A DNA stretch of 64,000 nt from an uncultured bacterium (GTDB taxonomy: Bacteria; Krumholzibacteriota; Krumholzibacteriia; Krumholzibacteriales; Krumholzibacteriaceae): contig CAWFAD010000011.1 in NCBI GenBank assembly GCA_963813815.1, forward strand, positions 32,001-96,000. Reading direction: 5' to 3'. The notes under the pieces are model-generated. The model saw only the letters and a program-made list of their open reading frames with translations. It did not search any database and was not told where the DNA came from. Positions 1-64,000 of the stretch are shown one piece after another; positions within the stretch are counted from its first letter, which is position 1, and each line of letters starts with the position of its first letter. The translations under genes were made by a program, and so were the position numbers.

Positions 1-1
1 G

Positions 2-235
2 GTCGGCCGCGGCGGCTCGGAGGCGGGCGTGCGGGCCGAGCTGGCCCGCGAGATGAGCGTGGAGGCGGGCGAGGGGGCGGACGGGAAGGCTTCCCTTTCC
101 GCTCCCGAGACCGGGGCGCCGGCGGCGGACTCCGGGGAGAAGGCGCCGGCCGGGACTGAAGAAGCGCCGCCCCAGGGAGAATCGGCCGCGAGCATGGATC
201 AGTTCCGCGAGTGGCTCAAGAAACACGCCAAGTAG
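2..235 (+). CDS. 3' end of a hypothetical protein (truncated by window edge)
   Basis: Frame is open from the window start to TAG at 233-235; low-complexity acidic/Ala linker ending MDQFREWLKKHAK. Confidence 0.6.
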   Translation, partial: VGRGGSEAGVRAELAREMSVEAGEGADGKASLSAPETGAPAADSGEKAPAGTEEAPPQGESAASMDQFREWLKKHAK

Positions 236-289
236 GGGCGCCCCGCCCGCCCGGCGAAACTTCCGCTCCAGCGTCTTTTCCGCAGGAAT

Positions 290-305
290 CGGCCTAATCC
301 TTGCA
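290..305 (+). promoter_or_regulatory. possible sigma-54 (-24/-12) promoter upstream of pilT
   Basis: CGGCCTAATCCTTGCA = GG-N10-GC with TTGCA at -12; -24 box is imperfect. Confidence 0.3.
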
Positions 306-433
306 CAAAACTTCAGTCGGACGACTCCCGGCCGGCGGGCATGGGCCGGGATTCATAATGCATTGCAATATATAATGTTACGAAACCACCGCAAGGCGTG
401 CGTGGCGATCTGCAATCGGAAAGGTGCAGGGCG

Positions 434-1567
434 ATGAACATTAAGAAGATCCTCGAGGAAATGATCAACCAGGGCGCATCCGACCTCCATCTCAAGGCCG
501 GGCTTCCGCCGGTCGTCCGCGTCGACGGCAAGCTGAGGCACCTCTCGCTGGAGCGTCCCTCGCCGAAGGACCTCGAGGACGTCGCGAGCCAGATTCTCAC
601 CCCGTCGCAGAAGGACCGCTTCACGAAAACGCGCGAGGTCGATTTCGCGTTCGGCGTGGCGGGGCTCGCGCGCTTCCGCGCGAACTTCTACGTGCAGCGC
701 GGCTCGATCGCCATGGTGTTCCGTCACGTTCCGGTGAACATCAGGAACATCGACGAGCTGTCGCTCCCCGTGATCCTCAAGGAGCTCGCGCTGCGTCCGC
801 GCGGCCTCATCTTCGTCACAGGAACGGTCGGCAGCGGCAAGTCGACGACCCTCGCCGCGATCGTGAACGAGATCAATAAAACCGCCAACAAGAACATCAT
901 CACGGTCGAGGACCCGATCGAGTTTCTCCACCACGACGAAAAGAGCATCATCAACCAGCGCGAGATCGGCAGCGACACCACCTCGTTTCACGAGGCGCTC
1001 CGGCACATCCTGCGCCAGGATCCCGACGTGATCCTCGTCGGCGAGATCCGCGACGCGCTGACGATGGAGATCGCGCTTATGGCCGCCGACACCGGCCATC
1101 TCGTTCTCTCGACGCTCCACACGGTCGACGCCACGCAGACGATCAACCGCGTCATTTCGTTCTTTCCGCCCCACCAGCATCAGGAGATCCGCTATCTCCT
1201 CGCCGCGACCCTCCAGTCGGTCGTGGCCCAGCGCCTCATTCCGATCAAGGATACGAAGGGGCGCGTGCCTGCCGTGGAAGTAATGATTGTCACCTCGACG
1301 ATCCGCGAGTATATTATTGACCCTGAAAAGACGCCTCTCATCCAGCAGGCCATCCGCGAGGGCGTGACGGCGCACGGCATGCAGAGCTTCGATCAGTCTC
1401 TCATGAAGCTCATGACCGACGGCGTCATCACGATAGAAGAGGCGCTCAGAAACAGCTCCAATCCGCACGAGTTCAGCCTGCGGATGAAGGGTATCCAGGC
1501 CACGAGCGACAAGACGTGGGAGTCGTTCGAGGGCGCGGCGAAGGGGGACGGCACGAGCGGTCTCTAG
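434..1567 (+). CDS. pilT: type IV pilus retraction ATPase PilT/PilU family
   Basis: ASDLHL N-terminus, Walker A GTVGSGKST, TVEDPIE, LRQDPDVILVGEIRD, TGHLVLSTLHT. Confidence 0.9.
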   Translation: MNIKKILEEMINQGASDLHLKAGLPPVVRVDGKLRHLSLERPSPKDLEDVASQILTPSQKDRFTKTREVDFAFGVAGLARFRANFYVQRGSIAMVFRHVPVNIRNIDELSLPVILKELALRPRGLIFVTGTVGSGKSTTLAAIVNEINKTANKNIITVEDPIEFLHHDEKSIINQREIGSDTTSFHEALRHILRQDPDVILVGEIRDALTMEIALMAADTGHLVLSTLHTVDATQTINRVISFFPPHQHQEIRYLLAATLQSVVAQRLIPIKDTKGRVPAVEVMIVTSTIREYIIDPEKTPLIQQAIREGVTAHGMQSFDQSLMKLMTDGVITIEEALRNSSNPHEFSLRMKGIQATSDKTWESFEGAAKGDGTSGL

Positions 1568-1615
1568 AGTTCCCCTGAACGAGCATCTCCGCCATCCGCG
1601 CCGGGGGGACACGGC

Positions 1616-2329
1616 GTGAAGATCGGGTATTTCGCTTCCGTCGAACAGGTCGACCGCGAATCGCTCGCCGGCGCGTGCGTCGTCGTCATCGACGTGCTGC
1701 GCGCGTCGAGCACGATTCTGGCGGCGCTCGCGAGCGGCGCCGAGCGGATCATTCCCATCGCGGACGTCGCGACGGCCTGCCGGCTGGCACGCCCCGGCGA
1801 GCACAAGGCCAAGCTCCTCGCCGGCGAGCGCCACGGGACCGCCGTCGACGGGTTCGATCTCGGCAACTCGCCGCTCGAGTTTTCTCCGCAGCGCGTGCAG
1901 GGCAAGACGATCGTGTTCACGACGACGAACGGCACGCGCGCCCTGACCGCGGCGGTCAAGGCGGATCGCGTGATCGTGGCGGGTCTCACGAACGTTCACG
2001 CCGTCGCCGAGGCGGTTCGCGGGGAGAGCACGCTTGTCGTCATCTGCTGCGGCACCGAGGGCTCCGTTGCGGCGGAGGATCTCCTCTGCGGCGGATTGCT
2101 CCTCGAGCTCCTTGGCGATCTCGTGGACCGCGTGGCTCTGAACGACGCGGCGCGGATGTCGATGTTGTTGGCCGAGCGGTTCGGCGGGGAGGTCGAGAGC
2201 TTTCTCCGCGGCACCGATCACGGCCGCACGCTCGCCTCGCTCGGGTTCGCGGACGATATCGCCGCCTGCGCGGCGGTCGCGACGATCGATATCGTGCCCG
2301 AGTTCCGCGAGGGCGCGATCGCCCGCTAA
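1616..2329 (+). CDS. comB: 2-phosphosulfolactate phosphatase family protein
   Basis: VVIDVLRASST, GER, FDLGNSP, TTTNGT, EDLLCGG motifs. Confidence 0.88.
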   Translation: MKIGYFASVEQVDRESLAGACVVVIDVLRASSTILAALASGAERIIPIADVATACRLARPGEHKAKLLAGERHGTAVDGFDLGNSPLEFSPQRVQGKTIVFTTTNGTRALTAAVKADRVIVAGLTNVHAVAEAVRGESTLVVICCGTEGSVAAEDLLCGGLLLELLGDLVDRVALNDAARMSMLLAERFGGEVESFLRGTDHGRTLASLGFADDIAACAAVATIDIVPEFREGAIAR

Positions 2330-2370
2330 CGGGTTGGTGCCCCCGCCCGGGCGCGGCCGGAAGGATATTC

Positions 2371-3441
2371 ATGGAAATGCAGAGCGAGCCCGATCGCGGC
2401 GCGATCGCGAGGATCATCGACGCGAACGCCAACCGCGCCGCCGAGGGAGTGCGGGTGGTCGAGGAGATCGCGCGCTTCTCGCTCCGGGAGGAGACGCTCA
2501 CGGCGCGTCTCAAGGATCTCCGCCACGAGATTCGCGCCGCCGCGGGCGGAATCGCCGCGGGGGCGATCCGTCACCGCGACGCCGCCGCCGACGTGGGGAG
2601 GGAGAGCGCCACCGCCTCCGAGCTCTCGCGCGGATCGATCGGGGTCGTAGCGCGGGCGAACTTCTCGCGGGCGCAGGAGGCGCTCCGCGTTCTCGAGGAG
2701 TTCGGAAAGCTCGTCGACGAAGAGGCCTCGCGCCGTTTCAAGCGGATCCGCTTCGAGCTCTACTCGATCGAGCGGACCTTTCTCGGGGTCTCATCCGTCG
2801 CTTCCGCGCTGCCCGGCCGCCCCTTCCTCTATCCGATCCTCGACCGCTCACTCGTCGCCCCGCGCGACGTGCCGGCCGCCGCCGCGGCGCTCGTCGCGGG
2901 CGGCGCGGGGATCATCCAGTACCGCGCGAAGGGCGTCGATCGATCGGCGATGCGGCGCGACCTCGCGGGGATCATCGCCGCCGCCCGTCCCGCGGCCGTT
3001 CCGGTCGTCGTGAACGACGACGTGGAGCTCGCCGTCGAGACGGGGGCCGAGGGAGCGCACATCGGCGCGGCCGACATGGATCCCGCGGAAGCCCGCGCGA
3101 TCCTCGGCCCGCTCGCCATCCTCGGCGTCACCGTGATCGATCCCGACGATCTCGCCGGCGTGCCGGTGGAGAAGGTGAGCTACGTCGCCGTCGGCCCGGT
3201 TTTCGCCTCGCCGACGAAGCCGGAAGTCGCCCCGGTCGGTCTCGACGCCGTCAGGCGCGCGCGTCGGCGCGTCGGGACGGGGCTCGTCGCGATCGGGGGG
3301 ATCACGCCGTCGAACGCCGCCTCCGTCATCGCCGCGGGAGCGGACGGAATCGCCGTCGTATCGGCGCTTCTCTGCGGCGACATCAGGAAAAACTGCTTTA
3401 CCTTCCTCTCCGTCATTGGTACAAAAGGGGAATGCGGATAA
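2371..3441 (+). CDS. thiE: thiamine-phosphate synthase with N-terminal extension domain
   Basis: RIIDANANRAAEGVRVVEE N-terminal domain; QYRAK, VVNDD, GAHIG, GPVFASPTK, AIGGI motifs. Confidence 0.88.
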   Translation: MEMQSEPDRGAIARIIDANANRAAEGVRVVEEIARFSLREETLTARLKDLRHEIRAAAGGIAAGAIRHRDAAADVGRESATASELSRGSIGVVARANFSRAQEALRVLEEFGKLVDEEASRRFKRIRFELYSIERTFLGVSSVASALPGRPFLYPILDRSLVAPRDVPAAAAALVAGGAGIIQYRAKGVDRSAMRRDLAGIIAAARPAAVPVVVNDDVELAVETGAEGAHIGAADMDPAEARAILGPLAILGVTVIDPDDLAGVPVEKVSYVAVGPVFASPTKPEVAPVGLDAVRRARRRVGTGLVAIGGITPSNAASVIAAGADGIAVVSALLCGDIRKNCFTFLSVIGTKGECG

Positions 3442-5621
3442 CGAAGGGTGTTCTTCTCCTCATTCTCGGCGGCTTTCTGGCGGTCGCCCTCGCGTCGCAC
3501 CACGAGACGGACTGGGGAGAGTTCTGGCGGGTAGAGAATCTCTGCGGGCCCGCCGGCGCGGCGATCGCCGGCTCGCTCCGGATCCTCTTCGGCCCCGTCT
3601 TCGCGTGGTTCTGGCCGCTCCTCGTCGTTTTCTTCGCGGTTCTGGCCTTTAAGGACATTGACGCCCGCTCGCAGCTCCGGCGAGTCGTTTGCTCCGCCTT
3701 CCTGCTGACGGCCGCCGCCGCGACGGCGGCGACATTCAGCGGGAAGAGCGGTGGGGGAATCGTCGGAGCCAAGACGCTCGCCTTTCTCCGCCTCCTCGTC
3801 GGCCGCGTCGGTTCGGTGTTCGCGCTCTTCGCGGCGCTCCTTTTCTTCGCGTTCCTCCTCTTTCCGGGAAGCGTCGAGACTCTCCTCGGCGCCATGCGCC
3901 ATCTGCGCCTGCCGCGCATTGCGCTGCCCTCGGTGGCCGGAGGCGGGGGAAAGAAGGCGGAGCGTCGGAAGAAGGAGCAGGGCGCCGGCGTGCCCGAGAT
4001 CCCCGTGATCGTCGAGGGCGAGGGCGGAAGGAGGCCCCGGCGCCCGCGCGGGGAGCGCGCGGAGGAGCCGGTGGAGGAGGCGAGGCCCCCGAAGATCACC
4101 ATGGCTCCCGTCCCGCCGCCGCGCCGCGAGGCGCCCGCGGCGCCTCTCCTCGACGAGCTTCCGCCGCCGATATCGCCGGAATCGGGGGAGATTCCGCTTC
4201 CTGATCTCTCGCTCCTCGACGATCGCGAGTCGCGCGGCGTTTCCTACAGCAAGAACGATCTGCTGGCGCGATCCGAGATCATCGAGCGCAAGCTCCGCGA
4301 TTACGGACTCGACGGCAAGATACAGGAGGTCCGCCCGGGCCCCGTCGTCACGACCTTCGAGTTCGTTCCGGCGGCCGCCGTCAAGGTGAGCCAGATCGCG
4401 AGCCGCGCGGACGACATATCGCTCGCGCTCGCGGCGCGCTCGATCCGCATTCAAGCGCCGATTCCGGGGCGCGGCGCGGTCGGCATCGAAGTGCCGAATC
4501 CCGAGCCGAGCGTCGTCTCGCTCAAGGAGCTTCTCCAGCAGTACCCCGAGGGGAAGGACGGACTCGTCATCGCGCTCGGCAAAACGGTGACGGGCGAGTC
4601 GTATTTCACCGATCTCGCGGACATGCCGCACCTCCTCATCGCGGGGGCGACGGGAAGCGGGAAGAGCGTGTGCATCAACACGATCATCTGCAGCCTGCTG
4701 TTCCACCACACGCCCGCCACCTGCAAGTTCATACTCGTCGATCCGAAGAGGCTCGAGCTCATCTCGTACAACGATATTCCGCATCTGCTGCACCCCGTCA
4801 TCACCGAGGCGAAGACGGTGCTCAAGGTGCTCCAATGGCTCACGAACGAAATGGATCGCCGGTACAAGCTCCTCGCCTCGGTCGCCGTCAAGAACATTCA
4901 GGGTTTCAACCGCAAGGTGGCCGAGGAGGAGATCGTTTCGCCGCAGACGGGCGAGCGTCTCACGCGGCTGCCGTACTACGTGACGATCATCGACGAGCTC
5001 GCCGACATCATGGTTCTCATGGGAAACGAGATCTATCCGCCGATCACGAGGCTCTCGCAAATGGCCCGCGCGGTGGGGATCCACCTCGTCTTCGCCACGC
5101 AGCGACCCTCCGTCGACGTCGTCACGGGGCTCATCAAGGCGAACTTCCCCGCCCGCATCGCGTTTCAGGTCTCCTCCAAGACCGACTCGCGCACGATTCT
5201 CGACGCGAACGGCGGGGAGAAGCTCCTCGGCAACGGCGACATGCTCTACCTGCCCAAGAATCTGCCGAGCCCGGTTCGTCTCCAGGGCGCGTTCATCTCC
5301 GAGTCCGAGACGGAGCGCGTCGCGAGCTACTGGCGCACGCGCGCCCACGCCGAGGAGCAACTCGATCTCACCGAGGAGGCGGCGGCGTCGGCGCCGGACG
5401 ACGACGCGCCGATCGACGACGACCTGTACCAGAAGGCTCGCGGGCTCGTCATCATCCACCAGCAGGGCTCCATATCGCTCCTCCAGCGGCGCCTGCGCGT
5501 CGGGTACGCTCGGGCCGCCCGCCTCATCGACATGCTCGAGCAGGCGGGCGTCGTCGGCCCCTTCGAGGGGAGCAAGGCGCGTCGCGTTCTCGTCGGCCGC
5601 GAGGAATATGATGAACGCTGA
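3432..5621 (+). CDS. ftsK: DNA translocase FtsK
   Basis: N-terminal TM helices, MPHLLIAGATGSGKS, IIDELAD, ATQRPSVDV, C-terminal gamma domain LQRRLRVGYARAARLID. Confidence 0.95.
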   Translation: MRITKGVLLLILGGFLAVALASHHETDWGEFWRVENLCGPAGAAIAGSLRILFGPVFAWFWPLLVVFFAVLAFKDIDARSQLRRVVCSAFLLTAAAATAATFSGKSGGGIVGAKTLAFLRLLVGRVGSVFALFAALLFFAFLLFPGSVETLLGAMRHLRLPRIALPSVAGGGGKKAERRKKEQGAGVPEIPVIVEGEGGRRPRRPRGERAEEPVEEARPPKITMAPVPPPRREAPAAPLLDELPPPISPESGEIPLPDLSLLDDRESRGVSYSKNDLLARSEIIERKLRDYGLDGKIQEVRPGPVVTTFEFVPAAAVKVSQIASRADDISLALAARSIRIQAPIPGRGAVGIEVPNPEPSVVSLKELLQQYPEGKDGLVIALGKTVTGESYFTDLADMPHLLIAGATGSGKSVCINTIICSLLFHHTPATCKFILVDPKRLELISYNDIPHLLHPVITEAKTVLKVLQWLTNEMDRRYKLLASVAVKNIQGFNRKVAEEEIVSPQTGERLTRLPYYVTIIDELADIMVLMGNEIYPPITRLSQMARAVGIHLVFATQRPSVDVVTGLIKANFPARIAFQVSSKTDSRTILDANGGEKLLGNGDMLYLPKNLPSPVRLQGAFISESETERVASYWRTRAHAEEQLDLTEEAAASAPDDDAPIDDDLYQKARGLVIIHQQGSISLLQRRLRVGYARAARLIDMLEQAGVVGPFEGSKARRVLVGREEYDER

Positions 5622-6984
5622 TACGCCCCTTGATCGCACCTACCGGTTCATCAATCTCGGCTGCTCCAAGAATCTCGTCGACGCCGAGCGAGTTGCCTCG
5701 CTCCTCGAGAGCGACGGATGGCGCGAGACCCCCGCGGTCGAGGAAGCGTCGCTTCTCGTCCTCACGACCTGCGCCTTCATTGCGAGCGCGCGCGAGGAGT
5801 CGGTCGATGAAATCGTGCAGGCCGTGGCTTCGCGTCGGCCCGGGCAGCGCATCGCCGTCCTCGGCTGCCTCGTGACCCGCGAGGGGGCCGACACGCTGCG
5901 GCGTCTTCTCCCCGAAGTGGAGGTCTTCTGCGACGTCGCCGAGATGATGGAGCTTCCCTCGCGGCTCGCGGGCTCGACGGCGCCGCGTCCTCCGCGCTCG
6001 CCGGGAGAGGGCGGGGGCTGCCCGGTCATCACCGCCCCGCGCAAGCTCTTCACGTTGCCCCACCTCGCGTATCTCAAGGTGGCGGACGGCTGCTCGAACG
6101 GCTGCACCTACTGCACGATTCCCTCGATTCGGGGGCCGCTCGCGAGCCGGACGAGGCGGGAGGCGGTGGAGGAGGCGCGCGAGCTCGCCGGGATGGGCGT
6201 GCGCGAGCTCGTCGTCGTGGCGCAGGATACGACCGCGTGGGGCTTCGATCGCGGCGGAGACGAGCGGGTGTACGATCTCATCGAGGAGATCGCGGGCCTC
6301 GGCCGCTTCGACTGGATCCGGCTTCTCTACGCGCACCCGGCGCATATCGATCCCGCGCGGATCGTTCCGCTCATCAAGGGTGGCGCTCTCGTCCCCTATA
6401 TCGACATGCCGATTCAGCACGCCTCCGATCGCGTGCTCGAGCTCATGGGCCGCACGTACACGCGCCGCTCGCTCGAGAGCCTTCTCGATGCGCTCCGCTC
6501 GGGAGTCGGCGATCTCGTGCTCCGCACGACGGTTCTCGTCGGGTTTCCGGGCGAGCGGGAGAGCGATTTCCGCGAGCTCCTCTCGTTCATCGAGGAAGCG
6601 GCGTTCGACCACGTGGGAGTCTTCGCCTACTCGCGCGAAAGCGGGACTCGGGCGGCCTCGCTCGGAAACCGGGTGAGCGCGCGGGTGGCCGCGCAGCGGC
6701 GGGACGAAATTCTCGAGCTCCAGATGGAGATCTCGGAGGAACGCCTCGCCTCGCGCGTCGGCGCGGAGCTCGACGTTCTCGTCGACGAGGAGATTCCGGA
6801 CGAGGAGCGCCCGGAGGACGCGTTCACCCTCGCGGGGCGTTTCTACGGACAGACGCACGAGGTCGACGGAGTGACGTACATCGGCGGGGCGTCGTCGCGC
6901 CCGGGCGAGTTTGTCCGCGCCCGCGTCGTCAAGGCCGGGCCCTACGATCTCTTCGCGGAGGCGCTTCCGGGAGATTTCCGTTGA
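5608..6984 (+). CDS. rimO: ribosomal protein S12 methylthiotransferase RimO
   Basis: LGCSKNLVDAE, TCAFI, GCSNGCTYCTIP radical SAM motif, C-terminal TRAM-like EVDG. Confidence 0.92.
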   Translation: MMNADTPLDRTYRFINLGCSKNLVDAERVASLLESDGWRETPAVEEASLLVLTTCAFIASAREESVDEIVQAVASRRPGQRIAVLGCLVTREGADTLRRLLPEVEVFCDVAEMMELPSRLAGSTAPRPPRSPGEGGGCPVITAPRKLFTLPHLAYLKVADGCSNGCTYCTIPSIRGPLASRTRREAVEEARELAGMGVRELVVVAQDTTAWGFDRGGDERVYDLIEEIAGLGRFDWIRLLYAHPAHIDPARIVPLIKGGALVPYIDMPIQHASDRVLELMGRTYTRRSLESLLDALRSGVGDLVLRTTVLVGFPGERESDFRELLSFIEEAAFDHVGVFAYSRESGTRAASLGNRVSARVAAQRRDEILELQMEISEERLASRVGAELDVLVDEEIPDEERPEDAFTLAGRFYGQTHEVDGVTYIGGASSRPGEFVRARVVKAGPYDLFAEALPGDFR

Positions 6985-7116
6985 CATTTTACCGCAATTG
7001 CAGATGATTATTAGGGTTATCGTATTTTTCGAAGCGTTCGGCGCAAGCCGTATTCCCGACTGGTCTTAAGGCGCGGAGGTAACTTCTTGTATTCCTTCTC
7101 ACCAGAGAGGCCGTTC

Positions 7117-7776
7117 ATGAAGGTTCTCTCGCTGGCGCTGCTCTGCGCGCTCGTCGCGCTCGAGGCCGCGCCGGCCGTCGCGGGATCCTCCGGGGCGGCC
7201 GTCCCGACGAACTACGACGTGCTGCGGTCGATATCCGAGGAGGCGGCGCGAGGCATCGTCGCGGCCGTCGTTTCCGCGCCGCCGGAGAACATCGTCCGTC
7301 TCTCGAAGAACAAGGGAGCCGGCGATGCCGATTTTCTGCTGGAGAACGCCTTCATCGATCAGCTGCGGGAGGCCGGGATCAGGGCCGGTTTCGACGCGAA
7401 GCAGGATGCCGCCGCCGACACGGGTTCCTTCGTCCTCTCGTATCAGGTGATCCGCCTCGATATGCGGTACACGAGGATATCGAGGCGCTACTGGTTCGGG
7501 CCGAAGGAGGTCGCGCGGGAGGCCCGCGCGGACGTCGTGGCCCGGCTCATCGACCGCCGCACGGGGGACGTTCTCTGGATGCGCGAGGGAAGCGGCCGGT
7601 ACGAGGACGTCATATCGTATTCGCTCCTCAAGAGGGTCGAGGAGGAGCAGTACAAGTTCACGCAGCCGCCGCGAACGGAGTTCAAGATGTCGCGCATCAT
7701 AGAGCCCGTGATCGTGGCGGGGGTCGTGATCGGTCTCGTGGCGCTCTTTTTCTCCAACCAGAGCAGCAATGATTAA
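7117..7776 (+). CDS. hypothetical exported protein with C-terminal membrane anchor
   Basis: Signal peptide MKVLSLALLCALVALEAAPAVA; hydrophobic C-terminal segment; overlaps next ORF start. Confidence 0.7.
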   Translation: MKVLSLALLCALVALEAAPAVAGSSGAAVPTNYDVLRSISEEAARGIVAAVVSAPPENIVRLSKNKGAGDADFLLENAFIDQLREAGIRAGFDAKQDAAADTGSFVLSYQVIRLDMRYTRISRRYWFGPKEVAREARADVVARLIDRRTGDVLWMREGSGRYEDVISYSLLKRVEEEQYKFTQPPRTEFKMSRIIEPVIVAGVVIGLVALFFSNQSSND

Positions 7777-8719
7777 CGGAGCTTTCACAACGGCCGTCGG
7801 GCGCGCTTTCGCCCCCCGCGCGGCGCGGGCGGCGGTCGTGCTCCTGCTCCTCTCCGCGCTCGCCTCGTGCGGCGCCGATCCGGCGCTCGAGCGCGCGCAG
7901 CGCGAGTACGACGCGGGAAGGTACCGCGACGCGGCGGCCATCATCCGGCTCCATCTCAAGAAGGGGGGGGAGAAGACCCCCGAGATCCTGTTCCTCGCGG
8001 GTTCGGCGTGGCTGCGCGCGGGGAGCGAGGCCGAGGCGCAGAGCGCTTTCGACGAATGCCGGGCCGCCGATCCGTCCCGCGCGGGATCGATCGCCGATTT
8101 TCTGCGGGAGGAGGCTCTCGCCGCCCTCGGCGGCGGGGACGCCGCCCGCGGCAAGCGTCTCATGAGCCTCGCCGTCGGCTACCGGCCGGGCACCGATTTC
8201 GGGAAGCAAAACGTCGCAGCGGCCGAGATCTTTCTCGATCGCCGCGATTTCGCTCAGGCGATCACGTACCTCGAGCGGTTCGTGCGGGAGGAGCCCGACG
8301 ATCCGCGCGCCGCGGAGGCGTTCATCGACCTCGCCGCGGCGTATCAGAAAAACGGGCAGAGCGGTCGGGCCATCGAGGTCTACCGGACGTTTCAGGAGCG
8401 GTATCCGCGGAGCCGGCTCGCCTCCGACGCCGCATGGGAGCTCGAGGGCCTTCTCCTGCGCGAGGCGGAGGAGCGCGCCTCATCGGGCGGGGCCGCCGAG
8501 GCGGAGTCGATGCTCGTCGATCTCTCCGCGACGGCGACGAGCCCCATCGTGAAAGACCGGGGAAACTTCTTGCTCGGAGAGCTCTGCGAGGCGCGCGGCG
8601 ACGCGCGGGCCGCGGTGCGATACTATCGAGCCGTCGTCGACGCCGGAACGGGCGGGCGGCTCATCGACAAGGCAAAGGAGCGAATTGAAAAGCTGGAGAT
8701 ATCCACGCGGCGCCGCTAG
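7769..8719 (+). CDS. tetratricopeptide-repeat lipoprotein
   Basis: Lipobox LASC; helical TPR-like repeats (AITYLERFVREEPDDPRAAEA, YRTFQERYPRS). Confidence 0.75.
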   Translation: MINGAFTTAVGRAFAPRAARAAVVLLLLSALASCGADPALERAQREYDAGRYRDAAAIIRLHLKKGGEKTPEILFLAGSAWLRAGSEAEAQSAFDECRAADPSRAGSIADFLREEALAALGGGDAARGKRLMSLAVGYRPGTDFGKQNVAAAEIFLDRRDFAQAITYLERFVREEPDDPRAAEAFIDLAAAYQKNGQSGRAIEVYRTFQERYPRSRLASDAAWELEGLLLREAEERASSGGAAEAESMLVDLSATATSPIVKDRGNFLLGELCEARGDARAAVRYYRAVVDAGTGGRLIDKAKERIEKLEISTRRR

Positions 8720-9500
8720 GGTGCCACTCGTCGCGGCGCTCGCCGCGGCGTTGCTCGTCTCGTCGTGCGGCGGCCCGTATACGCCGAAGCGGATCAGCGT
8801 CGCGGGCGACAAGATCGCTCTCGCCGACCGGCTCTTCGATCGCGGCAAATTCGGCGACGCGGCGGTCGAGTACAAGGATTTTCTCGCGACCTTCGCCGGG
8901 GACGACAGAAGCGACTACGCGCAATTCCGCCTCGCCGAGTCGTACCGGCGCGACAAGCAGTACGCCCTCGCCGAGGTGGAGTGCCGGATCCTCATCAACG
9001 AGTTCGGATACAGCCAGTACGTGGACGACGCCTTCTATCTCGAGTCCGTGAGCGCCCTGCGGCAGGCGCCGCGCATCGAGCGGGATCAGAGCAAGGCGTA
9101 CGAGGCGCTCACGCGCCTGCAGCGATTTCTGGAGACCTTCCCCGCGAGCGATCGCACCGCCGAGGCGAAGGCGACGCTCGCCGAGATCCACGACCGGCTC
9201 GGGCACAAGGAGTTTCTCAACGCGCGCCTCTACATCTCGCGGAAGGCGCACGACGCGGCGCTCGTTTACATCGACAAGGTGATCGACGTGTATCCGGCGA
9301 CGACCTGGGCCGCGCGATGCCTCTACTACCGCGGACAGATCAAGGAGCTCCGGGGGGACGCGGCCGGAGCGGTGGACGACTACCGCGCCGTCGCGGCCTC
9401 GAAGGGGGACGTGCCCGAGCGGGCGGACGCGCGCGCGCGGCTTGAGGCCCTCGCGGCGCGGGCGGGGGGAGCAAAGCCGGATGACGGCGGCGCGAACTGA
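8685..9500 (+). CDS. bamD: outer membrane protein assembly factor BamD
   Basis: AAGGAG RBS before TTG, lipobox VSSC, TPRs, ERDQSKAYEA...FLETFPAS, KEFLNARLY. Confidence 0.85.
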   Translation: MKSWRYPRGAARVPLVAALAAALLVSSCGGPYTPKRISVAGDKIALADRLFDRGKFGDAAVEYKDFLATFAGDDRSDYAQFRLAESYRRDKQYALAEVECRILINEFGYSQYVDDAFYLESVSALRQAPRIERDQSKAYEALTRLQRFLETFPASDRTAEAKATLAEIHDRLGHKEFLNARLYISRKAHDAALVYIDKVIDVYPATTWAARCLYYRGQIKELRGDAAGAVDDYRAVAASKGDVPERADARARLEALAARAGGAKPDDGGAN

Positions 9501-10077
9501 GAAGATAGGTCTTTTCGGCGGCTCGTTCGATCCGATCCACACGGGGCACCTCATCTTCGCCGAGGCTGCGGTCAACGCCGCCGGCCTCGACCGCGTGCTC
9601 TTCATACCGACGGCGTCGCCTCCCCACAAGCCGTCCGGGGCCTTGAGCGATTTTGCGCTTCGAACCGAGATGGTGAGACTCGCGATCGCAGGCAACGCGC
9701 GCTTCGAGCTGAGCCTCGCCGAATCGTCTCCGGAGGTTTCCTTCACGTACCGGACGATAGCGTCGTTCGCGGAGCGGGGTTTCGGGAGGGGCGACGTTCA
9801 TCTTCTCGTCGGAAGCGACAGCCTCGGCGAGATGCTCGGCTGGAGGAACCCCGGCGAGATATTCTCGCGGGCGACGCTCGTCGTGCTCATGAGGCCGGGG
9901 CACGAGCGGCTTCCGGCGCTCCCGCCGGGGGCGGCCGTGATCTGCGTGACGGAGGGGATGAACGCCATCTCCTCGAGCGCGATACGCCGCCTGCGAGCCG
10001 AGGGGAAATCGATCCGGTACCTCGTCCCCGAGGCGGTCGAGCGATACATCGAGGAACGCTTCCTCTACCGCCCGTGA
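9481..10077 (+). CDS. nadD: nicotinate-nucleotide adenylyltransferase
   Basis: GGSFDPIHTGH, PPHK, LVGSDS, ISSSAIR. Confidence 0.93.
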   Translation: MTAARTEKIGLFGGSFDPIHTGHLIFAEAAVNAAGLDRVLFIPTASPPHKPSGALSDFALRTEMVRLAIAGNARFELSLAESSPEVSFTYRTIASFAERGFGRGDVHLLVGSDSLGEMLGWRNPGEIFSRATLVVLMRPGHERLPALPPGAAVICVTEGMNAISSSAIRRLRAEGKSIRYLVPEAVERYIEERFLYRP

Positions 10078-10083
10078 GGCGTC

Positions 10084-12810
10084 ATGGATTCGAAGGACAG
10101 CCTCTTCATCGTCGACGGACACGCGCTCGCGTACCGTGCGTACTTCGCCCTCATACGGAGCCCCCTCATCAACTCGCGGGGCGAGAACACGAGCGCCGCG
10201 TTCGGTTTCGCCCGCATGCTGCTGCTCCTCCTCAAGAAATACGAGCCGCGACGCCTCGCCGTCGTCTTCGACAGCGGCGAGGAAACGGACCGCCACCGCG
10301 AGTACGAGGAGTACAAGGCCACGCGCGAGGAGATGCCGGAAGAGATGGTGAGCGCGCTCCCGTGGATATTCGACATCGTCAGATCGCTCGGGGTGGCGAT
10401 GATCATGCAGCCGGGAGTCGAGGCTGACGACCTCATCGCCACGCTCGCGCGAAGATCCGTCGCCGAGGGGCGCGAGGCCGTGATCGTGACCGGCGACAAG
10501 GATTTTCTCCAGCTTCTCTCGGATCACATCAAGATCATACGCCCCGAGAAGGGAACCGCCCTCGAAGAGGAGGTCGGCCCCGAGTACTGCCGCGAGCGCT
10601 GGGGGATCGAGCCGCGTCAGGTCGTCGATCTTCTCGCTCTCATGGGGGACGCCTCGGACAATATCCCCGGCGTCAAGGGGATCGGAGAAAAGACGGCCGT
10701 GAAGCTGCTCGCCGAGTTCCACTCGCTCGACGCGATTCTCGGGCGCCTCGACGAGGTGGAGCCCCCGAGCCTCCGCGAGAAGATCCGCGCCGGGCGCGAG
10801 AGCGCGCTCCTCTCGCGCGATCTCGTGACGCTTCGCGACGCGCCGCTCGATCTCTCGCCCGACGAGCTCGCCGTGTCGAAGCCGGACGAGGAGCGCCTCG
10901 TCGATCTCCTGCTCCGGCTCGAGTTTCATCAGCTCCTGAGGGAGCTCTCGCTCGGCGCGACGTCCGCGAGGGAATCCGCGAGCGACTACGCGGCGATCGG
11001 CGAGGACGGACTCGACGAGCTCGCCCGCACGCTCTCCTCGGCGCGGGAGCTCGTGTTCGACGTCGAGACGACCTCCGTCGATCCGATGCACGCGGATCTC
11101 GTTGGGATATCGTTCTCGGTCGAGGCGGAAAAGGCGCGCTACGTTCCCGTGGACTCGGGAGAGCGCCGCGCGCCGGCGGGCCTCCTCGACGAGGAGCCGC
11201 CCGCGGGCGGAATCCCGCTCGAGAGGGTGCGGGCCGCGCTCGGGGGGGTGTTCGCGAACAAGGGAATCGCGAAAATCGGGCACAACGTCAAGTACGACCT
11301 CCTCGTCCTCGAGCGGCACGGATTCGCCGTGCGCGGCGTTTCGTTCGATACGATGGTCGCCTCCTACGTGCTCGATCCGGAGCGGAGGTCCCATTCGCTC
11401 GACAATCTCTCGCTCGAGTTCACCCGCCACCGAAAGGTTCCCTACAACGAGCTCTTTGCGCCGAAGGATCGCGTGCGGGATATCCGCACGGTGCCGCTCG
11501 CGCGGCTCGCCCAATACTCGTGCGAGGACGCGGACTATACGATGCGGCTGCGCCGCATCTTCGAACCGAGCCTCGTCTCGCTCGGTTTTGAACGCCTCTT
11601 TCACGAGATCGAAATGCCGCTCTGCCTCGTCCTCGCCCGGATGGAGCGCGAGGGGGTCGCGATCGACTCGGGGGCGCTCGGCGCCCTCTCGACGAAGCTC
11701 GCCGCGGACATCGAGGCCGCCGAGCGGCGCATATACGAAGCGGCGGGGGAGGAGTTCAACGTCAACTCGAGCCGCCAGCTCCAGCGAATTCTCTTCGAGA
11801 AGCTGGGGCTCCGGACGGCGCGTCGAACGAAGACCGGTTTCTCGACCGACGAGGACGTCCTCGGCGAGCTCGTTTCGCAGAACCCCATAGCGGGGCTCGT
11901 TCTCGAGCACCGGCAGCTCTCGAAGCTGCGGAGCACCTACGTCGAGGCGCTCCCGCGGCTCGTAAATCCCTCGACGGGGCGCATCCACACGTCGTTCAAC
12001 CAGACGGTGACGGCGACGGGGCGCCTCTCGTCGAGCGAGCCCAATCTCCAGAATATCCCGATCCGCACCGAGCTCGGGCGGCGCATCCGCGCCGCTTTCG
12101 TGCCGCGCGCCGGCGGAACGCTTCTCGACGCCGATTACTCGCAGATCGAGCTCCGGATCGTGGCGCACCTTTCGCGGGACGCGGGGTTCGTCGAGGCCTT
12201 TCGCGAGGGGGGCGACATTCACACGCGCACGGCGGCGCGGATTTACGACGTCCCCGAGTCGAGAGTGACCCCGGAGATGCGCGCGCGCGCCAAGACGACG
12301 AACTTCGGCGTCATCTACGGCATGGGGCCCCGCGGCCTCTCGAAGCAGCTCGATCTCTCGCTCGACGAGGCGAAGCGCTTCATCGACGAGTATTTCGAAA
12401 AATACCCGGGCGTCAAGGCGTTCATCGACCGCTCCATCGCCGAGGCTCGCAAACGCCGCTACGCCGAGACGCTGCTCGGCCGCCGGCGCCTCCTCCCCGA
12501 GATCGAGAGCGAGGATACGATGACGCGAAGCTTCGCCGAGCGCATCGCGATCAACACGCCGATTCAGGGAACGGCCGCCGACATGATCAAGATCGCGATG
12601 ATCCGGATCGACGCTGAAATCTCCTCGCGCGCGCTCGCGAGCCGCATGATTCTGCAGGTCCACGACGAGCTCGTCTTCGACGTTGCGGCGGGGGAGCGCG
12701 GCGAGATGGAGGAGATCGTCCGCTCGCGCATGGAAGGGGCCCTCGCGCTCGAGGTGCCGGTGCGCGTCGACATCGGAGCGGGCTCGAACTGGCTGGAGGC
12801 GCACCCGTGA
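10084..12810 (+). CDS. polA: DNA polymerase I
   Basis: 5'-3' exo (VDGHALAYRAYFA, EADD, GDASDNIPGVKGIG), 3'-5' exo (FDVETT), polymerase motifs (DYSQIELR, QVHDEL). Confidence 0.97.
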   Translation: MDSKDSLFIVDGHALAYRAYFALIRSPLINSRGENTSAAFGFARMLLLLLKKYEPRRLAVVFDSGEETDRHREYEEYKATREEMPEEMVSALPWIFDIVRSLGVAMIMQPGVEADDLIATLARRSVAEGREAVIVTGDKDFLQLLSDHIKIIRPEKGTALEEEVGPEYCRERWGIEPRQVVDLLALMGDASDNIPGVKGIGEKTAVKLLAEFHSLDAILGRLDEVEPPSLREKIRAGRESALLSRDLVTLRDAPLDLSPDELAVSKPDEERLVDLLLRLEFHQLLRELSLGATSARESASDYAAIGEDGLDELARTLSSARELVFDVETTSVDPMHADLVGISFSVEAEKARYVPVDSGERRAPAGLLDEEPPAGGIPLERVRAALGGVFANKGIAKIGHNVKYDLLVLERHGFAVRGVSFDTMVASYVLDPERRSHSLDNLSLEFTRHRKVPYNELFAPKDRVRDIRTVPLARLAQYSCEDADYTMRLRRIFEPSLVSLGFERLFHEIEMPLCLVLARMEREGVAIDSGALGALSTKLAADIEAAERRIYEAAGEEFNVNSSRQLQRILFEKLGLRTARRTKTGFSTDEDVLGELVSQNPIAGLVLEHRQLSKLRSTYVEALPRLVNPSTGRIHTSFNQTVTATGRLSSSEPNLQNIPIRTELGRRIRAAFVPRAGGTLLDADYSQIELRIVAHLSRDAGFVEAFREGGDIHTRTAARIYDVPESRVTPEMRARAKTTNFGVIYGMGPRGLSKQLDLSLDEAKRFIDEYFEKYPGVKAFIDRSIAEARKRRYAETLLGRRRLLPEIESEDTMTRSFAERIAINTPIQGTAADMIKIAMIRIDAEISSRALASRMILQVHDELVFDVAAGERGEMEEIVRSRMEGALALEVPVRVDIGAGSNWLEAHP

Positions 12811-13457
12811 AGAGACCGCCCGTCATAGGAGTCACGGGGCCCATCGCCTCGGGGAAGACGACCGTGGCCCGCGCGATTGCGGGCCGCCGCGGCGCCCTCG
12901 TCGACTGCGACTCGCTCGCCCACCGCGCGCTCGAGGACCCGCTCGTGAAATGGCGTGTCGTCGCCGCTTTCGGCGAGGGGATTCTCGGGCCCTCCGGGCG
13001 CGTCTCGCGGCGGCGCCTTCGAGGCGTCGTCTTCGGGAACGAACGCTCGCTCCGCAGGTTCAACCGCATCGTGCGGGCGCGGGTGCGGGCCATTATCGAG
13101 GCGGAAGTGAAACGCGAGAAGGGGCGGGCCGAGTATATTGTCCTTGATGCGGTGCTTCTTTTTCAGTATAAATTCAAATTCGAAATAGACTTCGCCGTCG
13201 CGACCCGGGCCCCGGCAGCCGCGCGCCTCGCGCGGATCATAAAGCGGGACGGCGTTACGAGGGCCGAGGCCAAGCGAGTCATGGAGCGCCAAAAGGGTCT
13301 CGAGCGCGGCTGGGCGAAGGCCGACGCCGCGATAGACACCGGGGCGGCGCTCGCGGAAGTCAGACGGGAGGCACGGCGCCTCCGCGACGAATTTTTCGCG
13401 CGCCCCCCGGGCGCAAGGAGCGGATCATGGCGGACAAGCTCACGGGCCGCGAAATAG
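12807..13457 (+). CDS. coaE: dephospho-CoA kinase
   Basis: IGVTGPIASGKTTV, VDCDSLAH, LDAVLLF; follows polA. Confidence 0.88.
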   Translation: MKRPPVIGVTGPIASGKTTVARAIAGRRGALVDCDSLAHRALEDPLVKWRVVAAFGEGILGPSGRVSRRRLRGVVFGNERSLRRFNRIVRARVRAIIEAEVKREKGRAEYIVLDAVLLFQYKFKFEIDFAVATRAPAAARLARIIKRDGVTRAEAKRVMERQKGLERGWAKADAAIDTGAALAEVRREARRLRDEFFARPPGARSGSWRTSSRAAK

Positions 13458-14546
13458 AAGAATCGCTCGACGCGATGGAGCAGCAGCTTACGGGGCTGCG
13501 TGAATATCTTTGACCCCGAGAAAATGCGGAGCGAGGTCGCCGGCATAGAGACCGAGATGGGCCGGACGGGCTTCTGGGACGAGCGCGAACGCGCCGAGGA
13601 GTTCGTCTCGCGCCTCAAGGAGCTCAAGAGCAAGATCGAGCCGCTGCGCTCCGTCGAGCACGACATCAAACAGCTCCGGGAGCTCGCCGCCATGGCGGGA
13701 GGCTCGGATGACGCGGCCATGATAGCCGAGGTCAACGCCGAGCTCGCGGGTCTTCGCAAGCGTCTCGCGGATTTCGAGCTCAAGACGCTCCTCTCGGGCG
13801 AGCACGACCGCGGCAACGCCCTCCTGAACATCCATCCCGGCGCGGGAGGGACCGAGTCGCAGGACTGGGCCGAGATGCTTCTGCGTCTCTACCGCAAATA
13901 CTTCGACGCGCACGGCTGGCAGTACCGGCTCCTCGACCTCCAGCCGGGGGACGAGGCGGGCATCAAGAACGCCACGGTCGAGATCACGGGCGACTACGCC
14001 TACGGCAAATTGAAATCCGAAAGCGGCATCCACCGGCTCGTCCGCATATCGCCCTTCGACGGGAACCAGCGGCGGCACACCTCCTTCGTGTCGGTCTTCA
14101 TCTATCCCGAGATCGGAGAAAAGATCGAGGTCGACATCAATCCGAACGACATCCGGGTGGACACCTACCGCGCGAGCGGCGCCGGGGGCCAGCACGTGAA
14201 CAAAGTTTCGTCCGCCGTGCGCATCACGCATTTTCCGACCGGCATCGTCGTCCAGTGCCAGAATGAGCGCTCGCAGCACAAGAACCGCGAGATGGCGATG
14301 AAGGTGCTGCGCTCGCGCATCTTCGCGAAGCTCCTCGAGGAAGAAGAGGTGCGCAAGGCCAAGATCACGGGCGAGAAGAAAGACATCTCGTGGGGCAACC
14401 AGATCCGGAGCTACGTCTTCCAGCCCTACACCCTCGTCAAGGACCACCGCACGGGCGTCGAGACCTCGAACGTGCAGGCGGTGATGGACGGGGACATAGA
14501 CGATTTCATCGAGGGCTACCTCAAGTGGAAGGAGCGCGCACGCTGA
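13427..14546 (+). CDS. prfB: peptide chain release factor 2, +1 programmed frameshift at CTT-TGA-C (13508-13514)
   Basis: AAGGAG RBS, ATG 13427 gives [32 protein letters not shown]; +1 frame continues DPEK... with SPF and GGQ motifs. Confidence 0.95.
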
Positions 14547-16045
14547 TGAGCGGCACCCCGACCCATCCGGGCGGCTCCGAGCGCGAGCAGCGCGCGGCCA
14601 AGGTCGCGCGGCTCCGCGAGCTCGGCGTCGTACCGTACGCGTATCGATTCGATCGCACCTGCGCGATCTCGGAGGCGATCGCCCGCGAGGCGGAGCTCGC
14701 TCCGGCCGGCACACCCGTGTCGCTCGCCGGACGGGTCATGGCGCTCCGCGGCCACGGTCATACGTCTTTCGGGCACATCAAGGACGCCTCGGGGAAGCTC
14801 CAAATCTACATCCGCGACGACGAGGTCACGCCCCGTGATTTCGAGATCTTCCGGCTCATCGACATGGGGGACATCATCGGCGTGACGGGGCCGCTCTTCC
14901 GCACCAAGACGGGGGAGCTCACGATTCGCGTCAAGAGCTTCGAGATCCTCAGCAAGGCCGTCACCCCGCTCCCCGAGAAGTGGCACGGGCTGCAGGACAA
15001 GGAGCTTCGCTACCGGCGCCGCTACGTCGATCTCATCGTGAACGACGACGTGTTCGCCACCTTCGTCGCCCGCTCGCGCATCGTCGAGGCGGTGCGGCGG
15101 TTTCTCCTCGCGAAGGGGTTCCTCGAGGTCGAGACGCCGGTGCTCCAGCCCATCTACGGCGGCGCGCTCGCGCGCCCGTTCGTCACGCACCACAACGCGC
15201 TCGACGTCGATCTCTACCTCCGCATCGCCGACGAGCTCTATTTGAAAAGGCTCATCGTGGGAGGAATGGAGCGGGTTTTCGAGTTCTCGAAAGATTTTCG
15301 GAACGAGGGGATGGACCGCTCGCATAACCCCGAGTTTACGATGCTCGAGTGCTACGCGGCCTACTGGGACTACACCGACATGATGAGCTTCGTCGAGGAG
15401 CTCTTCGGACTACTCGCGCGCGAGATCGCGGGCGGCCCCGAGATTACCTACGGCGAGCATACGCTGAACATCGCCCCGCCGTGGCGGCGGCTCGCCTACT
15501 ACGAGGGCCTTCGCGAGGCCGTGGGGAGCGACGTCCGCGAGGCGGACGCGGCGGCCCTGCGGAAGATCGCCGTCGCGCACGGGCTCGAAGCCGAGGGGTG
15601 CTTCTCCCGCGGGGATTTCCTCGACCTTCTCTTCGGCGAGCTCGTGGAACCCAAGCTCATACAGCCCACGATCGTCATGGACTACCCGATAGAGATATCG
15701 CCGCTCGCCAAGCGCCACCGCTCGGAGGCCGGACTCGTCGAGCGGTTCGAGCCCTACATCGCGGGGTACGAGGTGGGGAACGCCTTCAGCGAGCTCAGCG
15801 ACCCCGTCGACCAGCGCGAGCGCTTCGAGGCGATCGCGAAGCTCTGGGACGGGGGCGCGCGGGAGACGCATCCGGTGGATGAGGACTACATCCGGGCCCT
15901 CGAGTACGGCATGCCGCCCACGGGCGGGCTCGGAATCGGGATCGACCGGCTCGTCATGCTTCTCACGAACTCCCCGAGCATCCGCGACGTGATCCTCTTC
16001 CCGCAGATGCGGCCCGAAGAGGGACGAAGCGGGGCCGGAGAATGA
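14546..16045 (+). CDS. lysS: lysine--tRNA ligase (class II)
   Basis: LPEKWHGLQDKELRYRRRY, FRNEGMDRSHNPEF, YGMPPTGGLGIGIDRL; TGATG overlap with prfB. Confidence 0.97.
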   Translation: MSGTPTHPGGSEREQRAAKVARLRELGVVPYAYRFDRTCAISEAIAREAELAPAGTPVSLAGRVMALRGHGHTSFGHIKDASGKLQIYIRDDEVTPRDFEIFRLIDMGDIIGVTGPLFRTKTGELTIRVKSFEILSKAVTPLPEKWHGLQDKELRYRRRYVDLIVNDDVFATFVARSRIVEAVRRFLLAKGFLEVETPVLQPIYGGALARPFVTHHNALDVDLYLRIADELYLKRLIVGGMERVFEFSKDFRNEGMDRSHNPEFTMLECYAAYWDYTDMMSFVEELFGLLAREIAGGPEITYGEHTLNIAPPWRRLAYYEGLREAVGSDVREADAAALRKIAVAHGLEAEGCFSRGDFLDLLFGELVEPKLIQPTIVMDYPIEISPLAKRHRSEAGLVERFEPYIAGYEVGNAFSELSDPVDQRERFEAIAKLWDGGARETHPVDEDYIRALEYGMPPTGGLGIGIDRLVMLLTNSPSIRDVILFPQMRPEEGRSGAGE

Positions 16046-17307
16046 GGCAGATGCATTACTCGCTCTCCATCGCGCTCAAGTATCTCAGAACCAAGCGGCG
16101 CGGGGGATTTCTCTCTCGCGTCACGGCGATCGCCATCGTCGGCACGCTCGTCGGGGTCGCGACCCTCATCATCGTTCTCTCCCTCATGAACGGGTTCACG
16201 AACGAGCTGCGCAACCGCATCGTCGAGTTCAACACGCACGTGCTCGTCTTCGCGCGCACGCCCGAGGCGTGGGCCAATGTCGACTCGGTCGCCGCGCGGG
16301 TCGCCGAGGTCCCCGGGGTCGTGGCCACGGCGCCCTTCGTGCGGGCCGAGGCGCTCGTCTTTTACGACGTCGTGCCCGGCGTGCGGGTCAAGACCAAGGG
16401 GGTCATCGTCAAGGGGCTCGATCTCGAGCGCGAGAGAGCCGTCTCGACGGTGATCGACTCGCTCCAGCCGCCCATCACGTCGTTTACGGCGGAGGGGTTC
16501 GACGACGGCAAGGACGTGCCCGGGATCGTTCTCGGCAAGGACCTCGCCGACGATCTCCTCGTCTATCCGGGCGAGGTCATGACGCTCGTCACGGCCCCCT
16601 CGGAGATGCGGCTCGGCAAGGTCGAGCCCCGTACGCAGGAGTTCCGGATGATCGGATACTTCAAGACGGGGGTGTACGAGTTCGACTCGCGCTTCGTCTA
16701 CCTCGACATCCGCGACGCCGAGCGTTTTTTCGACTTCGAGTCGGCGACGCGCGGGCTCGGCGTCCGCGTGCGCGACATTTACAGCGCCGACCGCGTGGAC
16801 GAGGCGATCATGGACCTTCTCCAGAACCCGTCCTACAGCACGAACAACTGGATCCTCCTCAACAGGAACCTCTTCAGCTACATCAAGGTCGAGAAGATCT
16901 TGATGTTCCTGCTGCTCGCCCTCATCATCCTCGTCGCGGCTTTCAACCTCATCGCCATGCTCACGATGGTCATCATGGAGAAGCGGAGCGAGATCGGCAT
17001 CCTGCGCTCGATGGGGGCGTCGTCGCGGGGCGTGATGTCGATCTTCATGCTGCAGGGGAGTTTCATCGGCGGGGTGGGAACGGCGCTCGGGGTCGCCGTG
17101 GGGCTCGTGGTTTGCGGCGTGCTCGCCAAGGTTCACATCGACCTCCCAGCGGACGTTTATTTCATAAATACGCTGCCGGTCCTCGTTAAATGGACCGACG
17201 TCGTCATGGTGAGCGTCGCGTCGCTCGTAATCTGCTTCGGCGCGACGCTGTACCCGAGCTGGGAGGCCTGCCGCATCCCGCCGCTCGAGGCGATAAAGTA
17301 TGATTGA
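16042..17307 (+). CDS. lolE: lipoprotein-releasing ABC transporter permease LolC/E
   Basis: GVATLIIVLSLMNGF, VAAFNLI, EKRSEIGILRSMGAS, VYFINTLP. Confidence 0.9.
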   Translation: MRQMHYSLSIALKYLRTKRRGGFLSRVTAIAIVGTLVGVATLIIVLSLMNGFTNELRNRIVEFNTHVLVFARTPEAWANVDSVAARVAEVPGVVATAPFVRAEALVFYDVVPGVRVKTKGVIVKGLDLERERAVSTVIDSLQPPITSFTAEGFDDGKDVPGIVLGKDLADDLLVYPGEVMTLVTAPSEMRLGKVEPRTQEFRMIGYFKTGVYEFDSRFVYLDIRDAERFFDFESATRGLGVRVRDIYSADRVDEAIMDLLQNPSYSTNNWILLNRNLFSYIKVEKILMFLLLALIILVAAFNLIAMLTMVIMEKRSEIGILRSMGASSRGVMSIFMLQGSFIGGVGTALGVAVGLVVCGVLAKVHIDLPADVYFINTLPVLVKWTDVVMVSVASLVICFGATLYPSWEACRIPPLEAIKYD

Positions 17308-17382
17308 TTCTATGCGATATACATACGCCGCATACGGCGAAATAGGACGGCTTGCATTGCGGCCGCTCCCGAGGTTATATTG

Positions 17383-18073
<691 letters not shown>

Positions 18074-18093
<20 letters not shown>

Positions 18094-18610
18094 AAAACGC
18101 GAGGCGACGATCCACGTCACGAACGCGGAAGGGTCGAAGGTCCGCGCGATCCATATCTGCCGCGAGTGCGCCGAGGAGCGCGGCTTCGACGAGCTCAAGA
18201 AGAGCAACTTCGCGATGAACGACTTTATCGCGGGGCTCTTCGACTCGGCCTTCGCCGCGGTCGAAAAGGGCGAGACGGGGGACGCCTGCCCCAACTGCGG
18301 GACGAGCTACTCGGCCTTTCAGGACGTGGGGCGCCTCGGTTGCTCGCAGTGCTACGAGTTTTTTCAGAAGCAGCTCCTGCCGCTGCTGCGCAGCATTCAC
18401 GGCAACACGCGGCACGTCGGAAAGATCCCGCAGCGATACGGCCAGCAGGTGAGCCGCCGCCGCAAGGTTCGAAAGCTTCAGGAGGAGCTCGAGCTCGCCA
18501 TCCAGCTCGAGCAGTTCGAGCGAGCCGCCGAGCTCCGCGACGAGATTCGCAAGCTCGCCGAGCCCGAAAAGGGGGAGGAGAAGCCGTGTCGCCGCTCGAC
18601 GAGCTCATAG
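18074..18610 (+). CDS. mcsA: McsA protein-arginine kinase activator (CxxC motifs plus UVR domain)
   Basis: Four CxxC motifs, GRLGCSQCY, HVGKIP, EQFERAAELRDEI. Confidence 0.9.
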
Positions 18611-19647
18611 CGAAGCCGAGCCGCTGGCTTTCGGGCGACGGCGAAGAGGCGGAGCTCGTGCTCTCGAGCCGGGTGCGCCTCGCGCGGAACCTCGAGCGGC
18701 GTCCCTTCACGCACGGCGCCACCCCCGAGGTGCTGGCGGAGATTCGAGGCGAGACGGCCGGGGCGCTCTCGAGCTGCCCGACGCTCGCCGGGGCGATGAG
18801 CTTCGACATCGAGACGCTCGACGATCAGGAACGCTGGCTGCTGGCCGAGCGGCGGCTCATAAGCCGCGAGATGGCCAAAAACCACCGCAACCGCGCCCTC
18901 TTCGTCCAGCGCGCCGAGGATCTCGGCGTCATGGTGAACGAGGAAGACCACCTCCGGCTCCAATCCTTCGAGCCGGGGCTCGCCCTCGGGGCCGCCTTCG
19001 AGCGGCTCATGGCGCTCGACAACGAGCTCGACGAGCGGCTCTGCTACGCGTATTCGGACGAGCTCGGATATCTCACCGCCTGCCCGACGAACGTGGGCAC
19101 GGGGCTTCGGGTGTCGGCCATGGTGCACCTGCCGGGGCTCGTTCACAACAAGGACATAGGGCAGGTGCTCGAGGGACTTCGCAATATCCGCCTCACCGTG
19201 CGGGGCATCTACGGCGAGGGGAGCGACATCATCGGCAACTTCTTTCAGGTCTCGAACAGCATCACCCTCGGGCTATCCGAGGAGGATACCGTGAAGAACC
19301 TCGAGGGGCACGTCCGCAAGGTCATAGAATTCGAGAAAAAAGCCCGCGAGGTGCTTCTCCGCAAGGCACGGAGTTTGCTCGAAGACAAGATTTGGAGGGC
19401 CTACGGCATCCTCAGAACGGCGCGCCTTGTAAATTCAAAAGAGGCAATGAGTTTGATATCGGCCGTTCGTCTCGGGATCGGGCTCGGTGTCATAACCGAT
19501 CTCAGGCTTTCCATTTTGAACGAGCTTTTCATCATGATTCAGCCGAGGCATCTCGAGAGGCTCCACGGGAGGGCGCTCAAGGCGGAGGAGAGGGACAGGG
19601 CGAGGGCCGATTACATCCGAGAAAAGCTCGGCGGTACGGTTGCATAA
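18586..19647 (+). CDS. mcsB: protein arginine kinase McsB
   Basis: LSSRVRLARNL, MVNEEDHLRLQ, GYLTACPTNVGTGLR, QVSN; GGAGGAG RBS before GTG. Confidence 0.92.
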   Translation: MSPLDELIAKPSRWLSGDGEEAELVLSSRVRLARNLERRPFTHGATPEVLAEIRGETAGALSSCPTLAGAMSFDIETLDDQERWLLAERRLISREMAKNHRNRALFVQRAEDLGVMVNEEDHLRLQSFEPGLALGAAFERLMALDNELDERLCYAYSDELGYLTACPTNVGTGLRVSAMVHLPGLVHNKDIGQVLEGLRNIRLTVRGIYGEGSDIIGNFFQVSNSITLGLSEEDTVKNLEGHVRKVIEFEKKAREVLLRKARSLLEDKIWRAYGILRTARLVNSKEAMSLISAVRLGIGLGVITDLRLSILNELFIMIQPRHLERLHGRALKAEERDRARADYIREKLGGTVA

Positions 19648-19691
19648 CGCATTATTTAGCAATACTTAAGAAAGGACGCTGAAAGCGCCGT

Positions 19692-22154
19692 ATGAACGAC
19701 AAATTCACCGAACGGGTGCGAAAGGTAATTTATCTCGCGCGGGACGAGGCGAACCGGCTCCAGCACGAGTACATCGGCACCGAGCACTTGCTTCTCGGAA
19801 TTCTCCGTCTCGGCGAAGGGATAGCGGCCGAGGTTCTCGCGCGCCTCGAGGTCGACCCCGAGCAGATACAGCAGGCGATCGAGAACATGGTCAAGGCCTC
19901 GGGCGGCACGCTCACCGTGGGCGAGATCCCGCTCACCCCGCGCGCGAAGCGCGTGCTCGAGCTCGCCGTCGAGGAAGCGCGGCTTCTCAGCCACAACTAC
20001 GTCGGCACCGAGCACCTGCTCCTCGGCCTCATCCGCGAGGGCGAAGGGGTCGCGGCGCGAGTGCTTCTCGAGCTCGGCGTCGATCGCAAGCGCGTGCGCG
20101 AGGAGATCATGAAGAGCCTCGCCCGGAGCGGCGGCGCCCCCGGCTCGAAGCAGCGGGGCGGGCGCGGCAGCAAGCCCGAGACCTCGACGCTCGATCAGTT
20201 CGGACGCGACCTCACCCAGCACGCCCGCGACGGAAAGCTCGATCCCATCATCGGGAGAGATCAGGAGATTCACCGGGTCGTGCAGATCCTCTGCCGGCGC
20301 AAGAAGAACAACCCCGTCCTCATCGGCGAGCCGGGCGTGGGGAAAACGGCGATCGTCGAGGGCCTCGCCCAGCGGATCGTCGAGGGCAAGGTGCCGGAGC
20401 TGCTGCGGGATAAGCGCATCACGACCCTCGACCTCGCCTCGATTGTCGCGGGCACCAAGTACCGCGGCCAGTTCGAGGAGCGCCTCAAGACGATCATCAA
20501 CGAGATCCGCGAGAACGACCAGGTCATCATCTTCATCGACGAGATTCATACGATCGTGGGAGCCGGCGGGGCCGAGGGCGCCATCGACGCCTCCAACATG
20601 CTGAAGCCGGCGCTCGCGCGGGGCGAGATCCAGTGCATCGGAGCGACGACGCTCGACGAGTACCGCAAGCACATCGAAAAGGACGGCGCCCTCGAGCGGC
20701 GTTTTCAGCCCATTATCATCAATCCGCCCTCCGAGGACGAGACCGTGCGCATCATACGGGGGCTTCGCGACAAGTACGAGGCGCACCACCGCACGAAGTA
20801 CACGGACGGGGCCATCCGGCAGGCCGTCTATCTCTCGCAGCGCTACATACAGGGACGCTTTCTCCCCGACAAGGCCATCGACGTGATCGACGAGGCGGGC
20901 GCCCGGGCGCGCCTCTCGATGACGACCGTGCCCGAGGGGCTCCGCGATCTCGAGCGAAAGAGCGAGGATATCTCGAAGGAAAAGGAATCCGCCATTCACG
21001 CGCAGGAGTTCGAGAAGGCGGCGAGCTACCGGGACGAGGAAAAGGAAATAAAGAAGCGCATACTCGAGGTTCAGAAGGAGTGGAACGAGACCCGGCAGGA
21101 GAGCGAATCGAGCGTCACGGAGCGCGAGATAGCTGTCGTGATCTCCGATATGACGGGAATCCCCGTTTCCGAGGTTCAGGAAGAGGAGACGGAGAAGCTC
21201 CTCCACCTCGAGGACGAGCTGCGCAAGCGCGTCATCGGTCAGGAAGAGGCCTTGAAGGCGATCGCGACGGCCGTGCGGCGCAACCGCGCGGGGCTTCGCG
21301 ATCCGCGGCGTCCTATCGGCTCTTTCTTCTTCCTCGGGCCGACGGGCGTCGGTAAGACGGAGCTCGCCCGCGCCATCTCGGCGATACTCTTCGAGAGCGA
21401 AGAGGCGATGCTCCGCATCGACATGTCGGAGTACATGGAGAAGTTCGCCATCTCGCGCCTCATCGGCGCGCCGCCGGGATACGTGGGATACGAGGAGGGC
21501 GGCCAGCTCACCGAGAAGGTGCGGCGGAAGCCCTACTCCGTGGTGCTGCTCGACGAGATCGAGAAGGCGCATCCCGACGTCTTCAACCTCCTGCTCCAGA
21601 TACTCGAGGAGGGGTGCCTCACCGATAGCTTCGGGCGGCGGGTGGATTTCAAGAACACGGTGCTCATCATGACCTCGAACGTCGGGGCCAAAGAGATAAA
21701 GGGCAAGAAGGGGATGGGGTTCATCTCCGAGGACAGCGACGCGGGCTACCAGCAGATGAAAGCGCGCGTGCTGGACGAGCTGCGCAAGGTCTTCAACCCC
21801 GAGTTCCTGAACCGTCTCGACGAGATCATCGTCTTCCGCCAGCTCGAAAAGACCGATCTCATCAAGATCATCGACATCCTCCTCAAGGACCTCTACAAGC
21901 GGCTCGTGTCGCAGAAGATCGAGTTCGAGATCACGGAGGGTGCGCGCGAGTTCATACTGGAGAAGGGGTACAACCCCGAGCACGGCGCGCGGCCCCTGAA
22001 GCGAGCCATCCAGAAGTACCTCGAGGATCCCCTCAGCGAAAAGCTCCTCTCGGGCGAGTTCACGCGGAACGATCAGCTCCGCATCACGTACGAGCCGGGA
22101 GCGCCGAGCCTCGTCTTCGCGGCGGTGAAAAAGGTGGGGGAGAACCTCAAGTAG
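19692..22154 (+). CDS. clpC: ATP-dependent Clp protease ATPase subunit ClpC
   Basis: Two Clp-N repeats (GTEHLLLG), two AAA+ modules ([16 protein letters not shown]), UVR middle domain, MGF ClpP-docking loop. Confidence 0.96.
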
Positions 22155-22363
22155 GGCCGAGCGTCAAACATATTTGACGTATTCTCGGCTCGAGATCTCC
22201 GCACAGTCTGGGCAAGGTTTGGGCGCCGGCGTGAGTCTCATGCTGTCCGCAAGCTGGGGTTTAGGTATGCTTCTTGCTCTAAAACCTATTTACGTCGGGG
22301 TCCAGGAAGTCCGCGGGTTCGGCCAGCCGAGGAGCTGGCGTCGTAACGCTGAGGCGGACGATC

Positions 22364-23131
22364 ATGCAGAAGCAATTGGTACAACCGCAGAAGAGAGCGC
22401 AGTTCGATAGCGACGCTTACTACGCGACGCTCGCCCTCTCCGATGGCGGCCTCCGAGCAAAACGAAAGCCGTGCGAGGCGAAGGGCGTTCCTCGCTGGGC
22501 AATCGTCGTCGCGGGCTTCGTTCTGCTCGCCATCGGCGGGTATTTCATCAGGTGGACGTCGCATCGCATCGACCATCAGATGCGCGCCGAAATCCTTCTT
22601 CAGGCGAAGATGGTCGCGCAGGCGGTCGATTTCAAGAATGTGGCCGCCCTTTCAGGCACTGATGCCGATCTCTCTTCGCCCGACTACCTGAGGCTCAAAG
22701 AGCAGCTCTCCCTCGTCTGCAAGGCCAATCCAAAATGCCGTTTTATCTATCTCATGGGGCGAAAGTCGGACGGCAATCTCTTCTTCTACGTCGATTCCGA
22801 GGACCCGGGCTCCGATGACTACTCGCCGCCCGGACAAATCTTTGAAGAGGCGACGGAGGATGACCGTCAGGTGTTCGAGGCCGGCGTGGGAAACGCGGAT
22901 GGCGGGCCTTACGAAGACCGCTGGGGCACGTGGATCAGCGCGATGGTCCCGGTGTTCCATCCGGAAACCAGCGATGTGATGGCGGTGCTCGGCATGGATT
23001 TCAACGCCGCTTCATGGAAGCTCGACGTGGCGAGCAAGACGGCCCTGTGGGCGTTGCCCGCGGCGCTCGCGCTGCTTCTCGGAATCGTGCTGCTCGCTCT
23101 TCCCACTCGCTTCGAATGGAGCTACTGTTAA
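22364..23131 (+). CDS. membrane protein: two TM helices flanking an extracytoplasmic sensor-like domain, no cytoplasmic output domain
   Basis: TM - SPDYLRLKEQL...RFIYLM...FYVDSE...GPYEDRWGTWISA...LGMD - TM then stop; resembles sensor N-termini of kinases/cyclases. Confidence 0.6.
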   Translation: MQKQLVQPQKRAQFDSDAYYATLALSDGGLRAKRKPCEAKGVPRWAIVVAGFVLLAIGGYFIRWTSHRIDHQMRAEILLQAKMVAQAVDFKNVAALSGTDADLSSPDYLRLKEQLSLVCKANPKCRFIYLMGRKSDGNLFFYVDSEDPGSDDYSPPGQIFEEATEDDRQVFEAGVGNADGGPYEDRWGTWISAMVPVFHPETSDVMAVLGMDFNAASWKLDVASKTALWALPAALALLLGIVLLALPTRFEWSYC

Positions 23132-23157
23132 TCATCGTGAGTTGGATAGCCGGGTAG

Positions 23158-23188
23158 AAAAAAGCCGGGCGATTCGCCCGGCTTTTTT
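23158..23188. terminator. bidirectional intrinsic terminator
   Basis: AAAAAA-GCCGGGCGA-T-TCGCCCGGC-TTTTTT between convergent genes. Confidence 0.85.
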
Positions 23189-23241
23189 CAGGCAAGCTTG
23201 GGTTGCCGATGCTCCCCAAGCCCGTTTCTTTTGAGGCCGCT

Positions 23242-23853
23242 CTAGTTCGTGGCCGTGGTTGTGGCGACCGGCGGCTGCATGCCGAGGGCCGTCATCGCCT
23301 CGACGACCTTCTCCTTCACCGTATTCGCCTTGGTCATCGCATCGGCCACGTCGCCGGCCGAGAAGGCGGTTTGCGCTTCGGTCCACATCGTGGATGCGGT
23401 CTCGTAAGCGCCCTTGGCGCCGTCGAGCGTCGCTTTGTCCATGCCCGCGGGCAACTTCCTGCCGGCCGATAGGGCGTCGAGCTTGCTCTTGATCTCTTCG
23501 AGCATTGTGGGCATCCCGGCGCTCATCTCTTCCCAGCTTTTTGTGAGCTCGATCTTTTTGGTCTCGGCGAGGGCGATGAGCTCCTTGACCTTGTCGGGGA
23601 GGACCTTGACCGCGGTGAGGACCTCATCGAACTTGTTCTGGCTGAGATTCTCCTTCGCGGACGCGATCGCGTCTTCCACGCCCTTCGCCTCATCGGGGAT
23701 GTACTTCACGAGCTCGACCTTGGCGGCGTTGTAGGCGTCTTCGGCCGCTTGAAGCGCGGTCGTCGCCGCCAGTTTCTTGCCCGCGCCGCAGGCCGCGAGC
23801 ATCAGACACATAACGGAAACGAGAACAGGCAACAGGTGCTTTGTCGACTTCAT
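23242..23853 (-). CDS. alpha-helical hypothetical lipoprotein
   Basis: AAGGAGG RBS, lipobox LAAC, Ala/Lys/Glu-rich helical body. Confidence 0.75.
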   Translation of the reverse strand: MKSTKHLLPVLVSVMCLMLAACGAGKKLAATTALQAAEDAYNAAKVELVKYIPDEAKGVEDAIASAKENLSQNKFDEVLTAVKVLPDKVKELIALAETKKIELTKSWEEMSAGMPTMLEEIKSKLDALSAGRKLPAGMDKATLDGAKGAYETASTMWTEAQTAFSAGDVADAMTKANTVKEKVVEAMTALGMQPPVATTTATN

Positions 23854-23943
23854 CTCGCTTCCTCCTTTCTTTAGGGAAAGGGGAATGCTAAGAGAGAAGC
23901 TCCGGAAATGCAAACAGTATTTAGGAACCGTCTGTTCCGGGCG

Positions 23944-26367
23944 CTACCTCGCGAGCACCATCTTCTTCGTTTCCGAGTAGGCGCCCGTCTCGAGCCGGTA
24001 GAAATACACTCCGCTCGCGACGGCCCGCCCCGATGCGTCGCACCCGTCCCAGATCTCGGTATACCGCCCCGCCGTGCGATGCTCCTCAACGAGCGCGCGA
24101 ACGAGCCGCCCCGCGGGGTCGTAGATGCGGAGCGATACGCGCGCCGGCGTCCCGAGGCCGAACTCGACCCGCGTCATCGGATTGAAAGGATTCGGATAGT
24201 TCTGCGCGAGGTAGCTCGCCTCGGGCGGCGGAGGCGTCTCTCCGCCCGTGATCTGCTCGGGCGCGAGAATCGCGAAGCCGCTCTCGTTTCCATGGATATC
24301 GACCGCCGAGACCTTGTAGTAGTAGCCCACACTCCAGCTCCAGCCCGCGTCGAAGCAGATCGTGTCCTCGGGAGAGGCGATGAGGTTCCCCTCATCGGGA
24401 ATGAAATCCTCCGCGATCCCGCGGTACACGCGATAGCCCGCGAGGTCGGCCTCGGTATTGCCGTCCCACGAGAGCTCGAGGCCGTCGGGCACGTAGCTCT
24501 GCTCGGCCGCGAGGCCGAGAGGCAGGGTAGGGGCGAGGTTGTCGACCGAGTAGCCGCTGTCCGGCGCCGATTTCCAGAACACGAAGGGGTCGGACGTGTG
24601 AGCCACCACCTGGAAGTAATGATACTCGCCGCAAGCGGCGGTCGAGTCGAAGAGAGTGGCCACGGGCTTCCCGTATGCCTCCATGTAGAGCGCGTCGACC
24701 GTCTCCACGAGCTCCCAGAAGTAGGTGAGCGCTCCGATCTGCTCGACCCGTACGACGGGCTTGTCGGCCGCGGTATCGAGCTCGGATAGAGACGCGAGGG
24801 GCGAAACGCCCGAGTCGAGGGCGAGCGCCGCCTGCGTCGGACTGATGGCGCGCCAGATCGAGTAGTACGACATATCGCCCGTCATGAAGAGGTCGGGGCG
24901 GGCCGCGTACCAGGAGAGGTACACCTTGCCTCCCTGATCGCCGGGGACGTCGCGGACGGTGTGGATCTCCGGCGACAGCATGCCGGTGCGACCGAACGTG
25001 TCTATGAATTGAACGTAGATGTCGCCGTTCCCATCGCGGTAATCCGACCATGCGACGATCGCGCCGCCCCTGTTATCTGAGGCGATCACGGGATACTCCT
25101 GCGTCTGTGCCGCGGTGCAAAGAGCGACCCCATCCGCGGCCCATTGAACCGCTCCCGAAGGATTCACTCGCTGGGCGTAGATGTCATAGATCCCGCTGCG
25201 GGCGTCGAACCATGAGATGATGGCGCCGCCGTCGACGTCGGAAGCGATGACGGGATAATACTGAGTCCCGGTCGCCGTGCAGACGGCGATGCCGTTGGCG
25301 ATCCACTGGACGACACCCGAGGCATCCAGCTTTTGAGCGTAGATGTCATAGTTGCTGCCGTTGCGATAGTCGTACCACGAGACGATGGCGCCGCCGGCAT
25401 CGTCGGATACGATGACTGGATAATATTGAGCTCCCGTCGCAGTGCAGAGAGCGACGCCGGTCGTCGTCCATTGAACGACTCCAGAGGCGTTCACGCGCTG
25501 GGCATAGATGTCGTAGTTCGCGCTGCGGTAGTCGTACCACGTGACGATCGCGCCGCCCGTCCCGTCGGAGGCAATGGTGGGATACTGCTGATTCCACGCG
25601 ACGGTACAGAGGGCGACGCCGTCGACGGTCCATTGAGCGACTCCAGAGTTGCTCACTCGCTGAGCATAGATGTCATAGTTGCTGCCGTTGCGATAGTCCT
25701 GCCATGCGACGAGGGCTCCGCCGGCGCCGTCTGAGACGGTGGTGAGAGACAACTGGCCGTTCGCCGCCGCGCAGACGGCGACGCCATTGGCGGTCCACTG
25801 AACGACCCCCGAGGCATTCACCCTCTGAGCATAGACATCGTAGTTGGAGCCGCTCCGGTAGTCGTGCCACGTGATGATCGCGCCGCCGACACCGTCCGAG
25901 ACTATCTTCGGGTTCAACTGATCGCCTGTCCCTGCGCACAGAACCACCCCGTTCGCCGCCCACTGAACGGCTCCCGAGGCATCGACCCTCTGCGCGTAGA
26001 TGTCCCAGCTGGTGCTCGTGCGGTAATCGTGCCATGCGACGATCGCGCCGCCCGCGCCGTCGGAGACGATCGCCGGTACCTGCTGGTCAAACGCCATCGT
26101 GCAAAGAGCGACTCCGTTGGCCGTCCACAAGACTTCTCCAGAGGCGCTCACGCGTTGCGCGTAGATGTCCGTGTTCGAGTTGCGGTAGTCGTTCCACGCG
26201 ATGATCGCGCCGCCCGCGCCGTCGGAGCCGATTGCAGGGCGCAATTGATCTCCCGTGGCCGTACAGAGAGCGACGCCGTTTCCTACCCAATAAGCCCAGA
26301 TCGAAGGCACGGCGATTACGAGCGAACCGAGCGCCAGCGCAAACGCAACCTTCATAGCCTTGCTCAT
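23944..26367 (-). CDS. secreted repeat protein (8 repeats, probable beta-propeller) with FN3-like and C-terminal FlgD-Ig/sorting-type domain
   Basis: Signal peptide, 8 repeats of about 54 aa, DLAGYRVYRG...YKVSAVDIHGNES, LAQNYPNPFNP...WDG...VASGVYFYRL. Confidence 0.85.
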   Translation of the reverse strand: MSKAMKVAFALALGSLVIAVPSIWAYWVGNGVALCTATGDQLRPAIGSDGAGGAIIAWNDYRNSNTDIYAQRVSASGEVLWTANGVALCTMAFDQQVPAIVSDGAGGAIVAWHDYRTSTSWDIYAQRVDASGAVQWAANGVVLCAGTGDQLNPKIVSDGVGGAIITWHDYRSGSNYDVYAQRVNASGVVQWTANGVAVCAAANGQLSLTTVSDGAGGALVAWQDYRNGSNYDIYAQRVSNSGVAQWTVDGVALCTVAWNQQYPTIASDGTGGAIVTWYDYRSANYDIYAQRVNASGVVQWTTTGVALCTATGAQYYPVIVSDDAGGAIVSWYDYRNGSNYDIYAQKLDASGVVQWIANGIAVCTATGTQYYPVIASDVDGGAIISWFDARSGIYDIYAQRVNPSGAVQWAADGVALCTAAQTQEYPVIASDNRGGAIVAWSDYRDGNGDIYVQFIDTFGRTGMLSPEIHTVRDVPGDQGGKVYLSWYAARPDLFMTGDMSYYSIWRAISPTQAALALDSGVSPLASLSELDTAADKPVVRVEQIGALTYFWELVETVDALYMEAYGKPVATLFDSTAACGEYHYFQVVAHTSDPFVFWKSAPDSGYSVDNLAPTLPLGLAAEQSYVPDGLELSWDGNTEADLAGYRVYRGIAEDFIPDEGNLIASPEDTICFDAGWSWSVGYYYKVSAVDIHGNESGFAILAPEQITGGETPPPPEASYLAQNYPNPFNPMTRVEFGLGTPARVSLRIYDPAGRLVRALVEEHRTAGRYTEIWDGCDASGRAVASGVYFYRLETGAYSETKKMVLAR
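24991..26289 (-). repeat. 8 tandem coding repeats of about 162-165 bp
   Basis: Consensus W-x-x-NGVALCTA-x3-Q-x2-P-x-I-x-SDG-x-GGAI-x2-W-x-DYR-x4/5-DIYAQRV-x-ASG. Confidence 0.9.
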
Positions 26368-26575
26368 GGTCGTTTCTCCCTTCAAGGATGAATTTCGAAG
26401 CTATTTATTTATAGTAGCATACAGCGACAGCCTCATAAAGCAGAATATATGGCTTCGAAGAGCTTGCTGCCCGCCTTTTGGCTTTGACTCGGCGCGCCAT
26501 GCGCAATACACTGGTCTCGGTGGCGCAATGCTCATTCACCTATGAGACGCGTCTCCGTAAGATGAACCGGGAGCC

Positions 26576-27715
26576 GTGAGCGGGGTTCTCATGAAGCACC
26601 GCTACGTCGCGCTGGATTGGATGCGCGGGATCGTCATGATCCTCATGGCCTTGGACCACGCCTCCGGCGCGTTCAACAAGAGCAGACTCTTCACCGACTC
26701 GTTCTATCTCTATGAAACCGGCATGAGGCTTCCGGCGCTTCAGTTCTTCACGAGATGGATCACCCACATCTGCGCGCCGACGTTTCTCTTTCTCGCCGGG
26801 ACCGCCCTTGCCCTGAGCTTGGAGCGGCGGGGGAGAGCCGGCGAGTCGAACGCCTCCATCGACCGTTACTTGTTGACGCGGGGGCTCATCATCGCCGCGC
26901 TCGATCCGATTCTCATTTCATGGCTCTTCGGCTACGGCGGGATCATGTTTCAGGTCCTCTATGCGATCGGCATATCGCTCATTGTGATGATCCCGCTGAG
27001 GCGTCTCGGATCGAGTTGGCTCTTGGGAACATCCATGGGGTTCATTCTGCTGAGCGAAGCCCTGACCGGAATCCTGCACAGTCTCAACAACGGTCGGCCC
27101 ACGGCGATAGGAACCCTATTGATCCACGGCGGCGTGTATCCTCGTCTCATCGTCTCGTATCCGGTGTTCCCATGGCTCGCGGTGATGATGCTGGGCTTCG
27201 TGTTCGGGAAGAGGCTGCTGCGCTTCAGAGACTCCGGATCGACGCGATGGTCTCCTGCAAAGGCGCTTTTAGCGAGCGGAGCAGCCTCATTGCTCGCATT
27301 CAGCGTCATACGAGATTTAAATGGCTATGGGAATATGATGCTTCTCAGGGAGAGCGGCTCTCTCATCCAATGGCTTCACGTCAGCAAATACCCACCGAGC
27401 TTGTCGTTTCTGACGCTGGAGCTCGGACTGATGGCGCTCGTTCTGAGCCTATTATTCGGGCTTCAAGGCAGGTCCCGCGGACCGATACGGATAAATAGTC
27501 CGATACTCGTTTTCGGGCAGACGGCATTCTTTTTCTATATTCTGCATATCGTGATTCTCGAGCTTTCGGCTCGGGGCCTGCGCGTCCATGCGAGCAGGGG
27601 CCTGGGAACCGCGTACCTAGCGGCGGTGGCCGTTCTCGTTCTTCTCTATCCCTGCTGTCTCTGGTATCGGCGCCATAAGGCTTCCCACCCGAATGGCTGG
27701 GCGCGCTATGTTTAG
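26576..27715 (+). CDS. DUF1624 / heparan-alpha-glucosaminide N-acetyltransferase-like membrane protein
   Basis: LDWMRGIVMILMALDH, FFTRWITHICAPTFLFLAG, KYPPSL motifs. Confidence 0.85.
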   Translation: MSGVLMKHRYVALDWMRGIVMILMALDHASGAFNKSRLFTDSFYLYETGMRLPALQFFTRWITHICAPTFLFLAGTALALSLERRGRAGESNASIDRYLLTRGLIIAALDPILISWLFGYGGIMFQVLYAIGISLIVMIPLRRLGSSWLLGTSMGFILLSEALTGILHSLNNGRPTAIGTLLIHGGVYPRLIVSYPVFPWLAVMMLGFVFGKRLLRFRDSGSTRWSPAKALLASGAASLLAFSVIRDLNGYGNMMLLRESGSLIQWLHVSKYPPSLSFLTLELGLMALVLSLLFGLQGRSRGPIRINSPILVFGQTAFFFYILHIVILELSARGLRVHASRGLGTAYLAAVAVLVLLYPCCLWYRRHKASHPNGWARYV

Positions 27716-27798
27716 AGCCCGGGCGACGCTCGATCGATCCCCCCGCGGCGGAGGGGGCGAGAGGCCCATCGAGCGGGACACAGGAGAGCCTAGCCGTT

Positions 27799-29553
27799 TT
27801 ACTGAATCTCCCTCGACTGCTCGTCGAAAAGGACGCGGTAGAGGCCGCCCGCCTGATAGAGCGTGTTGTGCGTGCCCGACTCGACCAGCCTGCCTTCGCT
27901 CAGCACGAAGATACGGTCCGCGTTCGTCACGCTCGTGAGGCGGTGGGCGATGATGATGACGGTTTGGCCTCTCACCTTCTCGAAGTAGCTCCCGAGCACC
28001 TGCCGCTCCGTGCGCGGATCGAGGGCGGAGGTGGCCTCGTCGAGGACGTGGATGCGGGGCGCCTTGAGGAGCGACCGCGCGAGCGCGAGCCGCTGGCGCT
28101 CTCCGCCCGAGAGGCGGAGCCCCTGCTGGCCGACGATCGTCTCGAGCCCCTCCGGCAGATTCGCGAGAAACTCCCCGAGAGAGGCCGTCTCCATGGCCGC
28201 GACGAGCTCCGCCTCCGTGGCCCGCGGCCGGGCCATCCGCAGGTTCCCCGCGATCGTGTCGTGAAACAGCTGCGTCTCCTGCGGAACGACGCCGATCGCG
28301 CGGCGGAGGCTCTTGAGCTTCCAGCGCCTGAGGTCGAGATCGTCGATGTAGACCGCGCCTTGCTGCGGATCGAGGTAACGGGCGATGATCGCGGCGAGCG
28401 TGGATTTGCCGCTTCCCGAGGGACCGACGAGCGCGATCACCTGCCCCGGCTCCACCGAGAGACTGATATTCTCTATCGCCCTCGCGCCGTTGGGCCACGT
28501 GAGGCCGACCTGCTCGAGGCGGATCGCGCCCGTGACGCGGGGCGGCGCCGTCGCCTCCGCGTGCTCCTGAATCTGCGGTTCCGTGTCGATGAGGTCGTAC
28601 ACTCGGGCGAGCGACGCCCTCGCCATCTGGAGCTCGATGTTGATGTCGATGAGCTGCGAGATCGGCCGGTAGAGACGGCTCGCGAGCGTGTAGAACGCCA
28701 CGAGACTGCCGAGGCTGAGCGTTCCGCCGAGCACCCGTCTGCCTCCCATGAGAAATACGAGGATAAAGGCGCCGGTCGACATGACGTCCGCGAGCGAGAC
28801 TTGTCCCGCGCCGATCACGGAGAGGGCGAGGTTGCTGCGGATCCACGGCCGCGACACGCGGACGAGGCGGCGGGTCTCGGCCTTCTCCCGGATAAGTTCC
28901 TGAACGAGGCGGATGCTCGAAATCCGCTCCTCGAGAAACGAGAAGAGGTCGGAGATCGCGTCCCTCGCCTTGATTCCCTCTTCCTGAATGCGGTGGTTGA
29001 TTTTCGCGAGGATGGCGACGAGGAACGGATAGACGAGGAGGAGCAGGAGCGTGAGGCTCGGATCGATCCAGAAGAGGATCGTCAATATCCCGACGATCGT
29101 CAAAACGTCCTGAATCGCGTTGACGATCGTGTGGGCGGCCGCGTGCTGGAGCACGTCGATGTCGGAGCTGATTCTCGCGAGTATGTCGCCCGTCTGCTCT
29201 CCGCGGAAGAAGAAGGGGGAGAGGCGTTCGACGTGCTCGAAGGCCTGCCGGCGGTAGTCGAAGAGGATCCGAAGCCCCGAGTAGCTGTAGAGCCAGACCG
29301 AGATGAGACGGAATCCCGTGCGAAAGACGAGCACGCCGAGAAGTATGGACACGAGCATGAGAAGAAGCGAGTAGTTGCCGTCGCCGATCGCGCGGTCGAT
29401 GATGGTTCGCAGGATCAGCGGATCGATCAGGTTGAGAAAGACGTTGATGATGAGGCAGACCGCGATTTCGGCCTGAAGGCCGTAGTAGGGGCTCACGCGC
29501 TCGCGGAGGAAGCGCCGCAAGAGCCCGCGTCGGCTGGGATTCGCCTGTTTCAT
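27799..29553 (-). CDS. ABC exporter (TMD+NBD), no N-terminal C39 peptidase domain; putative RiPP exporter
   Basis: 6-TM domain, GPSGSGKST, LSGGERQR, LDEATSALD; 584 aa; overlaps HlyD stop. Confidence 0.9.
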   Translation of the reverse strand: MKQANPSRRGLLRRFLRERVSPYYGLQAEIAVCLIINVFLNLIDPLILRTIIDRAIGDGNYSLLLMLVSILLGVLVFRTGFRLISVWLYSYSGLRILFDYRRQAFEHVERLSPFFFRGEQTGDILARISSDIDVLQHAAAHTIVNAIQDVLTIVGILTILFWIDPSLTLLLLLVYPFLVAILAKINHRIQEEGIKARDAISDLFSFLEERISSIRLVQELIREKAETRRLVRVSRPWIRSNLALSVIGAGQVSLADVMSTGAFILVFLMGGRRVLGGTLSLGSLVAFYTLASRLYRPISQLIDINIELQMARASLARVYDLIDTEPQIQEHAEATAPPRVTGAIRLEQVGLTWPNGARAIENISLSVEPGQVIALVGPSGSGKSTLAAIIARYLDPQQGAVYIDDLDLRRWKLKSLRRAIGVVPQETQLFHDTIAGNLRMARPRATEAELVAAMETASLGEFLANLPEGLETIVGQQGLRLSGGERQRLALARSLLKAPRIHVLDEATSALDPRTERQVLGSYFEKVRGQTVIIIAHRLTSVTNADRIFVLSEGRLVESGTHNTLYQAGGLYRVLFDEQSREIQ

Positions 29554-30620
29554 CGCTTCTTCGTCCCGGCGAGCCTTTCGATGAGGAGGTGGCCGAGAGA
29601 GACCTTCTCATCGACGATGATCCGCGCCTGCCCTTTCATTCCGTCATAGAGCGGGCCCGGCGCGGTCGAGGGGTCGAAGGACACCTTTACGGGAAAGCCG
29701 CCGCCGCTCCGGCAGTCGTCCACGAAATCGAGCCGCCCGGCGAGGGTGCCGTGGAGAAGCCAAGGGTATCCCTCGAGCCGGATTTTGACCCTGTGTCCGG
29801 GACGCGCGGAGGCGCGGCCGGCGTCGAAGACGGCGCCCTCGAAGCGGTCGGCCGGGCCGGTCGAGAGGCGCAGTATCTCCTCGCCGCGCGTTACGGTTCG
29901 TCCCATGAGCTCGAAGAGGTTCGCGCCGAGCACGATCCCCCGGGTATCCGCCGCGAGCGTGTCGAGGGCGAGCATGCGGTCCGTTTCACCCACAGCCGCG
30001 CGCTCCTCGGCGATTTGCCCGGCGAGATTCCGAATTTCCCCGTCGAGCTTCTCGATTTGGTCCCGATGCCGCGCTTCGAGCACGGGGCCCGCGGCCTCGG
30101 CTTCCTTGAGCGCCACCCGGGCGAGATCGAGGGCGAGCTCGGAATCCTGAAGCTCCAGCTTCGTCGTGAGCCCCATGTCCCAGAGCTGCTTCTTGAGATC
30201 GAACTGTATCTCGGCGCTCGAAAGCTCGAGCCGGCTCCGCTCGAGATCCCGCGAGGCTTGGAGAACCTCGGCGGGGTGGATCTGCGAGGCGAGTCGCCCG
30301 CGCTCGGCTCGGAGCACGACGATGCGGTCCGACAGGTTCGCGATCCGCGCCCTGATCTGCTCGTCCTGCGCGCGGAGCGGGGAGGACTCGAATGCGACGA
30401 GCGGCGCGCCGGCCCTAACGCTGTCCCCCGGCGCCACGAAAATCCCTTCGACGCGGCCTTCCCACGGCGCATACACAGCGACGGTGCCGCCGGCGAGACG
30501 GCCCTCGGCGATGACGACCCGGTCGATTCGCACAAAGAGGAGGAGACAGACCACGGCGACGAAAAGGCAGGAGCCGAGCGTCAAAAGGGGACGCAAAAGA
30601 GGCAGTGGGCGACGATGCAT
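29550..30620 (-). CDS. HlyD-family membrane fusion (secretion adaptor) protein
   Basis: N-terminal TM then VVIAEGRL, lipoyl-like VAPGDSVRAGAPL, long coiled coil, VKIRLEGYP..HGTLAG, GMKGQARI. Confidence 0.85.
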   Translation of the reverse strand: MHRRPLPLLRPLLTLGSCLFVAVVCLLLFVRIDRVVIAEGRLAGGTVAVYAPWEGRVEGIFVAPGDSVRAGAPLVAFESSPLRAQDEQIRARIANLSDRIVVLRAERGRLASQIHPAEVLQASRDLERSRLELSSAEIQFDLKKQLWDMGLTTKLELQDSELALDLARVALKEAEAAGPVLEARHRDQIEKLDGEIRNLAGQIAEERAAVGETDRMLALDTLAADTRGIVLGANLFELMGRTVTRGEEILRLSTGPADRFEGAVFDAGRASARPGHRVKIRLEGYPWLLHGTLAGRLDFVDDCRSGGGFPVKVSFDPSTAPGPLYDGMKGQARIIVDEKVSLGHLLIERLAGTKKR

Positions 30621-30678
30621 AAACCTCGCCGTGGGGTTAGAAGACTATTAACTGCGGTCGCGGCCTCGGAGCTTCGAC

Positions 30679-30789
30679 TCAGAGAGGGCCGATTTCGCAC
30701 GCGGGCGGATACTCGGCGCACTGCATGCAGTGCGTGAGCGGCGGTTTCACGTGCGCGATGTTCGTGGAATGCTTGACGACGAACTTCAT
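30679..30789 (-). CDS. putative RiPP precursor P6: MKFVVKHSTNIAHVKPPLTHCMQCAEYPPACEIGPL
   Basis: Hand-translated; GAGGTG RBS; shared leader and TxCxxCxExPxxC core. Confidence 0.88.
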   Translation of the reverse strand: MKFVVKHSTNIAHVKPPLTHCMQCAEYPPACEIGPL

Positions 30790-30816
30790 TTATTTTCACC
30801 TCTTCGATGGGACGAA

Positions 30817-30843
30817 GTGGCGCGGTCGCAGGGACCGCGCCAC
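30817..30843 (-). terminator. GC-rich hairpin between P5 and P6 (attenuator or mRNA-stabilising stem)
   Basis: GTGGCGCGGTC-GCAGG-GACCGCGCCAC, 11-bp perfect stem, only a short U tract. Confidence 0.5.
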
Positions 30844-30884
30844 TCGCCGAGCCATATCGATCGACGATTATCGAGAAATCGCGA

Positions 30885-30992
30885 TCAAATGGGGTCGATG
30901 ACGCAGGCTGCCGGATTCTCCTTGCAGAGCCAGCACAGCGTATAGTTGACCCTCTTCGCCACCTCGGCGTTACGCTTTACGACGAACTTCAT
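30885..30992 (-). CDS. putative RiPP precursor P5: MKFVVKRNAEVAKRVNYTLCWLCKENPAACVIDPI
   Basis: Hand-translated; GGGAGG RBS; shared leader and core. Confidence 0.88.
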   Translation of the reverse strand: MKFVVKRNAEVAKRVNYTLCWLCKENPAACVIDPI

Positions 30993-31038
30993 TGTTTCCC
31001 TCCCTTCCCTTTCCTTGCCCGTACGGGCTCACCTGGCG

Positions 31039-31137
31039 CTAGAAGCAGAATATGGGGTTTTCCGAGCACTGGGCGCAGCGGGTCGTGGGACCATTATGCG
31101 GTCCGACGCCGTTACGGCCGAGAACGATGAACTTCAT
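31039..31137 (-). CDS. putative RiPP precursor P4: MKFIVLGRNGVGPHNGPTTRCAQCSENPIFCF
   Basis: Hand-translated; GAGGAG RBS; shared leader and core. Confidence 0.88.
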   Translation of the reverse strand: MKFIVLGRNGVGPHNGPTTRCAQCSENPIFCF

Positions 31138-31194
31138 GAGGATCGCTCCTCTCGCAACGATTGGAGATACGGCAGCCGAAATTTAGAGAGTCCC

Positions 31195-31211
31195 TTGAAC
31201 AATCAGTTCAA
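31195..31211. promoter_or_regulatory. inverted repeat TTGAAC-N5-GTTCAA, candidate operator
   Basis: Perfect 6-bp palindromic arms just downstream of the predicted internal promoter. Confidence 0.4.
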
Positions 31212-31224
31212 AAATAACCCTTTA

Positions 31225-31253
31225 ATTTTGTCATAGAGCGCGGCGGGAGTCAA
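31225..31253 (-). promoter_or_regulatory. sigma-70-like promoter for P4-P6-hlyD-ABC
   Basis: TTGACT-17 nt-CAAAAT with a TG extended -10 element. Confidence 0.5.
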
Positions 31254-31275
31254 GGTATTTGGGAGTGGCCCGCGG

Positions 31276-31314
31276 AAAGGGAAATGGCGCGCTCCCGGAG
31301 GAGCGCGCCATTCC
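31276..31314 (-). terminator. intrinsic terminator after P1-P3
   Basis: Minus strand GGAATGGCGCGCTCC-TCCG-GGAGCGCGCCATTTC followed by CCTTT. Confidence 0.6.
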
Positions 31315-31388
31315 ATGGCGCATTCTCAGCACTTCGGAAATCCGCAAAGTGCTTGCGGGCACCGATGCTCATCGCGCGCCGGCTCCGA

Positions 31389-31487
31389 TCAGTAGCAGGC
31401 GAGTGGATTCTCCTTGCAGAGAAAGCACATTGTGATCCTCGGCATGGCCGATTTGCGCGTCTCGGCGGGCTTTACGACGAACTTCAT
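31389..31487 (-). CDS. putative RiPP precursor P3: MKFVVKPAETRKSAMPRITMCFLCKENPLACY
   Basis: Hand-translated; AAGGAGGTG RBS; shared leader and core. Confidence 0.88.
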   Translation of the reverse strand: MKFVVKPAETRKSAMPRITMCFLCKENPLACY

Positions 31488-31490
31488 ACT

Positions 31491-31514
31491 TCACCTCCTT
31501 ACGATGAACTTGAT
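31491..31514 (-). pseudogene. relic leader fragment ATC-AAG-TTC-ATC-GTA-AGG-AGG-TGA (IKFIVRR*)
   Basis: Matches the precursor start ATG AAG TTC ATC GT except ATG>ATC; preceded by GAGGGGG. Confidence 0.45.
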
Positions 31515-31528
31515 GTGTTCCCCCTCGC

Positions 31529-31645
31529 TCACTCGCACCAGTGCGGGTCTTCCGAGCAGAGGGCGCAGAGCGTATGTCTCGGAATAACGCCATCCGAAGG
31601 CTTCGCATGGCGCGTTTCGGGGTTTGATGTCACGATGAACTTCAT
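31529..31645 (-). CDS. putative RiPP precursor P2: MKFIVTSNPETRHAKPSDGVIPRHTLCALCSEDPHWCE
   Basis: Hand-translated; GGAGGAG RBS; shared leader and core. Confidence 0.88.
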   Translation of the reverse strand: MKFIVTSNPETRHAKPSDGVIPRHTLCALCSEDPHWCE

Positions 31646-31665
31646 AGCGCCTCTCCTCCCTATTA

Positions 31666-31770
31666 TCACTCTTCGCAGGCGCGGGGCTCCTCATGGCAAA
31701 GCCAGCAGCGCGTCAAATGAGTGGAATTCGATCCGCGCGTCCCGAGCAACGGCTTCACGACGAATCTCAT
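31666..31770 (-). CDS. putative RiPP precursor P1: MRFVVKPLLGTRGSNSTHLTRCWLCHEEPRACEE
   Basis: AAGGAGG RBS; is the tail of track ORF 31666..32661; shared leader and core. Confidence 0.88.
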   Translation of the reverse strand: MRFVVKPLLGTRGSNSTHLTRCWLCHEEPRACEE

Positions 31771-31816
31771 GAGTACCCTCCTTTCCCCTAGGCTGAATTG
31801 GATGCTGAATTCGTTA

Positions 31817-31848
31817 AGCTTGACATATATGAAATAAGCTGTCAACAT
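31817..31848. promoter_or_regulatory. overlapping divergent promoters or palindromic site between precursors and maturase operon
   Basis: TTGACA (31820-25) and TGTCAA (31840-45) form an inverted pair in an AT-rich 96-bp gap. Confidence 0.5.
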
Positions 31849-31866
31849 ATTTAACGTGAGACTGTT

Positions 31867-32778
31867 ATGGAAAAAGAGATAATCCTCGTCGGAATTCCCG
31901 GATCGGGTCTCGCGAGGGAGATTGCCGCGCATCTCAGCGGCACTCTTTTTACTCCGAGGATCCTGTCCGTCGACGCGCCCTTCGAGGGGCGGGCGGTGAC
32001 GTTTGCTCCCGGGACCATCGTGTGGGAAGGGGTCGAGCTGCTCGAGGCGAGCGCCATATTCGCGGAGTGTTCGGTATTCAACTGGCCGCAGGCGCTCCTT
32101 CCCTTCGAAAACGATTCCAGTGGGCTCGCGTATAAGGAATGGGCCATCTTCCAGCGGGAGGCGCGTTCGCTCGTCGTATCCTCGCTCTGGGCGGCGGGGA
32201 GGGAGCGCCCGATGATAAACCCGCCGTCCGCGGCTCACCTCGCTCTCTCGCCCTCGATAGCGCTCGATTATCTGAAGCAAGCGGGGATCCAGGTCCATCC
32301 GTGGAGCGTCGAATCGGCTCCGCCGGATGAAGGGGCGGGAGCGGGGTTGGTTCTCGATGTCTGCGGGCGCGAGCGCTGGCATTCCCCGCGCCGGCCGCCG
32401 GCCGGCGACCCGGCTCTCGTGCTCGAGCCGCACGATAATGAGGTCGTGACCTTCATGGTCGCGGGCGGCTCGGTCCTCGGAGCGCTTCGCTACGCGCGAG
32501 GGGAATCGTGGGCGAAACGGCAGACGGGATCGATCGGGGCGGATGAGCCCGGGCTCACGATCGATCTCGCGCCTTTTTCCGAAGCGGCCGACCTCGCGAA
32601 ACGCTCGACCGAAGCGCTCGGGCTCGTTTTCGCGGCGGTATCCGTTCGCGCGGGCGCTCATCCCCCCTCGGTCATGCTCGTCGAGGCGAGCCCCGATCTC
32701 GAATCATGGAACGCGAAACTCGCGGGGCGCGTCGCGCGCTCCCTCGCCGATTGTCTCGTCGCCGCGGCCAGCTCCTGA
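31867..32778 (+). CDS. degenerate ATP-grasp (RimK-like) fold protein
   Basis: MINPP...LDYLKQAGIQV, LAKRSTEALGLVFAAVSV...MLVEASP; usual catalytic Lys, Asp and E-x-N not evident. Confidence 0.6.
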   Translation: MEKEIILVGIPGSGLAREIAAHLSGTLFTPRILSVDAPFEGRAVTFAPGTIVWEGVELLEASAIFAECSVFNWPQALLPFENDSSGLAYKEWAIFQREARSLVVSSLWAAGRERPMINPPSAAHLALSPSIALDYLKQAGIQVHPWSVESAPPDEGAGAGLVLDVCGRERWHSPRRPPAGDPALVLEPHDNEVVTFMVAGGSVLGALRYARGESWAKRQTGSIGADEPGLTIDLAPFSEAADLAKRSTEALGLVFAAVSVRAGAHPPSVMLVEASPDLESWNAKLAGRVARSLADCLVAAASS

Positions 32779-32810
32779 GCCGGGGCCCCGAAGCAAAGGA
32801 GTCGGATTCG

Positions 32811-34175
32811 ATGAAAGCGTCGCGCTACAATAAGCTCTTCCAGGCTTCGAACGGCGCGTGGCTCGCCTTCAACGGGTGGACCACCTCGCTCGCCGAGATC
32901 GAGCCGGAGCAGCTCGAGTTCTTCAGGGCCCTTCTCGCCGATCCCGACCATGTTCCGTGCGACACGGCCGAGAAACGCGATATGCGCGAGGCGATGATCG
33001 AGGCTAATTTTCTCATCGAGGACGGCATGGACGAGCTCAGCGCGACCAAGGTCGACAGCATGCGCGACCGGTTCGGCGGAGATTACCTGTATCTCACGAT
33101 AGCGCCGACCCTCAACTGCAACTTCCGGTGCGATTACTGCTACGAGGAGCACCTCAAGATCACGATGCCGAAGGCGATCGAGGCCGCGCTCCTGCGGTGG
33201 ACCGAGGAGCGCACGAAGGGGTTGAGCGAGCTTCATATCACCTGGTACGGGGGGGAGCCGCTTCTGCCCGGCGCTTACGATGCGGTGGAGCGCCTTTCCG
33301 GGGCGTTCCAGAAGCTGGCGGGAGAGCGGGGGATGAAGTACGGCGCTCATCTCGTCACGAACGCGTACCTCCTCGATAGGCCGAAGATGGAGTCGCTCGT
33401 CCGGCTCGGCGTCAATCTCGTGCAGGTGACGCTCGACGGCCCTCCCGCGATTCACGACGCGCGCCGGCATCTCGCCGGCGGACAGGGGACCTTCGCGAAG
33501 ATCGTCGAGAACGTCAAGAGCACGGTCGATCTCGCGGAGTTTCAGCTCAGGATCAACGTCGACCGGCGCAACGCGCTCTCCGCGCTCGAGGTCATCGAGA
33601 TTCTCGATGGAGAGGGGCTCACGGGGAAGATCCGTCCCTATCTCGCGCAGGTGATCTCCGGCGGCGGGACGTGCGGCAACATCAACGAGAGCTATTTCTC
33701 GAGCGAGGAATTCGCGGCGATGGAGATAGGGATCTACCGCGAAGCGGCGGCGAGGGGGCTCCGCATCATGCGCTACCCGTTCAGGCATCCCGGGGGTTTC
33801 TGCACGGCGGACCGCGCGAACGCCTACGTCGTCTCGCCGAACGGCTCGCTCTTCAAATGCTGGAACGACGTCACCATGAATCCCGACCGATCCGTGGGCT
33901 CGATCCTCGACGAGCAGGAGCCGTATCAGAAGCGCAACGAGGATCGCTGGCTCGCCTGGGATTCTCTCGAGAAAAAGGGGTGTCGCTCCTGCGAGATCCT
34001 CCCGATGTGCCACGGTGGATGCCCGATGACGGCGCTCGAGCATCCGGAGCGGGATCGAGGCGCGTGCGACCACTATAAGTTCCACCTCGAGCAGCTTCTC
34101 GAGCTCAAGTATCTCGCGCAGGCGGGCGGCGTCGAAGCGGGCGACGAATCTCCGAAGAGGAGGTGCGGCGGGTGA
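32811..34175 (+). CDS. radical SAM/SPASM-domain peptide maturase
   Basis: CNFRCDYC, WYGGEPLL, QVTLDG; SPASM C-x18-C...CxxCx5Cx3C-x14-C; about 90-aa N-terminal extension (MKASRYN...), possibly an RRE. Confidence 0.92.
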   Translation: MKASRYNKLFQASNGAWLAFNGWTTSLAEIEPEQLEFFRALLADPDHVPCDTAEKRDMREAMIEANFLIEDGMDELSATKVDSMRDRFGGDYLYLTIAPTLNCNFRCDYCYEEHLKITMPKAIEAALLRWTEERTKGLSELHITWYGGEPLLPGAYDAVERLSGAFQKLAGERGMKYGAHLVTNAYLLDRPKMESLVRLGVNLVQVTLDGPPAIHDARRHLAGGQGTFAKIVENVKSTVDLAEFQLRINVDRRNALSALEVIEILDGEGLTGKIRPYLAQVISGGGTCGNINESYFSSEEFAAMEIGIYREAAARGLRIMRYPFRHPGGFCTADRANAYVVSPNGSLFKCWNDVTMNPDRSVGSILDEQEPYQKRNEDRWLAWDSLEKKGCRSCEILPMCHGGCPMTALEHPERDRGACDHYKFHLEQLLELKYLAQAGGVEAGDESPKRRCGG

Positions 34176-35113
34176 CGCGCGTCGGAATCATCGGCCCCGG
34201 CGACCGCGAGGAGATGACCCGGCTCGCGATCCGTATCGAGGAGCGCGGCGCCGAGGCGGCTATTCTCGACAGCCGGGTGAATTCCTCTCTGCGGGTGGCG
34301 CCGGGGGAGGAGAGCCTCTGCGGCGTGCCGCTCGCGGAATTCACCGCCTTTTACGTCGCCGACCTCGGGCTGCCGAGCCCCGTCGCGCGCGGGCCGGACG
34401 GAGAGGTCGACAGAGCCGCGAGCGAGCGAGCGCTCGCCCATTCGCGGCGCCGCCTCGCGGCGTGGGACGCGCTCCTCGCCCGTCTCGAATTGCGCTGCAC
34501 GGTCGTCAATCCATACCGCACGCACGACATTCACGCCCTGAAGCCGCACGAGGCGGAGGCGTACATCCGGCTCGGCCTGCCGGTGCCGTATGCTCGCGCG
34601 ACCTCGGACGCCGAGGCGCTGCTCGCTTTGCCGGAGGTTTCATCGGCGTCGTGGATTCGCAAGGGAATGGTGGGGGGGAGCGATTACACGGAGGCGTACG
34701 TTCCGCCGCTCTCTCTCGAGGAGGCGCGGACGAGGCTCCGGCTCGGGCCCATCATGGTGCAGGAGAGGATAGAAGGGGATAATCTGCGCGCCTTCGTGCT
34801 CGACGGCGCCATGATCGGCGCCGCCGAGGTCATCAGTCACTCGGGCTCCGAGACGGACACACGCCGGGGCAGAATCAGGGTGCGGCGGGTCGATTTGCCC
34901 GAGGAGGCCTCGCGCGCGGCGGTGGCCGCCGCCGCCTGCTGGGGCATGTCCTTCGGGGCCGTCGACTTCATGATCGATGCGCGCAGCGGACGATACTGCA
35001 TTCTCGAGTGCAACTCGGCCCCCTTCTTCGTGAACTTCGAGCGCATGTCCGGCCATCCGATCGCGAGCCGGCTCGCCGAATACCTCTGTCGCAGGCGGCC
35101 GGGCGCTGCATAG
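34172..35113 (+). CDS. ATP-grasp ligase (RimK-like)
   Basis: VVNP...LK...GLPVP, IRKGMVGG, MVQERIEG..LRAFV, GAVDF...ILECNSAP; GTGA overlap with rSAM stop. Confidence 0.85.
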   Translation: MTRVGIIGPGDREEMTRLAIRIEERGAEAAILDSRVNSSLRVAPGEESLCGVPLAEFTAFYVADLGLPSPVARGPDGEVDRAASERALAHSRRRLAAWDALLARLELRCTVVNPYRTHDIHALKPHEAEAYIRLGLPVPYARATSDAEALLALPEVSSASWIRKGMVGGSDYTEAYVPPLSLEEARTRLRLGPIMVQERIEGDNLRAFVLDGAMIGAAEVISHSGSETDTRRGRIRVRRVDLPEEASRAAVAAAACWGMSFGAVDFMIDARSGRYCILECNSAPFFVNFERMSGHPIASRLAEYLCRRRPGAA

Positions 35114-35131
35114 ACGGCGCGCCGTCGAGAG

Positions 35132-35932
35132 GTGAGGATCGTGAACGAACCTCGATCGATGTTCGAGACGCCTCTTCTGCAGAGGATATACGATCACATC
35201 CGCGAGGAGCGGGATCCCGGGTTTTCGTTCTTCTCCGGCGAGACGATCCCGTGGGCCGGCCCCGTCGCCTCTCTCGCCGACACGCGGGTCGCGATCGTCT
35301 CGTCGGGCGCATTTCACGAGAAGGGGGACGCGCCGTTCGAATGCCTCGAGTCGCTCTTCGGGGATACGAGCTTTCGCGTGATTCCGCACGGGAGCGGGAA
35401 CGTCGATCTCGATGCTCCATACGTCGATCAGAAATACGCCGTGCACGACCTCGAGGTGGCGCTTCCCATGAAGGCGCTCGACGGGCTTCACGCGGAGCGG
35501 CGCATCGGGCCGCCTGCGCCGCGGCATTTCAGCTTCTGCGGCGGCATCGTGCACCCTCTGCCCGGACTTCACGAGAGCGCGGCGCGGGTGGAGAGGATTC
35601 TCCGCGAGGACGGCGCGGGGGCCGTCGTGCTGCTCCCGACCTGCTCGCTCTGCGTGCAGACGATCTCCGTCGTGGCGCGCGAGCTCGAGTCACTCGGCAT
35701 TCGCACGGTGGCCGTTTCGCTCATCCCGGAGCTCTCGCGGATCGTCGGGACGCCGCGGACCGTGAGCGTGCACTTTCCGTTCGGGGCCCCGTGCGGCAAT
35801 CCGGGGCACGCGGAGCTGCACCGGGCGGTCTTGCTCGAGGCGCTCTCGATGCTCGAGGACGCGCGCGAGCCGGGAGAGGTCCGCGCGTCGAACAACGCTT
35901 GGCGCAAATCGCCGGCCGGCCCGGAGGCATGA
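35132..35932 (+). CDS. glycine/betaine/D-proline reductase selenoprotein B (GrdB/PrdB)-like protein, Cys form
   Basis: RVAIVSSGA, GDTSFRVIP, HFSFCG, LPTCSLCVQTISVVARELESLGIRTV, PRTVSVHFPFGAPCG; no in-frame TGA. Confidence 0.75.
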   Translation: MRIVNEPRSMFETPLLQRIYDHIREERDPGFSFFSGETIPWAGPVASLADTRVAIVSSGAFHEKGDAPFECLESLFGDTSFRVIPHGSGNVDLDAPYVDQKYAVHDLEVALPMKALDGLHAERRIGPPAPRHFSFCGGIVHPLPGLHESAARVERILREDGAGAVVLLPTCSLCVQTISVVARELESLGIRTVAVSLIPELSRIVGTPRTVSVHFPFGAPCGNPGHAELHRAVLLEALSMLEDAREPGEVRASNNAWRKSPAGPEA

Positions 35933-35962
35933 GCCGGCGGCGTCCGCGAAGGAGGCTCCGGT

Positions 35963-36520
35963 ATGGCGCTCAAGGTGCTGGGGATAGCGGGAAGCCTGCG
36001 AAAGGGCTCGTACAACCGGGCGCTGCTCAGGGCCGCGGTCGAGCTCGCCCCGGAGGGAATGACGATCGAGATAGCCGAGATCGACGGGATCCCCCCCTTC
36101 AACGAGGACCTCGAGAAGCAGGGGATGCCGCCCGCGGTCGCGGAGCTCAGGCGGCGCGCGGCGGAGGCCGGCGCCCTGCTCATCGCGACCCCGGAGTACA
36201 ACCACTCGGTTCCGGGCGTTCTCAAGAACGCCATCGACTGGCTCTCGAGAGGCTCCGACCAGCCGCTCGACGGAAAACCCGCCGCGATCATGGGCGCTTC
36301 GACCGGTATGATCGGCACGGCCCGCGCTCAGGTGCATCTGCGGGATCTGGCGGTCACGGTGAACATGGCCGTGCTCGCCCAGCCGGAGGTGCTCGTCGCG
36401 CGCGCCGGAGAGCGGTTCGACGGGCGCCCCGAGCTCACGGATGAGCCGACGAGGCGGCGCGTACGGGCGCTGCTCGAGGCCCTGCGGGTCTGGGCGACGG
36501 CTCTCGGGGAACGGAAATAG
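35963..36520 (+). CDS. NAD(P)H-dependent FMN reductase
   Basis: GSLRKGSYN, ATPEYNHSVPGVLKNAIDWLSR, GTARAQ. Confidence 0.9.
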   Translation: MALKVLGIAGSLRKGSYNRALLRAAVELAPEGMTIEIAEIDGIPPFNEDLEKQGMPPAVAELRRRAAEAGALLIATPEYNHSVPGVLKNAIDWLSRGSDQPLDGKPAAIMGASTGMIGTARAQVHLRDLAVTVNMAVLAQPEVLVARAGERFDGRPELTDEPTRRRVRALLEALRVWATALGERK

Positions 36521-36652
36521 CCGGGAAACGGCGGCATTTCTTCATTTCACAAGTAGTTTGCTCCCGGGTCGCCCCCCTTTTACATTTGATATGGAAACGC
36601 CCCCTGTGATAGCATTCGCCGAGCTTTGGGAGGAAGTGGAGGAATTTGCGTA

Positions 36653-38974
36653 ATGAAGCATAGATTTGCCGTTGCCGCGGCGCTCGCGGCGGCCATCCTC
36701 GGGGCGTCGGGAGCCCTTGCGCAGGGGCCCGGTTCGGTCGTGCCGGGGGCCGCCCCCGGGCAGCAGCGAGCCGCGGCGGCGGGGGCCGTCATCAGCCGCA
36801 TCGAGATCACGGGGAACCATTTCGTGTCGCGGCAGAACATTCTCCAGATATTTGGAATCCGGGCGGGGGACGAGGTGCGGGAGGAACGCGTCAGCGAGGC
36901 CATCAGGCGGCTCGTGCAGACGAAGAACTTCGCGGATGTGTCGGTTTCGGCCCGGACGTCGGGGGACAGCCTCATCGTCGTGCTGGCCGTGGAGGAGTAC
37001 CCTCGCGTCAAGGAGATCCGCGTTCAAGGGACCGACAAGGTCAAGCGCGAGGACATCGAAGGGAAAATCCTGCTCAAGGAGGGATACTTCGCGCGCCCCG
37101 CCCTCTTCTCGCAGGACGTCGCCGCGATCAAGGCGCTCTACGCGGAGAAGGGGTACAACAACGCCTCCGTCGAAGTGAAGAAGATCGCGGTCGGCGACGC
37201 GCACAACGTCGTCGTCGCGTACGCGATCGCCGAGGGGAAGAAGATCAAGATCAGACACATCGACTTTCTCGGCGTGGGGTCCATCGAATCGCCCGAGCTT
37301 CGCAAGATGATAGAGACGAAGGAATCAAGGTGGTGGCGGGGCGGAGAGCTCAAGCCCGCGACCCTCGACGCGGATCTCAAGCTCATCAAGGAGTTCTACG
37401 GCACGCGCGGCTACCTCGACGCCGAAGTCTCGGTAGCGAAACAGGAGCAGTCGGGCGACGGCAAGCATCTCGATCTCTACATTCGGGTCGACGAGGGGCC
37501 GCAGTACCGTCTCGGCGCTCTCACGTGGTCGGGCAACACGATCGTCAAGGACGAGGAGATACGGAGCTTCGTTCACATCGAGAAGGGGGATCCGTTCGCG
37601 ACGGACCGGATCGAGATGCTGCAGTACGACATCAACGGCAAGTACTGGGAGCAGGGATACATCTACAGCCGCGTTATCCCGGTGCGGCGCGTCCGCAACC
37701 GGCGGATCGATCTCGCACTCCGCATCGAGGAGGGGAATCCCGCTTCGATCAAGGAGATCAAGATCTCGGGCAACACGAAGACCTTCGAGACCGTTATCCG
37801 GCGCGAGCTCAAGACGTATCCGGGCGACCGGTTCATCCTCACCGACGTGCAGCGGAGCCTCCGGGAAATCGTGGCCCTCGGCTACTTCAGCGGGCCGCCG
37901 AAGATCAATACGGAGCAGGTGAACGAGCAGGGGGACATCAACCTGCTCATTGCCGTCGAGGAAAAGCAGACGGGCAACTTCCGTTTCGGAGCGGGATTCT
38001 CGCAGCTCAACTCGCTTTCGGGCTTCTTCGGGGTTCAGGAGAACAACCTCTTCGGGCGCGGCAAGGGCGTCTCCCTCGACTGGGAGTTCGGCAGGTACCG
38101 CGAGAGCTTCAATTTTCAGTACACGGAGCCGTACTTCCGGGGCACGCAGAACACCGTGGCGTTCTCGCTGTACAACTGGATTCAGGACCGAGTGCAGCAG
38201 CAGTATTACACCGACCGCCGCAAGGGCGCCTCGCTCTCGCTCGGACGTCCGGTCCCGTGGCTCGATTACACGCGCCTCTACTCGAGCTACCGCCTCGAGC
38301 AGGTGGAGCTTTCCAACTTCTCGACCCTCTATCCCGACATGGGCGCCCTCCGGGGCGTCGAATGGCCGCAGGTGAAGAGCAGCGTGCTGCTGAGCCTCAC
38401 GCGCAACTCGACCGACAACCCCTCGCACCCGACGAAGGGATCGGTGAACACGCTCAGCGCCGAGTTCTGCGGCGGCGTGCTCCAGGGGAACGTGAAGTAC
38501 ATGCGCTTCATGGCCGAAACGTCGTGGTTCCGCACGCTCTTCTGGAAATTCACCCTCCACATGAATATGGAGCTCGGCGCGATCGACGGATACCGGAACC
38601 CCGACGAGGTGCAGGATTACGAGAAGTTCCGGCTCGGCGGCAACCGCCGCTACGCGCTCCGCGGCTACGATTACTACGAGGTCGTTCCCGAGGGGAACGA
38701 CGCGTACGTCGGCGGGCGTTTCATGGCGAGCTTCACCCACGAGCTGCTCTTTCCGTTCACCGACGCCGTGTACGGCCTCCTGTTCTTCGACGCCGGAAAC
38801 ACGTGGAACAGTTTCGGCACGGCCGACCTTTTCAACCTGCGGCGCGGGCTCGGGCTCGGCATTCGGATCGAGATGCCCGCGATCGGCAATCTCGGCTTCG
38901 ATTACGGCTACGGCTACGACAAGGTCGGCGGGCCCGCCTGGGAGCCGCATTTCACCTTCGGCACGATGTTCTAA
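36653..38974 (+). CDS. bamA: outer membrane protein assembly factor BamA
   Basis: Signal peptide, POTRA repeats (ISGNTKT..VIRRE), LRGY, FFDAGN, C-terminal Phe. Confidence 0.95.
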   Translation: MKHRFAVAAALAAAILGASGALAQGPGSVVPGAAPGQQRAAAAGAVISRIEITGNHFVSRQNILQIFGIRAGDEVREERVSEAIRRLVQTKNFADVSVSARTSGDSLIVVLAVEEYPRVKEIRVQGTDKVKREDIEGKILLKEGYFARPALFSQDVAAIKALYAEKGYNNASVEVKKIAVGDAHNVVVAYAIAEGKKIKIRHIDFLGVGSIESPELRKMIETKESRWWRGGELKPATLDADLKLIKEFYGTRGYLDAEVSVAKQEQSGDGKHLDLYIRVDEGPQYRLGALTWSGNTIVKDEEIRSFVHIEKGDPFATDRIEMLQYDINGKYWEQGYIYSRVIPVRRVRNRRIDLALRIEEGNPASIKEIKISGNTKTFETVIRRELKTYPGDRFILTDVQRSLREIVALGYFSGPPKINTEQVNEQGDINLLIAVEEKQTGNFRFGAGFSQLNSLSGFFGVQENNLFGRGKGVSLDWEFGRYRESFNFQYTEPYFRGTQNTVAFSLYNWIQDRVQQQYYTDRRKGASLSLGRPVPWLDYTRLYSSYRLEQVELSNFSTLYPDMGALRGVEWPQVKSSVLLSLTRNSTDNPSHPTKGSVNTLSAEFCGGVLQGNVKYMRFMAETSWFRTLFWKFTLHMNMELGAIDGYRNPDEVQDYEKFRLGGNRRYALRGYDYYEVVPEGNDAYVGGRFMASFTHELLFPFTDAVYGLLFFDAGNTWNSFGTADLFNLRRGLGLGIRIEMPAIGNLGFDYGYGYDKVGGPAWEPHFTFGTMF

Positions 38975-39047
38975 AAAGTGGTTTCACCGGGAGGGAAAAG
39001 TACTATATTTGGTTAATTTCCCGTTCGCCTAAAAGGAGGATGTTCAC

Positions 39048-39590
39048 ATGAAGCGTATGGCGGCCCTGGTTCTCGCGAGTTTCGTCGCTGCTCAGATTGC
39101 CCCGGTGGCGCTCCGCGCCGAAGAGGTCAAGATCGGATACATCGACACGGTGAAGATATTCGCCGAGTACAAGGAAACGGTCGACGCAGAGGCAATCTAC
39201 AAGAAAGAGGTCGACGGCTGGAAGAAGAAGCAGTCCGACCTCGAGGCCGAGCTCGCGAAGCTGCGCGAGGAGATCCAGAGCCAGAGCCTCATGCTGAGCG
39301 AGGAGAAGCTCGCCGAGAAGAAGCAGACCTTCGACCGCAAGGCGCAGGAATACCAGAAGTTCATGAACGACACCTTCGGCGACGAGGGGATCGCGGCCAA
39401 GAGGAACAAGGAGCTCACCGCCCCGATCGTCGAAAAGATAAACGCCGTCATCGCGAAGCTGGCCGAGGACGAGGGGTATTCGATCGTGTTCGACGCGGCG
39501 CAGGGCAACATCATATACGCGAAGAAGACGCTCGATCTCACCGAACGCGTGACGAAGCTCCTCGACGAGCAGCTGCAGAAGGCCCAGTAG
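39048..39590 (+). CDS. skp: OmpH/Skp periplasmic chaperone
   Basis: KIGYID, coiled coil, IVFD...IIYA...DLT; follows bamA. Confidence 0.9.
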   Translation: MKRMAALVLASFVAAQIAPVALRAEEVKIGYIDTVKIFAEYKETVDAEAIYKKEVDGWKKKQSDLEAELAKLREEIQSQSLMLSEEKLAEKKQTFDRKAQEYQKFMNDTFGDEGIAAKRNKELTAPIVEKINAVIAKLAEDEGYSIVFDAAQGNIIYAKKTLDLTERVTKLLDEQLQKAQ

Positions 39591-39660
39591 CATTCGTTCG
39601 GGCGGCCCGCGTGCCGGCCGCGCATCGCGGCGGCGCGGGTGAAGGAAGGGATTCAGTAAG

Positions 39661-40692
39661 ATGGCCTCATATTCGTTGACCGAGCTCGCGCGGCTCGTCG
39701 GTGGCGAGGTCATTGGCGATGCCTCCGTCGTGATCACCGGGGTCGCGGGGATCAAGGAGGCCCACGGCGGGGATATCACCTTCCTGGCGAACCCGAAGTA
39801 CGAGTCGTACCTCGCGACGACGCACGCCTCGGCCGTCATCGCCGAGCGCAACGGCGACTCGCCGAAGCCCATCATCCGGGTCGCGAATCCGTATCTGGCG
39901 TTTCTCAAGGTTATGTCGCTCTTCAGCGGCGAGACGCCGGGCCAGCGCCAGCGCGGCATCCATCCGACGGCCATCGTGGCGGAGAGCGCCTCGGTGGGAA
40001 CGGACGTCTCGATCGGCGCCTACTGTTTCATCGGCGAGAACGCGCGCGTCGGCGACCGGACGACCATTCTCCCGCTCGTCTGCGTGTGCGACGACTCCGC
40101 GATCGGGCAGGATTGCCTCGTGTACCCGCACGTGACGATCCGCGAGCGGTGCGAGATCGGCGATCGCGTGATCATCCACGCCGGCACGGTCGTCGGATCG
40201 GACGGTTTCGGATACGCCAAGGACGGCGAGGCCAACCGGAAAATCCCCCAGATCGGCATCGTCAAGATCGAGGACGACGTCGAGATCGGCGCCAACACGA
40301 CGATCGACCGGGCGACGACCGAGGTCACGCTCATTCGGCGAGGGGCCAAGATCGACAACCTCGTTCAGATCGCGCACAACGTCGTCATCGGCGAACACTC
40401 CATTCTCGCCGCGCAGGTGGGGGTATCGGGCAGTACGCAGATCGGCAAGAACGTGATGCTCGCCGGGCAGGCCGGCCTCGTCGGCCACATTCAGATCGGC
40501 GACAACGTGATGGTGGGAGCTCAGGGCGGCGTAACGAAATCGGTGCCGGCCAACACGAAGGTGTCCGGATACCCGGCGCGCGAGCACTCCTGCGCGCGGA
40601 AGATCTACGCCCTCTGGGCCCGTCTCCCTGAGCTGTTTCGCGAGGTCAAGAATCTCGTGAAGCGCGTCGAGGAGCTCGAAAAGAGGAAATAG
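39661..40692 (+). CDS. lpxD: UDP-3-O-acyl-glucosamine N-acyltransferase
   Basis: Hexapeptide repeats, GSDGFGY, KIPQIG, KIDNLVQIAHNV. Confidence 0.95.
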   Translation: MASYSLTELARLVGGEVIGDASVVITGVAGIKEAHGGDITFLANPKYESYLATTHASAVIAERNGDSPKPIIRVANPYLAFLKVMSLFSGETPGQRQRGIHPTAIVAESASVGTDVSIGAYCFIGENARVGDRTTILPLVCVCDDSAIGQDCLVYPHVTIRERCEIGDRVIIHAGTVVGSDGFGYAKDGEANRKIPQIGIVKIEDDVEIGANTTIDRATTEVTLIRRGAKIDNLVQIAHNVVIGEHSILAAQVGVSGSTQIGKNVMLAGQAGLVGHIQIGDNVMVGAQGGVTKSVPANTKVSGYPAREHSCARKIYALWARLPELFREVKNLVKRVEELEKRK

Positions 40693-42002
40693 TGGTTCGC
40701 CAGCAGAGGACCATCAGATCGGCGTTCGCCTACGAGGGGCTCGGGCTCCATACGGGCAAGCGCGTCAAGGTCGTTTTCAACCCCGCGCCCCCTTCCTCGG
40801 GAATCCGTTTCCGGCGGGTCGATCTCGACCCGCCCGTGGAGATCCCCGCGAACGTCGACCATATCCATGGCGGCGAGATCCGGCGCAACACGACGCTCGC
40901 GAAGGGGGACGTCTCGATTCATACGGTCGAGCATATCCTCGCCGCGGCTTCGGGTCTCCAGATCGACAACCTCGTCGTCGACATCGATTCCGACGAGCCG
41001 CCGGAGCCGCGCGACGGAAGCTGCGCTCCTTTCGTCGAGGCGTTCCAGAAGGCGGGGGTGGAGAATCAGGGCGTTCCCGTGAAGTGCCTGCGCATCAGAA
41101 CGCCCGTGAGCTATTGCGAGGACGGTATCGAGCTCCACGCGCTGCCGTACGACGGCTTCAAGGTGAGCTTCACGATCGAGTACGCCAACCGGCACATCGG
41201 CATCCAGTACGCCTCGTTCGACGTCGCCCCCGATCTCTTCGTCAAGCAGATCGCCCCCGCGCGGACCTTCGTGCTCTGGTCCGACGTCGAGATGCTGCGG
41301 GCGCAGGGGCTCATCAAGGGAGGCAGCCTCGACAACGCGATCGCGGTCGACGACAAGGGGATCGTTAACGACGTGCCGCTGCGGTTCGAGAACGAGTTCG
41401 TCCGGCACAAGATTCTCGATCTGCTCGGGGATCTCACGCTCGTCGGCGCGCCGATCGAGGGGCACATCATCTCGGTGCGGTCGGGACACCAGTACAACCT
41501 CAAGTTCGCGCGGCTGCTCGCGCAGGAGCTGCGGAACCAGGAGCGGAACGCGGCGATGTCGGCGCGGGGCTTCTGGGACATCAACGTCATTCAGAGGATC
41601 ATGCCGCACCGCTACCCATTTCTCCTCGTGGACCGCATCCTTTCCCTCGAGGATAAAAAGCGCGTCGTTGGAATCAAGAACGTCACGGTGAACGAGCCGT
41701 TCTTCGTCGGGCACTTCCCCGGCCATCCCATCATGCCCGCCGTGCTCATCATCGAGGCGATGGCGCAGGTGGGGGGCATACTCCTCCTCACGAACGTCGA
41801 CAGACCCGAGAAGTACCTCGTCTATTTCATCGGCATCGACAAGGCGAAGTTCCGCAAGCCGGTCGTGCCGGGCGACCAGATCCGCTTCGAGCTCGAGATG
41901 ATCTCGCTTCGCAAACGCTTCTGCAAAATGAGGGGCGTCGCCACGGTCGACGGCGACGTCGTGGCCGAGGCGGAGCTCCTCTCCTCGATCGTCGATCGCT
42001 GA
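40692..42002 (+). CDS. lpxC: bifunctional LpxC deacetylase / FabZ dehydratase
   Basis: GLGLHTG, TVEHILAA, HKILDLLGDL, then PHRYPFLLVD, GHFPGHPIMPAVLIIEAMAQ. Confidence 0.95.
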   Translation: MVRQQRTIRSAFAYEGLGLHTGKRVKVVFNPAPPSSGIRFRRVDLDPPVEIPANVDHIHGGEIRRNTTLAKGDVSIHTVEHILAAASGLQIDNLVVDIDSDEPPEPRDGSCAPFVEAFQKAGVENQGVPVKCLRIRTPVSYCEDGIELHALPYDGFKVSFTIEYANRHIGIQYASFDVAPDLFVKQIAPARTFVLWSDVEMLRAQGLIKGGSLDNAIAVDDKGIVNDVPLRFENEFVRHKILDLLGDLTLVGAPIEGHIISVRSGHQYNLKFARLLAQELRNQERNAAMSARGFWDINVIQRIMPHRYPFLLVDRILSLEDKKRVVGIKNVTVNEPFFVGHFPGHPIMPAVLIIEAMAQVGGILLLTNVDRPEKYLVYFIGIDKAKFRKPVVPGDQIRFELEMISLRKRFCKMRGVATVDGDVVAEAELLSSIVDR

Positions 42003-42012
42003 CGGAGGCGGC

Positions 42013-42789
42013 ATGGCGGTCGATATACATCCCACCGCGATCGTCCATCCGGGCGCCGAGCTCGGCGAGAACGTGTCGGTCGGTCCCTTCTCGATCGTCG
42101 GCCCGCGGGTCCGCGTGGGCGACGGAACGACGATTCACAGCTCCGTTCTCATAGAGGGAGAGACAATGATCGGCGCCGGCAACACGATCTTTCACGGCGC
42201 CGTGCTCGGGAGCGTCTGTCAGGATCTCAAGTTCAAGGGCGAGCGCACCTTCGTCCGCATCGGCGACCGGAACACGATCCGCGAGTACGTCACGGTGCAC
42301 AGCGCGGCGGGCGAGGGGGAGAGCACGGTCGTCGGCGACGGTTGCCTCATCATGGCCTACGTCCACATCGCGCACAACTGCGTCGTGGGGAGCAGCGTGA
42401 TTCTCGCGAACGCCGTGAACCTGGCGGGGCACGTGCGGGTTCACGATTTCGCGAGCATCGGAGGCGTGACCCCCGTGCACCAGTTCGTGCGGATCGGCGA
42501 ATATTCGTTCGTCGGCGGCGGGAGCAGAATACCGCAGGACGTGCCGCCCTACCTCAAGGTGGCCGGCAACCCGGCGCAGCCGGCGGGACTCAACTCGGTC
42601 GGCCTGCGGCGCCGGGGATTCACGCTCGAGCAGCGCTCCCTGCTGAAAAAGGCGTACGCGGTCTTCTACCGGAGCGGGCTGAACGTATCGCAGGCCCTCG
42701 AGCGCATCGAGGCGGATCTGCCTCCGACGGAAGAGATCAAGCGATTCGTCGAGTTCATACGCGGCTCCGAGCGGGGCATCATCAGGTAA
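42013..42789 (+). CDS. lpxA: acyl-ACP--UDP-GlcNAc O-acyltransferase
   Basis: IHPTAIV, QDLKFKGE, IREYVTVH, HIAHNC, VHQF, GLNSVGLRRRG. Confidence 0.95.
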   Translation: MAVDIHPTAIVHPGAELGENVSVGPFSIVGPRVRVGDGTTIHSSVLIEGETMIGAGNTIFHGAVLGSVCQDLKFKGERTFVRIGDRNTIREYVTVHSAAGEGESTVVGDGCLIMAYVHIAHNCVVGSSVILANAVNLAGHVRVHDFASIGGVTPVHQFVRIGEYSFVGGGSRIPQDVPPYLKVAGNPAQPAGLNSVGLRRRGFTLEQRSLLKKAYAVFYRSGLNVSQALERIEADLPPTEEIKRFVEFIRGSERGIIR

Positions 42790-42817
42790 CAATTCGCTCC
42801 ATCGCCGGGGAGGTTCC

Positions 42818-43795
42818 ATGAACACGGCCCGCACAGTGAGGGCAGGGGTGATCGGAACGGGAGCGCTCGGGGCTCACCACGCGCGTGTCTACTCGTCCCT
42901 CGACCGCGTCGCATCGCTGGCTCTGTACGATCGCGACGGCGCGCGCGCCGAGGCGGTCGCCCGCGAGCGGGGCGGACGGGTCTGCCGGACGATCGAAGAG
43001 CTCCTCGAGGCCTCCGACGTGGTGAGCGTCTGCACGCCGGCGACGCACCACCACGAGGCCGTCAGAGCGGCCTTCGCGGGCGGGGCCCACGTTCTCGTCG
43101 AAAAGCCGATCGCCTCGACCGTCGCCGAGGCGCGCGACCTCGTGGCGCTCGGACGCGGGCGGGGGCTCGTGTTTCAAGTCGGGCACATCGAGCGCTTCAA
43201 CGGCGCCTTCGAGGCCCTCCGGTCGATCGTCCGGAGGCCGCGCTTCATCGAGGCCCACCGGCTCGCCGCCTTTACGCCGCGCGGCATCGACGTGTCGGTC
43301 GTTCAGGATCTCATGATTCACGATATCGACCTCATTCTCTCGCTCCTCGGAGGCGACCGGCTCGTGGATCTCCGGGCATCGGGCGCCGGCGTGCTCACGA
43401 GCGCTTCGGACATCGTCAACGCGCGTCTCGAGTTCGCGGGCGGCTGCACGGCCAACGTGACGGCGAGCCGCATCTCGCGGGAGCCGATGCGCAAGATTCG
43501 GGTTTTCGAGGAGCACCGCTACGTTTCCGTCGATCTGCGGGAAAAAACGGTCGAGGCGTACGAGCTCTCCGGATCGTTCGTCCCGGGATCGGCGCCGGTC
43601 GATCCGATGAGCCTCATCCGGCCGGTCCGGGTGGACGTCGACACGACTGAACCGCTCCGCAAGGAGATCGAGGCGTTTCTCGCCGCCGTCGCGGACCGCG
43701 CGGAGCCTCCCGTGACGGGGGAGGCGGGGCTCGCGGCGCTCGATGTGGCCGAGCGGATCCTCGCGAGCGTGGAGGAGAACCGGAGCCGGCAGTGA
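42818..43795 (+). CDS. Gfo/Idh/MocA oxidoreductase (GnnA-like)
   Basis: GTGALG, VEKPI, VGHIERFN, DLMIHDID, TASRIS; between lpxA and lpxB. Confidence 0.85.
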   Translation: MNTARTVRAGVIGTGALGAHHARVYSSLDRVASLALYDRDGARAEAVARERGGRVCRTIEELLEASDVVSVCTPATHHHEAVRAAFAGGAHVLVEKPIASTVAEARDLVALGRGRGLVFQVGHIERFNGAFEALRSIVRRPRFIEAHRLAAFTPRGIDVSVVQDLMIHDIDLILSLLGGDRLVDLRASGAGVLTSASDIVNARLEFAGGCTANVTASRISREPMRKIRVFEEHRYVSVDLREKTVEAYELSGSFVPGSAPVDPMSLIRPVRVDVDTTEPLRKEIEAFLAAVADRAEPPVTGEAGLAALDVAERILASVEENRSRQ

Positions 43796-44961
43796 CCACC
43801 GTACTTCTTACCTGCGGGGAGACGAGCGGCGAGCAGCACGCCTCGCGGCTCTGTCGCGAGCTCCGGCGGCGCGATCCGGGATGCCGCGTGCTCGCCCTCG
43901 GCGGCGCGGATCTCGCGGCGGCCGGCGCGGAGATTCTCCATCCCCTCGAGAAATACGCGGTCATGGGGTTCGGCGAGGTGCTCGCCAAGCTCCCTTCCTT
44001 CGCGGCCCTCGAGCGCTCGCTCGCGCGGCGCCTCGCGGGGGGAGACATCGATCTTTTCGTTCCCGTCGATTATCCGGGGCTCAACTTGCGACTCTGTCGC
44101 GCGGCGCGTCGCGTCGGCGTCCCCGTTCTCTACTACATCAGCCCGCAGGTATGGGCGTGGGGGGGGTGGCGGGTGCGGGGAATGAGGCGATCGGTAGACC
44201 TCATGGCGGTCATCCTGCCGTTCGAGGAAGAGCTCTATCGACGCGCCGGCATTCCCGTCGTATTCGCGGGGCATCCGATGCTCGATGAGACGGGCGCTGC
44301 GGCGGTCAAGAGCGCTCCCGAGGATTCGGCGGCTCCCTTCACGGTCATGCTCTTTCCCGGCAGCCGCCGGCAGGAGTTCCGGCGGATGTACCCGGTGCTC
44401 GTCGAGACGGCGAGGATCCTCCACGAGCGATTCCCCGCGGCTCGCTTTCGCGCGGGCCTCGCTCCGTTTATTTCCGAAGAGGAGGCGCCGGTCGCGGCTG
44501 ACATGAGGGATTACCTCGGGGTTACGAGGGACGGCGTGGCCGAGCTCGAGCGTTCCGCGCTCGCCCTAGCGGTTTCCGGCACCATAACGCTGCAGGTGGC
44601 CCTCACGGGGACTCCGATGGTCGTGTGCTACCGGACGTCGCCGCTCAATTACCGCCTCGGCAGGCTCCTCGTCCGGGTGCCGTGGATCGCGATGCCGAAC
44701 GTTCTCGCGGGGCGTCCCCTCGTGCCGGAGTTCATACAGGGGGAGGCCGCGCCGCGACGGATCGCCGAGGCGGCCGCGGCGATCCTCGCTGATCGCGGGC
44801 GATACCGGGGGATTTCGGGCGATCTCCTCGATCTGCGGGCGCGGCTCCGCGGACCGGGGGGGGTCGAACGGATCGCGGCGATCGCTCTCCGCATGGCGTC
44901 GGGAGAGGCGGCGGAATCGGCCGTCCGTGAAACGGCCGGCGCGGGATGGTGCGGAGAATGA
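43792..44961 (+). CDS. lpxB: lipid-A-disaccharide synthase
   Basis: GETSGE, VMGFGEV, DYPGLN, YYISPQVWAW, GHP, PGSR, SGT. Confidence 0.93.
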   Translation: MTTVLLTCGETSGEQHASRLCRELRRRDPGCRVLALGGADLAAAGAEILHPLEKYAVMGFGEVLAKLPSFAALERSLARRLAGGDIDLFVPVDYPGLNLRLCRAARRVGVPVLYYISPQVWAWGGWRVRGMRRSVDLMAVILPFEEELYRRAGIPVVFAGHPMLDETGAAAVKSAPEDSAAPFTVMLFPGSRRQEFRRMYPVLVETARILHERFPAARFRAGLAPFISEEEAPVAADMRDYLGVTRDGVAELERSALALAVSGTITLQVALTGTPMVVCYRTSPLNYRLGRLLVRVPWIAMPNVLAGRPLVPEFIQGEAAPRRIAEAAAAILADRGRYRGISGDLLDLRARLRGPGGVERIAAIALRMASGEAAESAVRETAGAGWCGE

Positions 44962-45641
44962 AGGTGCGTCTGCATTCGGGGCTCGCGAGCAGGCTCGGAG
45001 CCCTCTTCATCCGCGTTCTCGGCGCCACCTGGCGCGTCGAGTGGCGGGGCGGTGAGCGTCTCGATCTGGCCCGGCGGATGTCGCCGCGGATCGTGTTCGC
45101 GTTCTTCCACGGGCGAATGCTCGTGCTGAGCTACACGCATCGCGGACGGAACATACAGGTGCTCGCCTCGCACCACTACGACGGAGATCTCATGGGGCGC
45201 GTGATCGCGCACCTCGGTTTCGGTCACCGCAAGGGTTCGACCACGCGGGGAGGCGCGGCGGCCCTTCGCGATCTCGCCGGCGCGCTGCGCGGCGGCTGCG
45301 ACGTCGGTCTCACGATCGACGGGCCGCGGGGACCGCGCGGCGCGGTTCAGCAGGGCGCCGTGGAGATCGCGAGACTCGGAGGAAGCGCCGTGATAGCCGT
45401 CTGCGATTCGGCCCGGCCGCGGCGGCTCATGAAAACGTGGGATCGCCTGCAAATTCCTTTTCCGTTCGCGAAAGTCGTGGTCGCATACGGCGAGCCTTTC
45501 CTGGTGCCCTCTGGGGCGGGGAAGGCCGGGCGGGAGGAGCTCCGCGCTCGCCTCGAGCGCGAGCTCCGCGATCTCAGCTCCTCGCTCGACCGGGAACTCG
45601 GCTATCGAGGAGCGGACGTGTGGCCCCATGAGAATAGTTGA
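44958..45641 (+). CDS. DUF374 lysophospholipid acyltransferase family (LpxJ-like)
   Basis: FFHG, S..DG, KGSTTRGG, TIDGPRGP, TWDR..IPFPF. Confidence 0.82.
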   Translation: MKVRLHSGLASRLGALFIRVLGATWRVEWRGGERLDLARRMSPRIVFAFFHGRMLVLSYTHRGRNIQVLASHHYDGDLMGRVIAHLGFGHRKGSTTRGGAAALRDLAGALRGGCDVGLTIDGPRGPRGAVQQGAVEIARLGGSAVIAVCDSARPRRLMKTWDRLQIPFPFAKVVVAYGEPFLVPSGAGKAGREELRARLERELRDLSSSLDRELGYRGADVWPHENS

Positions 45642-46707
45642 AAAGTATCCCCTGAAACTGTTGTTCGCGCGTGGAGAGGGCGCATGGCGCCTGTTCCTTC
45701 CCGTGCGGCTCGCGCTCGCCGGCCTCTATGGAGCGGGGAGCGCCGCCGCGCGCCTCGGCGCGTCGGCATCGAACCCGCGCCCCATTTCCCGGCTCGTGGC
45801 CGGGAGACGGCCGTTCGTCGTATCCGTCGGAAATCTGGTGGCGGGAGGCGGCGGCAAGACGCCGTGCGTCGCGGCGCTCGCAAAGGCGATCCGGGACCGG
45901 GGCGGCGTCCCGGCCGTCGTGACGAGGGGGTACGGAGGCGCTTACGAGGGGCGGGGCGCCTGCGTGGCGAGCGGCGGCTCGGACGCTGACCTCGCCCGGC
46001 GCTTCGGGGACGAGGCGGCGATCTACCGCTCGAGGGGTATCCCCGTCGTGACGGACGCGAGGAGGAGGCGCGGCGCCGAGCTCGCGGCGGATCTGTTCGC
46101 CCCGACGCACATCATTCTCGATGACGCCTTCCAGAACCGGTCCCTCGCCAAGGACCTCGATATACTCCTTCTCGACGCGTCGCGCCCCTTCGACGGAGGA
46201 TTGCTTCTTCCCGCCGGAGAGCTGAGAGAGCCTCCGAGCGCCGCGCGCCGGGCGGACGCCGTGATATTCACGCGCTCGAGGGAGGAACGGGTTCCGTCCG
46301 AGGCTGAACGAATCGTCGCCGGCAAACCCGTCTTCTTCGCCCGCCACGAGCCGGCCCGCCTGATCCGGCGAGGCGGCGGCGGGGAGCCTCTTTCGATCGT
46401 TTCGGGGAGGGAGGTTGTGCTCTTTTCCGGCATCGCCAACCCGGGCTCATTCGAGGGGACGGTCGAGGGGCTCGGCGCCATTGCGCGCGTTTCCTTCCGC
46501 TACGAGGATCATCGCCGCTATAGCGCACGGGACGCGGAAGAGATCATGGAGGCCGCGGGAGGGGCGGCGCTCATCGTCACCACGGAAAAGGATTTCGTCA
46601 AGGCCGCGGAGATCTTTCCACCCGACGCGCCGCTCCTCGCGCTCGCGATCGAGATGAACATACCGGGCATCGAGCGGCTCGTCGCCCTCCTCGGCCTCGA
46701 AGGATGA
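45628..46707 (+). CDS. lpxK: tetraacyldisaccharide 4'-kinase
   Basis: SVGNLVAGGGGKTP, TRGYG, GDE, LDDAFQ, LLPAGELRE, TTEKD. Confidence 0.92.
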   Translation: MRIVEKYPLKLLFARGEGAWRLFLPVRLALAGLYGAGSAAARLGASASNPRPISRLVAGRRPFVVSVGNLVAGGGGKTPCVAALAKAIRDRGGVPAVVTRGYGGAYEGRGACVASGGSDADLARRFGDEAAIYRSRGIPVVTDARRRRGAELAADLFAPTHIILDDAFQNRSLAKDLDILLLDASRPFDGGLLLPAGELREPPSAARRADAVIFTRSREERVPSEAERIVAGKPVFFARHEPARLIRRGGGGEPLSIVSGREVVLFSGIANPGSFEGTVEGLGAIARVSFRYEDHRRYSARDAEEIMEAAGGAALIVTTEKDFVKAAEIFPPDAPLLALAIEMNIPGIERLVALLGLEG

Positions 46708-46743
46708 GAATAGCGGGGAGCCCCGCTCGGGGTCCCCTCGGGC

Positions 46744-46784
46744 AAAAGAAGCGGGGAGCTCTTTTATGAGCTCCCCGCTCTTCT
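46744..46784. terminator. bidirectional intrinsic terminator
   Basis: GCGGGGAGCTC-TTTTAT-GAGCTCCCCGC stem between convergent genes, A-rich left flank. Confidence 0.75.
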
Positions 46785-46813
46785 ATCGCAAATCGAATCG
46801 GTTACCCTGAGAG

Positions 46814-47422
46814 CTATTGCTGGCTCTTCGTGGTGAGCGGATCGGCGAAGTTCACCGTGAGGCCCGCCGAGAAGCTGACCTCGCGGTCCGTCTGAACCTC
46901 GTGGCCGCGGAACGTTATGTTCACGACCGACATGTACTCGATGGACGTGTACATGATGCTGAGGAGCGGATCGACGTTCTTCGCCCCGAATGGCACGAGG
47001 AGAATCGATCCGGTCACGAGCTCGCCCGCCGGCACGAGAATGGCCGTCTGGCCGGAGAACGGCTGGACGGGTATGGGGGCAGTGCCGTAAGGCGTGAAGG
47101 TGACGTCGTAGTCGGTCACGAGGAAATCGCCGAGGGCGCTCACGTCCGGATCGACGACGCTGTTATACGGCTTGTTGTAGAACGTGACGGAGAGGTAATC
47201 CTCGGTGATGTAGTCGTCGTCGGTTTTGTAGGTCGAGCCGTCCCGCTCGTACAGCGAGTCGCCCTGATTGAGAACGTCGCAGAGATAGGGCTCGCCTTCG
47301 TTCATGCTGGCGACGTAGACGACCGTTCGCTGATCGTAGTTCGTTTCGTCGGTGCAGCTCAGGAAGAGCGCCGCCAGGATCAACGCGGAGACGGACGCGA
47401 TGAGATGGATCCGCTTAAACAT
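46814..47422 (-). CDS. hypothetical lipoprotein
   Basis: GGAGGAGG RBS, lipobox FLSC, beta-rich body. Confidence 0.75.
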   Translation of the reverse strand: MFKRIHLIASVSALILAALFLSCTDETNYDQRTVVYVASMNEGEPYLCDVLNQGDSLYERDGSTYKTDDDYITEDYLSVTFYNKPYNSVVDPDVSALGDFLVTDYDVTFTPYGTAPIPVQPFSGQTAILVPAGELVTGSILLVPFGAKNVDPLLSIMYTSIEYMSVVNITFRGHEVQTDREVSFSAGLTVNFADPLTTKSQQ

Positions 47423-47476
47423 CGGGTAACCTCCTCCAATGTAACTGGCATCTCAGGCTAGTCAAGCCGAACCCTC

Positions 47477-47492
47477 GCAATGATTGTGCCAA
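47477..47492 (-). promoter_or_regulatory. sigma-54 promoter
   Basis: TTGGCACAATCATTGC = TGGCAC-N5-TTGC, 55 bp upstream of the lipoprotein start. Confidence 0.7.
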
Positions 47493-47658
47493 GACCCCCG
47501 GCGGCGGTCGAAGCGTATCTTGTTTGCTATGAACACGATAGGGCCTGGAGCTGGGCTGGAGGCGCTGCTGAGGGGCCGCAACGTGCATATTGCATTTGTT
47601 TCTGTTGCGGAGGGGCGAATGGTTTTCTATCATAGTCCATCCCGTCGGAGGAATATCG

Positions 47659-49248
47659 ATGGAAACGGTTCGATGCGACATTCTCGTGCTCGGCAGCGGC
47701 GCCGCGGGGCTTTATTTCGCCCTCAAGGCGGCCCGCTTCGCCGACGTCCTCGTCGTGACGAAACGCGAGCTGCGCGAGAGCAACACCTATTACGCGCAGG
47801 GCGGGATCGCGTCGGTGACGCACAAGGACGATTCCTTCGAGCGCCACATCACCGATACCCTCGAGGCGGGAGCGGGGCTCTGCCACCGCGAGGCCGTGGA
47901 GATCGTCGTGCACGAGGGACCCGCGCGGGTGCGGGAGCTCGCCGACCTCGGCGTCCGCTTCAGCAGGACGGAAAACGGCGACGATCTCGCCCTCGGGCGC
48001 GAGGGAGGGCATTCGGCGGCGCGCATCGTCCACTACCGCGACGTGATCGGCCGCGAGCTCGAGACGGCGCTGCTTGCCGCGGTGCGGGCCAACCCGCGTA
48101 TCGCCGTCCGGGAGGATTGCCTCGCCATCGATCTCATCGGCGGCGCGGACGAGGGAGCCGTCTCGGGTTGCTACGCGCTCGACCGCCGTTCGAAGACGAT
48201 CCTCGCGATCGTTGCGCCGCATACCGTCCTCGCGACGGGGGGCGCCGGAAAGATATATCTCTATACCTCGAATCCCGACGTCGCCACGGGTGACGGCATG
48301 GCGATGGCGTACCGGGCGGGGGCTTCGCTCGCCAATCTCGAGTTCGTTCAGTTCCATCCGACCTGCCTCTATCACCCCGAGGCCAAGTCGTTCCTCATCT
48401 CCGAGACGCTTCGCGGCGAGGGAGCGAAGCTCCGGAATCTCGCCGGCGAGGAGTTCGCGAGCCGGTACGATCCGCGGGGCGAGCTGGCGCCGCGGGACGT
48501 CGTAGCGCGGGCGATGGACCGCGAGATGAAGCGGAGCGGAGACAAATACCTGCTCCTCGACATCACGCACCGGCCGGCGCAGTGGCTGCGCAAGCGTTTT
48601 CCGAACGTGTACGAGAATTGCCTGAAGTTCGGCATCGACATCGCCGTTCAGGCGATACCCGTCGTGCCGGCGGCGCACTACATGTGCGGGGGCGTACGGG
48701 TGGACATGAACGGGCAAACGGATCTCGACGGGCTCATGGCCGTCGGCGAGGTCGCCTGCTCCGGCGTGCACGGCGCGAACAGGCTCGCGAGCAACTCGCT
48801 CCTCGAGGCGCTCGTGCTCGCCTCCCGCGCCGCCGGGAAGCTCGAGCGCAATGCTGGCCGAGGCACGGCGACGCGCGAGGGAAAACTCGCGCTTCCGGGC
48901 GTACGGGATCCCAAGGTGCTCGAAACGGTTATCCTCGATCACGACTGGGATCTAACCCGGCGCGTGATGTGGGACTACGTCGGCATCGTGCGATCGCGGG
49001 AGCGCCTCGGGATCGCGCGGGAGCGCATCGGGCAGATACTGGAGACGGCGGAGCGGATCTGGAGCGAGTACGGCGTCTCGGCCGACCTCGTGGAGCTGCG
49101 CAACATCGCGCTCGTGTCGAGCCTCGTCGTCGAATCGGCGATCCTGCGCACGGAGTCCCGCGGCCTGCATTACGTCGTCGAATATCCGGATCCCGATCCG
49201 GCGTGGGAGCGAGACACCGTCATACGGCGCGGCGCGAAGGGCGAGTGA
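47659..49248 (+). CDS. nadB: L-aspartate oxidase
   Basis: GSGAAG, YAQGGIA, EGGHS..RI, QFHPT, LISE..RGEG, HYMCGG, HGANRLASNSLLE, ESRGLHY. Confidence 0.95.
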   Translation: METVRCDILVLGSGAAGLYFALKAARFADVLVVTKRELRESNTYYAQGGIASVTHKDDSFERHITDTLEAGAGLCHREAVEIVVHEGPARVRELADLGVRFSRTENGDDLALGREGGHSAARIVHYRDVIGRELETALLAAVRANPRIAVREDCLAIDLIGGADEGAVSGCYALDRRSKTILAIVAPHTVLATGGAGKIYLYTSNPDVATGDGMAMAYRAGASLANLEFVQFHPTCLYHPEAKSFLISETLRGEGAKLRNLAGEEFASRYDPRGELAPRDVVARAMDREMKRSGDKYLLLDITHRPAQWLRKRFPNVYENCLKFGIDIAVQAIPVVPAAHYMCGGVRVDMNGQTDLDGLMAVGEVACSGVHGANRLASNSLLEALVLASRAAGKLERNAGRGTATREGKLALPGVRDPKVLETVILDHDWDLTRRVMWDYVGIVRSRERLGIARERIGQILETAERIWSEYGVSADLVELRNIALVSSLVVESAILRTESRGLHYVVEYPDPDPAWERDTVIRRGAKGE

Positions 49249-49255
49249 GGGACGT

Positions 49256-49639
49256 ATGGATCCGATCGAGGAGAATTCCGGACGGACGCGCGATCGCGGC
49301 GGGAGGAGGCCCGGGATCGATCTCGGCGGCTATAACTCCGACGCGTACGCGTTCGTGCTGGAGGCGGTGGCCTACACGCTCGGGCGGATGGGCGAGCAGC
49401 GCCACATCACGGGGCGCGAGCTCTGCGAGGGGGCGCACCGGCTCGCCGTAGAGCGCTTCGGGCCGATGGCGAAGGAAGTGCTCAATTTCTGGGGCGTGCG
49501 TTCGACCTCGGACATCGGGTCCATCGTATTCCGGCTCGTCGAGTCGGGCGAGCTCTCGACGACCGAGGGGGACAGCATCGACGATTTTCTCGACGTGTTC
49601 GATTTCAACGAGGCGTTCGAGCGGGACTACTTCGCCTGA
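49256..49639 (+). CDS. Minf_1886-family conserved small protein
   Basis: AYAFVLEA...RHITGRELCEG...FGPMA..VL..WG..ST.DIG.IVF.LV. Confidence 0.75.
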   Translation: MDPIEENSGRTRDRGGRRPGIDLGGYNSDAYAFVLEAVAYTLGRMGEQRHITGRELCEGAHRLAVERFGPMAKEVLNFWGVRSTSDIGSIVFRLVESGELSTTEGDSIDDFLDVFDFNEAFERDYFA

Positions 49640-49657
49640 CGCCGCCGGCGGCCCGCC

Positions 49658-51898
49658 GTGCAGGAACGAACCGTACATCCGCTGCATCTCGCCGCTCTCG
49701 GAAGCACCGCCATCATCTCGCAATCGATCTTCGTCCGCGAGCTGCTCGCCCTCTTCACTGGCACGGAGCTCGCCGTGGGCGGGCTGCTGGCGAGCTGGCT
49801 CTTCTGGACCGGCGCGGGCGCGATCGCGGGGGGGCGGGCGGCGGGGGGCGTGGCCGCGAGGCGCGACTTTTTCCGCCTCGCCGTTCTCGTCGCTGCGCTC
49901 GCGCCGGTGTCCGTTGTCGGCATCAGGATCGTCCGCTCCGCCATCGTCGTGCCGCCGGGGGCGCTCGCGCCCCTCGGTCCCGCGCTCATAGCGTCGTTTC
50001 TCGTCGTCGCCCCGTTCGCGTTCTCGTACGGATCGATCTACAACATGGCGTGCCTCCTGTGGCGGGAGCGGGGGGGGGACATGCGGGAGGGGGTCGCCCG
50101 GGTCTACCTCTGGGAGGCGGCGGGGTCGGTGTTCGGCGCCGCTCTCTTTTCGTTCTTGCTCGTGACGTACTTCTCGCAGCTCGAGGCGGCCCTCTTCTCC
50201 GGGCTTCTTCTTCTCTTCGCCGTGGCGATGATCCCGCCCCGCCCGCGCCGGCGGGCCGCGCGAACCGCGATCCTCTTCGCCGTCGTCTTCTGCTCGGGGG
50301 CGATCGCTCCGAGCGTGGACCGCTGGAGCATCGGACGCGTGTTCCCCGGCTACCGGATCGAAAGGTTTTACTCGTCGAGATTCGGCGAGATCGTCGTGGC
50401 CGACAGAGGCGAGGTGCGCTCGATTTTCTCCGGCGGCGCGCGCCTCTACTCGTACCCGGAGCCCGAGCGCGCGCAGGAAGCGGTGCACGTGCCGCTCCTC
50501 ATGCACCCGGCGCCGAGGAAGGTGCTCCTCATCGGAGGCTCCCTCGGGGGCGGTTGGCAGGAGGCGGTGAAGCACCCGACGGTCGAAGCCGTGGATTGCG
50601 TGGAGCTCGACGGGAGCCTCTTCGCTCTCGAGGGCGGGACGGGGTCGCCGCGCGACACGACGGTCGAGCGCGCCGGGGGGGGAGAAGGCGGAGCCTCTCT
50701 CGCGCGGCCGGCGCGGGTCCGTTTCATCGCGGGGGACGGGAGGTTTCATCTCGTCTCGCGAAGGGCGCGATACGACGCGATCATCGTATCCGCCCCCGCT
50801 CCGGTGAACCTGCAGTGGAACCGTTTTTTCACGCGCGAGTTCTTTGGGGTCGCGCGACGCTCGCTCGAACCGGGCGGCATACTCTCCGTCTCCCATCCGT
50901 CATCCGAGAACTTCCTCGGCCTCGAGGCGGCTCGCGCGCTGCGGTGCGTGGAGCTCACTCTGCGGGAGATCATGCCGGCCGTTTCGGCGCTTCCCGGGGG
51001 CACGGCGTATTTCGTCGCCGGCGAGGCGCCGTTCGATCCGGCGGTCATTCCGGTTCGCTTCGAGGAACGGGGCATTGATGCCGCATTCGTGAGCGCGGAT
51101 TACCTGCCGTACCGTTTCTCGCAGGAGCGACTCGAAGAGTTCCGGCGGGACCTCGATGGGGCCGGAGAGACGAGATTGAACAGCGACGGGAGACCGGCGC
51201 TTCCTCTCTACGAGCTCGCCGTCGAAGGAAGCAGAATGCGCTCGGGTCTCGCGCGGGGCGTCGGCCTCCTATCGACCGTTCCGGGCACGCTCCCGGCGAT
51301 CGTTCTCGGGGGCGTGCTGCTCGTCGTTTTCGCATGTGCGCGCGGGACGCTTCGTCCGAGGCTCGGGATCTGGTCGGTGGGTTTCGGAAGCTTCCTGCTC
51401 CAGCTCCTCGTGCTGCTCATGTTCCAGTCGCTCTCGGGACTTCTCTACCATGCGATCGTTCTCCTGACCGCTCTCTTCATGGCGGGGGCGGCGGTTGGGG
51501 CGTGGGGTTCCATCCGGAGGAAGGGATGGGGAACGGGAACGCTGCGCGTCGTTCATGCCGCCTTTGCGGCGCTCGCGGCGGCGCTCGCCGGTTGCGCCGC
51601 GCTGCTCGGAAACCCCGCGGCGTCGTATGGAATAGGATTCGTCGCGCTTCCGTGCCTCGCTCTCGGGGGAGGTGCGCTGACCGGGGCCTACTACCCGATC
51701 GTCGTGCGGACGGCGCTTCCGGATGACGGCGGCGCTCCGCCGGCGGTCTTCTACGGCTGGGATCTTTTCGGGGCGTGCGCGGCGGGGGCGGTGGGCGGAC
51801 TCTTTCTCTTTCCCCTGCTCGGCCTTCCGGGAACGGCGCTCTTCGTCGCGTGCGTGCACGCGCTCGCCGGGTTGCTGCTCGCGGGCCGCCGGTGGTAG
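49658..51898 (+). CDS. membrane-fused spermidine-synthase-like protein
   Basis: N- and C-terminal multi-TM blocks flanking a SAM-fold domain (VLLIGG, VELD, GDGR, FFTREFF, LEPGG). Confidence 0.8.
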   Translation: MQERTVHPLHLAALGSTAIISQSIFVRELLALFTGTELAVGGLLASWLFWTGAGAIAGGRAAGGVAARRDFFRLAVLVAALAPVSVVGIRIVRSAIVVPPGALAPLGPALIASFLVVAPFAFSYGSIYNMACLLWRERGGDMREGVARVYLWEAAGSVFGAALFSFLLVTYFSQLEAALFSGLLLLFAVAMIPPRPRRRAARTAILFAVVFCSGAIAPSVDRWSIGRVFPGYRIERFYSSRFGEIVVADRGEVRSIFSGGARLYSYPEPERAQEAVHVPLLMHPAPRKVLLIGGSLGGGWQEAVKHPTVEAVDCVELDGSLFALEGGTGSPRDTTVERAGGGEGGASLARPARVRFIAGDGRFHLVSRRARYDAIIVSAPAPVNLQWNRFFTREFFGVARRSLEPGGILSVSHPSSENFLGLEAARALRCVELTLREIMPAVSALPGGTAYFVAGEAPFDPAVIPVRFEERGIDAAFVSADYLPYRFSQERLEEFRRDLDGAGETRLNSDGRPALPLYELAVEGSRMRSGLARGVGLLSTVPGTLPAIVLGGVLLVVFACARGTLRPRLGIWSVGFGSFLLQLLVLLMFQSLSGLLYHAIVLLTALFMAGAAVGAWGSIRRKGWGTGTLRVVHAAFAALAAALAGCAALLGNPAASYGIGFVALPCLALGGGALTGAYYPIVVRTALPDDGGAPPAVFYGWDLFGACAAGAVGGLFLFPLLGLPGTALFVACVHALAGLLLAGRRW

Positions 51899-51900
51899 CG

Positions 51901-53400
51901 TCAGCGCAGCCCAAGCTCCTTTTCGGAGAACACCTCGGCGGAGAAGCACTCGATCTTCGTGCCTTTCTCCTTCCATGCGCTCTCGGGGAGGCCCGCCTTG
52001 ACGCACGTCTGCGCGAGAAAGGTCTCTCGATCCCAGCCCCATTCGACGGCGACCTGCGGCAGGAGCAGCCCGCGTTTCGATCCTCGGGACACGATGAGTC
52101 CATGCACGCCGACCACGATCGAGGCCGGATCGGCGACCGCCGTGATGGGGCTCAGAACCGATATCTCGATCTCGAGCCGGGGCAGCTCGGGGGCCGTGAC
52201 CGGATTGAACCGCCAGTCGCTGAACGCGGCCGCCCTGGCCATCTCCTCGATCGTGTCGAGAAGAGGCTTTACCGCCTCGATATACCCGATGCAGCCGCGG
52301 AGCTGCCCGTCCTTGTGGAGCGTCACGAAAGCGCCGCGCTTTTCCCGCAGAACGGGGGAGGGTGGAGGGGAGGGCATCGCCGGCGCCGTCGTGAGCTCGG
52401 CGACGATGACGGAGCGGGCGAGCCGCAGGAGATACGCCTTGACCTCGCGCGAGAGATCGGCGGCGGCCGATTGGCGGATCATGGCCGCCGACGCGTAGCC
52501 GACCACGCTCCCGCGATCCCCCGTCACGTCTCCGGAGTTGCCGTAGCGGAGGACCTCGCATCTCGTCGCGCCGAGCGCCTTGGCCGCCATCATCGCGGCG
52601 GCGGCGGGACCGCCGCCGCACGCCTCGCTTTTTCCGCCCTCGAGATCGGCGAGGAGGGCCTTTGGATCGAAGGCGGCGAGATCCCGCTGAAAGGTCTTGT
52701 CGAGGCCCCGCGCCTCGCCCTCGTCGTGAAAGTGCGAGAGGTCGGTGCTCGCGACGACGAGCGCCGAGCGGCCGGCGAGCGCTTCACCGAGGGCCTTGCC
52801 GAGCGCCTCCACGACGCGGGGCGACTGATCGCCCATCACGATCGGAACGAGCGTGAAATCTCCGAGCGCGACCTGGAGGAAGGGAATCTGCACCTCGAGG
52901 GAGTGCTCGGCGCGTTGCATCGGGCGTACGTCGTGCCCCTTCGAGTCGAGCCTCACGAGGTCGGACTTCGAGGCGACGAGCGCGGCGATGCTTCGATCGA
53001 CGGGCACGTCGCCGAGGGGAGTGCGGTACGCGGCTCCGGGAAACACGGAGGCGTACGGGAAATACTCCACGTGACTCGGCGAGATAACGACGACGACGTC
53101 GTAGTGTTTGCCCCGCACGAGGCGATAGGCATGCGCCGCGATCGATCCGGAGTAGACGTAGCCGGCGTGAGGCGATAGGAGGGCGACGACGTCGCCGTCG
53201 AGGGGTATCGCCGCCGCGGTGTCGAGGTACTTCGTTATCTCCGCGCGAAGCGCCGCGGCGTCGTCCGTGTAGAACTGGCCGGCGACGGCCGGCCTGCGGA
53301 TCGTGGTGTCCATGGCGGTTCCGTCCTTTGGGGCGCCGGCCGCGCCCGCGAGGAGCGCGGCGAGGAGAAAAGCGGCGCCGGCTTTCGGTCGAATTCGCAT
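51901..53400 (-). CDS. amrB: AmmeMemoRadiSam protein B (MEMO1) - protein A (AMMECR1) fusion with signal peptide
   Basis: PAVAGQFY, PHAGYVYSG, EHSLEVQIPF, STDLSH, VVGY; then GAFVTL...LRGCIG, GLLLPQV. Confidence 0.92.
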   Translation of the reverse strand: MRIRPKAGAAFLLAALLAGAAGAPKDGTAMDTTIRRPAVAGQFYTDDAAALRAEITKYLDTAAAIPLDGDVVALLSPHAGYVYSGSIAAHAYRLVRGKHYDVVVVISPSHVEYFPYASVFPGAAYRTPLGDVPVDRSIAALVASKSDLVRLDSKGHDVRPMQRAEHSLEVQIPFLQVALGDFTLVPIVMGDQSPRVVEALGKALGEALAGRSALVVASTDLSHFHDEGEARGLDKTFQRDLAAFDPKALLADLEGGKSEACGGGPAAAAMMAAKALGATRCEVLRYGNSGDVTGDRGSVVGYASAAMIRQSAAADLSREVKAYLLRLARSVIVAELTTAPAMPSPPPSPVLREKRGAFVTLHKDGQLRGCIGYIEAVKPLLDTIEEMARAAAFSDWRFNPVTAPELPRLEIEISVLSPITAVADPASIVVGVHGLIVSRGSKRGLLLPQVAVEWGWDRETFLAQTCVKAGLPESAWKEKGTKIECFSAEVFSEKELGLR

Positions 53401-53402
53401 CG

Positions 53403-54575
53403 TCAGCTCTCCACCCAGATACCCGGTATCTTTTCGCCGCAGAAACGGCATGCGCCCCCCCGCATCTCGATCGCGGCGAGCCGGTATCCGCTCCGCTCGA
53501 TGATCCGATTTCCGCACCCGGGGCACAGCGTGTGCTCGGCGGCGTGGCCGGGGACGTTGCCGACATAGACGAATTTGAGCCCGGCCTCGCGGGAGATTTC
53601 GTAGGCGCGATCGAGGGCGGACACCGGCGTCGGAGGAAGATTCGCGAGCCGGTACTGCGGATAGAATCGCGAGAAGTGAAGCGGCACGTCGGCCCCGACG
53701 CTCGATACGAGCCGGCGGGCCATCTCGCGGATCCGCGACGGTTCGTCGTTCAGCGTCGGCACGACGAGATAGACGAGCTCGAGCCACGTTCCGGCGGCAT
53801 GGATCGTCTCGATCGTTTCGAGCACCGGCGCGAGCGTCCCTCCGCACACCTCCCGGTAGTACGAGTCGTCGAACGCCTTGAGATCGATCTTGATCGCGTC
53901 GACGAGGCCGCAGAGATCGAGGAGCGGCCGCTTCCGGATATAGCCGTTCGAGACGACGACGCTGCGGATCCCCTTCGCCCGGGCGATCCGCGCGATGTCC
54001 TGCACGTATTCGATGAAAACGATGGGCTCGCCGTACGTATAGGCGATCGACGGCGCGGACGCGGCGGTGGCCCGGACGACCATGGCGTTCGGAGAAACGC
54101 GGTCAGCGTCGATCTCCTCGGGGCTCGACTGCGAGATCTGCCAGTTCTGGCAAAACTTGCAGTCGAGGTTGCATCCCGCCGTCGCGATCGAGAGGGCCTG
54201 CGTTCCGGGAAGCACGTGGAAGAACGGTTTCTTCTCTATCGGGTCGAGGTGAACGGCGCACGGGCGGCCGTGAACGAGCGTGCGGAAAACGCCGCCGCGG
54301 TTTTCCCGTACGCCGCAGTGGCCTCGACGGCCGTCGGATACGACGCATTCGCGCGGGCAGAGGAGACAGCGCACGCGGCCCCCGGGAATGGATTCGTAGT
54401 AGCGGGCCTCGACGGGGAGATCGGCGGCGAGGGTCGAAGGCGCGATGAGACGCCCGGCCGCGGCGGATGCGAGAAGCGCCGCGGACCCGCCGATAAACGC
54501 CCTGCGGGTGAGGGCCGGCCCGAAAGGCCGCGGGGGGGAGGCGTGTTCGACCGGCTGTGTGTCAGGCTGGGGCAT
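53403..54575 (-). CDS. amrS: AmmeMemoRadiSam radical SAM enzyme with twin-arginine leader
   Basis: TRRAFIG leader, CLLCPREC, DPIEKKP, GCNLDCKFCQNW, HFSRFYP, YVGNV. Confidence 0.92.
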   Translation of the reverse strand: MPQPDTQPVEHASPPRPFGPALTRRAFIGGSAALLASAAAGRLIAPSTLAADLPVEARYYESIPGGRVRCLLCPRECVVSDGRRGHCGVRENRGGVFRTLVHGRPCAVHLDPIEKKPFFHVLPGTQALSIATAGCNLDCKFCQNWQISQSSPEEIDADRVSPNAMVVRATAASAPSIAYTYGEPIVFIEYVQDIARIARAKGIRSVVVSNGYIRKRPLLDLCGLVDAIKIDLKAFDDSYYREVCGGTLAPVLETIETIHAAGTWLELVYLVVPTLNDEPSRIREMARRLVSSVGADVPLHFSRFYPQYRLANLPPTPVSALDRAYEISREAGLKFVYVGNVPGHAAEHTLCPGCGNRIIERSGYRLAAIEMRGGACRFCGEKIPGIWVES

Positions 54576-54694
54576 GACGGCGCTCCGTCGGCGAGATGCC
54601 TGTGAATTGCTCGGCGATTCGCTGCCGGAAGGATAGCAGAGCCCGCGTTCCATTGCAAGATTGCGCGGCGCGGGAGAGCGGTGGGGACGCCTCG

Positions 54695-56029
54695 CTAGGA
54701 GCGTCCCCCGATCCGCATGAAGGACGCCCGTATCGCCTCGGCGGTTCCGGCGGGGAGGGATCCGACGCAGTCCGCCGTCGCCGAGGCGCCGCGCTCCTTC
54801 GCGCCGGAGGCGGCTATCACGATGCGGTCGACCGCGGCCCCCGAGGAGCCCTCGAGCGTGATCGTGACGAGCGGCTCCGCGACGCGCGGATCGCCCGGAT
54901 CGAGCGGCTCGGCGAGGATGCGTTCGAACGTGGTGGATGCGAGCTGGCGCAGCAGCGCGTTGACCTCCCACGAGCGAATCCCGGTCGAATCGGCTTCCGC
55001 GGTGATCCATTTCGTGCCGGCCCGGCGGAAAACGACGCTCGTATCCGGCGTTTCGTAGCGCAGGACGCGCACCGAATCCTCGGCGAAGAAGGCGAGGTTC
55101 AGGGCGCGGAGATTTTCCGGGGTCCAGTCGAAGGCTTCGAGAAAGCGCTCCTCGAGGAGAACGACCCTGTCGAGACCCTCGCGAACGGTGTGCACCTTGT
55201 CGCCGCTCTTCGAGCCGAAGGAGATGCGCGTGGTGGTTTCGCCCCGGCGGCCGAGCGCGAGGCTCCCGTAGGGGGAGGCGAGGCCGTAGGGAGCGAGCGT
55301 GTCGACGTCCTCGCGGACGAACCCGTAGATGATCGCGTCGGCGAGCGCGTCGACGTACGGTTCGATTCTCAGCCGGTCGGCGCGGGTCCTGTGGCCGGCG
55401 AACCACCAGTATCCGCCGTCCTTCAGGAGACGCAGGGTGCGCGATCCTCTCGCGATCGCGAGCGAGTCGATCCCTTCGAGGCCTCCCGGGAGGAAGTTCT
55501 TGTCCCGGAGGTGGAAGAGATTCTTGTTCATCACGTTGTGCGTGATCTCGCTCGAGATGAGCACGGGGCCGGAGGCGCCGATACGAACGTAGCTGTTGGA
55601 GCTCGTCGGCGTCTTGTCTCCGACGAAGAGCGTCTCGGGGGGCGCCGCCCCCGCCCGTCTGATGATGAGCGTGGCGAAAGGATCGACGAGTCCGTAATCG
55701 GCGAGATTACCGGGTTCGTCGATCTTCGCGCCCCGGCGCCCCGGCACGACCTGTCCGATGAAGGCGGTGATCGTGGGGACGTCTCCGGGGGAGGCGACGG
55801 GATCGACGATCCGCCAGTCGTCCCCGTCGTGTTCCACCTCGATCCGCTCCCTCTGGGGATTGATGAGCGTGAAGCCCGCGAGATCCTTCATTTCATAGAG
55901 AAAGAGCTTCGTGCTCTCGAGGCGCGCGCGTTCCTTGGCGGCGCGGGAGCGCTCCTCGACGAAAAAGTAATACGCCGCGACGGCCGCGAGCGTCGCGACG
56001 AGGATCCAGGTCGTGGGCTTGAAACGCAT
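54695..56029 (-). CDS. DUF4340 domain protein
   Basis: N-terminal TM, repeated W-x-I...YGL..P motifs; last gene of a GldA/F/G-like operon. Confidence 0.75.
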   Translation of the reverse strand: MRFKPTTWILVATLAAVAAYYFFVEERSRAAKERARLESTKLFLYEMKDLAGFTLINPQRERIEVEHDGDDWRIVDPVASPGDVPTITAFIGQVVPGRRGAKIDEPGNLADYGLVDPFATLIIRRAGAAPPETLFVGDKTPTSSNSYVRIGASGPVLISSEITHNVMNKNLFHLRDKNFLPGGLEGIDSLAIARGSRTLRLLKDGGYWWFAGHRTRADRLRIEPYVDALADAIIYGFVREDVDTLAPYGLASPYGSLALGRRGETTTRISFGSKSGDKVHTVREGLDRVVLLEERFLEAFDWTPENLRALNLAFFAEDSVRVLRYETPDTSVVFRRAGTKWITAEADSTGIRSWEVNALLRQLASTTFERILAEPLDPGDPRVAEPLVTITLEGSSGAAVDRIVIAASGAKERGASATADCVGSLPAGTAEAIRASFMRIGGRS

Positions 56030-56041
56030 CGCGGCCCTCCT

Positions 56042-57592
56042 CTAGGCGCTCCGGCGCCGGTGGTAGATGACGAGGGCGCCGGCGAGGAGCACCGCCGCCG
56101 GCAGCCCGACGACGGGGAGCCAGAATACGACCTTCCCCTGATTGGCCGAGATGACGACCGGTTGGCTCACCGGACTGCGTGGGCGCACGGCGATGAGATC
56201 ATCCTCCTCGGCGAGCCACCCGATCGTGTTGAGAATGAGATCCTTGTTTCCCGAGAGCGTGAAGGAGGCGTTGGCCGCGAAATCGCTGTCGCCGAACGCG
56301 GCGATCTTGCCCCGCCGCGGTTTGGTCTCGATGACCGGAGCGGCGGGAGCAATCTCCCGCGTGGCGACGAGGGCCACGTCCACCGGCCCCGCGGCGTCGC
56401 TCTCGGGATCGAACTGGGTCTTTCCCGCGAGCACGTCGCTGAGGTTCGTTTCTCCGTAGGCCGAGGCGCCCGTCGATGCGAGCACCGTGACCGAGAGCGA
56501 CGGATCGTCCCCGGCGGAGGCGCGCAGAGCGCGCGCCTGCGGGAAGAACGAGGCGAAGCGGAAGTCGCGCGCGATCGGGTGGTCCCCGTAGCTGTTCACG
56601 ACGGGGGTCAGATAGTTGCCCGCGACGAGCTTGCCGAAGCGGTCGACGACGACGGTGTTCGTCGCCTCGATGCCGTAGGCGGCCAGCAGTCCGGCGAGGT
56701 TCGGAACGTCGGTCATCGGATCGACGAGAACGAGCGCCGCGCCGCCGCGCGCGAGATACCTTTCGATTAGCCGAACTTCCTCGGGAAAGAGATCCTTCTC
56801 GGGCCCCGCGACGATGAGCACGGCGCAATCGGCCGGCATCGAATCGCGGAGCGCGAGATACGGCCGGATCCCGTAGCCCTCCGCCTCGACGGCGGCCTTG
56901 AGCTGGCCGAGCCCCGCCGGCTCGAGATCGTCGATCGATTTTTCCCCGTGCCCCGTAAGGGCGTAGACGACCTTTTTCTCCAGTCTCGTGACCTTGAGGA
57001 TCGCGTTCGTGACGGCGTCCTCGCTCACGGCGAAGAGCCTCTCCTCGCTGCCGCCGCTTTCGACGACGATTGTGTTGTACTGAGTGATCTTGAAGCGCCG
57101 CGCCGCGACGGGATCCGTGTCGGGATCGACGAAGGAGTACCGGACGCGCGGGCTCTCGGCGGCGTAGGATTTGAGGAGATCGTCGAGCTCGGCGCGCCCC
57201 GGAGAAACGTCCTTGAAGAAGCAGGTGAAGGAGACGTTCCGCTCGAGGCCGTTGAGGATCTTCAGCGTCTGCTGGGAAAGGGAAAATCTCCGGTTGCGCG
57301 TCGTGTCCAGATATCCGCTGTGCCGCGTGGCGATGGTCTGCAGAAAGACGAGTATCGCGGCGAACGCGAGGATCGATACGGCGGCGTTGATCCCGAGACG
57401 GGCGCTGCGCCGCGAGCCCTCGGTGCGCTCGCCGCGGAGGCTCATCGCGACGGACGCCGCGACGAGGGCGAGCCCGGCCGCGAGCGGCAGCGCGGCCGCC
57501 CAGCCGCTCGACGAGAGGATGCCGTAGGTGACGGCCCCGATGAGCGTGAGCACGAGGCCGGCCGGACCGATGAGCTTCTTGATCCGTTGCAT
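56042..57592 (-). CDS. GldG-like ABC transporter auxiliary component
   Basis: DTTRNRRFSLS.QT, FVDPD, YALTGHGE, LIVAGP, GDSDF, N.DL.LN...WL. Confidence 0.85.
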   Translation of the reverse strand: MQRIKKLIGPAGLVLTLIGAVTYGILSSSGWAAALPLAAGLALVAASVAMSLRGERTEGSRRSARLGINAAVSILAFAAILVFLQTIATRHSGYLDTTRNRRFSLSQQTLKILNGLERNVSFTCFFKDVSPGRAELDDLLKSYAAESPRVRYSFVDPDTDPVAARRFKITQYNTIVVESGGSEERLFAVSEDAVTNAILKVTRLEKKVVYALTGHGEKSIDDLEPAGLGQLKAAVEAEGYGIRPYLALRDSMPADCAVLIVAGPEKDLFPEEVRLIERYLARGGAALVLVDPMTDVPNLAGLLAAYGIEATNTVVVDRFGKLVAGNYLTPVVNSYGDHPIARDFRFASFFPQARALRASAGDDPSLSVTVLASTGASAYGETNLSDVLAGKTQFDPESDAAGPVDVALVATREIAPAAPVIETKPRRGKIAAFGDSDFAANASFTLSGNKDLILNTIGWLAEEDDLIAVRPRSPVSQPVVISANQGKVVFWLPVVGLPAAVLLAGALVIYHRRRSA

Positions 57593-57594
57593 CG

Positions 57595-58365
57595 TCAGCT
57601 CCTCCAGTGTGTCGAGTCGAGGGACCGCATCGTCAAAAAGAGGAAGAAGGCCGTGAGAAAGATATAGTACGTGACGTCCTCGAGGGCGACGAGCCCCTTC
57701 GCGAACGAGTTGTAATGCTCGAGCAGGGAGAACTGCGAAATGACCTTCGAGAAGGTCTGCCCGACGAAGGGCGCCGCCCAGCCGATGATGAGGAAGAAGA
57801 GCGAGAGCCCGAAGGTCGCCGCGCCGGCGACGATCTGGCTGGAGGTCAGGGAAGAGAAGAAGATCCCCATCGCAATGAAGGTGCAGCCCATGAGGAAGAG
57901 ACCGACGTAGCCCGTGACGATCGGGCCGGGCTCGGGGTCGGAGTAGACGGCGAGCAGCACGGGATAGACGAAGGTTCCCGCGAGCATGACCGCGAAAACC
58001 GTGAGAGCGGCGAGATACTTGCCGGCGACCGCCGCGAAATCGCTCACGGGATAGGTGAGGAGCAGCTCGAAGGTTCCCTGCCGCTTCTCCTCGGCGAGAA
58101 GCCTCATCGTGAGGAGCGGAAGCGAGAACAGCAGCACGATGCTCATGTTTCCCATGAGCGGCCGCATGACCCCGTCGATGAGGTTGAGCTGGCCCGCGAG
58201 GTTCGGTTGCTGCGCCGCCTGAAAGGACAGGTAGTTGTAGTAGCGGAAGAAGTTGTAAAAGAAGTACCCCGAGAGCGCGAGAAAGAGCCCGATCATGACG
58301 TACGCCGTCACCGACTGGAAATAGTACTGCATTTCCTTGCGGTATATCGCCGCGACCGATCGCAT
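57595..58365 (-). CDS. GldF-like ABC-2 permease
   Basis: KEMQYYF.S..AY, PLLTMRL.AEE...GT.ELLLT.P, GK.LA. Confidence 0.88.
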   Translation of the reverse strand: MRSVAAIYRKEMQYYFQSVTAYVMIGLFLALSGYFFYNFFRYYNYLSFQAAQQPNLAGQLNLIDGVMRPLMGNMSIVLLFSLPLLTMRLLAEEKRQGTFELLLTYPVSDFAAVAGKYLAALTVFAVMLAGTFVYPVLLAVYSDPEPGPIVTGYVGLFLMGCTFIAMGIFFSSLTSSQIVAGAATFGLSLFFLIIGWAAPFVGQTFSKVISQFSLLEHYNSFAKGLVALEDVTYYIFLTAFFLFLTMRSLDSTHWRS

Positions 58366-59310
58366 TCAGCCCACCTCCTCCGTCACGAGCTGCAGGAAGA
58401 TATCCTCGAGCGAGAGCTCCTCGCCGTGGATCTCGAGGAGCGGCACGCCGCCGCCGACGAGGACGCGCACGATCTCCTCGCGCGAGTCGCGATCGCTCGC
58501 GCATTCGATCTCGATGGAGCGGACGCCGCCGGCGGGCGGGGCTTCTTTCACGGACAGCACGCCGTTGATTCCCCCGACGAGCGCCGCCGCATGGTTGGAG
58601 GGGGCGGCGTCGCGCACCTTGAGCTTCAGCCGGGACGATTTCGCGAGGCGCGCGCGCAGGTTGTCCGGCGTATCGACGGCGACGAGCTCCCCCCGATTGA
58701 TGATGATCACCCGGCTGCAGACCTGGCTTACCTCGGGGAGAATATGGCTCGATAGGATGACCGTTTTCTCTCCGCCGAGGCCGCGGATGAGCTGGCGGAT
58801 CTCGATAATCTGCTTGGGATCGAGGCCGAGAGTGGGCTCGTCGAGTATGAGGAGCTCCGGATCGTTGAGCGTCGCCTGCGCGATGCCGACGCGCTGCTGG
58901 TATCCCTTCGAGAGCTTCGAGATCGTTCGGCGCGGCACCCCGTCGAGGCCGCACCGCTCGATCGCGCGATCGACCTCGGCGCGGCGGGAGGGGACGGGCA
59001 CGCCCTTCATATCGGCGACGAACTCGAGGTAGCCGCGGACCGACATGTCTCCGTAGAGCGGATTGCGCTCGGGGAGATACCCGATGCGGCGGCGGACCTC
59101 CATGGAATCCTCGATGATGTCGTGCCCGAACACCTTCGCGGTCCCCGCCGTCGGAGGCAGGTAGCAGGTGAGCATTTTCATCGTCGTCGTTTTTCCGGCG
59201 CCGTTCGGTCCGAGGAAGCCGAGGACCTCCCCTTTGCCGACCCGGAAATTGAGGTTCTTCACGCCGACGTTCGTCCCGTAGTACTTGGTCAGCCGGTCAA
59301 CCTGAATCAT
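58366..59310 (-). CDS. GldA-like ABC transporter ATPase
   Basis: GPNGAGKTT, LSKGYQQRVGIA, LDEPT.GLDP.Q, SSHILPEV. Confidence 0.9.
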   Translation of the reverse strand: MIQVDRLTKYYGTNVGVKNLNFRVGKGEVLGFLGPNGAGKTTTMKMLTCYLPPTAGTAKVFGHDIIEDSMEVRRRIGYLPERNPLYGDMSVRGYLEFVADMKGVPVPSRRAEVDRAIERCGLDGVPRRTISKLSKGYQQRVGIAQATLNDPELLILDEPTLGLDPKQIIEIRQLIRGLGGEKTVILSSHILPEVSQVCSRVIIINRGELVAVDTPDNLRARLAKSSRLKLKVRDAAPSNHAAALVGGINGVLSVKEAPPAGGVRSIEIECASDRDSREEIVRVLVGGGVPLLEIHGEELSLEDIFLQLVTEEVG

Positions 59311-59528
59311 CCGTTTCTCCTCCCGGACGCCTCGTCCCGGACGAGGGAAGCTGGCGAATTCCCGTTCGGTATGAGAGTGATTAACATATACAGGAAACGT
59401 CTCCCTGTCAAATCTCCGCTCCGCCCGTCCGCCCACGGCCGAGCGGTCCGATTTTTGTGCAACTCGCCCCGCCGGATGGCGTAGAATGGATACTCGGTCG
59501 TTCCTGATTCGAAACGGAGAGGAGCAGC

Positions 59529-60005
59529 ATGAAACGATTTACGGCGGCGATGCTCGTCGCGGCGGCGCTCACCGGCGCGGCCGCGGAGGCCCATGCAGGC
59601 GAAAATCTCTGGCATTCGGTGTTTCTTCCCGGCTGGGGGCAATCGCGGGCCGGGCATTACGGCCGCGCCGCGCTTTTCGCCGGGGGAGAGGTGCTGTCGC
59701 TCCTGGCGCTCGCCATCGGGGACGTGCAGTACGATCGAGCGGTCGAGCAGTACGACCGGGCGAAGGCGGCATACCTCGCGAGCGACTACATCGGCGACGC
59801 GATCGATGAGTATGACCTCATGCTCGAGAAATGGGACGATGCGGAGAGCCTGCAACGGTACCGGCAGATAGCGCTCGGCGCCGCGATCGGCGTCTGGGTC
59901 GTCAACGTCGTCGATATCGCGCTCTTCGACGAGAGGCGGGAGCCGCCGCTCGCGCTGGCGCCTCGCGGGGATGGATTCACGGTCACAGCGTCGCTCTCAT
60001 TCTGA
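59529..60005 (+). CDS. hypothetical exported/membrane protein
   Basis: GGAGGAG RBS, signal peptide, S.FLPGWGQ motif, C-terminal beta strand ending in F. Confidence 0.7.
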   Translation: MKRFTAAMLVAAALTGAAAEAHAGENLWHSVFLPGWGQSRAGHYGRAALFAGGEVLSLLALAIGDVQYDRAVEQYDRAKAAYLASDYIGDAIDEYDLMLEKWDDAESLQRYRQIALGAAIGVWVVNVVDIALFDERREPPLALAPRGDGFTVTASLSF

Positions 60006-60017
60006 AAAGGGGAAGCC

Positions 60018-60407
60018 ATGAACCGATCGCTTGTGCTCGCGCTCCTCTTCGCCGCGATCCTCTTCGTCTCCTGCGGCAAGGAGCACGCCGATCTGCCTAC
60101 GTCGTTCGTCTACACGCCCCTTCCGGCCCCTTCAAACGTGGAGGCCGAGGCGGGAGCGGAGCGATGCACGCTGTCCTGGAGCTTCCCGGTCGAGGCGATG
60201 GCGGACGTCCGGGAGTTTCGCGTGTACGAGTATTTCGCCCTCTACGATCAGCTCCAGCTCATCGGAACGACCTCCGATACCTCTTTCGTCGACTCGCTCC
60301 TCGTCGGCAATCTCTATTACTGTTTCAGGGTTTCGGCGGTCGATCTCGACGGTTTCGAGGGCTGGCGGAGCGACACGTGCTGCGCCTTCGTGACGACGGG
60401 GCCGTGA
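60018..60407 (+). CDS. small lipoprotein with fibronectin-III-like domain
   Basis: Lipobox FVSC; PAPSNV, LSW, FRVY, YCFRVSAVD..G.EG. Confidence 0.75.
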   Translation: MNRSLVLALLFAAILFVSCGKEHADLPTSFVYTPLPAPSNVEAEAGAERCTLSWSFPVEAMADVREFRVYEYFALYDQLQLIGTTSDTSFVDSLLVGNLYYCFRVSAVDLDGFEGWRSDTCCAFVTTGP

Positions 60408-60431
60408 CGGTAGGGGACGGCGCGGCGCGAG

Positions 60432-60463
60432 AGGGGAAGCGGCTTCCGCCGTTTCCCCTTTTT
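60432..60463 (+). terminator. intrinsic terminator
   Basis: AGGGGAAGCGGC-TTCC-GCCGTTTCCCCT followed by T run. Confidence 0.7.
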
Positions 60464-60464
60464 A

Positions 60465-60481
60465 TTGGCACGAAAGGTGCA
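60465..60481 (+). promoter_or_regulatory. probable sigma-54 promoter
   Basis: TTGGCACGAAAGGTGCA = TGGCAC, GG-N10-GC, 35 bp upstream of ATG 60516. Confidence 0.5.
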
Positions 60482-60515
60482 AATATCGCGTGGACACATT
60501 CCGAAAGGCCGTATC

Positions 60516-61061
60516 ATGAGCGAACCGCGGAAAAGCGAAACATCCGGAGCGGGAGCGGCGGCGTCGGCCGGCGCAACAGTGCATGAAGCCCGCACGCTTC
60601 ACCGCGTCATGCTCACGGGCGTCAGGAGCGAAATGGAGACTTCGGACTCGTTCGCGATAAAGTTCTCCATTCTCGCCAAGGCGCCGCTTCCGAGGGTGAA
60701 GCAGCTCATGCGGTCGCTCCCCGTCGCCCTCTGGACGGGAACGAGCAAGGGGAAGGCCGAGCAGATTCTCGAGCTCGTCGAAGAGGCGGGAGGGAAGGGA
60801 AGCATCGTGCAGACGGCCGCCGTCGCGCCGCGTCCGGCGGAAGACCCGAAGGTGGCCTCTACGAAATGCGCCTGCTGCGGATTTCCCATGAAGGAGGGCG
60901 CCGAGCGCTGCGAATTCTGCCGGACCGCCGTCGGGGAGAGCGCTGTTGAAAAGCTGCACTGGACCGCCGCGAAGAAGCGAAAGGGCGTTCCACGCGCGAG
61001 GCTCGTCGTCTACCTCTGCATCATCGCGGTGGAGATCGTCGTTCTTCTCGCCTGGCGGTGA
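60516..61061 (+). CDS. hypothetical zinc-ribbon membrane protein
   Basis: CACCG...CEFC pair and C-terminal TM helix. Confidence 0.65.
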   Translation: MSEPRKSETSGAGAAASAGATVHEARTLHRVMLTGVRSEMETSDSFAIKFSILAKAPLPRVKQLMRSLPVALWTGTSKGKAEQILELVEEAGGKGSIVQTAAVAPRPAEDPKVASTKCACCGFPMKEGAERCEFCRTAVGESAVEKLHWTAAKKRKGVPRARLVVYLCIIAVEIVVLLAWR

Positions 61062-61082
61062 GGCCGGGCCCGCGAGTTCCGC

Positions 61083-61964
61083 TCACATGAGATTTCCCTG
61101 GGGAGGCGCCGGCGCGATCCGCCGGAGCGACGGATAAGCCTCGACGAGGCTGCCGGGAATCTCCGAGATGTTCTGACCGAGCATCGATTTCATCTGAAAA
61201 GCGTTCACGAGGGCCTGGCCGCGAAAATGGTTGTTCGTGATGATGTAGAGGTCCTTGACCTTTCCCGCCATGCGAACCGCGCGGTCCCGCCACTCTGTGA
61301 GCTCGTCGTCGTGGTATAGATAATCGTAGCGCTCGTCCCGGCCGGCGTCGGCGCGGAACCAGCTCCGGTAGTTGCGCCCATGGAGCCGGATGTAGCCGAG
61401 CCGCGAGTCGGTCACGATCTCCGAGGGCGGCATCGAGGCGCCGATCACGGGCTGATCGATGTTGCAGAACGCGAGTCCCGCCTCGGCGAGGAAGGCGCAG
61501 ACGCCGGGGGTGTGCCACGTTGCGTGGCGGAGCTCGACGGCCGCGGGAACCCCCGCGAACCATCCGCCGAGCGAAGCGAGGAGGCGCCTCGACTCGGTGG
61601 AGTCCCGGAAGGACCAGGGAAACTGCAGTAGGAAGGCGCCGAGAGTGCCGCGCTCGAGGAGCGGATCGAAGAGCCGGATAAATGAGGCGGCGTCCTCGGC
61701 GCTACCCGCCCGCTCGTGCGTGAAGCGCTGGAGCGCCTTGACGGTGAAGGTGAACCCCGGCCGCTCGGCGATCCTGTCGGCCCAGCTCCGTACGGTGCGG
61801 GGGGAGGGAGCTCGATAGAAGGAGCTGTTGAGCTCGACGCAGTCGAACCACCGCGCGACGGTCAGGAGCTCGTCTACCCGGCGCCCCGGAGGGTACACGG
61901 GCCCCACCCAGTCCCGATAGGACCATCCGGCCGGCCCGATGTGCGTCGCCCCCGTCGAGATCAC
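61083..61964 (-). CDS. DUF72 family protein
   Basis: IGPAGWSY.DW.G..YP, VELNSSFY, LLQFP.SF, VELRH, YIRLHGRN, YDYLY, NNH. Confidence 0.9.
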   Translation of the reverse strand: MISTGATHIGPAGWSYRDWVGPVYPPGRRVDELLTVARWFDCVELNSSFYRAPSPRTVRSWADRIAERPGFTFTVKALQRFTHERAGSAEDAASFIRLFDPLLERGTLGAFLLQFPWSFRDSTESRRLLASLGGWFAGVPAAVELRHATWHTPGVCAFLAEAGLAFCNIDQPVIGASMPPSEIVTDSRLGYIRLHGRNYRSWFRADAGRDERYDYLYHDDELTEWRDRAVRMAGKVKDLYIITNNHFRGQALVNAFQMKSMLGQNISEIPGSLVEAYPSLRRIAPAPPQGNLM

Positions 61965-62059
61965 GGCGTAACCTCCGTGGCGAGCATAGCGGCGGGCGCG
62001 TCCCGCCGGCAATCGTTTTTCATTTTGAAAAGGGGCGCTCGATGCGGTATAACGGCGGC

Positions 62060-63559
62060 ATGGATGAGAGTTCCAGACGGATGAGGGATCGCGCGCTCAT
62101 CGCGGCGATTATCCTCGCGGCGGCCGCCCTTCGCCTGACCCGGCTCGGGGCCCAGTCGCTCTGGGTCGACGAGATGCTCTCCCTCAAGGCGTTTTCGGCT
62201 CCCGAGGGAGTCTCGTTCTGGAAGAAGCTCCTCTACGACGTCCACGGGCCCCTCTACTCGTTCTTCATGCATTTCTGGAGCATGGTCTCCACGACGGAGG
62301 CGTGGCTGCGCCTGCCGGGCGCCGCGGCCGGGATAGCCACGGTCTACCTCGTCTACCGGTGGCTCGCGCGCCTCGGGGGGCTCTCCACAGCCGTGCCCGG
62401 CGCCCTCTTTATGGCGTTGAGCCCGCTTCACCTGTATTACTCGCAGGAGGTGCGCTTCTATTCCTTTCTCGCGTTTTTCTCCGTGGCGGCGGCGATCGCG
62501 TTCGAGCGGTTCCTGCGCGAGCCTACGACGAGAAGCGGGCTCCGTCTCGGCCTTATGCTCTCGCTCGCGTGCCTCGCGCATTTCTCGGCGCTCTTTCTCG
62601 CCGCGGCCTTTTTTCTCTATCTTCTCTTCACGAAGAGACTGCGGGGGGCTCATCTCCGCGCGGGAGCGGCCGGAGCGGCGCTGCTCGCGCTCGCGGCATC
62701 TCCCTGGATTTATCGCGAAATCTCGTACATCGGGAGCATCAGGGTGGTCGACGTTCAGGAGCTCCGCGTCGAGGAGCGGCTGCGGGGAGAGCTCACGCTG
62801 AGCCGCTGGTCGTATCCGTATCTCGTCTACGCCTTTTCGGCGGGGTACTCGTTCGGGCCTTCGCTCCGCGAGCTGCACGGTCCGGGGTCGCCCGGCGGAA
62901 CGCTGGCCGCTCATGCGGGCGCGCTGGCGGCGGTGGCCGCGGTTTTCGGCCCGCTTGCCCTGGCGGGGCTCGTGGGCGCCGCGCGGCGGCGCCGGCTCGG
63001 CTACTTCATCATCGTGATCGCCGTCGCGTTGGGGGCGGCGACCGCCGCGACCGCGCTCAACGTCAAGGTCTTCAACGTCCGCTATCTGCTCTGCGTCTTT
63101 CCGTTCTACATCGGGCTTCTCGCCCTGGGACTCCCGAAACGGCGGATTCCGCGCTCGCTGGCCATAGCCGCGGTCTCGGCCGTCATGCTCGCGTCCGATT
63201 GGAATTACCACGCCGATCCGGCGTATGCGCGCGAGGACGTGCGCTCGGCCGCCGCGATCGTGGGGCGCGAGGAGCGGCCGGGAGACCTCGTCTTCGTTCC
63301 GACCGTTCATGACGTATTCCGGCACTATTACGGCGGCTCGAACGAGATCCGAGTGATCTATCCGGCGGATCTCGGAAGGGAAAGGCTCGGACGGCGCGTC
63401 GCCGCGGCGTTCGCGGAGCACTCCCGCATCTGGTACGTTCGAAGCCGGGGTTGGGCCGTAGACCCGGATGGCCTTCTGCCGGGTGCCCTTTCGGCGGGCG
63501 GAAAGCTGACCGGAACGTGGGAAGCTCCGGGCGTCGCCATCATGTTGTACGAGAGATAA
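62060..63559 (+). CDS. GT-C (family 39/PMT-like) membrane glycosyltransferase
   Basis: LRL..LG.QSLWVDE, HGPLY, LRLP, SP.H.YYSQEVRFY; multi-TM; start codon uncertain (62042/62060/62081). Confidence 0.82.
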   Translation: MDESSRRMRDRALIAAIILAAAALRLTRLGAQSLWVDEMLSLKAFSAPEGVSFWKKLLYDVHGPLYSFFMHFWSMVSTTEAWLRLPGAAAGIATVYLVYRWLARLGGLSTAVPGALFMALSPLHLYYSQEVRFYSFLAFFSVAAAIAFERFLREPTTRSGLRLGLMLSLACLAHFSALFLAAAFFLYLLFTKRLRGAHLRAGAAGAALLALAASPWIYREISYIGSIRVVDVQELRVEERLRGELTLSRWSYPYLVYAFSAGYSFGPSLRELHGPGSPGGTLAAHAGALAAVAAVFGPLALAGLVGAARRRRLGYFIIVIAVALGAATAATALNVKVFNVRYLLCVFPFYIGLLALGLPKRRIPRSLAIAAVSAVMLASDWNYHADPAYAREDVRSAAAIVGREERPGDLVFVPTVHDVFRHYYGGSNEIRVIYPADLGRERLGRRVAAAFAEHSRIWYVRSRGWAVDPDGLLPGALSAGGKLTGTWEAPGVAIMLYER

Positions 63560-63671
63560 TCACGCCATCTAATTGACAAAAATGAAGATTGGTGGCTCGA
63601 CCACTGTTCTCGAAGGCGTGGCCGATGGCTCGCCGGTGAGCCTCGTCTCGAGCGCCCGGTCGGAGCGGGGG

Positions 63672-63699
63672 GTGACAGGACGAGGAATCCGAATATAAT
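63672..63699 (+). promoter_or_regulatory. sigma-70-like promoter
   Basis: GTGACA-16 nt-TATAAT upstream of ATG 63750. Confidence 0.45.
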
Positions 63700-63749
63700 G
63701 ATAGTAGTGGTGTTCTCCTTCGTTTTATCCCCTTCTCGAGGAGGGTGCC

Positions 63750-64000
63750 ATGAAGCGACTGCCGATCTTCTTCGCCGTCATGCTGCTCGTCTGGTCCGGC
63801 TGTTCCTGCAAATCGGCAACGGAGCGCGCGAGCCTCGTCGCGAGCGATTCGCGGGATGATTACGTGGATCTCCATCCCGATTGCCGTTTCGGCGATCTCA
63901 TCCGCGAGGGGGAGATTGCGCGCGGCATGAAAGTTGAGGAGGTCATCGCCGCGTGGGGAATGCCGAATGTCTACGCCGTCTCGAAGAAATCGCCCGCGGA
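63750..64000 (+). CDS. hypothetical lipoprotein, 5' part (truncated)
   Basis: GAGGAGG RBS; MKRLPIFFAVMLLVWSGC lipobox; GMKVEEVIAAWGMP motif. Confidence 0.65.
   Translation, partial: MKRLPIFFAVMLLVWSGCSCKSATERASLVASDSRDDYVDLHPDCRFGDLIREGEIARGMKVEEVIAAWGMPNVYAVSKKSPA

Follow-up and report, generated by a model that had tools for sequence, protein, structure and literature searches.

The described systems closest to the locus analysed here include plesiocin, a group 2 graspetide of the PsnA2/PsnB pair, whose ring connectivity places two esters on each core. PsnB forms Thr-Glu esters, and the PsnB paper gives an acid-recognising Arg and a D-x-R loop as typical of graspetide enzymes. Among radical SAM/SPASM maturases, CrpC, a member of TIGR04463, is described as installing ranthionine thioethers, and the same source (PMC13692751) cites QhpD for links of Cys to Glu and to Asp. 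The grasp-with-spasm system (TIGR04192/TIGR04193) corresponds to 'branch 5' of Makarova 2022, from Bacteroidetes (PMC8939145), and to graspetide group 14 of Carter 2026 (PMC13097080); the action of ATP-grasp and SPASM proteins on one Cys/Thr/Glu core was predicted before for other families (Makarova 2022, PMC8939145).

The window, a stretch of 64,000 nucleotides, holds a cluster at 27799-35932 that encodes six short peptides, an RRE-radical SAM/SPASM enzyme, two ATP-grasp-fold proteins (AG1 and AG2), a PrdB-like protein and an HlyD/ABC exporter (Table 1). It represents a real, widely scattered and undescribed family of RiPPs (ribosomal peptide natural products), with an unusual enzyme set that appears to include an inactive helper enzyme together with a relative of a proline-fermentation protein; the products are probably small exported peptides carrying two types of cross-link. 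All features of the initial annotation were found where it had placed them, and the RiPP-type cluster that it proposed is genuine and conserved, with the peptide motif co-occurring with the enzyme set in related loci. Its remark that no characterised class combines these precursors and enzymes also holds, as none matches. Its overall reading is nevertheless upheld only in part, the second ATP-grasp enzyme and the membership of the FMN reductase having been lost. The literature searched contained no paper with these peptide motifs and none tying PrdB to RiPP maturation.

Table 1. Features of the cluster and its flank, with positions in the window.
Feature	Position	Strand	Description	Basis
ABC exporter	27799-29553	-	584 aa, 6-TM permease and ATPase	PF00664 145 bits, PF00005 115 bits
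HlyD-family membrane-fusion adaptor	29550-30620	-	4-base overlap with ABC gene	
Precursor peptide 6	30679-30789	-	36 aa, leader MKFVVK..., core THCMQCAEYPPAC, tail EIGPL	ORF, Shine-Dalgarno-like stretch, motif scan
Precursor peptide 5	30885-30992	-	35 aa, core TLCWLCKENPAAC, tail VIDPI	ORF, Shine-Dalgarno-like stretch, motif scan
Precursor peptide 4	31039-31137	-	32 aa, core TRCAQCSENPIFC, tail F	ORF, Shine-Dalgarno-like stretch, motif scan
Precursor peptide 3	31389-31487	-	32 aa, core TMCFLCKENPLAC, tail Y	ORF, Shine-Dalgarno-like stretch, motif scan
Precursor peptide 2	31529-31645	-	38 aa, core TLCALCSEDPHWC, tail E	ORF, Shine-Dalgarno-like stretch, motif scan
Precursor peptide 1	31666-31770	-	34 aa, leader MRFVVK..., core TRCWLCHEEPRAC, tail EE	ORF, Shine-Dalgarno-like stretch, motif scan
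AG1	31867-32778	+	ATP-grasp-fold pseudoenzyme, AG2 paralogue	profile, AF2 model, hhalign
RRE-radical SAM-SPASM peptide maturase	32808-34175	+	455 aa	NCBIfam, alignment, AF2 model
AG2	34163-35113	+	PsnB-like ATP-grasp ligase, catalytically competent by residues	Pfam, family profile, alignment
PrdB-like protein	35132-35932	+	Cys-type, invariant CxxC (C171, C174)	TIGR04483, alignment
FMN reductase	35963-36520	+		

Each of the six peptides (32-38 aa) begins at an ATG with a purine-rich Shine-Dalgarno-like stretch upstream, and all share the N-terminal leader sequence MKF[IV]V(K)(P), presumably for recognition, and the core motif T-x-C-x2-C-x-E-x-P-x2-C of 13 residues. For the second peptide, the listed ORF opens at a GTG farther upstream; the ATG at 31645 was chosen as its start instead, since the product then regains the MKF[IV]V N-terminus. 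The first peptide is read from the last part of a long ORF that is itself spurious. In a chance control based on the six-frame translation of the window, the core motif T.C..C.E.P..C was observed 6 times against 0.00014 expected, and the leader motif M[KR]F[IV]V 6 times against 0.022 expected. The window and 15 of 16 syntenic loci together yielded 30 unique motif-bearing peptides, and two more precursors were found in loci L033 and L036; M1, F3 and V5 of the leader and T1, C3, C6, E8, P10 and C13 of the core are invariant in 31/31 aligned precursors. Up to six diversified paralogues occur per locus, hypervariable outside the motif, and Trp at core position 4 is frequent (16/30 peptides) without being conserved. 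A variable C-terminal tail of 1-5 residues is present on 31 of 32 precursors, the L033 peptide being the one without it, and some precursors carry two cores behind one leader. A search by leader alone returned no peptide lacking the core, and the peptide profile matched 107 representative clusters, 3 of which are spurious repeat proteins.

Besides the window, 18 MAG loci with the labels Acidobacteriota/Terriglobia, Planctomycetota or Krumholzibacteriota carry this gene set together with the peptide motif, and the arrangement ABC-HlyD-AG1-rSAM-AG2-PrdB-like is found, as far as the contigs reach, in 16/17 loci from the radical SAM query; the seventeenth, a Clostridiaceae radical SAM protein of 28% identity, is unrelated. 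The set is also present in two more genomes of the same class, and its occurrence is patchy, with 7/208 genomes of the phylum (this one counted) and 0/15 of the same genus. A distant subfamily shows the order AG1-like, rSAM (39% identity) and AG2 (33-35%), together with the identical core motif.

For the radical SAM enzyme, the start at 32808 is more likely than that at 32706, because the family profiles begin only at residues 36-41 of the longer ORF and an AAGGAG precedes 32808. Its top NCBIfam matches, TIGR04463 (299.6 bits) and Clo7bot (294.1 bits), both lie below their cut-offs of 525 and 600, and its SPASM domain reaches 59.6 bits with TIGR04085 (cut-off 27). The CxxxCxxC motif reported initially is present as C104, C108 and C111, invariant in 15/15 aligned orthologues, and eight further cysteines are invariant as well (C289, C332, C351, C392, C395, C401, C405 and C420). 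The SAM cluster motif is complete and the SPASM cysteine set full, with an RRE-like domain at the N-terminus. The AF2 model (pLDDT 79.6) has a strand/helix domain at the N-terminus, and the folds nearest to it, aligned over 458-485 columns, are those of TigE and CteB. The enzyme would bind the leader and convert one to three of the invariant cysteines to thioether cross-links, most likely of the ranthionine type by analogy to CrpC of the nearest curated family.

The two ATP-grasp proteins of the initial annotation both have the fold, but only AG2 can be an enzyme. AG1 has no Pfam or NCBIfam match; its family profile matches RimK (E 1.8e-8), hhalign pairs it with AG2 (98.4%, E 7e-15), and its AF2 model (pLDDT 90.8) resembles PsnB best (E 6e-15, TM 0.71), followed by AMdnB, PruB and RimK. 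The equivalents of K127, K167, D268, E282 and N284 are kept in 0/15 AG1 sequences, and both ATP-binding lysines and both Mg ligands are lost from all 15; judged by these residues, AG1, the paralogue of AG2, is catalytically dead. The AG2 family profile finds PsnB over its full length (E 8.1e-36), then PruB (1.1e-19) and RimK (~1e-12); AG2 itself matches RimK in Pfam (28.8 bits) as well as the MptN and LysX profiles, and scores 55.9 with the graspetide model TIGR04187, below its cut-off of 350. Invariant in AG2 are K127, K167, R209 (PsnB Arg213), D232-x-R234 (the PsnB DFR loop), D268 and E282-x-N284; by alignment, every catalytic residue of graspetide synthetases is kept. AG2 would phosphorylate Glu8, the sole invariant carboxylate, and close an omega-ester with Thr1, the sole invariant hydroxyl, and AG1 would replace the non-catalytic subunit of an asymmetric ATP-grasp dimer or present the substrate as a partner. 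We infer that the Cys thioethers and the Thr1-Glu8 ester are formed on one core, an idea that is not new as such, ATP-grasp/SPASM hybrids having already been predicted in print.

The PrdB-like protein scores 94.1 bits with TIGR04483, below the cut-off of 300, and is 31% identical over 212 residues (E 8e-30) to a genuine PrdB with Sec that itself scores 415 bits. The Sec of true PrdB aligns with C171 and the next Cys with C174, within a stretch, LLP[TS]CS[LV]CVQ, that is invariant in 12/12 PrdB-like sequences; the U/CxxC redox motif is kept as CxxC, with Cys replacing Sec. The protein would carry out a thiol-based redox reaction whose substrate is the peptide bearing the Cys or thioethers. The family comprises 142 clusters in the protein database, with matches tight in length, and was seen in 17 of 19 genomes (the window and the 18 loci); of the remaining two, locus L001 ends at a contig end, and L013 (genome G209) has an otherwise complete locus without the gene, which was not found elsewhere in that genome. 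No tblastn match was obtained in the distant subfamily loci either, and the protein may therefore be dispensable.

The exporter genes are syntenic in 14 related loci, with ABC orthologues 55-76% identical and HlyD orthologues 32-68% identical; the HlyD assignment is weak, because TIGR01843 gives 56.6 bits against a cut-off of 208.65 and PF16576 gives 24.7 against 30. Profile searches detected no N-terminal C39 peptidase part in the ABC protein; the NCBIfam profiles that hit it (MsbA_rel and HlyB-type, all below cut-off) align only from their position ~142-145 onward. No leader peptidase is encoded at the window's locus. The ABC/HlyD pair would export the product. The FMN reductase, initially counted as a cluster member, is instead a conserved flank: tblastn matched it in none of the related loci compared, and in a genome of the same genus that has no match to the radical SAM query it lies in synteny with BamA.

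Taken as a whole, the explanation set out above, an undescribed RiPP family with radical SAM thioethers, an AG2 ester, AG1 as partner, a PrdB-like redox step and ABC/HlyD export, is judged somewhat better than an even bet. It is unlikely that the peptide is modified by the radical SAM enzyme only, with an ATP-grasp pair that does not cyclise it and instead ligates like RimK/LysX (e.g., by adding amino acids at Glu8 or at the C-terminus) or acts on another substrate. The RimK, MptN and LysX matches of AG2 and the variable tails would suit such ligation; Cys-Thr thioether links exist, and Glu8 and Thr1, one invariant acid and one invariant hydroxyl, could be thioether acceptors instead of ester partners. 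Against this, AG2 is by far nearest to the macrocyclase PsnB over its full length and possesses the acid-recognising Arg and D-x-R loop, and PsnB is nearest by fold for AG1 also.

An equally small share of the probability falls to non-thioether chemistry of the radical SAM/SPASM enzyme, for instance epimerisation or the formation of a C-C or C-O cross-link; the three cysteines would then serve as a knuckle for metal binding or disulfides, with the PrdB-like CxxC protein acting on it. SPASM maturases are chemically diverse, every thioether family score lies below cut-off, the top fold TigE is not titled a thioether synthase in its entry, Trp is frequent in the core, and CxxC...C is a common metal or disulfide motif; yet the only invariant side chains plausible for radical SAM chemistry are the three Cys, Thr, Glu and Pro, to the exclusion of Trp, the nearest curated family includes a characterised ranthionine-forming member, and the thioether synthase CteB is among the top folds. 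It is very improbable that the product of the locus is not a secreted natural product but a peptide-derived redox cofactor resembling PQQ or mycofactocin, or a set of small regulatory peptides: the PQQ/mycofactocin layout likewise joins a radical SAM/SPASM enzyme and RRE to a small peptide, and redox proteins adjoin here (the PrdB-like protein, and in the window's genome only the FMN reductase), but the diversified paralogous precursors, the dedicated syntenic exporter, the patchy occurrence and the position of the FMN reductase outside the cluster all speak against it.

The preferred reading, thioethers and an ester on one exported peptide, shares elements with several known systems. With the D-proline reductase subunit PrdB (and GrdB) of Stickland fermentation, the PrdB-like protein shares the redox motif in register, but its gene is embedded in a peptide-maturation operon, and a PrdA query found no PrdA homologue in the 90.8%-complete genome. 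As in plesiocin, the ligase keeps the ATP lysines and Mg ligands, the invariant Thr and Glu lie 7 apart, which equals the spacing of the outermost Thr/Glu pair possible in TTxxxxEE, and a leader Phe is invariant, PsnB recognition depending on leader Phe15; unlike plesiocin, each core allows one ester rather than two and carries three invariant Cys and a Pro, the NCBIfam graspetide models remain below cut-off, and the protein set further contains a radical SAM/SPASM enzyme, the dead ATP-grasp paralogue AG1 and a PrdB-like protein. With CrpC and other synthases such as CteB and PapB, the locus shares the RRE, radical SAM and SPASM architecture, a CteB-like fold and a Cys-rich substrate gene beside the enzyme gene, and TIGR04463 is the best curated match over the full length; the substrates are peptides of 29-41 aa with one 13-residue core instead of a large repeat protein, and the Crp cluster as described is without ATP-grasp partners (PMC13692751). 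In rosaritide biosynthesis (MirB/MirC), a graspetide synthetase may similarly need a strictly co-occurring non-catalytic partner, but MirC is SurA/PPIase-like, whereas the putative partner here is the degenerate AG1 (PMC13097080). Grasp-with-spasm loci likewise place an ATP-grasp ligase and a SPASM protein, with ABC/HlyD export, beside short precursors in which Thr/Ser, Asp/Glu and, in some cases, three Cys are conserved (PMC8939145, PMC13097080). The cluster is distinct from them, as initially suggested: TIGR04192 and TIGR04193 match nothing in the genome at E <= 0.01, a GG leader and a C39 transporter domain are missing, the SPASM protein is a complete radical SAM enzyme with CxxxCxxC, and pseudo-ATP-grasp and PrdB-like genes are present in addition.

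The cluster appears to encode an undescribed RiPP family, the chemistry of which is predicted from sequence. Each of the six small genes starts at an ATG that is preceded by a purine-rich stretch for ribosome binding, and the encoded peptides share an N-terminal M[KR]F[IV]V and, near the C-terminus, a 13-residue core of the form T-x-C-x2-C-x-E-x-P-x2-C. Across the six reading frames of the window, each motif occurs six times, against expectations of 0.022 for the leader motif and 0.00014 for the core. The gene layout described in the initial annotation was borne out by the ORF list and the reverse-strand sequence (see table; AG1 and AG2 denote the first and second ATP-grasp-fold proteins, and rSAM the radical SAM/SPASM enzyme).

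Features of the cluster and its flanks in window coordinates, with an additional gene of related loci in locus coordinates
Feature	Position	Strand	Basis or remark
Repetitive beta-propeller-like protein, 813 aa	23944-26385	minus	left flank; C-terminal T9SS/FlgD-Ig sorting domain
Acyltransferase	26576-27715
ABC exporter	27799-29553	minus	ORF list
HlyD-family adaptor	29550-30620	minus	ORF list; 4-base overlap with ABC gene
Six small peptide genes	31666-31770, 31529-31645, 31389-31487, 31039-31137, 30885-30992, 30679-30789	minus	ORF list and reverse-strand sequence
Spacer, 250 bases	31138-31388		divides peptide array into 3 + 3 genes
Sigma-70-like site in spacer	31253-31225	minus	TTGACT-17-CAAAAT, upstream TG
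AG1	31867-32778	plus	diverges from peptide array
rSAM/SPASM	start 32808 most likely	plus	matches to family profiles start only at residue 36-41 of longer ORF
AG2	34163-35113	plus	ORF list
PrdB-like	35132-35932	plus	ORF list
FMN reductase	35963-36520	plus	PF03358, 149 bits; 30 bases after PrdB-like gene
Extra ~400-aa gene, Acidobacteriota-type clusters	L003:10300-11508, L004:10303-11511, L013:10306-11520, L015:10283-11488, L008:2328-3518		directly after AG2

The boundaries of the cluster were set by comparison with related genomes. The FMN reductase, counted as part of the cluster in the initial annotation, gave no tblastn match in the related loci that were compared and is thus assigned to a conserved flank outside the cluster; it is followed in the window by BamA, Skp and LpxD, and in one same-genus genome the FMN reductase and then BamA recur with 84.6% DNA identity over 5.6 kb. 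The cluster occupies a variable slot: in another same-genus genome, genes for TPR-containing Ser/Thr kinases, a GH46 hydrolase and a DUF4143 ATPase take its place between the beta-propeller gene and the FMN reductase. The acyltransferase was likewise set aside, having no homologue in the 17 loci compared by tblastn. The beta-propeller-like gene itself shows about 69% DNA identity in a same-genus genome, where it adjoins another gene set. A scan of a 1.5-kb region returned two sigma-70-like sites against 0.5 expected, and the site in the spacer of the peptide array may serve as an additional promoter, driving the distal peptide genes and the exporter.

The rSAM protein was scanned against one genome per species, which gave 17 loci, and the window proteins were compared with these by tblastn. 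The genes for ABC, HlyD, AG1, rSAM, AG2 and the PrdB-like protein recur in the same relative order in 16 of these loci, as far as the contigs reach, with rSAM identities of 54-74% among the syntenic loci; the seventeenth holds a Clostridiaceae rSAM of 28% identity without any other cluster gene. The syntenic records are MAGs labelled Terriglobia/Acidobacteriota, Planctomycetota and Krumholzibacteriota, the two closest being labelled 'uncultured bacterium' and 'Patescibacteria group', and two further genomes, of the same class as that of the window, carry complete sets. The cluster is a conserved system and not a chance neighbourhood. In the window's phylum, an rSAM match at E <= 1e-80 occurs in 7 of 208 genomes, that of the window included, and in none of the 15 other same-genus genomes. 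Two of the seven are distant (35-37% identity; L031 in genome G093 and L032 in genome G096) and were rejected as cluster members in favour of another family, given a second tandem rSAM and no ATP-grasp gene within 4.3 kb; they probably represent a different peptide system. An ABC transporter fragment lies near the rSAM pair of L032.

The peptides accompany these enzymes closely. A six-frame motif scan recovered 30 distinct precursors in the window and 15 of the 16 syntenic loci, so that the same motif does stand near homologous enzyme sets, a check proposed in the initial annotation; the one syntenic locus without a precursor lies on a contig of 5 kb, and a precursor is present elsewhere in its genome, on a second contig. 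No peptide lacking the core was found by a search with the leader motif only. In an alignment of 31 sequences, M1, F3 and V5 of the leader and T1, C3, C6, E8, P10 and C13 of the core are invariant. The remaining core positions are variable, as are the lengths of the leader (15-27) and of the tail (0-5). The hypervariable positions outside the motif, together with the array of six copies, point to a natural peptide library built on a fixed cross-linked frame. A search of 1.84 billion representative proteins with the peptide profile gave 107 matches at E <= 0.001 (27 at E <= 1e-10), mostly of 29-56 residues with a few up to about 92, whose source names are 'hypothetical protein' or 'radical SAM protein'; the long matches P0121, P0192 and P0213 were discarded as unrelated repeat proteins. 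Three of the matches are precursors that combine a single leader with two cores, in support of a modular core. The six peptides matched no NCBIfam family at E <= 10.

A more distant subfamily (loci L044, L045:1-9630 and L046, one of them labelled Atribacteria) has two-core MKFITTPE precursors that carry the same core motif as the window peptides, and keeps the gene order of a 306-aa AG1-like protein (hhalign 75%, E 2.5e-5), an rSAM (39% identity) and an ATP-grasp protein (33-35%). No tblastn match to the PrdB-like protein, ABC or HlyD was obtained in up to 9 kb of these loci; the conserved heart of the system is thus the peptide with AG1-like protein, rSAM and AG2. Within 5 kb there are also genes for a PpiC-type rotamase and a DUF6754 protein. 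Two other candidates, L047 and L048, gave only chance-level matches of 12-13 residues and were excluded. Altogether, the labels of MAGs with the cluster include Acidobacteriota, Planctomycetota, Krumholzibacteriota and Atribacteria, and a dedicated exporter is present in the first three groups.

The rSAM enzyme scores best among NCBIfam models with TIGR04463 (299.6 bits, cut-off 525) and the Clo7bot maturase (294.1, cut-off 600), followed by the CefB, geopeptide, FlmE/OhkG and PapB families, and it falls below the cut-offs of PapB NF047865 (107.6 vs 340) and SCIFF TIGR03974 (61.7 vs 425); its SPASM domain exceeds that of TIGR04085 (59.6 bits, cut-off 27). The radical SAM CxxxCxxC motif, reported in the initial annotation, is present as C104/C108/C111 and invariant in 15 of 15 orthologues, as are the SPASM cysteines C332-x13-G-x4-C351, C392-x2-C395-x5-C401-x3-C405, C420 and C289. 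The AlphaFold model (pLDDT 79.6) has strands and helices in the N-terminal 90 residues (pLDDT 83-95), a candidate RiPP recognition element (RRE) for the leader, and aligns over 458-485 columns with TigE and the thioether synthase CteB; the full-length fold matches include the RRE-bearing CteB and SuiB, and a PqqD Pfam match is absent from rSAM. In the available part of a 2026 report, CrpC, a member of TIGR04463, is described as carrying three [4Fe-4S] clusters and forming ranthionine thioethers on a Cys-rich protein (PMC13692751). With homology below family cut-offs, thioethers formed from the three invariant Cys of the core are the best-supported inference for the product of rSAM.

The second predicted linkage depends on AG2. 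Its family profile aligns full length with the plesiocin graspetide synthetase PsnB (E 8.1e-36), then with PruB (1.1e-19) and RimK (about 1e-12), and its scores lie below the cut-offs of the graspetide models TIGR04187 (55.9 vs 350), TIGR04184 (29.4 vs 475) and TIGR04185 (40.3 vs 425). K127, K167, R209, D232/R234, D268 and E282/N284 are invariant in 14 of 14 sequences, so that AG2 retains the intact ATP/Mg and substrate-acid residues of a graspetide-type ligase; R209 aligns with PsnB Arg213 and D232-x-R234 with the PsnB DFR loop. In the accessible part of the PsnB paper, Arg213 recognises the ring-forming acid, the DFR loop is essential, Thr-Glu esters are made on TTxxxxEE, and the dimer is asymmetric with the holo-complex in one subunit only. 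The peptides supply a matching donor and acceptor, Thr1 and Glu8, in all 31 aligned precursors, and the i to i+7 spacing of the two equals the outermost Thr/Glu pair possible in plesiocin-type TTxxxxEE. Since no carboxylate other than Glu8 and no hydroxyl other than Thr1 is invariant in the core, a putative Thr1-Glu8 ester made by AG2 is the most economical reading. Alternatively, the Thr and Glu of the core might serve as thioether acceptors instead of ester partners, for which Cys-Glu and Cys-Asp links, cited for QhpD in the available part of the Crp paper (PMC13692751), provide a precedent.

AG1 has no Pfam or NCBIfam match, and its profile matches RimK (E 1.8e-8) and AG2 (hhalign probability 98.4%); with a model (pLDDT 90.8) closest to PsnB (TM 0.71), it is an ATP-grasp paralogue. 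In a merged alignment, however, the equivalents of K127, K167, D268, E282 and N284 are kept in 0 of 15 AG1 sequences and R209 in 3 of 15, which marks AG1 as a predicted pseudoenzyme. Of the two ATP-grasp proteins named in the initial annotation, AG2 keeps its catalytic residues and AG1 would be dead. AG1 may pair with AG2 as a silent subunit or a substrate-presenting partner, which raises the question of whether a dead ATP-grasp paralogue can stand in for the inactive subunit when an asymmetric macrocyclase dimer forms. The only partner-dependent graspetide synthetase reported in the available part of PMC13097080 has a SurA-like partner unrelated to AG1.

The PrdB-like protein scores 94.1 bits on TIGR04483 (cut-off 300), against 415 bits for a bona fide PrdB whose gene has an in-frame TGA, from the Clostridiaceae MAG (G001) that holds locus L017; the two share 31% identity over 212 residues (BLASTP, E 8e-30). 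The Sec of the bona fide protein aligns with C171 and its next Cys with C174; the PrdB-like gene has no in-frame TGA and carries Cys171 in place of Sec, and 12 of 12 orthologues share an invariant LLP[TS]CS[LV]CVQ. A database search gave 142 clusters, the 120 listed having 247-293 aa; among the matches listed, a minority is automatically named PrdB or selenoprotein B family. The protein occurs in 17 of 19 genomes with the cluster; the contig of locus L001 ends before the place where the gene would lie, and no copy was found in locus L013 or the rest of its genome. Its profile matched no PDB sequence. A search of the window's genome (90.8% complete) with a single query, a PrdA fragment from G001, gave no PrdA homologue, which is a weak negative. 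The most that can be inferred is a thiol-based redox step on the peptide, and the function of a selenium-free PrdB homologue outside amino-acid fermentation is a question raised by the cluster. In G001 (loci L023-L026), the Sec-containing PrdB lies beside PrdA-like genes, and three GrdB-like genes have one in-frame TGA each.

Regarding export and leader removal, matches between the 584-aa ABC protein and PCAT-type profiles begin only at about position 142, and the protein has no N-terminal C39 peptidase domain; similarly, a GG cleavage motif is not conserved in the 31 leaders. The extra gene of the Acidobacteriota-type clusters encodes an invariant HELxGH, a motif that resembles those of zinc peptidases, and could be the missing leader peptidase. 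It matches no Pfam, NCBIfam or PDB sequence, and was not found in the window's genome.

Taken jointly, a reductive step by the PrdB-like protein and an obligate AG1/AG2 heterodimer would define a new RiPP class that unites thioether and ester formation with reduction on a core of 13 residues, a combination that we regard as improbable. If it were true, a Stickland-reductase-type subunit would have been recruited into peptide maturation, its CxxC pair cutting a C-S or C-N bond at the rSAM-activated carbon and so editing a thioether or freeing the core from the leader; such core release would explain a locus without a peptidase. AG1 and AG2 would then be an obligate pair of one dead and one live ATP-grasp subunit.

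Among known systems, the idea of a hybrid has precedents. In the available part of Makarova et al. 2022 (PMC8939145), ATP-grasp and SPASM proteins are predicted to co-modify cores of Thr/Ser, Asp/Glu and Cys, mainly in Bacteroidetes, and Planctomycetes, Acidobacteria, PrdB and GrdB are not mentioned in the text; Carter et al. 2026 (PMC13097080, in part) describe a graspetide group 14 that co-occurs with a SPASM protein, and the searched portion of its supplement contains neither an MKFIV-type precursor nor any of four accessions from an orthologous locus, a weak negative. Literature searches returned no paper with the peptide motifs or on an ATP-grasp pseudoenzyme in RiPPs, none linking PrdB with RiPP maturation in the portions available, and, in titles and abstract starts, no report of a natural ranthipeptide/graspetide hybrid. 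The initial annotation was hence right in outline and takes three corrections, in that AG1 is predicted to be dead, the FMN reductase lies outside and the hybrid idea is not new in principle; the family it proposed is undescribed in the literature searched. Its separation from grasp-with-spasm holds: that system has a TIGR04192 ATP-grasp and a TIGR04193 SPASM protein, whereas neither model has a match at E <= 0.01 in the whole genome of the window. No characterised natural peptide with both rSAM thioethers and an ATP-grasp ester appears in the parts of the literature searched, and the 13-residue core of this family, compact and strongly conserved, is a scaffold on which thioether and ester formation on one peptide can be tested.

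Follow-up and report, generated by a model that had tools for sequence, protein, structure and literature searches.

Small tandem genes with a conserved Cys-containing core as probable precursors of a crosslinked peptide family encoded with radical SAM/SPASM, ATP-grasp and PrdB-like proteins

The window analysed here, a stretch of 64,000 nucleotides from an uncultured bacterium of the Krumholzibacteriota, contains six minus-strand open reading frames (ORFs) of 32–38 aa arranged in tandem at 30679-31770, all of which start with M[KR]F[IV]V and share the core T-x-C-x-x-C-x-E-x-P-x-x-C. These ORFs are conserved coding genes, and a fixed gene set travels with them across phyla. They are likely to be the precursor peptides of a RiPP (ribosomally synthesised, post-translationally modified peptide) gene cluster whose products would carry a Thr-Glu lactone and Cys-derived crosslinks, a chemistry drawn from related systems. 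The peptide family and its pathway have no curated name, occur in several bacterial phyla, and are accompanied by an unusual set of tailoring enzymes.

The six ORFs and their peptide family

The array comprises, all on the minus strand, precursor 1 (MRFVVKP...TRCWLCHEEPRACEE, 34 aa, 31666-31770), precursor 2 (MKFIVTS...TLCALCSEDPHWCE, 38 aa, 31529-31645), precursor 3 (MKFVVKP...TMCFLCKENPLACY, 32 aa, 31389-31487), precursor 4 (MKFIVLG...TRCAQCSENPIFCF, 32 aa, 31039-31137), precursor 5 (MKFVVKR...TLCWLCKENPAACVIDPI, 35 aa, 30885-30992), and precursor 6 (MKFVVKH...THCMQCAEYPPACEIGPL, 36 aa, 30679-30789), each recognised by its ORF, Shine-Dalgarno (SD) site and motif. An earlier note, made from the sequence alone, had located the six ORFs and translated their cores by hand; the positions proved correct and the cores were identical on re-reading. 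An HMM of the six peptides matched them with E values of 3.0e-18, 8.7e-17, 1.2e-18, 2.0e-17, 1.7e-15, and 1.6e-17, respectively, and in the whole 2.53-Mb genome it found just these six (E 1.2e-18 to 1.7e-15), the next-best matches lying at E 0.76 and 0.89. All six ORFs start with ATG, and a purine-rich SD core, as the earlier note had claimed, precedes every one of them by 5–12 nt (GGAGGG, GGGAGGAG, AAGGAGG, GAGAGGAG, GGGAGGG, and GAAGAGGTG). By codon position, GC3 is 0.69–0.84 and GC2 0.39–0.54, as in the neighbouring real genes. The MAFFT alignment of the six peptides has M1, F3, V5, T, C, C, E, P, and C as invariant columns; at the six invariant core residues the variation among the ORFs is synonymous only (ACG, ACA, or ACC for T, GAG or GAA for E, and CCC, CCG, or CCA for P), and V5 also uses synonymous codons. 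The shared motif set is beyond chance, and the six ORFs are real genes.

The ORFs had been described as unannotated and as likely to be missed by standard gene calling. This applies to peptides 1–3, which are absent from the public protein collection, while exact sequences of peptides 4–6 are present there and many other family members are called; all of them are without a name. Precursor 1 is concealed within a spurious 331-aa ORF (31666-32661). The six window peptides gave no NCBIfam match at E <= 1 and no Pfam match, and they have no curated name. The Clo7bot peptide model, TIGR04333, touched two of 14 family peptides (the six from the window and eight others), both from outside the window, solely at their first ~10 residues (model positions 1-10) and with 13.7 and 10.2 bits (E 0.042 and 0.53) against a cut-off of 31 bits.

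When 1.84 billion proteins were searched with a profile of the family, 105 matched at E <= 1e-3, and the removal of four repeat artefacts left 101 plausible members. The strict motif is kept in 96 of these, so that the scaffold of six positions (T, C, C, E, P, C) first noticed in the window is a property of the family as a whole. The core Glu occurs in all 101 members and the core Thr in 100; the single change is to Ser, and hence the hydroxyl donor is still kept. Members consist of an N-terminal leader start, MKF[IV]V[KE]P, a linker of 8–36 residues, and the 13-residue core, and they occur in arrays of 1–12 divergent copies per locus. The earlier note had compared the fixed scaffold and its variable positions to a natural combinatorial library. 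Multiple divergent copies are indeed a family trait, but the library reading is weaker than it appears: across the family, particular residues strongly predominate at most of the core's 'x' positions (S in 77/96, D or N in 90/96, R in 70/96, and L in 63/96), and it is the linker that evolves fast. The proposed check for codon-level conservation in related genomes showed mainly silent change in leader start and core and amino acid change in the linker. Two orthologue pairs were compared between genomes G018 and G031. In one, the five silent changes are confined to the leader start and core, and the five replacements to the linker; in the other, the linker has 7 of the 10 codon replacements and the core only one, which affects a variable position.

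The neighbouring enzymes and exporter

That the ORFs are precursor-type peptides adjoining a radical SAM (rSAM)/SPASM gene, as the earlier note had it, was borne out. This gene (32811-34175, plus strand) encodes a protein of 454 aa starting at MKASRYN, where its homologues begin; the ORF listed from 32706 begins too early. A CX3CX2C motif and a seven-Cys SPASM motif are the general criteria for rSAM/SPASM peptide maturases, and judged by these motifs the protein is predicted to be one: 11 homologues without exception have C103, C107, and C110 as well as C331, C350, C391, C394, C400, C404, and C419, and the SPASM domain model TIGR04085 matches with E 3.1e-16. The best NCBIfam model, TIGR04463, is matched over near full length with 299.6 bits (cut-off 525), and the second best, the Clo7bot maturase TIGR04334, over model positions 1-435 of 440 with 294.1 bits (cut-off 600). 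The earlier lead to Clo7bot was a useful one but does not establish membership of that family. All of the best family models are maturases of Cys-rich peptides; the PapB model matches with E 7.1e-31, and a PDB sequence search returned the radical SAM domain protein 5wgg_A (E 2.4e-6), which we take to be CteB.

Downstream on the same strand, 34163-35113 encodes a PsnB-like protein of 316 aa, predicted to be an active ATP-grasp macrocyclase. Its profile matches PDB 7drm_A over the full length (E 4.8e-45, 157 bits), whereas RimK-type ligases reach at most 58.8 bits; other PDB matches are 9bou, 7m4s, 5ig8, 5ig9, and 7mgv. The curated model TIGR04187 gives 55.9 bits (cut-off 350). Its homologues share K167, R209, D232, R234, E282, and N284 without change, and in alignment these residues correspond to the Arg (Arg213) and DFR loop (D-x-R) of PsnB. 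Graspetide criteria include a catalytically intact ATP-grasp macrocyclase from the MdnB/MdnC/PsnB lineage, which by its sequence this protein is predicted to be, and a core with a conserved hydroxyl or amine donor and an Asp/Glu acceptor, for which the invariant Thr/Ser and Glu are the candidates.

A second ATP-grasp-like protein, of 303 aa, is encoded at 31867-32778 on the plus strand, divergently from the array. It has no Pfam or NCBIfam match, and its kinship with the active ligase is visible only in profile–profile comparison (hhalign probability 97.8%, E 1.2e-12, 285 columns), a direct BLASTP between the two proteins giving nothing (E 3.6). Its profile matches 7drm_A with E 5.8e-6. The catalytic K, R, E, and N are lost, and such a dead paralogue is a component without a described role in peptide maturation.

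The same holds for the PrdB/GrdB-like thiol protein encoded at 35132-35932 (plus strand, 266 aa), which is of the Cys type, with invariant PTC-x-x-C and GAPCG motifs. It matches TIGR04483, the NCBIfam PrdB model, with E 8.8e-27 and 94.1 bits (cut-off 300) over model positions 24-229 of 238; Pfam GRDB matches four of seven homologues, and the atlas neighbours are GRDB clusters. A Sec/Cys-x-x-Cys motif marks the PrdB active site; C171-x-x-C174 is invariant in seven homologues, and the GrdB motif is UxxCxxC according to the review PMC13188914. A selenocysteine form was considered and rejected, as the in-frame TGA of one homologue (locus L028), at residue 253 and adjacent to the normal C-terminus, is a stop codon. 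No gene for PrdA or a pyruvoyl partner is found in the cluster, and a Foldseek search of PDB with the AF2 model (mean pLDDT 79.6) gave no match at E <= 0.001. The earlier note had mentioned neither the ATP-grasp pair nor the PrdB-like gene, and with these present the cluster is more than a Cys-rich rSAM peptide.

An HlyD-family membrane-fusion adaptor (29550-30620, minus strand; TIGR01843, E 2.2e-15) lies downstream of the array, together with an ABC exporter of permease and ATPase (27799-29553, minus strand; Pfam ABC_membrane and ABC_tran). In other loci, HlyD homologues with 38–70% identity come directly after the peptides, and the ABC exporter homologues are 56–66% identical. The exporter has no N-terminal C39 peptidase domain, as its alignment to exporters with such a domain begins only at residue ~140 of the latter; no leader protease is seen in the cluster. 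Three further candidates were set aside: the FMN reductase (35963-36520) and the acyltransferase (26576-27715) have no homologue in other loci, and the 478-aa ORF at 35008-36444 is spurious (GC3 0.50).

In genomes of Planctomycetota and Acidobacteriota as well as unclassified ones, the gene set that recurs next to the peptides consists of the rSAM/SPASM enzyme, the PsnB-like ligase, the degenerate paralogue, the PrdB/GrdB-like protein, HlyD, and ABC. Among the 14 genome loci found by the pattern CALCSEDP, which by record title include members of Planctomycetota, Acidobacteriota, Atribacteria, and Mcinerneyibacteriota, an rSAM homologue (39–63% identity) is present in 10, the active ligase in nine, the PrdB-like gene in seven, the degenerate paralogue in six, and both HlyD and ABC in five. 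In three of the four loci without rSAM, no more than ~140 nt separate the peptide from the end of the contig. At locus L034, three family peptides occur with neither rSAM nor ligase within ~4 kb to either side. Three distant loci (L027, L029, and L031) keep the core motif, have no detected PrdB-like gene, and carry at the position of the paralogue a 306-aa gene whose homology to it is not demonstrable (E 0.025). A metagenome scan returned mostly contigs below 2.3 kb and added little to these synteny counts. The cluster is absent from the 15 same-genus genomes searched (62–96% complete).

Proposed maturation and alternative readings

The proposed pathway assigns a step to each component. The ATP-grasp enzyme would phosphorylate the invariant Glu and close a side-chain lactone onto the invariant Thr, and the rSAM/SPASM enzyme would form thioether-type crosslinks from the three invariant Cys. 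The dead paralogue may pair with the ligase as the non-catalytic partner in an asymmetric dimer, or act as a subunit that holds the peptide; the PrdB-like CxxC protein may perform some thiol-dependent step, and the ABC/HlyD pair would export the product. One enzyme set would serve several divergent precursors. The Thr-Glu lactone and the Cys-derived crosslinks are probably formed, the former because the spacing of Thr and Glu equals that in TTxxxxEE of plesiocin; the three invariant Cys and the related maturase are only suggestive of a Cys-to-carbon thioether in the product. The chemistry is assigned by analogy only, since the rSAM enzyme and the peptides stay below the curated cut-off of every named family. 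Counting against the RiPP reading are a precursor leader that lacks the recognised motifs of graspetide leaders, the lack of a protease or C39 domain that would account for leader removal, the L034 peptides with no rSAM or ligase nearby, the distant loci in which no PrdB-like gene was detected, and the absence of the cluster from the same-genus genomes searched. Among sequencing runs, no RNA run containing the stretch was listed.

Plesiocin and PsnB (group 2 graspetides) offer the closest comparison. The accession 7DRM, the best solved relative of the window ligase, occurs in the text of the PsnB preprint, and the window ligase retains the conserved Arg, the D-x-R loop, and an E-x-N that binds Mg. 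Thr and Glu of the window core lie six residues apart, as do the first Thr and last Glu of TTxxxxEE. In contrast to the two rings and four cores of plesiocin, the window peptides have one core each with one possible ring, and their core has three invariant Cys and Pro. The plesiocin leader has LFIEDL, and that of the window family MKFIVKP at the extreme N-terminus. Furthermore, the window cluster adds the rSAM/SPASM enzyme, the dead ligase paralogue, and the PrdB-like protein, and its lactone is only predicted.

Alternatively, the peptides could be crosslinked at Cys by the rSAM enzyme only, as in ranthipeptides or sactipeptides, with the ATP-grasp enzyme adding amino acids or another group and with Thr and Glu as thioether acceptors; we regard this as unlikely. 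The best rSAM models, all for maturases of Cys-rich peptides, speak for it, as do the match of RimK-family models to the ligase (TIGR00768, E 1.4e-12) and the known role of Thr, Asp, and Asn as thioether acceptors (Makarova 2022). Nevertheless, the ligase profile is far nearer to the Thr-Glu macrocyclase 7drm_A than to RimK-type ligases, it retains the Arg and the D-x-R loop that are typical of graspetides, the T...E spacing is that of TTxxxxEE, and the sole substitute of Thr is Ser, which has no gamma carbon. The ranthipeptides/SCIFF (PapB, CteB) also have an rSAM/SPASM enzyme with two auxiliary clusters that acts on Cys cores with Thr, Asp, Asn, or Glu nearby, but the similarity is weak, their leader and core are different, and the window has the ligase pair and the PrdB-like protein. 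Clo7bot (TIGR04333/TIGR04334) and TIGR04463 likewise combine tandem short Cys-rich precursors with an rSAM/SPASM maturase; in contrast, the window scores below their cut-offs (525, 600, and 31 bits), and ATP-grasp and PrdB-like partners do not appear in those family names.

A bolder version of the RiPP reading, in which a new class would combine a plesiocin-type Thr-Glu lactone ring enclosing two rSAM-crosslinked Cys, an obligate live/dead ATP-grasp heterodimer that makes this ring, and a Cys-type homologue of PrdB (a D-proline reductase subunit) acting on the invariant Pro, is improbable with all three features taken jointly. Its PrdB-like step could be, for example, a thiol-dependent reductive opening of the peptidyl-proline ring to a 5-aminovalerate-like backbone unit, which, if true, would be a post-translational modification without precedent.

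It is very improbable that the peptides give rise to a redox cofactor or a metal-binding peptide inside the cell, as PqqA and MftA do with other rSAM/SPASM enzymes, and not to exported products. The three invariant Cys, including a CxxC pair, the rSAM/SPASM enzyme and redox-type PrdB-like CxxC protein in the operon, and the adjoining FMN reductase gene would suit such a function, but the FMN reductase is not conserved in other loci, up to 12 divergent copies occur per locus, the distribution is patchy (6/208 genomes of the phylum), and the peptides are followed by HlyD and ABC not only in the window but also in L042 and in all five close-subgroup loci with enough downstream flank. The chance that the ORFs are fortuitous open frames in a repeated non-coding spacer is negligible: the region is indeed of lower GC (0.55–0.59) with direct repeats and hairpins, but the SD sites, the codon-position GC, the synonymous-only variation at invariant residues, and the 101 homologues speak against this, and codon-level and cross-phylum conservation have already refuted it.

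The grasp-with-SPASM system of Bacteroidota presumably corresponds to the TIGR04192 ligase and the TIGR04193 maturase. None of the nine NCBIfam matches of the window ligase is TIGR04192, and the 25 best of the maturase's 65 matches do not include TIGR04193, a model named in Table 1 of Makarova 2022. The Bacteroidota ATP-grasp and SPASM loci, predicted to be peptide clusters (Makarova 2022, 'branch 5'; Carter 2026, 'group 14'), resemble the window in having ATP-grasp, SPASM, HlyD, and ABC genes and in some precursors with three conserved Cys, and differ in GG-motif leaders, MKKL starts, and the accessory LPL and cluster-23 families. A PrdB/GRDB gene is not mentioned in the text of either paper, and the supplements searched for both contain none of the strings MKFIV, CSEDP, and CSENP. 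The searched literature, with subscription journals outside its reach, holds no description of the core and leader strings of the family and no occurrence of the name 'Clo7bot'; on ATP-grasp/rSAM hybrids or PrdB with RiPPs it yielded, subscription journals aside, only reviews and two graspetide surveys.

If the reading as a RiPP cluster with Thr-Glu lactone and Cys-derived crosslinks holds, the peptides form a widespread unnamed family, which amounts to ~100 sequence clusters when grouped at 50% identity and, judged by record titles, spans four phyla or more. In this family two well-known crosslinking chemistries are joined on one 13-residue scaffold, and the dead paralogue would make permanent, in a natural system, the asymmetry observed in the PsnB dimer. 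A scaffold tolerant of variation, with arrays of up to 12 precursors per enzyme set, is attractive for constrained-peptide engineering. Since the carriers are uncultured environmental bacteria, heterologous expression is the sole route to the product.

Spacers of the array

The spacers contain a relic of a seventh leader start (31500-31514, minus strand), which reads IKFIV by a change of ATG to ATC and coincides with a copy of repeat family D4 at 31501-31514; its tail now provides precursor 3 with its SD. Precursors 3 and 4 are separated by 251 nt (fold z = -3.93), in which a perfect hairpin with 13-nt arms (inverted repeat I1, 31283-31312) is followed by a promoter-like site on the minus strand (31253-31225, 9/12 match). 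A further perfect hairpin, with 12-nt arms, lies between precursors 5 and 6 (inverted repeat I2, 30816-30844, fold z = -3.67), and any function of these spacer elements is putative.

The precursor array and its family

The six minus-strand small ORFs at 30679-31770 (precursors 1-6, numbered from 31770 downward; 34, 38, 32, 32, 35 and 36 aa) all start with ATG, and their alignment is invariant at M1, F3 and V5 and then at the T, C, C, E, P and C of the core. The core spacing and all six core strings are identical, letter for letter, to the hand translation in the earlier note, and the Shine-Dalgarno sequences that it claimed are borne out: every ORF is preceded, at 5-12 nt, by a purine-rich ribosome-binding core. 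The six show the codon-position GC pattern of genes (GC3 0.69-0.84, GC2 0.39-0.54), in contrast to a spurious 478-aa frame overlapping real genes at 35008-36444 (plus strand), with a GC3 of 0.50. A second spurious ORF (31666-32661, minus strand, 331 aa) also overlaps real genes and swallows precursor 1, which may be the reason for the absence of this precursor from the protein collection. A six-frame search of the 2.53 Mb genome with an HMM built from the six peptides matched these and no others (E 1.2e-18 to 1.7e-15); the next-best matches had E values of 0.76 and 0.89.

Within the array, the invariant Thr is encoded by ACG, ACA or ACC, Glu by GAG or GAA, Pro by CCC, CCG or CCA, and Val5 by GTG, GTA, GTT or GTC; the core Cys codon is TGC in 18/18 cases. 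Two genomes from another genus of the same family, G018 and G031, carry two copies each in identical gene order, and the two orthologue pairs were compared codon by codon. Pair B differs by five silent changes, confined to the leader start and core, and five replacements, confined to linker residues 11-18. Pair A shows three silent changes, a stop codon change and 10 replacements, of which seven fall in the linker, one is a GTG/ATG start exchange, one affects leader residue 7 and one a variable core position. The earlier note had made codon-level conservation in related genomes a test of its reading, and these pairs display it; judged by sequence, the six ORFs are conserved genes.

A ten-peptide profile run against 1.84 billion representative proteins (cut-off E ≤ 1e-3) gave 105 matches, from which P0001, P0006, P0096 and P0104 (255-662 aa) were left out as repeat artefacts. 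The exact T.C..C.E.P..C is present in 96 of the remaining 101 members, three of which come from the window itself, and each of the other five has one core position changed: P>H in P0073, P>A in P0089 and P0077 (the latter also with I at the D/N position), second C>G in P0088 and T>S in P0098. Glu is present in 101/101. The family consensus is MKFIV[KE]P at the leader start and [IH]T[ML]C[AVW][LK]CSE[DN]PR[FAW]C in the core, with linkers of 8-36 residues (median 12) and tails of 0-41 residues (median 3). Alignments A3 and A8 (80 rows each) have identical six invariant columns; their rows were chosen without artefacts, the five departures, or extended or two-core members, and 96/101 is the unbiased figure. 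No Pfam or NCBIfam match at threshold was found among the members scanned, nor a protein name on any family cluster looked up. A subgroup of distant members, from Atribacteria and unclassified MAGs (L029 3304-3768, L031 10001-10443, L027 10001-10153), has 66-75-aa precursors starting with MKFITTPERKK, most with two core motif copies; its rSAM and ligase identities are 39% and 30%, and no PrdB-like gene was detected at these three loci. Precursors at L034 (4034-4789) and L045 (12-515) have long Cys-rich linkers, with up to 8 extra Cys, and an unchanged core.

Of the spacers in the array, the two that are longest each contain a perfect, GC-rich hairpin, at 31283-31312 and 30816-30844 (z of the spacer folds -3.9 and -3.7, respectively), the former followed by a promoter-like, sigma-70-like match at 31253-31225 (minus strand). 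On this consensus-level evidence, the hairpins and the site may set precursor-to-exporter transcript ratios, and the array may comprise two transcription units or be attenuated. Just upstream of precursor 3, at 31500-31514 (minus strand), lies a decayed seventh leader start, IKFIV, with ATC replacing ATG. Its remnant, GTAAGGAGGTGA, is the present ribosome-binding site of precursor 3, and the decayed start is a trace of array turnover.

Gene neighbourhood and the predicted maturation proteins

On the minus strand the six precursors are followed by genes for an HlyD adaptor (30620-29550) and an ABC exporter (29553-27799) without a C39 peptidase domain; no conserved protease was found in the cluster. 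Divergent from the array, the plus strand encodes a 303-aa protein (31867-32778), an rSAM/SPASM enzyme (32811-34175, true start MKASRYN at 32811), an ATP-grasp ligase (34163-35113) and a 266-aa PrdB-like protein (35132-35932). Window proteins were compared by tblastn with 14 loci, collected from species-representative genomes by a scan with one pattern, CALCSEDP. Homologues were found for the rSAM enzyme at 10/14 loci (L021-25, L027-29, L031, L033), the active ligase at 9, the 266-aa protein at 7, the 303-aa protein at 6, and HlyD and ABC together at 5. At three of the four loci without rSAM (L026, L030, L032) the peptide lies within ~140 nt of a contig end; L034, with other genes and no rSAM or ligase within ~4 kb on either side, is a true exception. 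This gene arrangement recurs in phylum relatives and in those few metagenome contigs that include flanking sequence. Loci carry 1-12 precursor copies (12 in L033, 7 in L024, 6 in the window). The L027 ligase homologue (6234-7214, minus strand) has an internal stop codon, which may reflect pseudogenization or faulty assembly. The NADPH-dependent FMN reductase gene immediately downstream of the PrdB-like gene (35963-36520, plus strand) and an acyltransferase (26576-27715) were not counted in the cluster because they have no counterpart at other loci. Farther out lie the gene for a protein of 813 aa that combines beta-propeller repeats with a type IX secretion sorting domain at its C-terminus (23944-26385, minus strand) and a housekeeping outer-membrane block with BamA, LpxD and a fused LpxC-FabZ gene of 436 aa (36626-42002, plus strand).

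The family profile of the active ligase (316 aa) matches PDB 7drm_A over its full length (E 4.8e-45), followed by the graspetide synthetases 9bou, 7m4s, 5ig8, 5ig9 and 7mgv; no RimK-type ligase scores above 58.8 bits. The invariant R209 and D232/R234 of the active ligase align (offset 21) with Arg213 and the DFR233-235 loop of PsnB, described as critical in the PsnB preprint, and K167 and E282-x-N284 are likewise invariant. The 303-aa protein has no Pfam or NCBIfam family match, and BLASTP against the active ligase found nothing. Its 11-member profile aligns with the ligase profile over 285 columns (probability 97.8%, E 1.2e-12) and also matches 7drm_A (E 5.8e-6). At the positions aligned with K167, R209, E282 and N284 the window protein carries L, T, L and E, respectively, and its family conserves none of the four; it is a degenerate paralogue of the active ligase.

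The best models for the rSAM enzyme are TIGR04463 (299.6 bits, cut-off 525) and the Clo7bot maturase TIGR04334 (294.1 bits, cut-off 600), with CefB, geopeptide maturase, FlmE/OhkG and PapB models ranking lower. By these below-cut-off scores it is a new subfamily among Cys-rich-peptide maturases. Eleven homologues conserve the CX3CX2C motif together with another seven Cys spaced as in SPASM domains.

The best NCBIfam model for the 266-aa protein, D-proline reductase PrdB, is matched over nearly its full length (E 8.8e-27; 94 bits against a cut-off of 300), followed by GrdF, GrdH and GrdB. Pfam GRDB matches four of the seven homologues of the 266-aa protein, which in the Atlas neighbours GRDB clusters. 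Its PTCSLC segment holds an invariant C-x-x-C, and GAPCG supplies another Cys; since the GrdB active motif is given as UxxCxxC in a review (PMC13188914), the protein is probably a Cys-type form of a PrdB/GrdB-like protein. No PrdA-like partner was seen in the cluster.

Proposed chemistry and relation to known systems

The crosslink chemistry of the precursors is proposed by analogy only. The PsnB-like ligase would bond the invariant Glu and Thr to each other. These residues lie six apart, the span of the first Thr and last Glu in the plesiocin motif TTxxxxEE, where PsnB forms Thr-Glu lactones according to its preprint; within the family Thr is replaced only by Ser and Glu is invariable. With Asn or Tyr in 29/96 members, the adjacent D/N position is excluded as the ligase acceptor. 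A heterodimer of live and dead ATP-grasp proteins would be a fixed form of PsnB's asymmetric dimer. The rSAM/SPASM enzyme would use the three Cys for attack on carbon atoms, and the PrdB-like protein may support the Cys or the rSAM enzyme in a redox role, or act chemically on the invariant Pro.

By these analogies the cluster would function like a graspetide/rSAM hybrid. It falls below every cut-off for Clo7bot, TIGR04463 and the curated graspetide families and is a member of none. Clusters combining ATP-grasp and SPASM proteins were predicted earlier in Bacteroidota (Makarova 2022; Carter 2026), and the text and supplements of these papers, one Makarova file in part, contain neither the leader or core strings nor a GRDB gene. 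The motif strings appear in no paper of the non-subscription literature searched.

Distribution

Beyond the six copies of the own genome, peptides were found in 0/15 genomes of the same genus (62-96% complete) and in both genomes of genus g4 of the same family; among the 208 genomes searched from the whole phylum, six carry them, the own genome counted. Record titles of the 14 loci name Planctomycetota, Acidobacteriota, Atribacteria, Mcinerneyibacteriota and unclassified bacteria. This patchy occurrence across phyla is consistent with a mobile accessory cluster.
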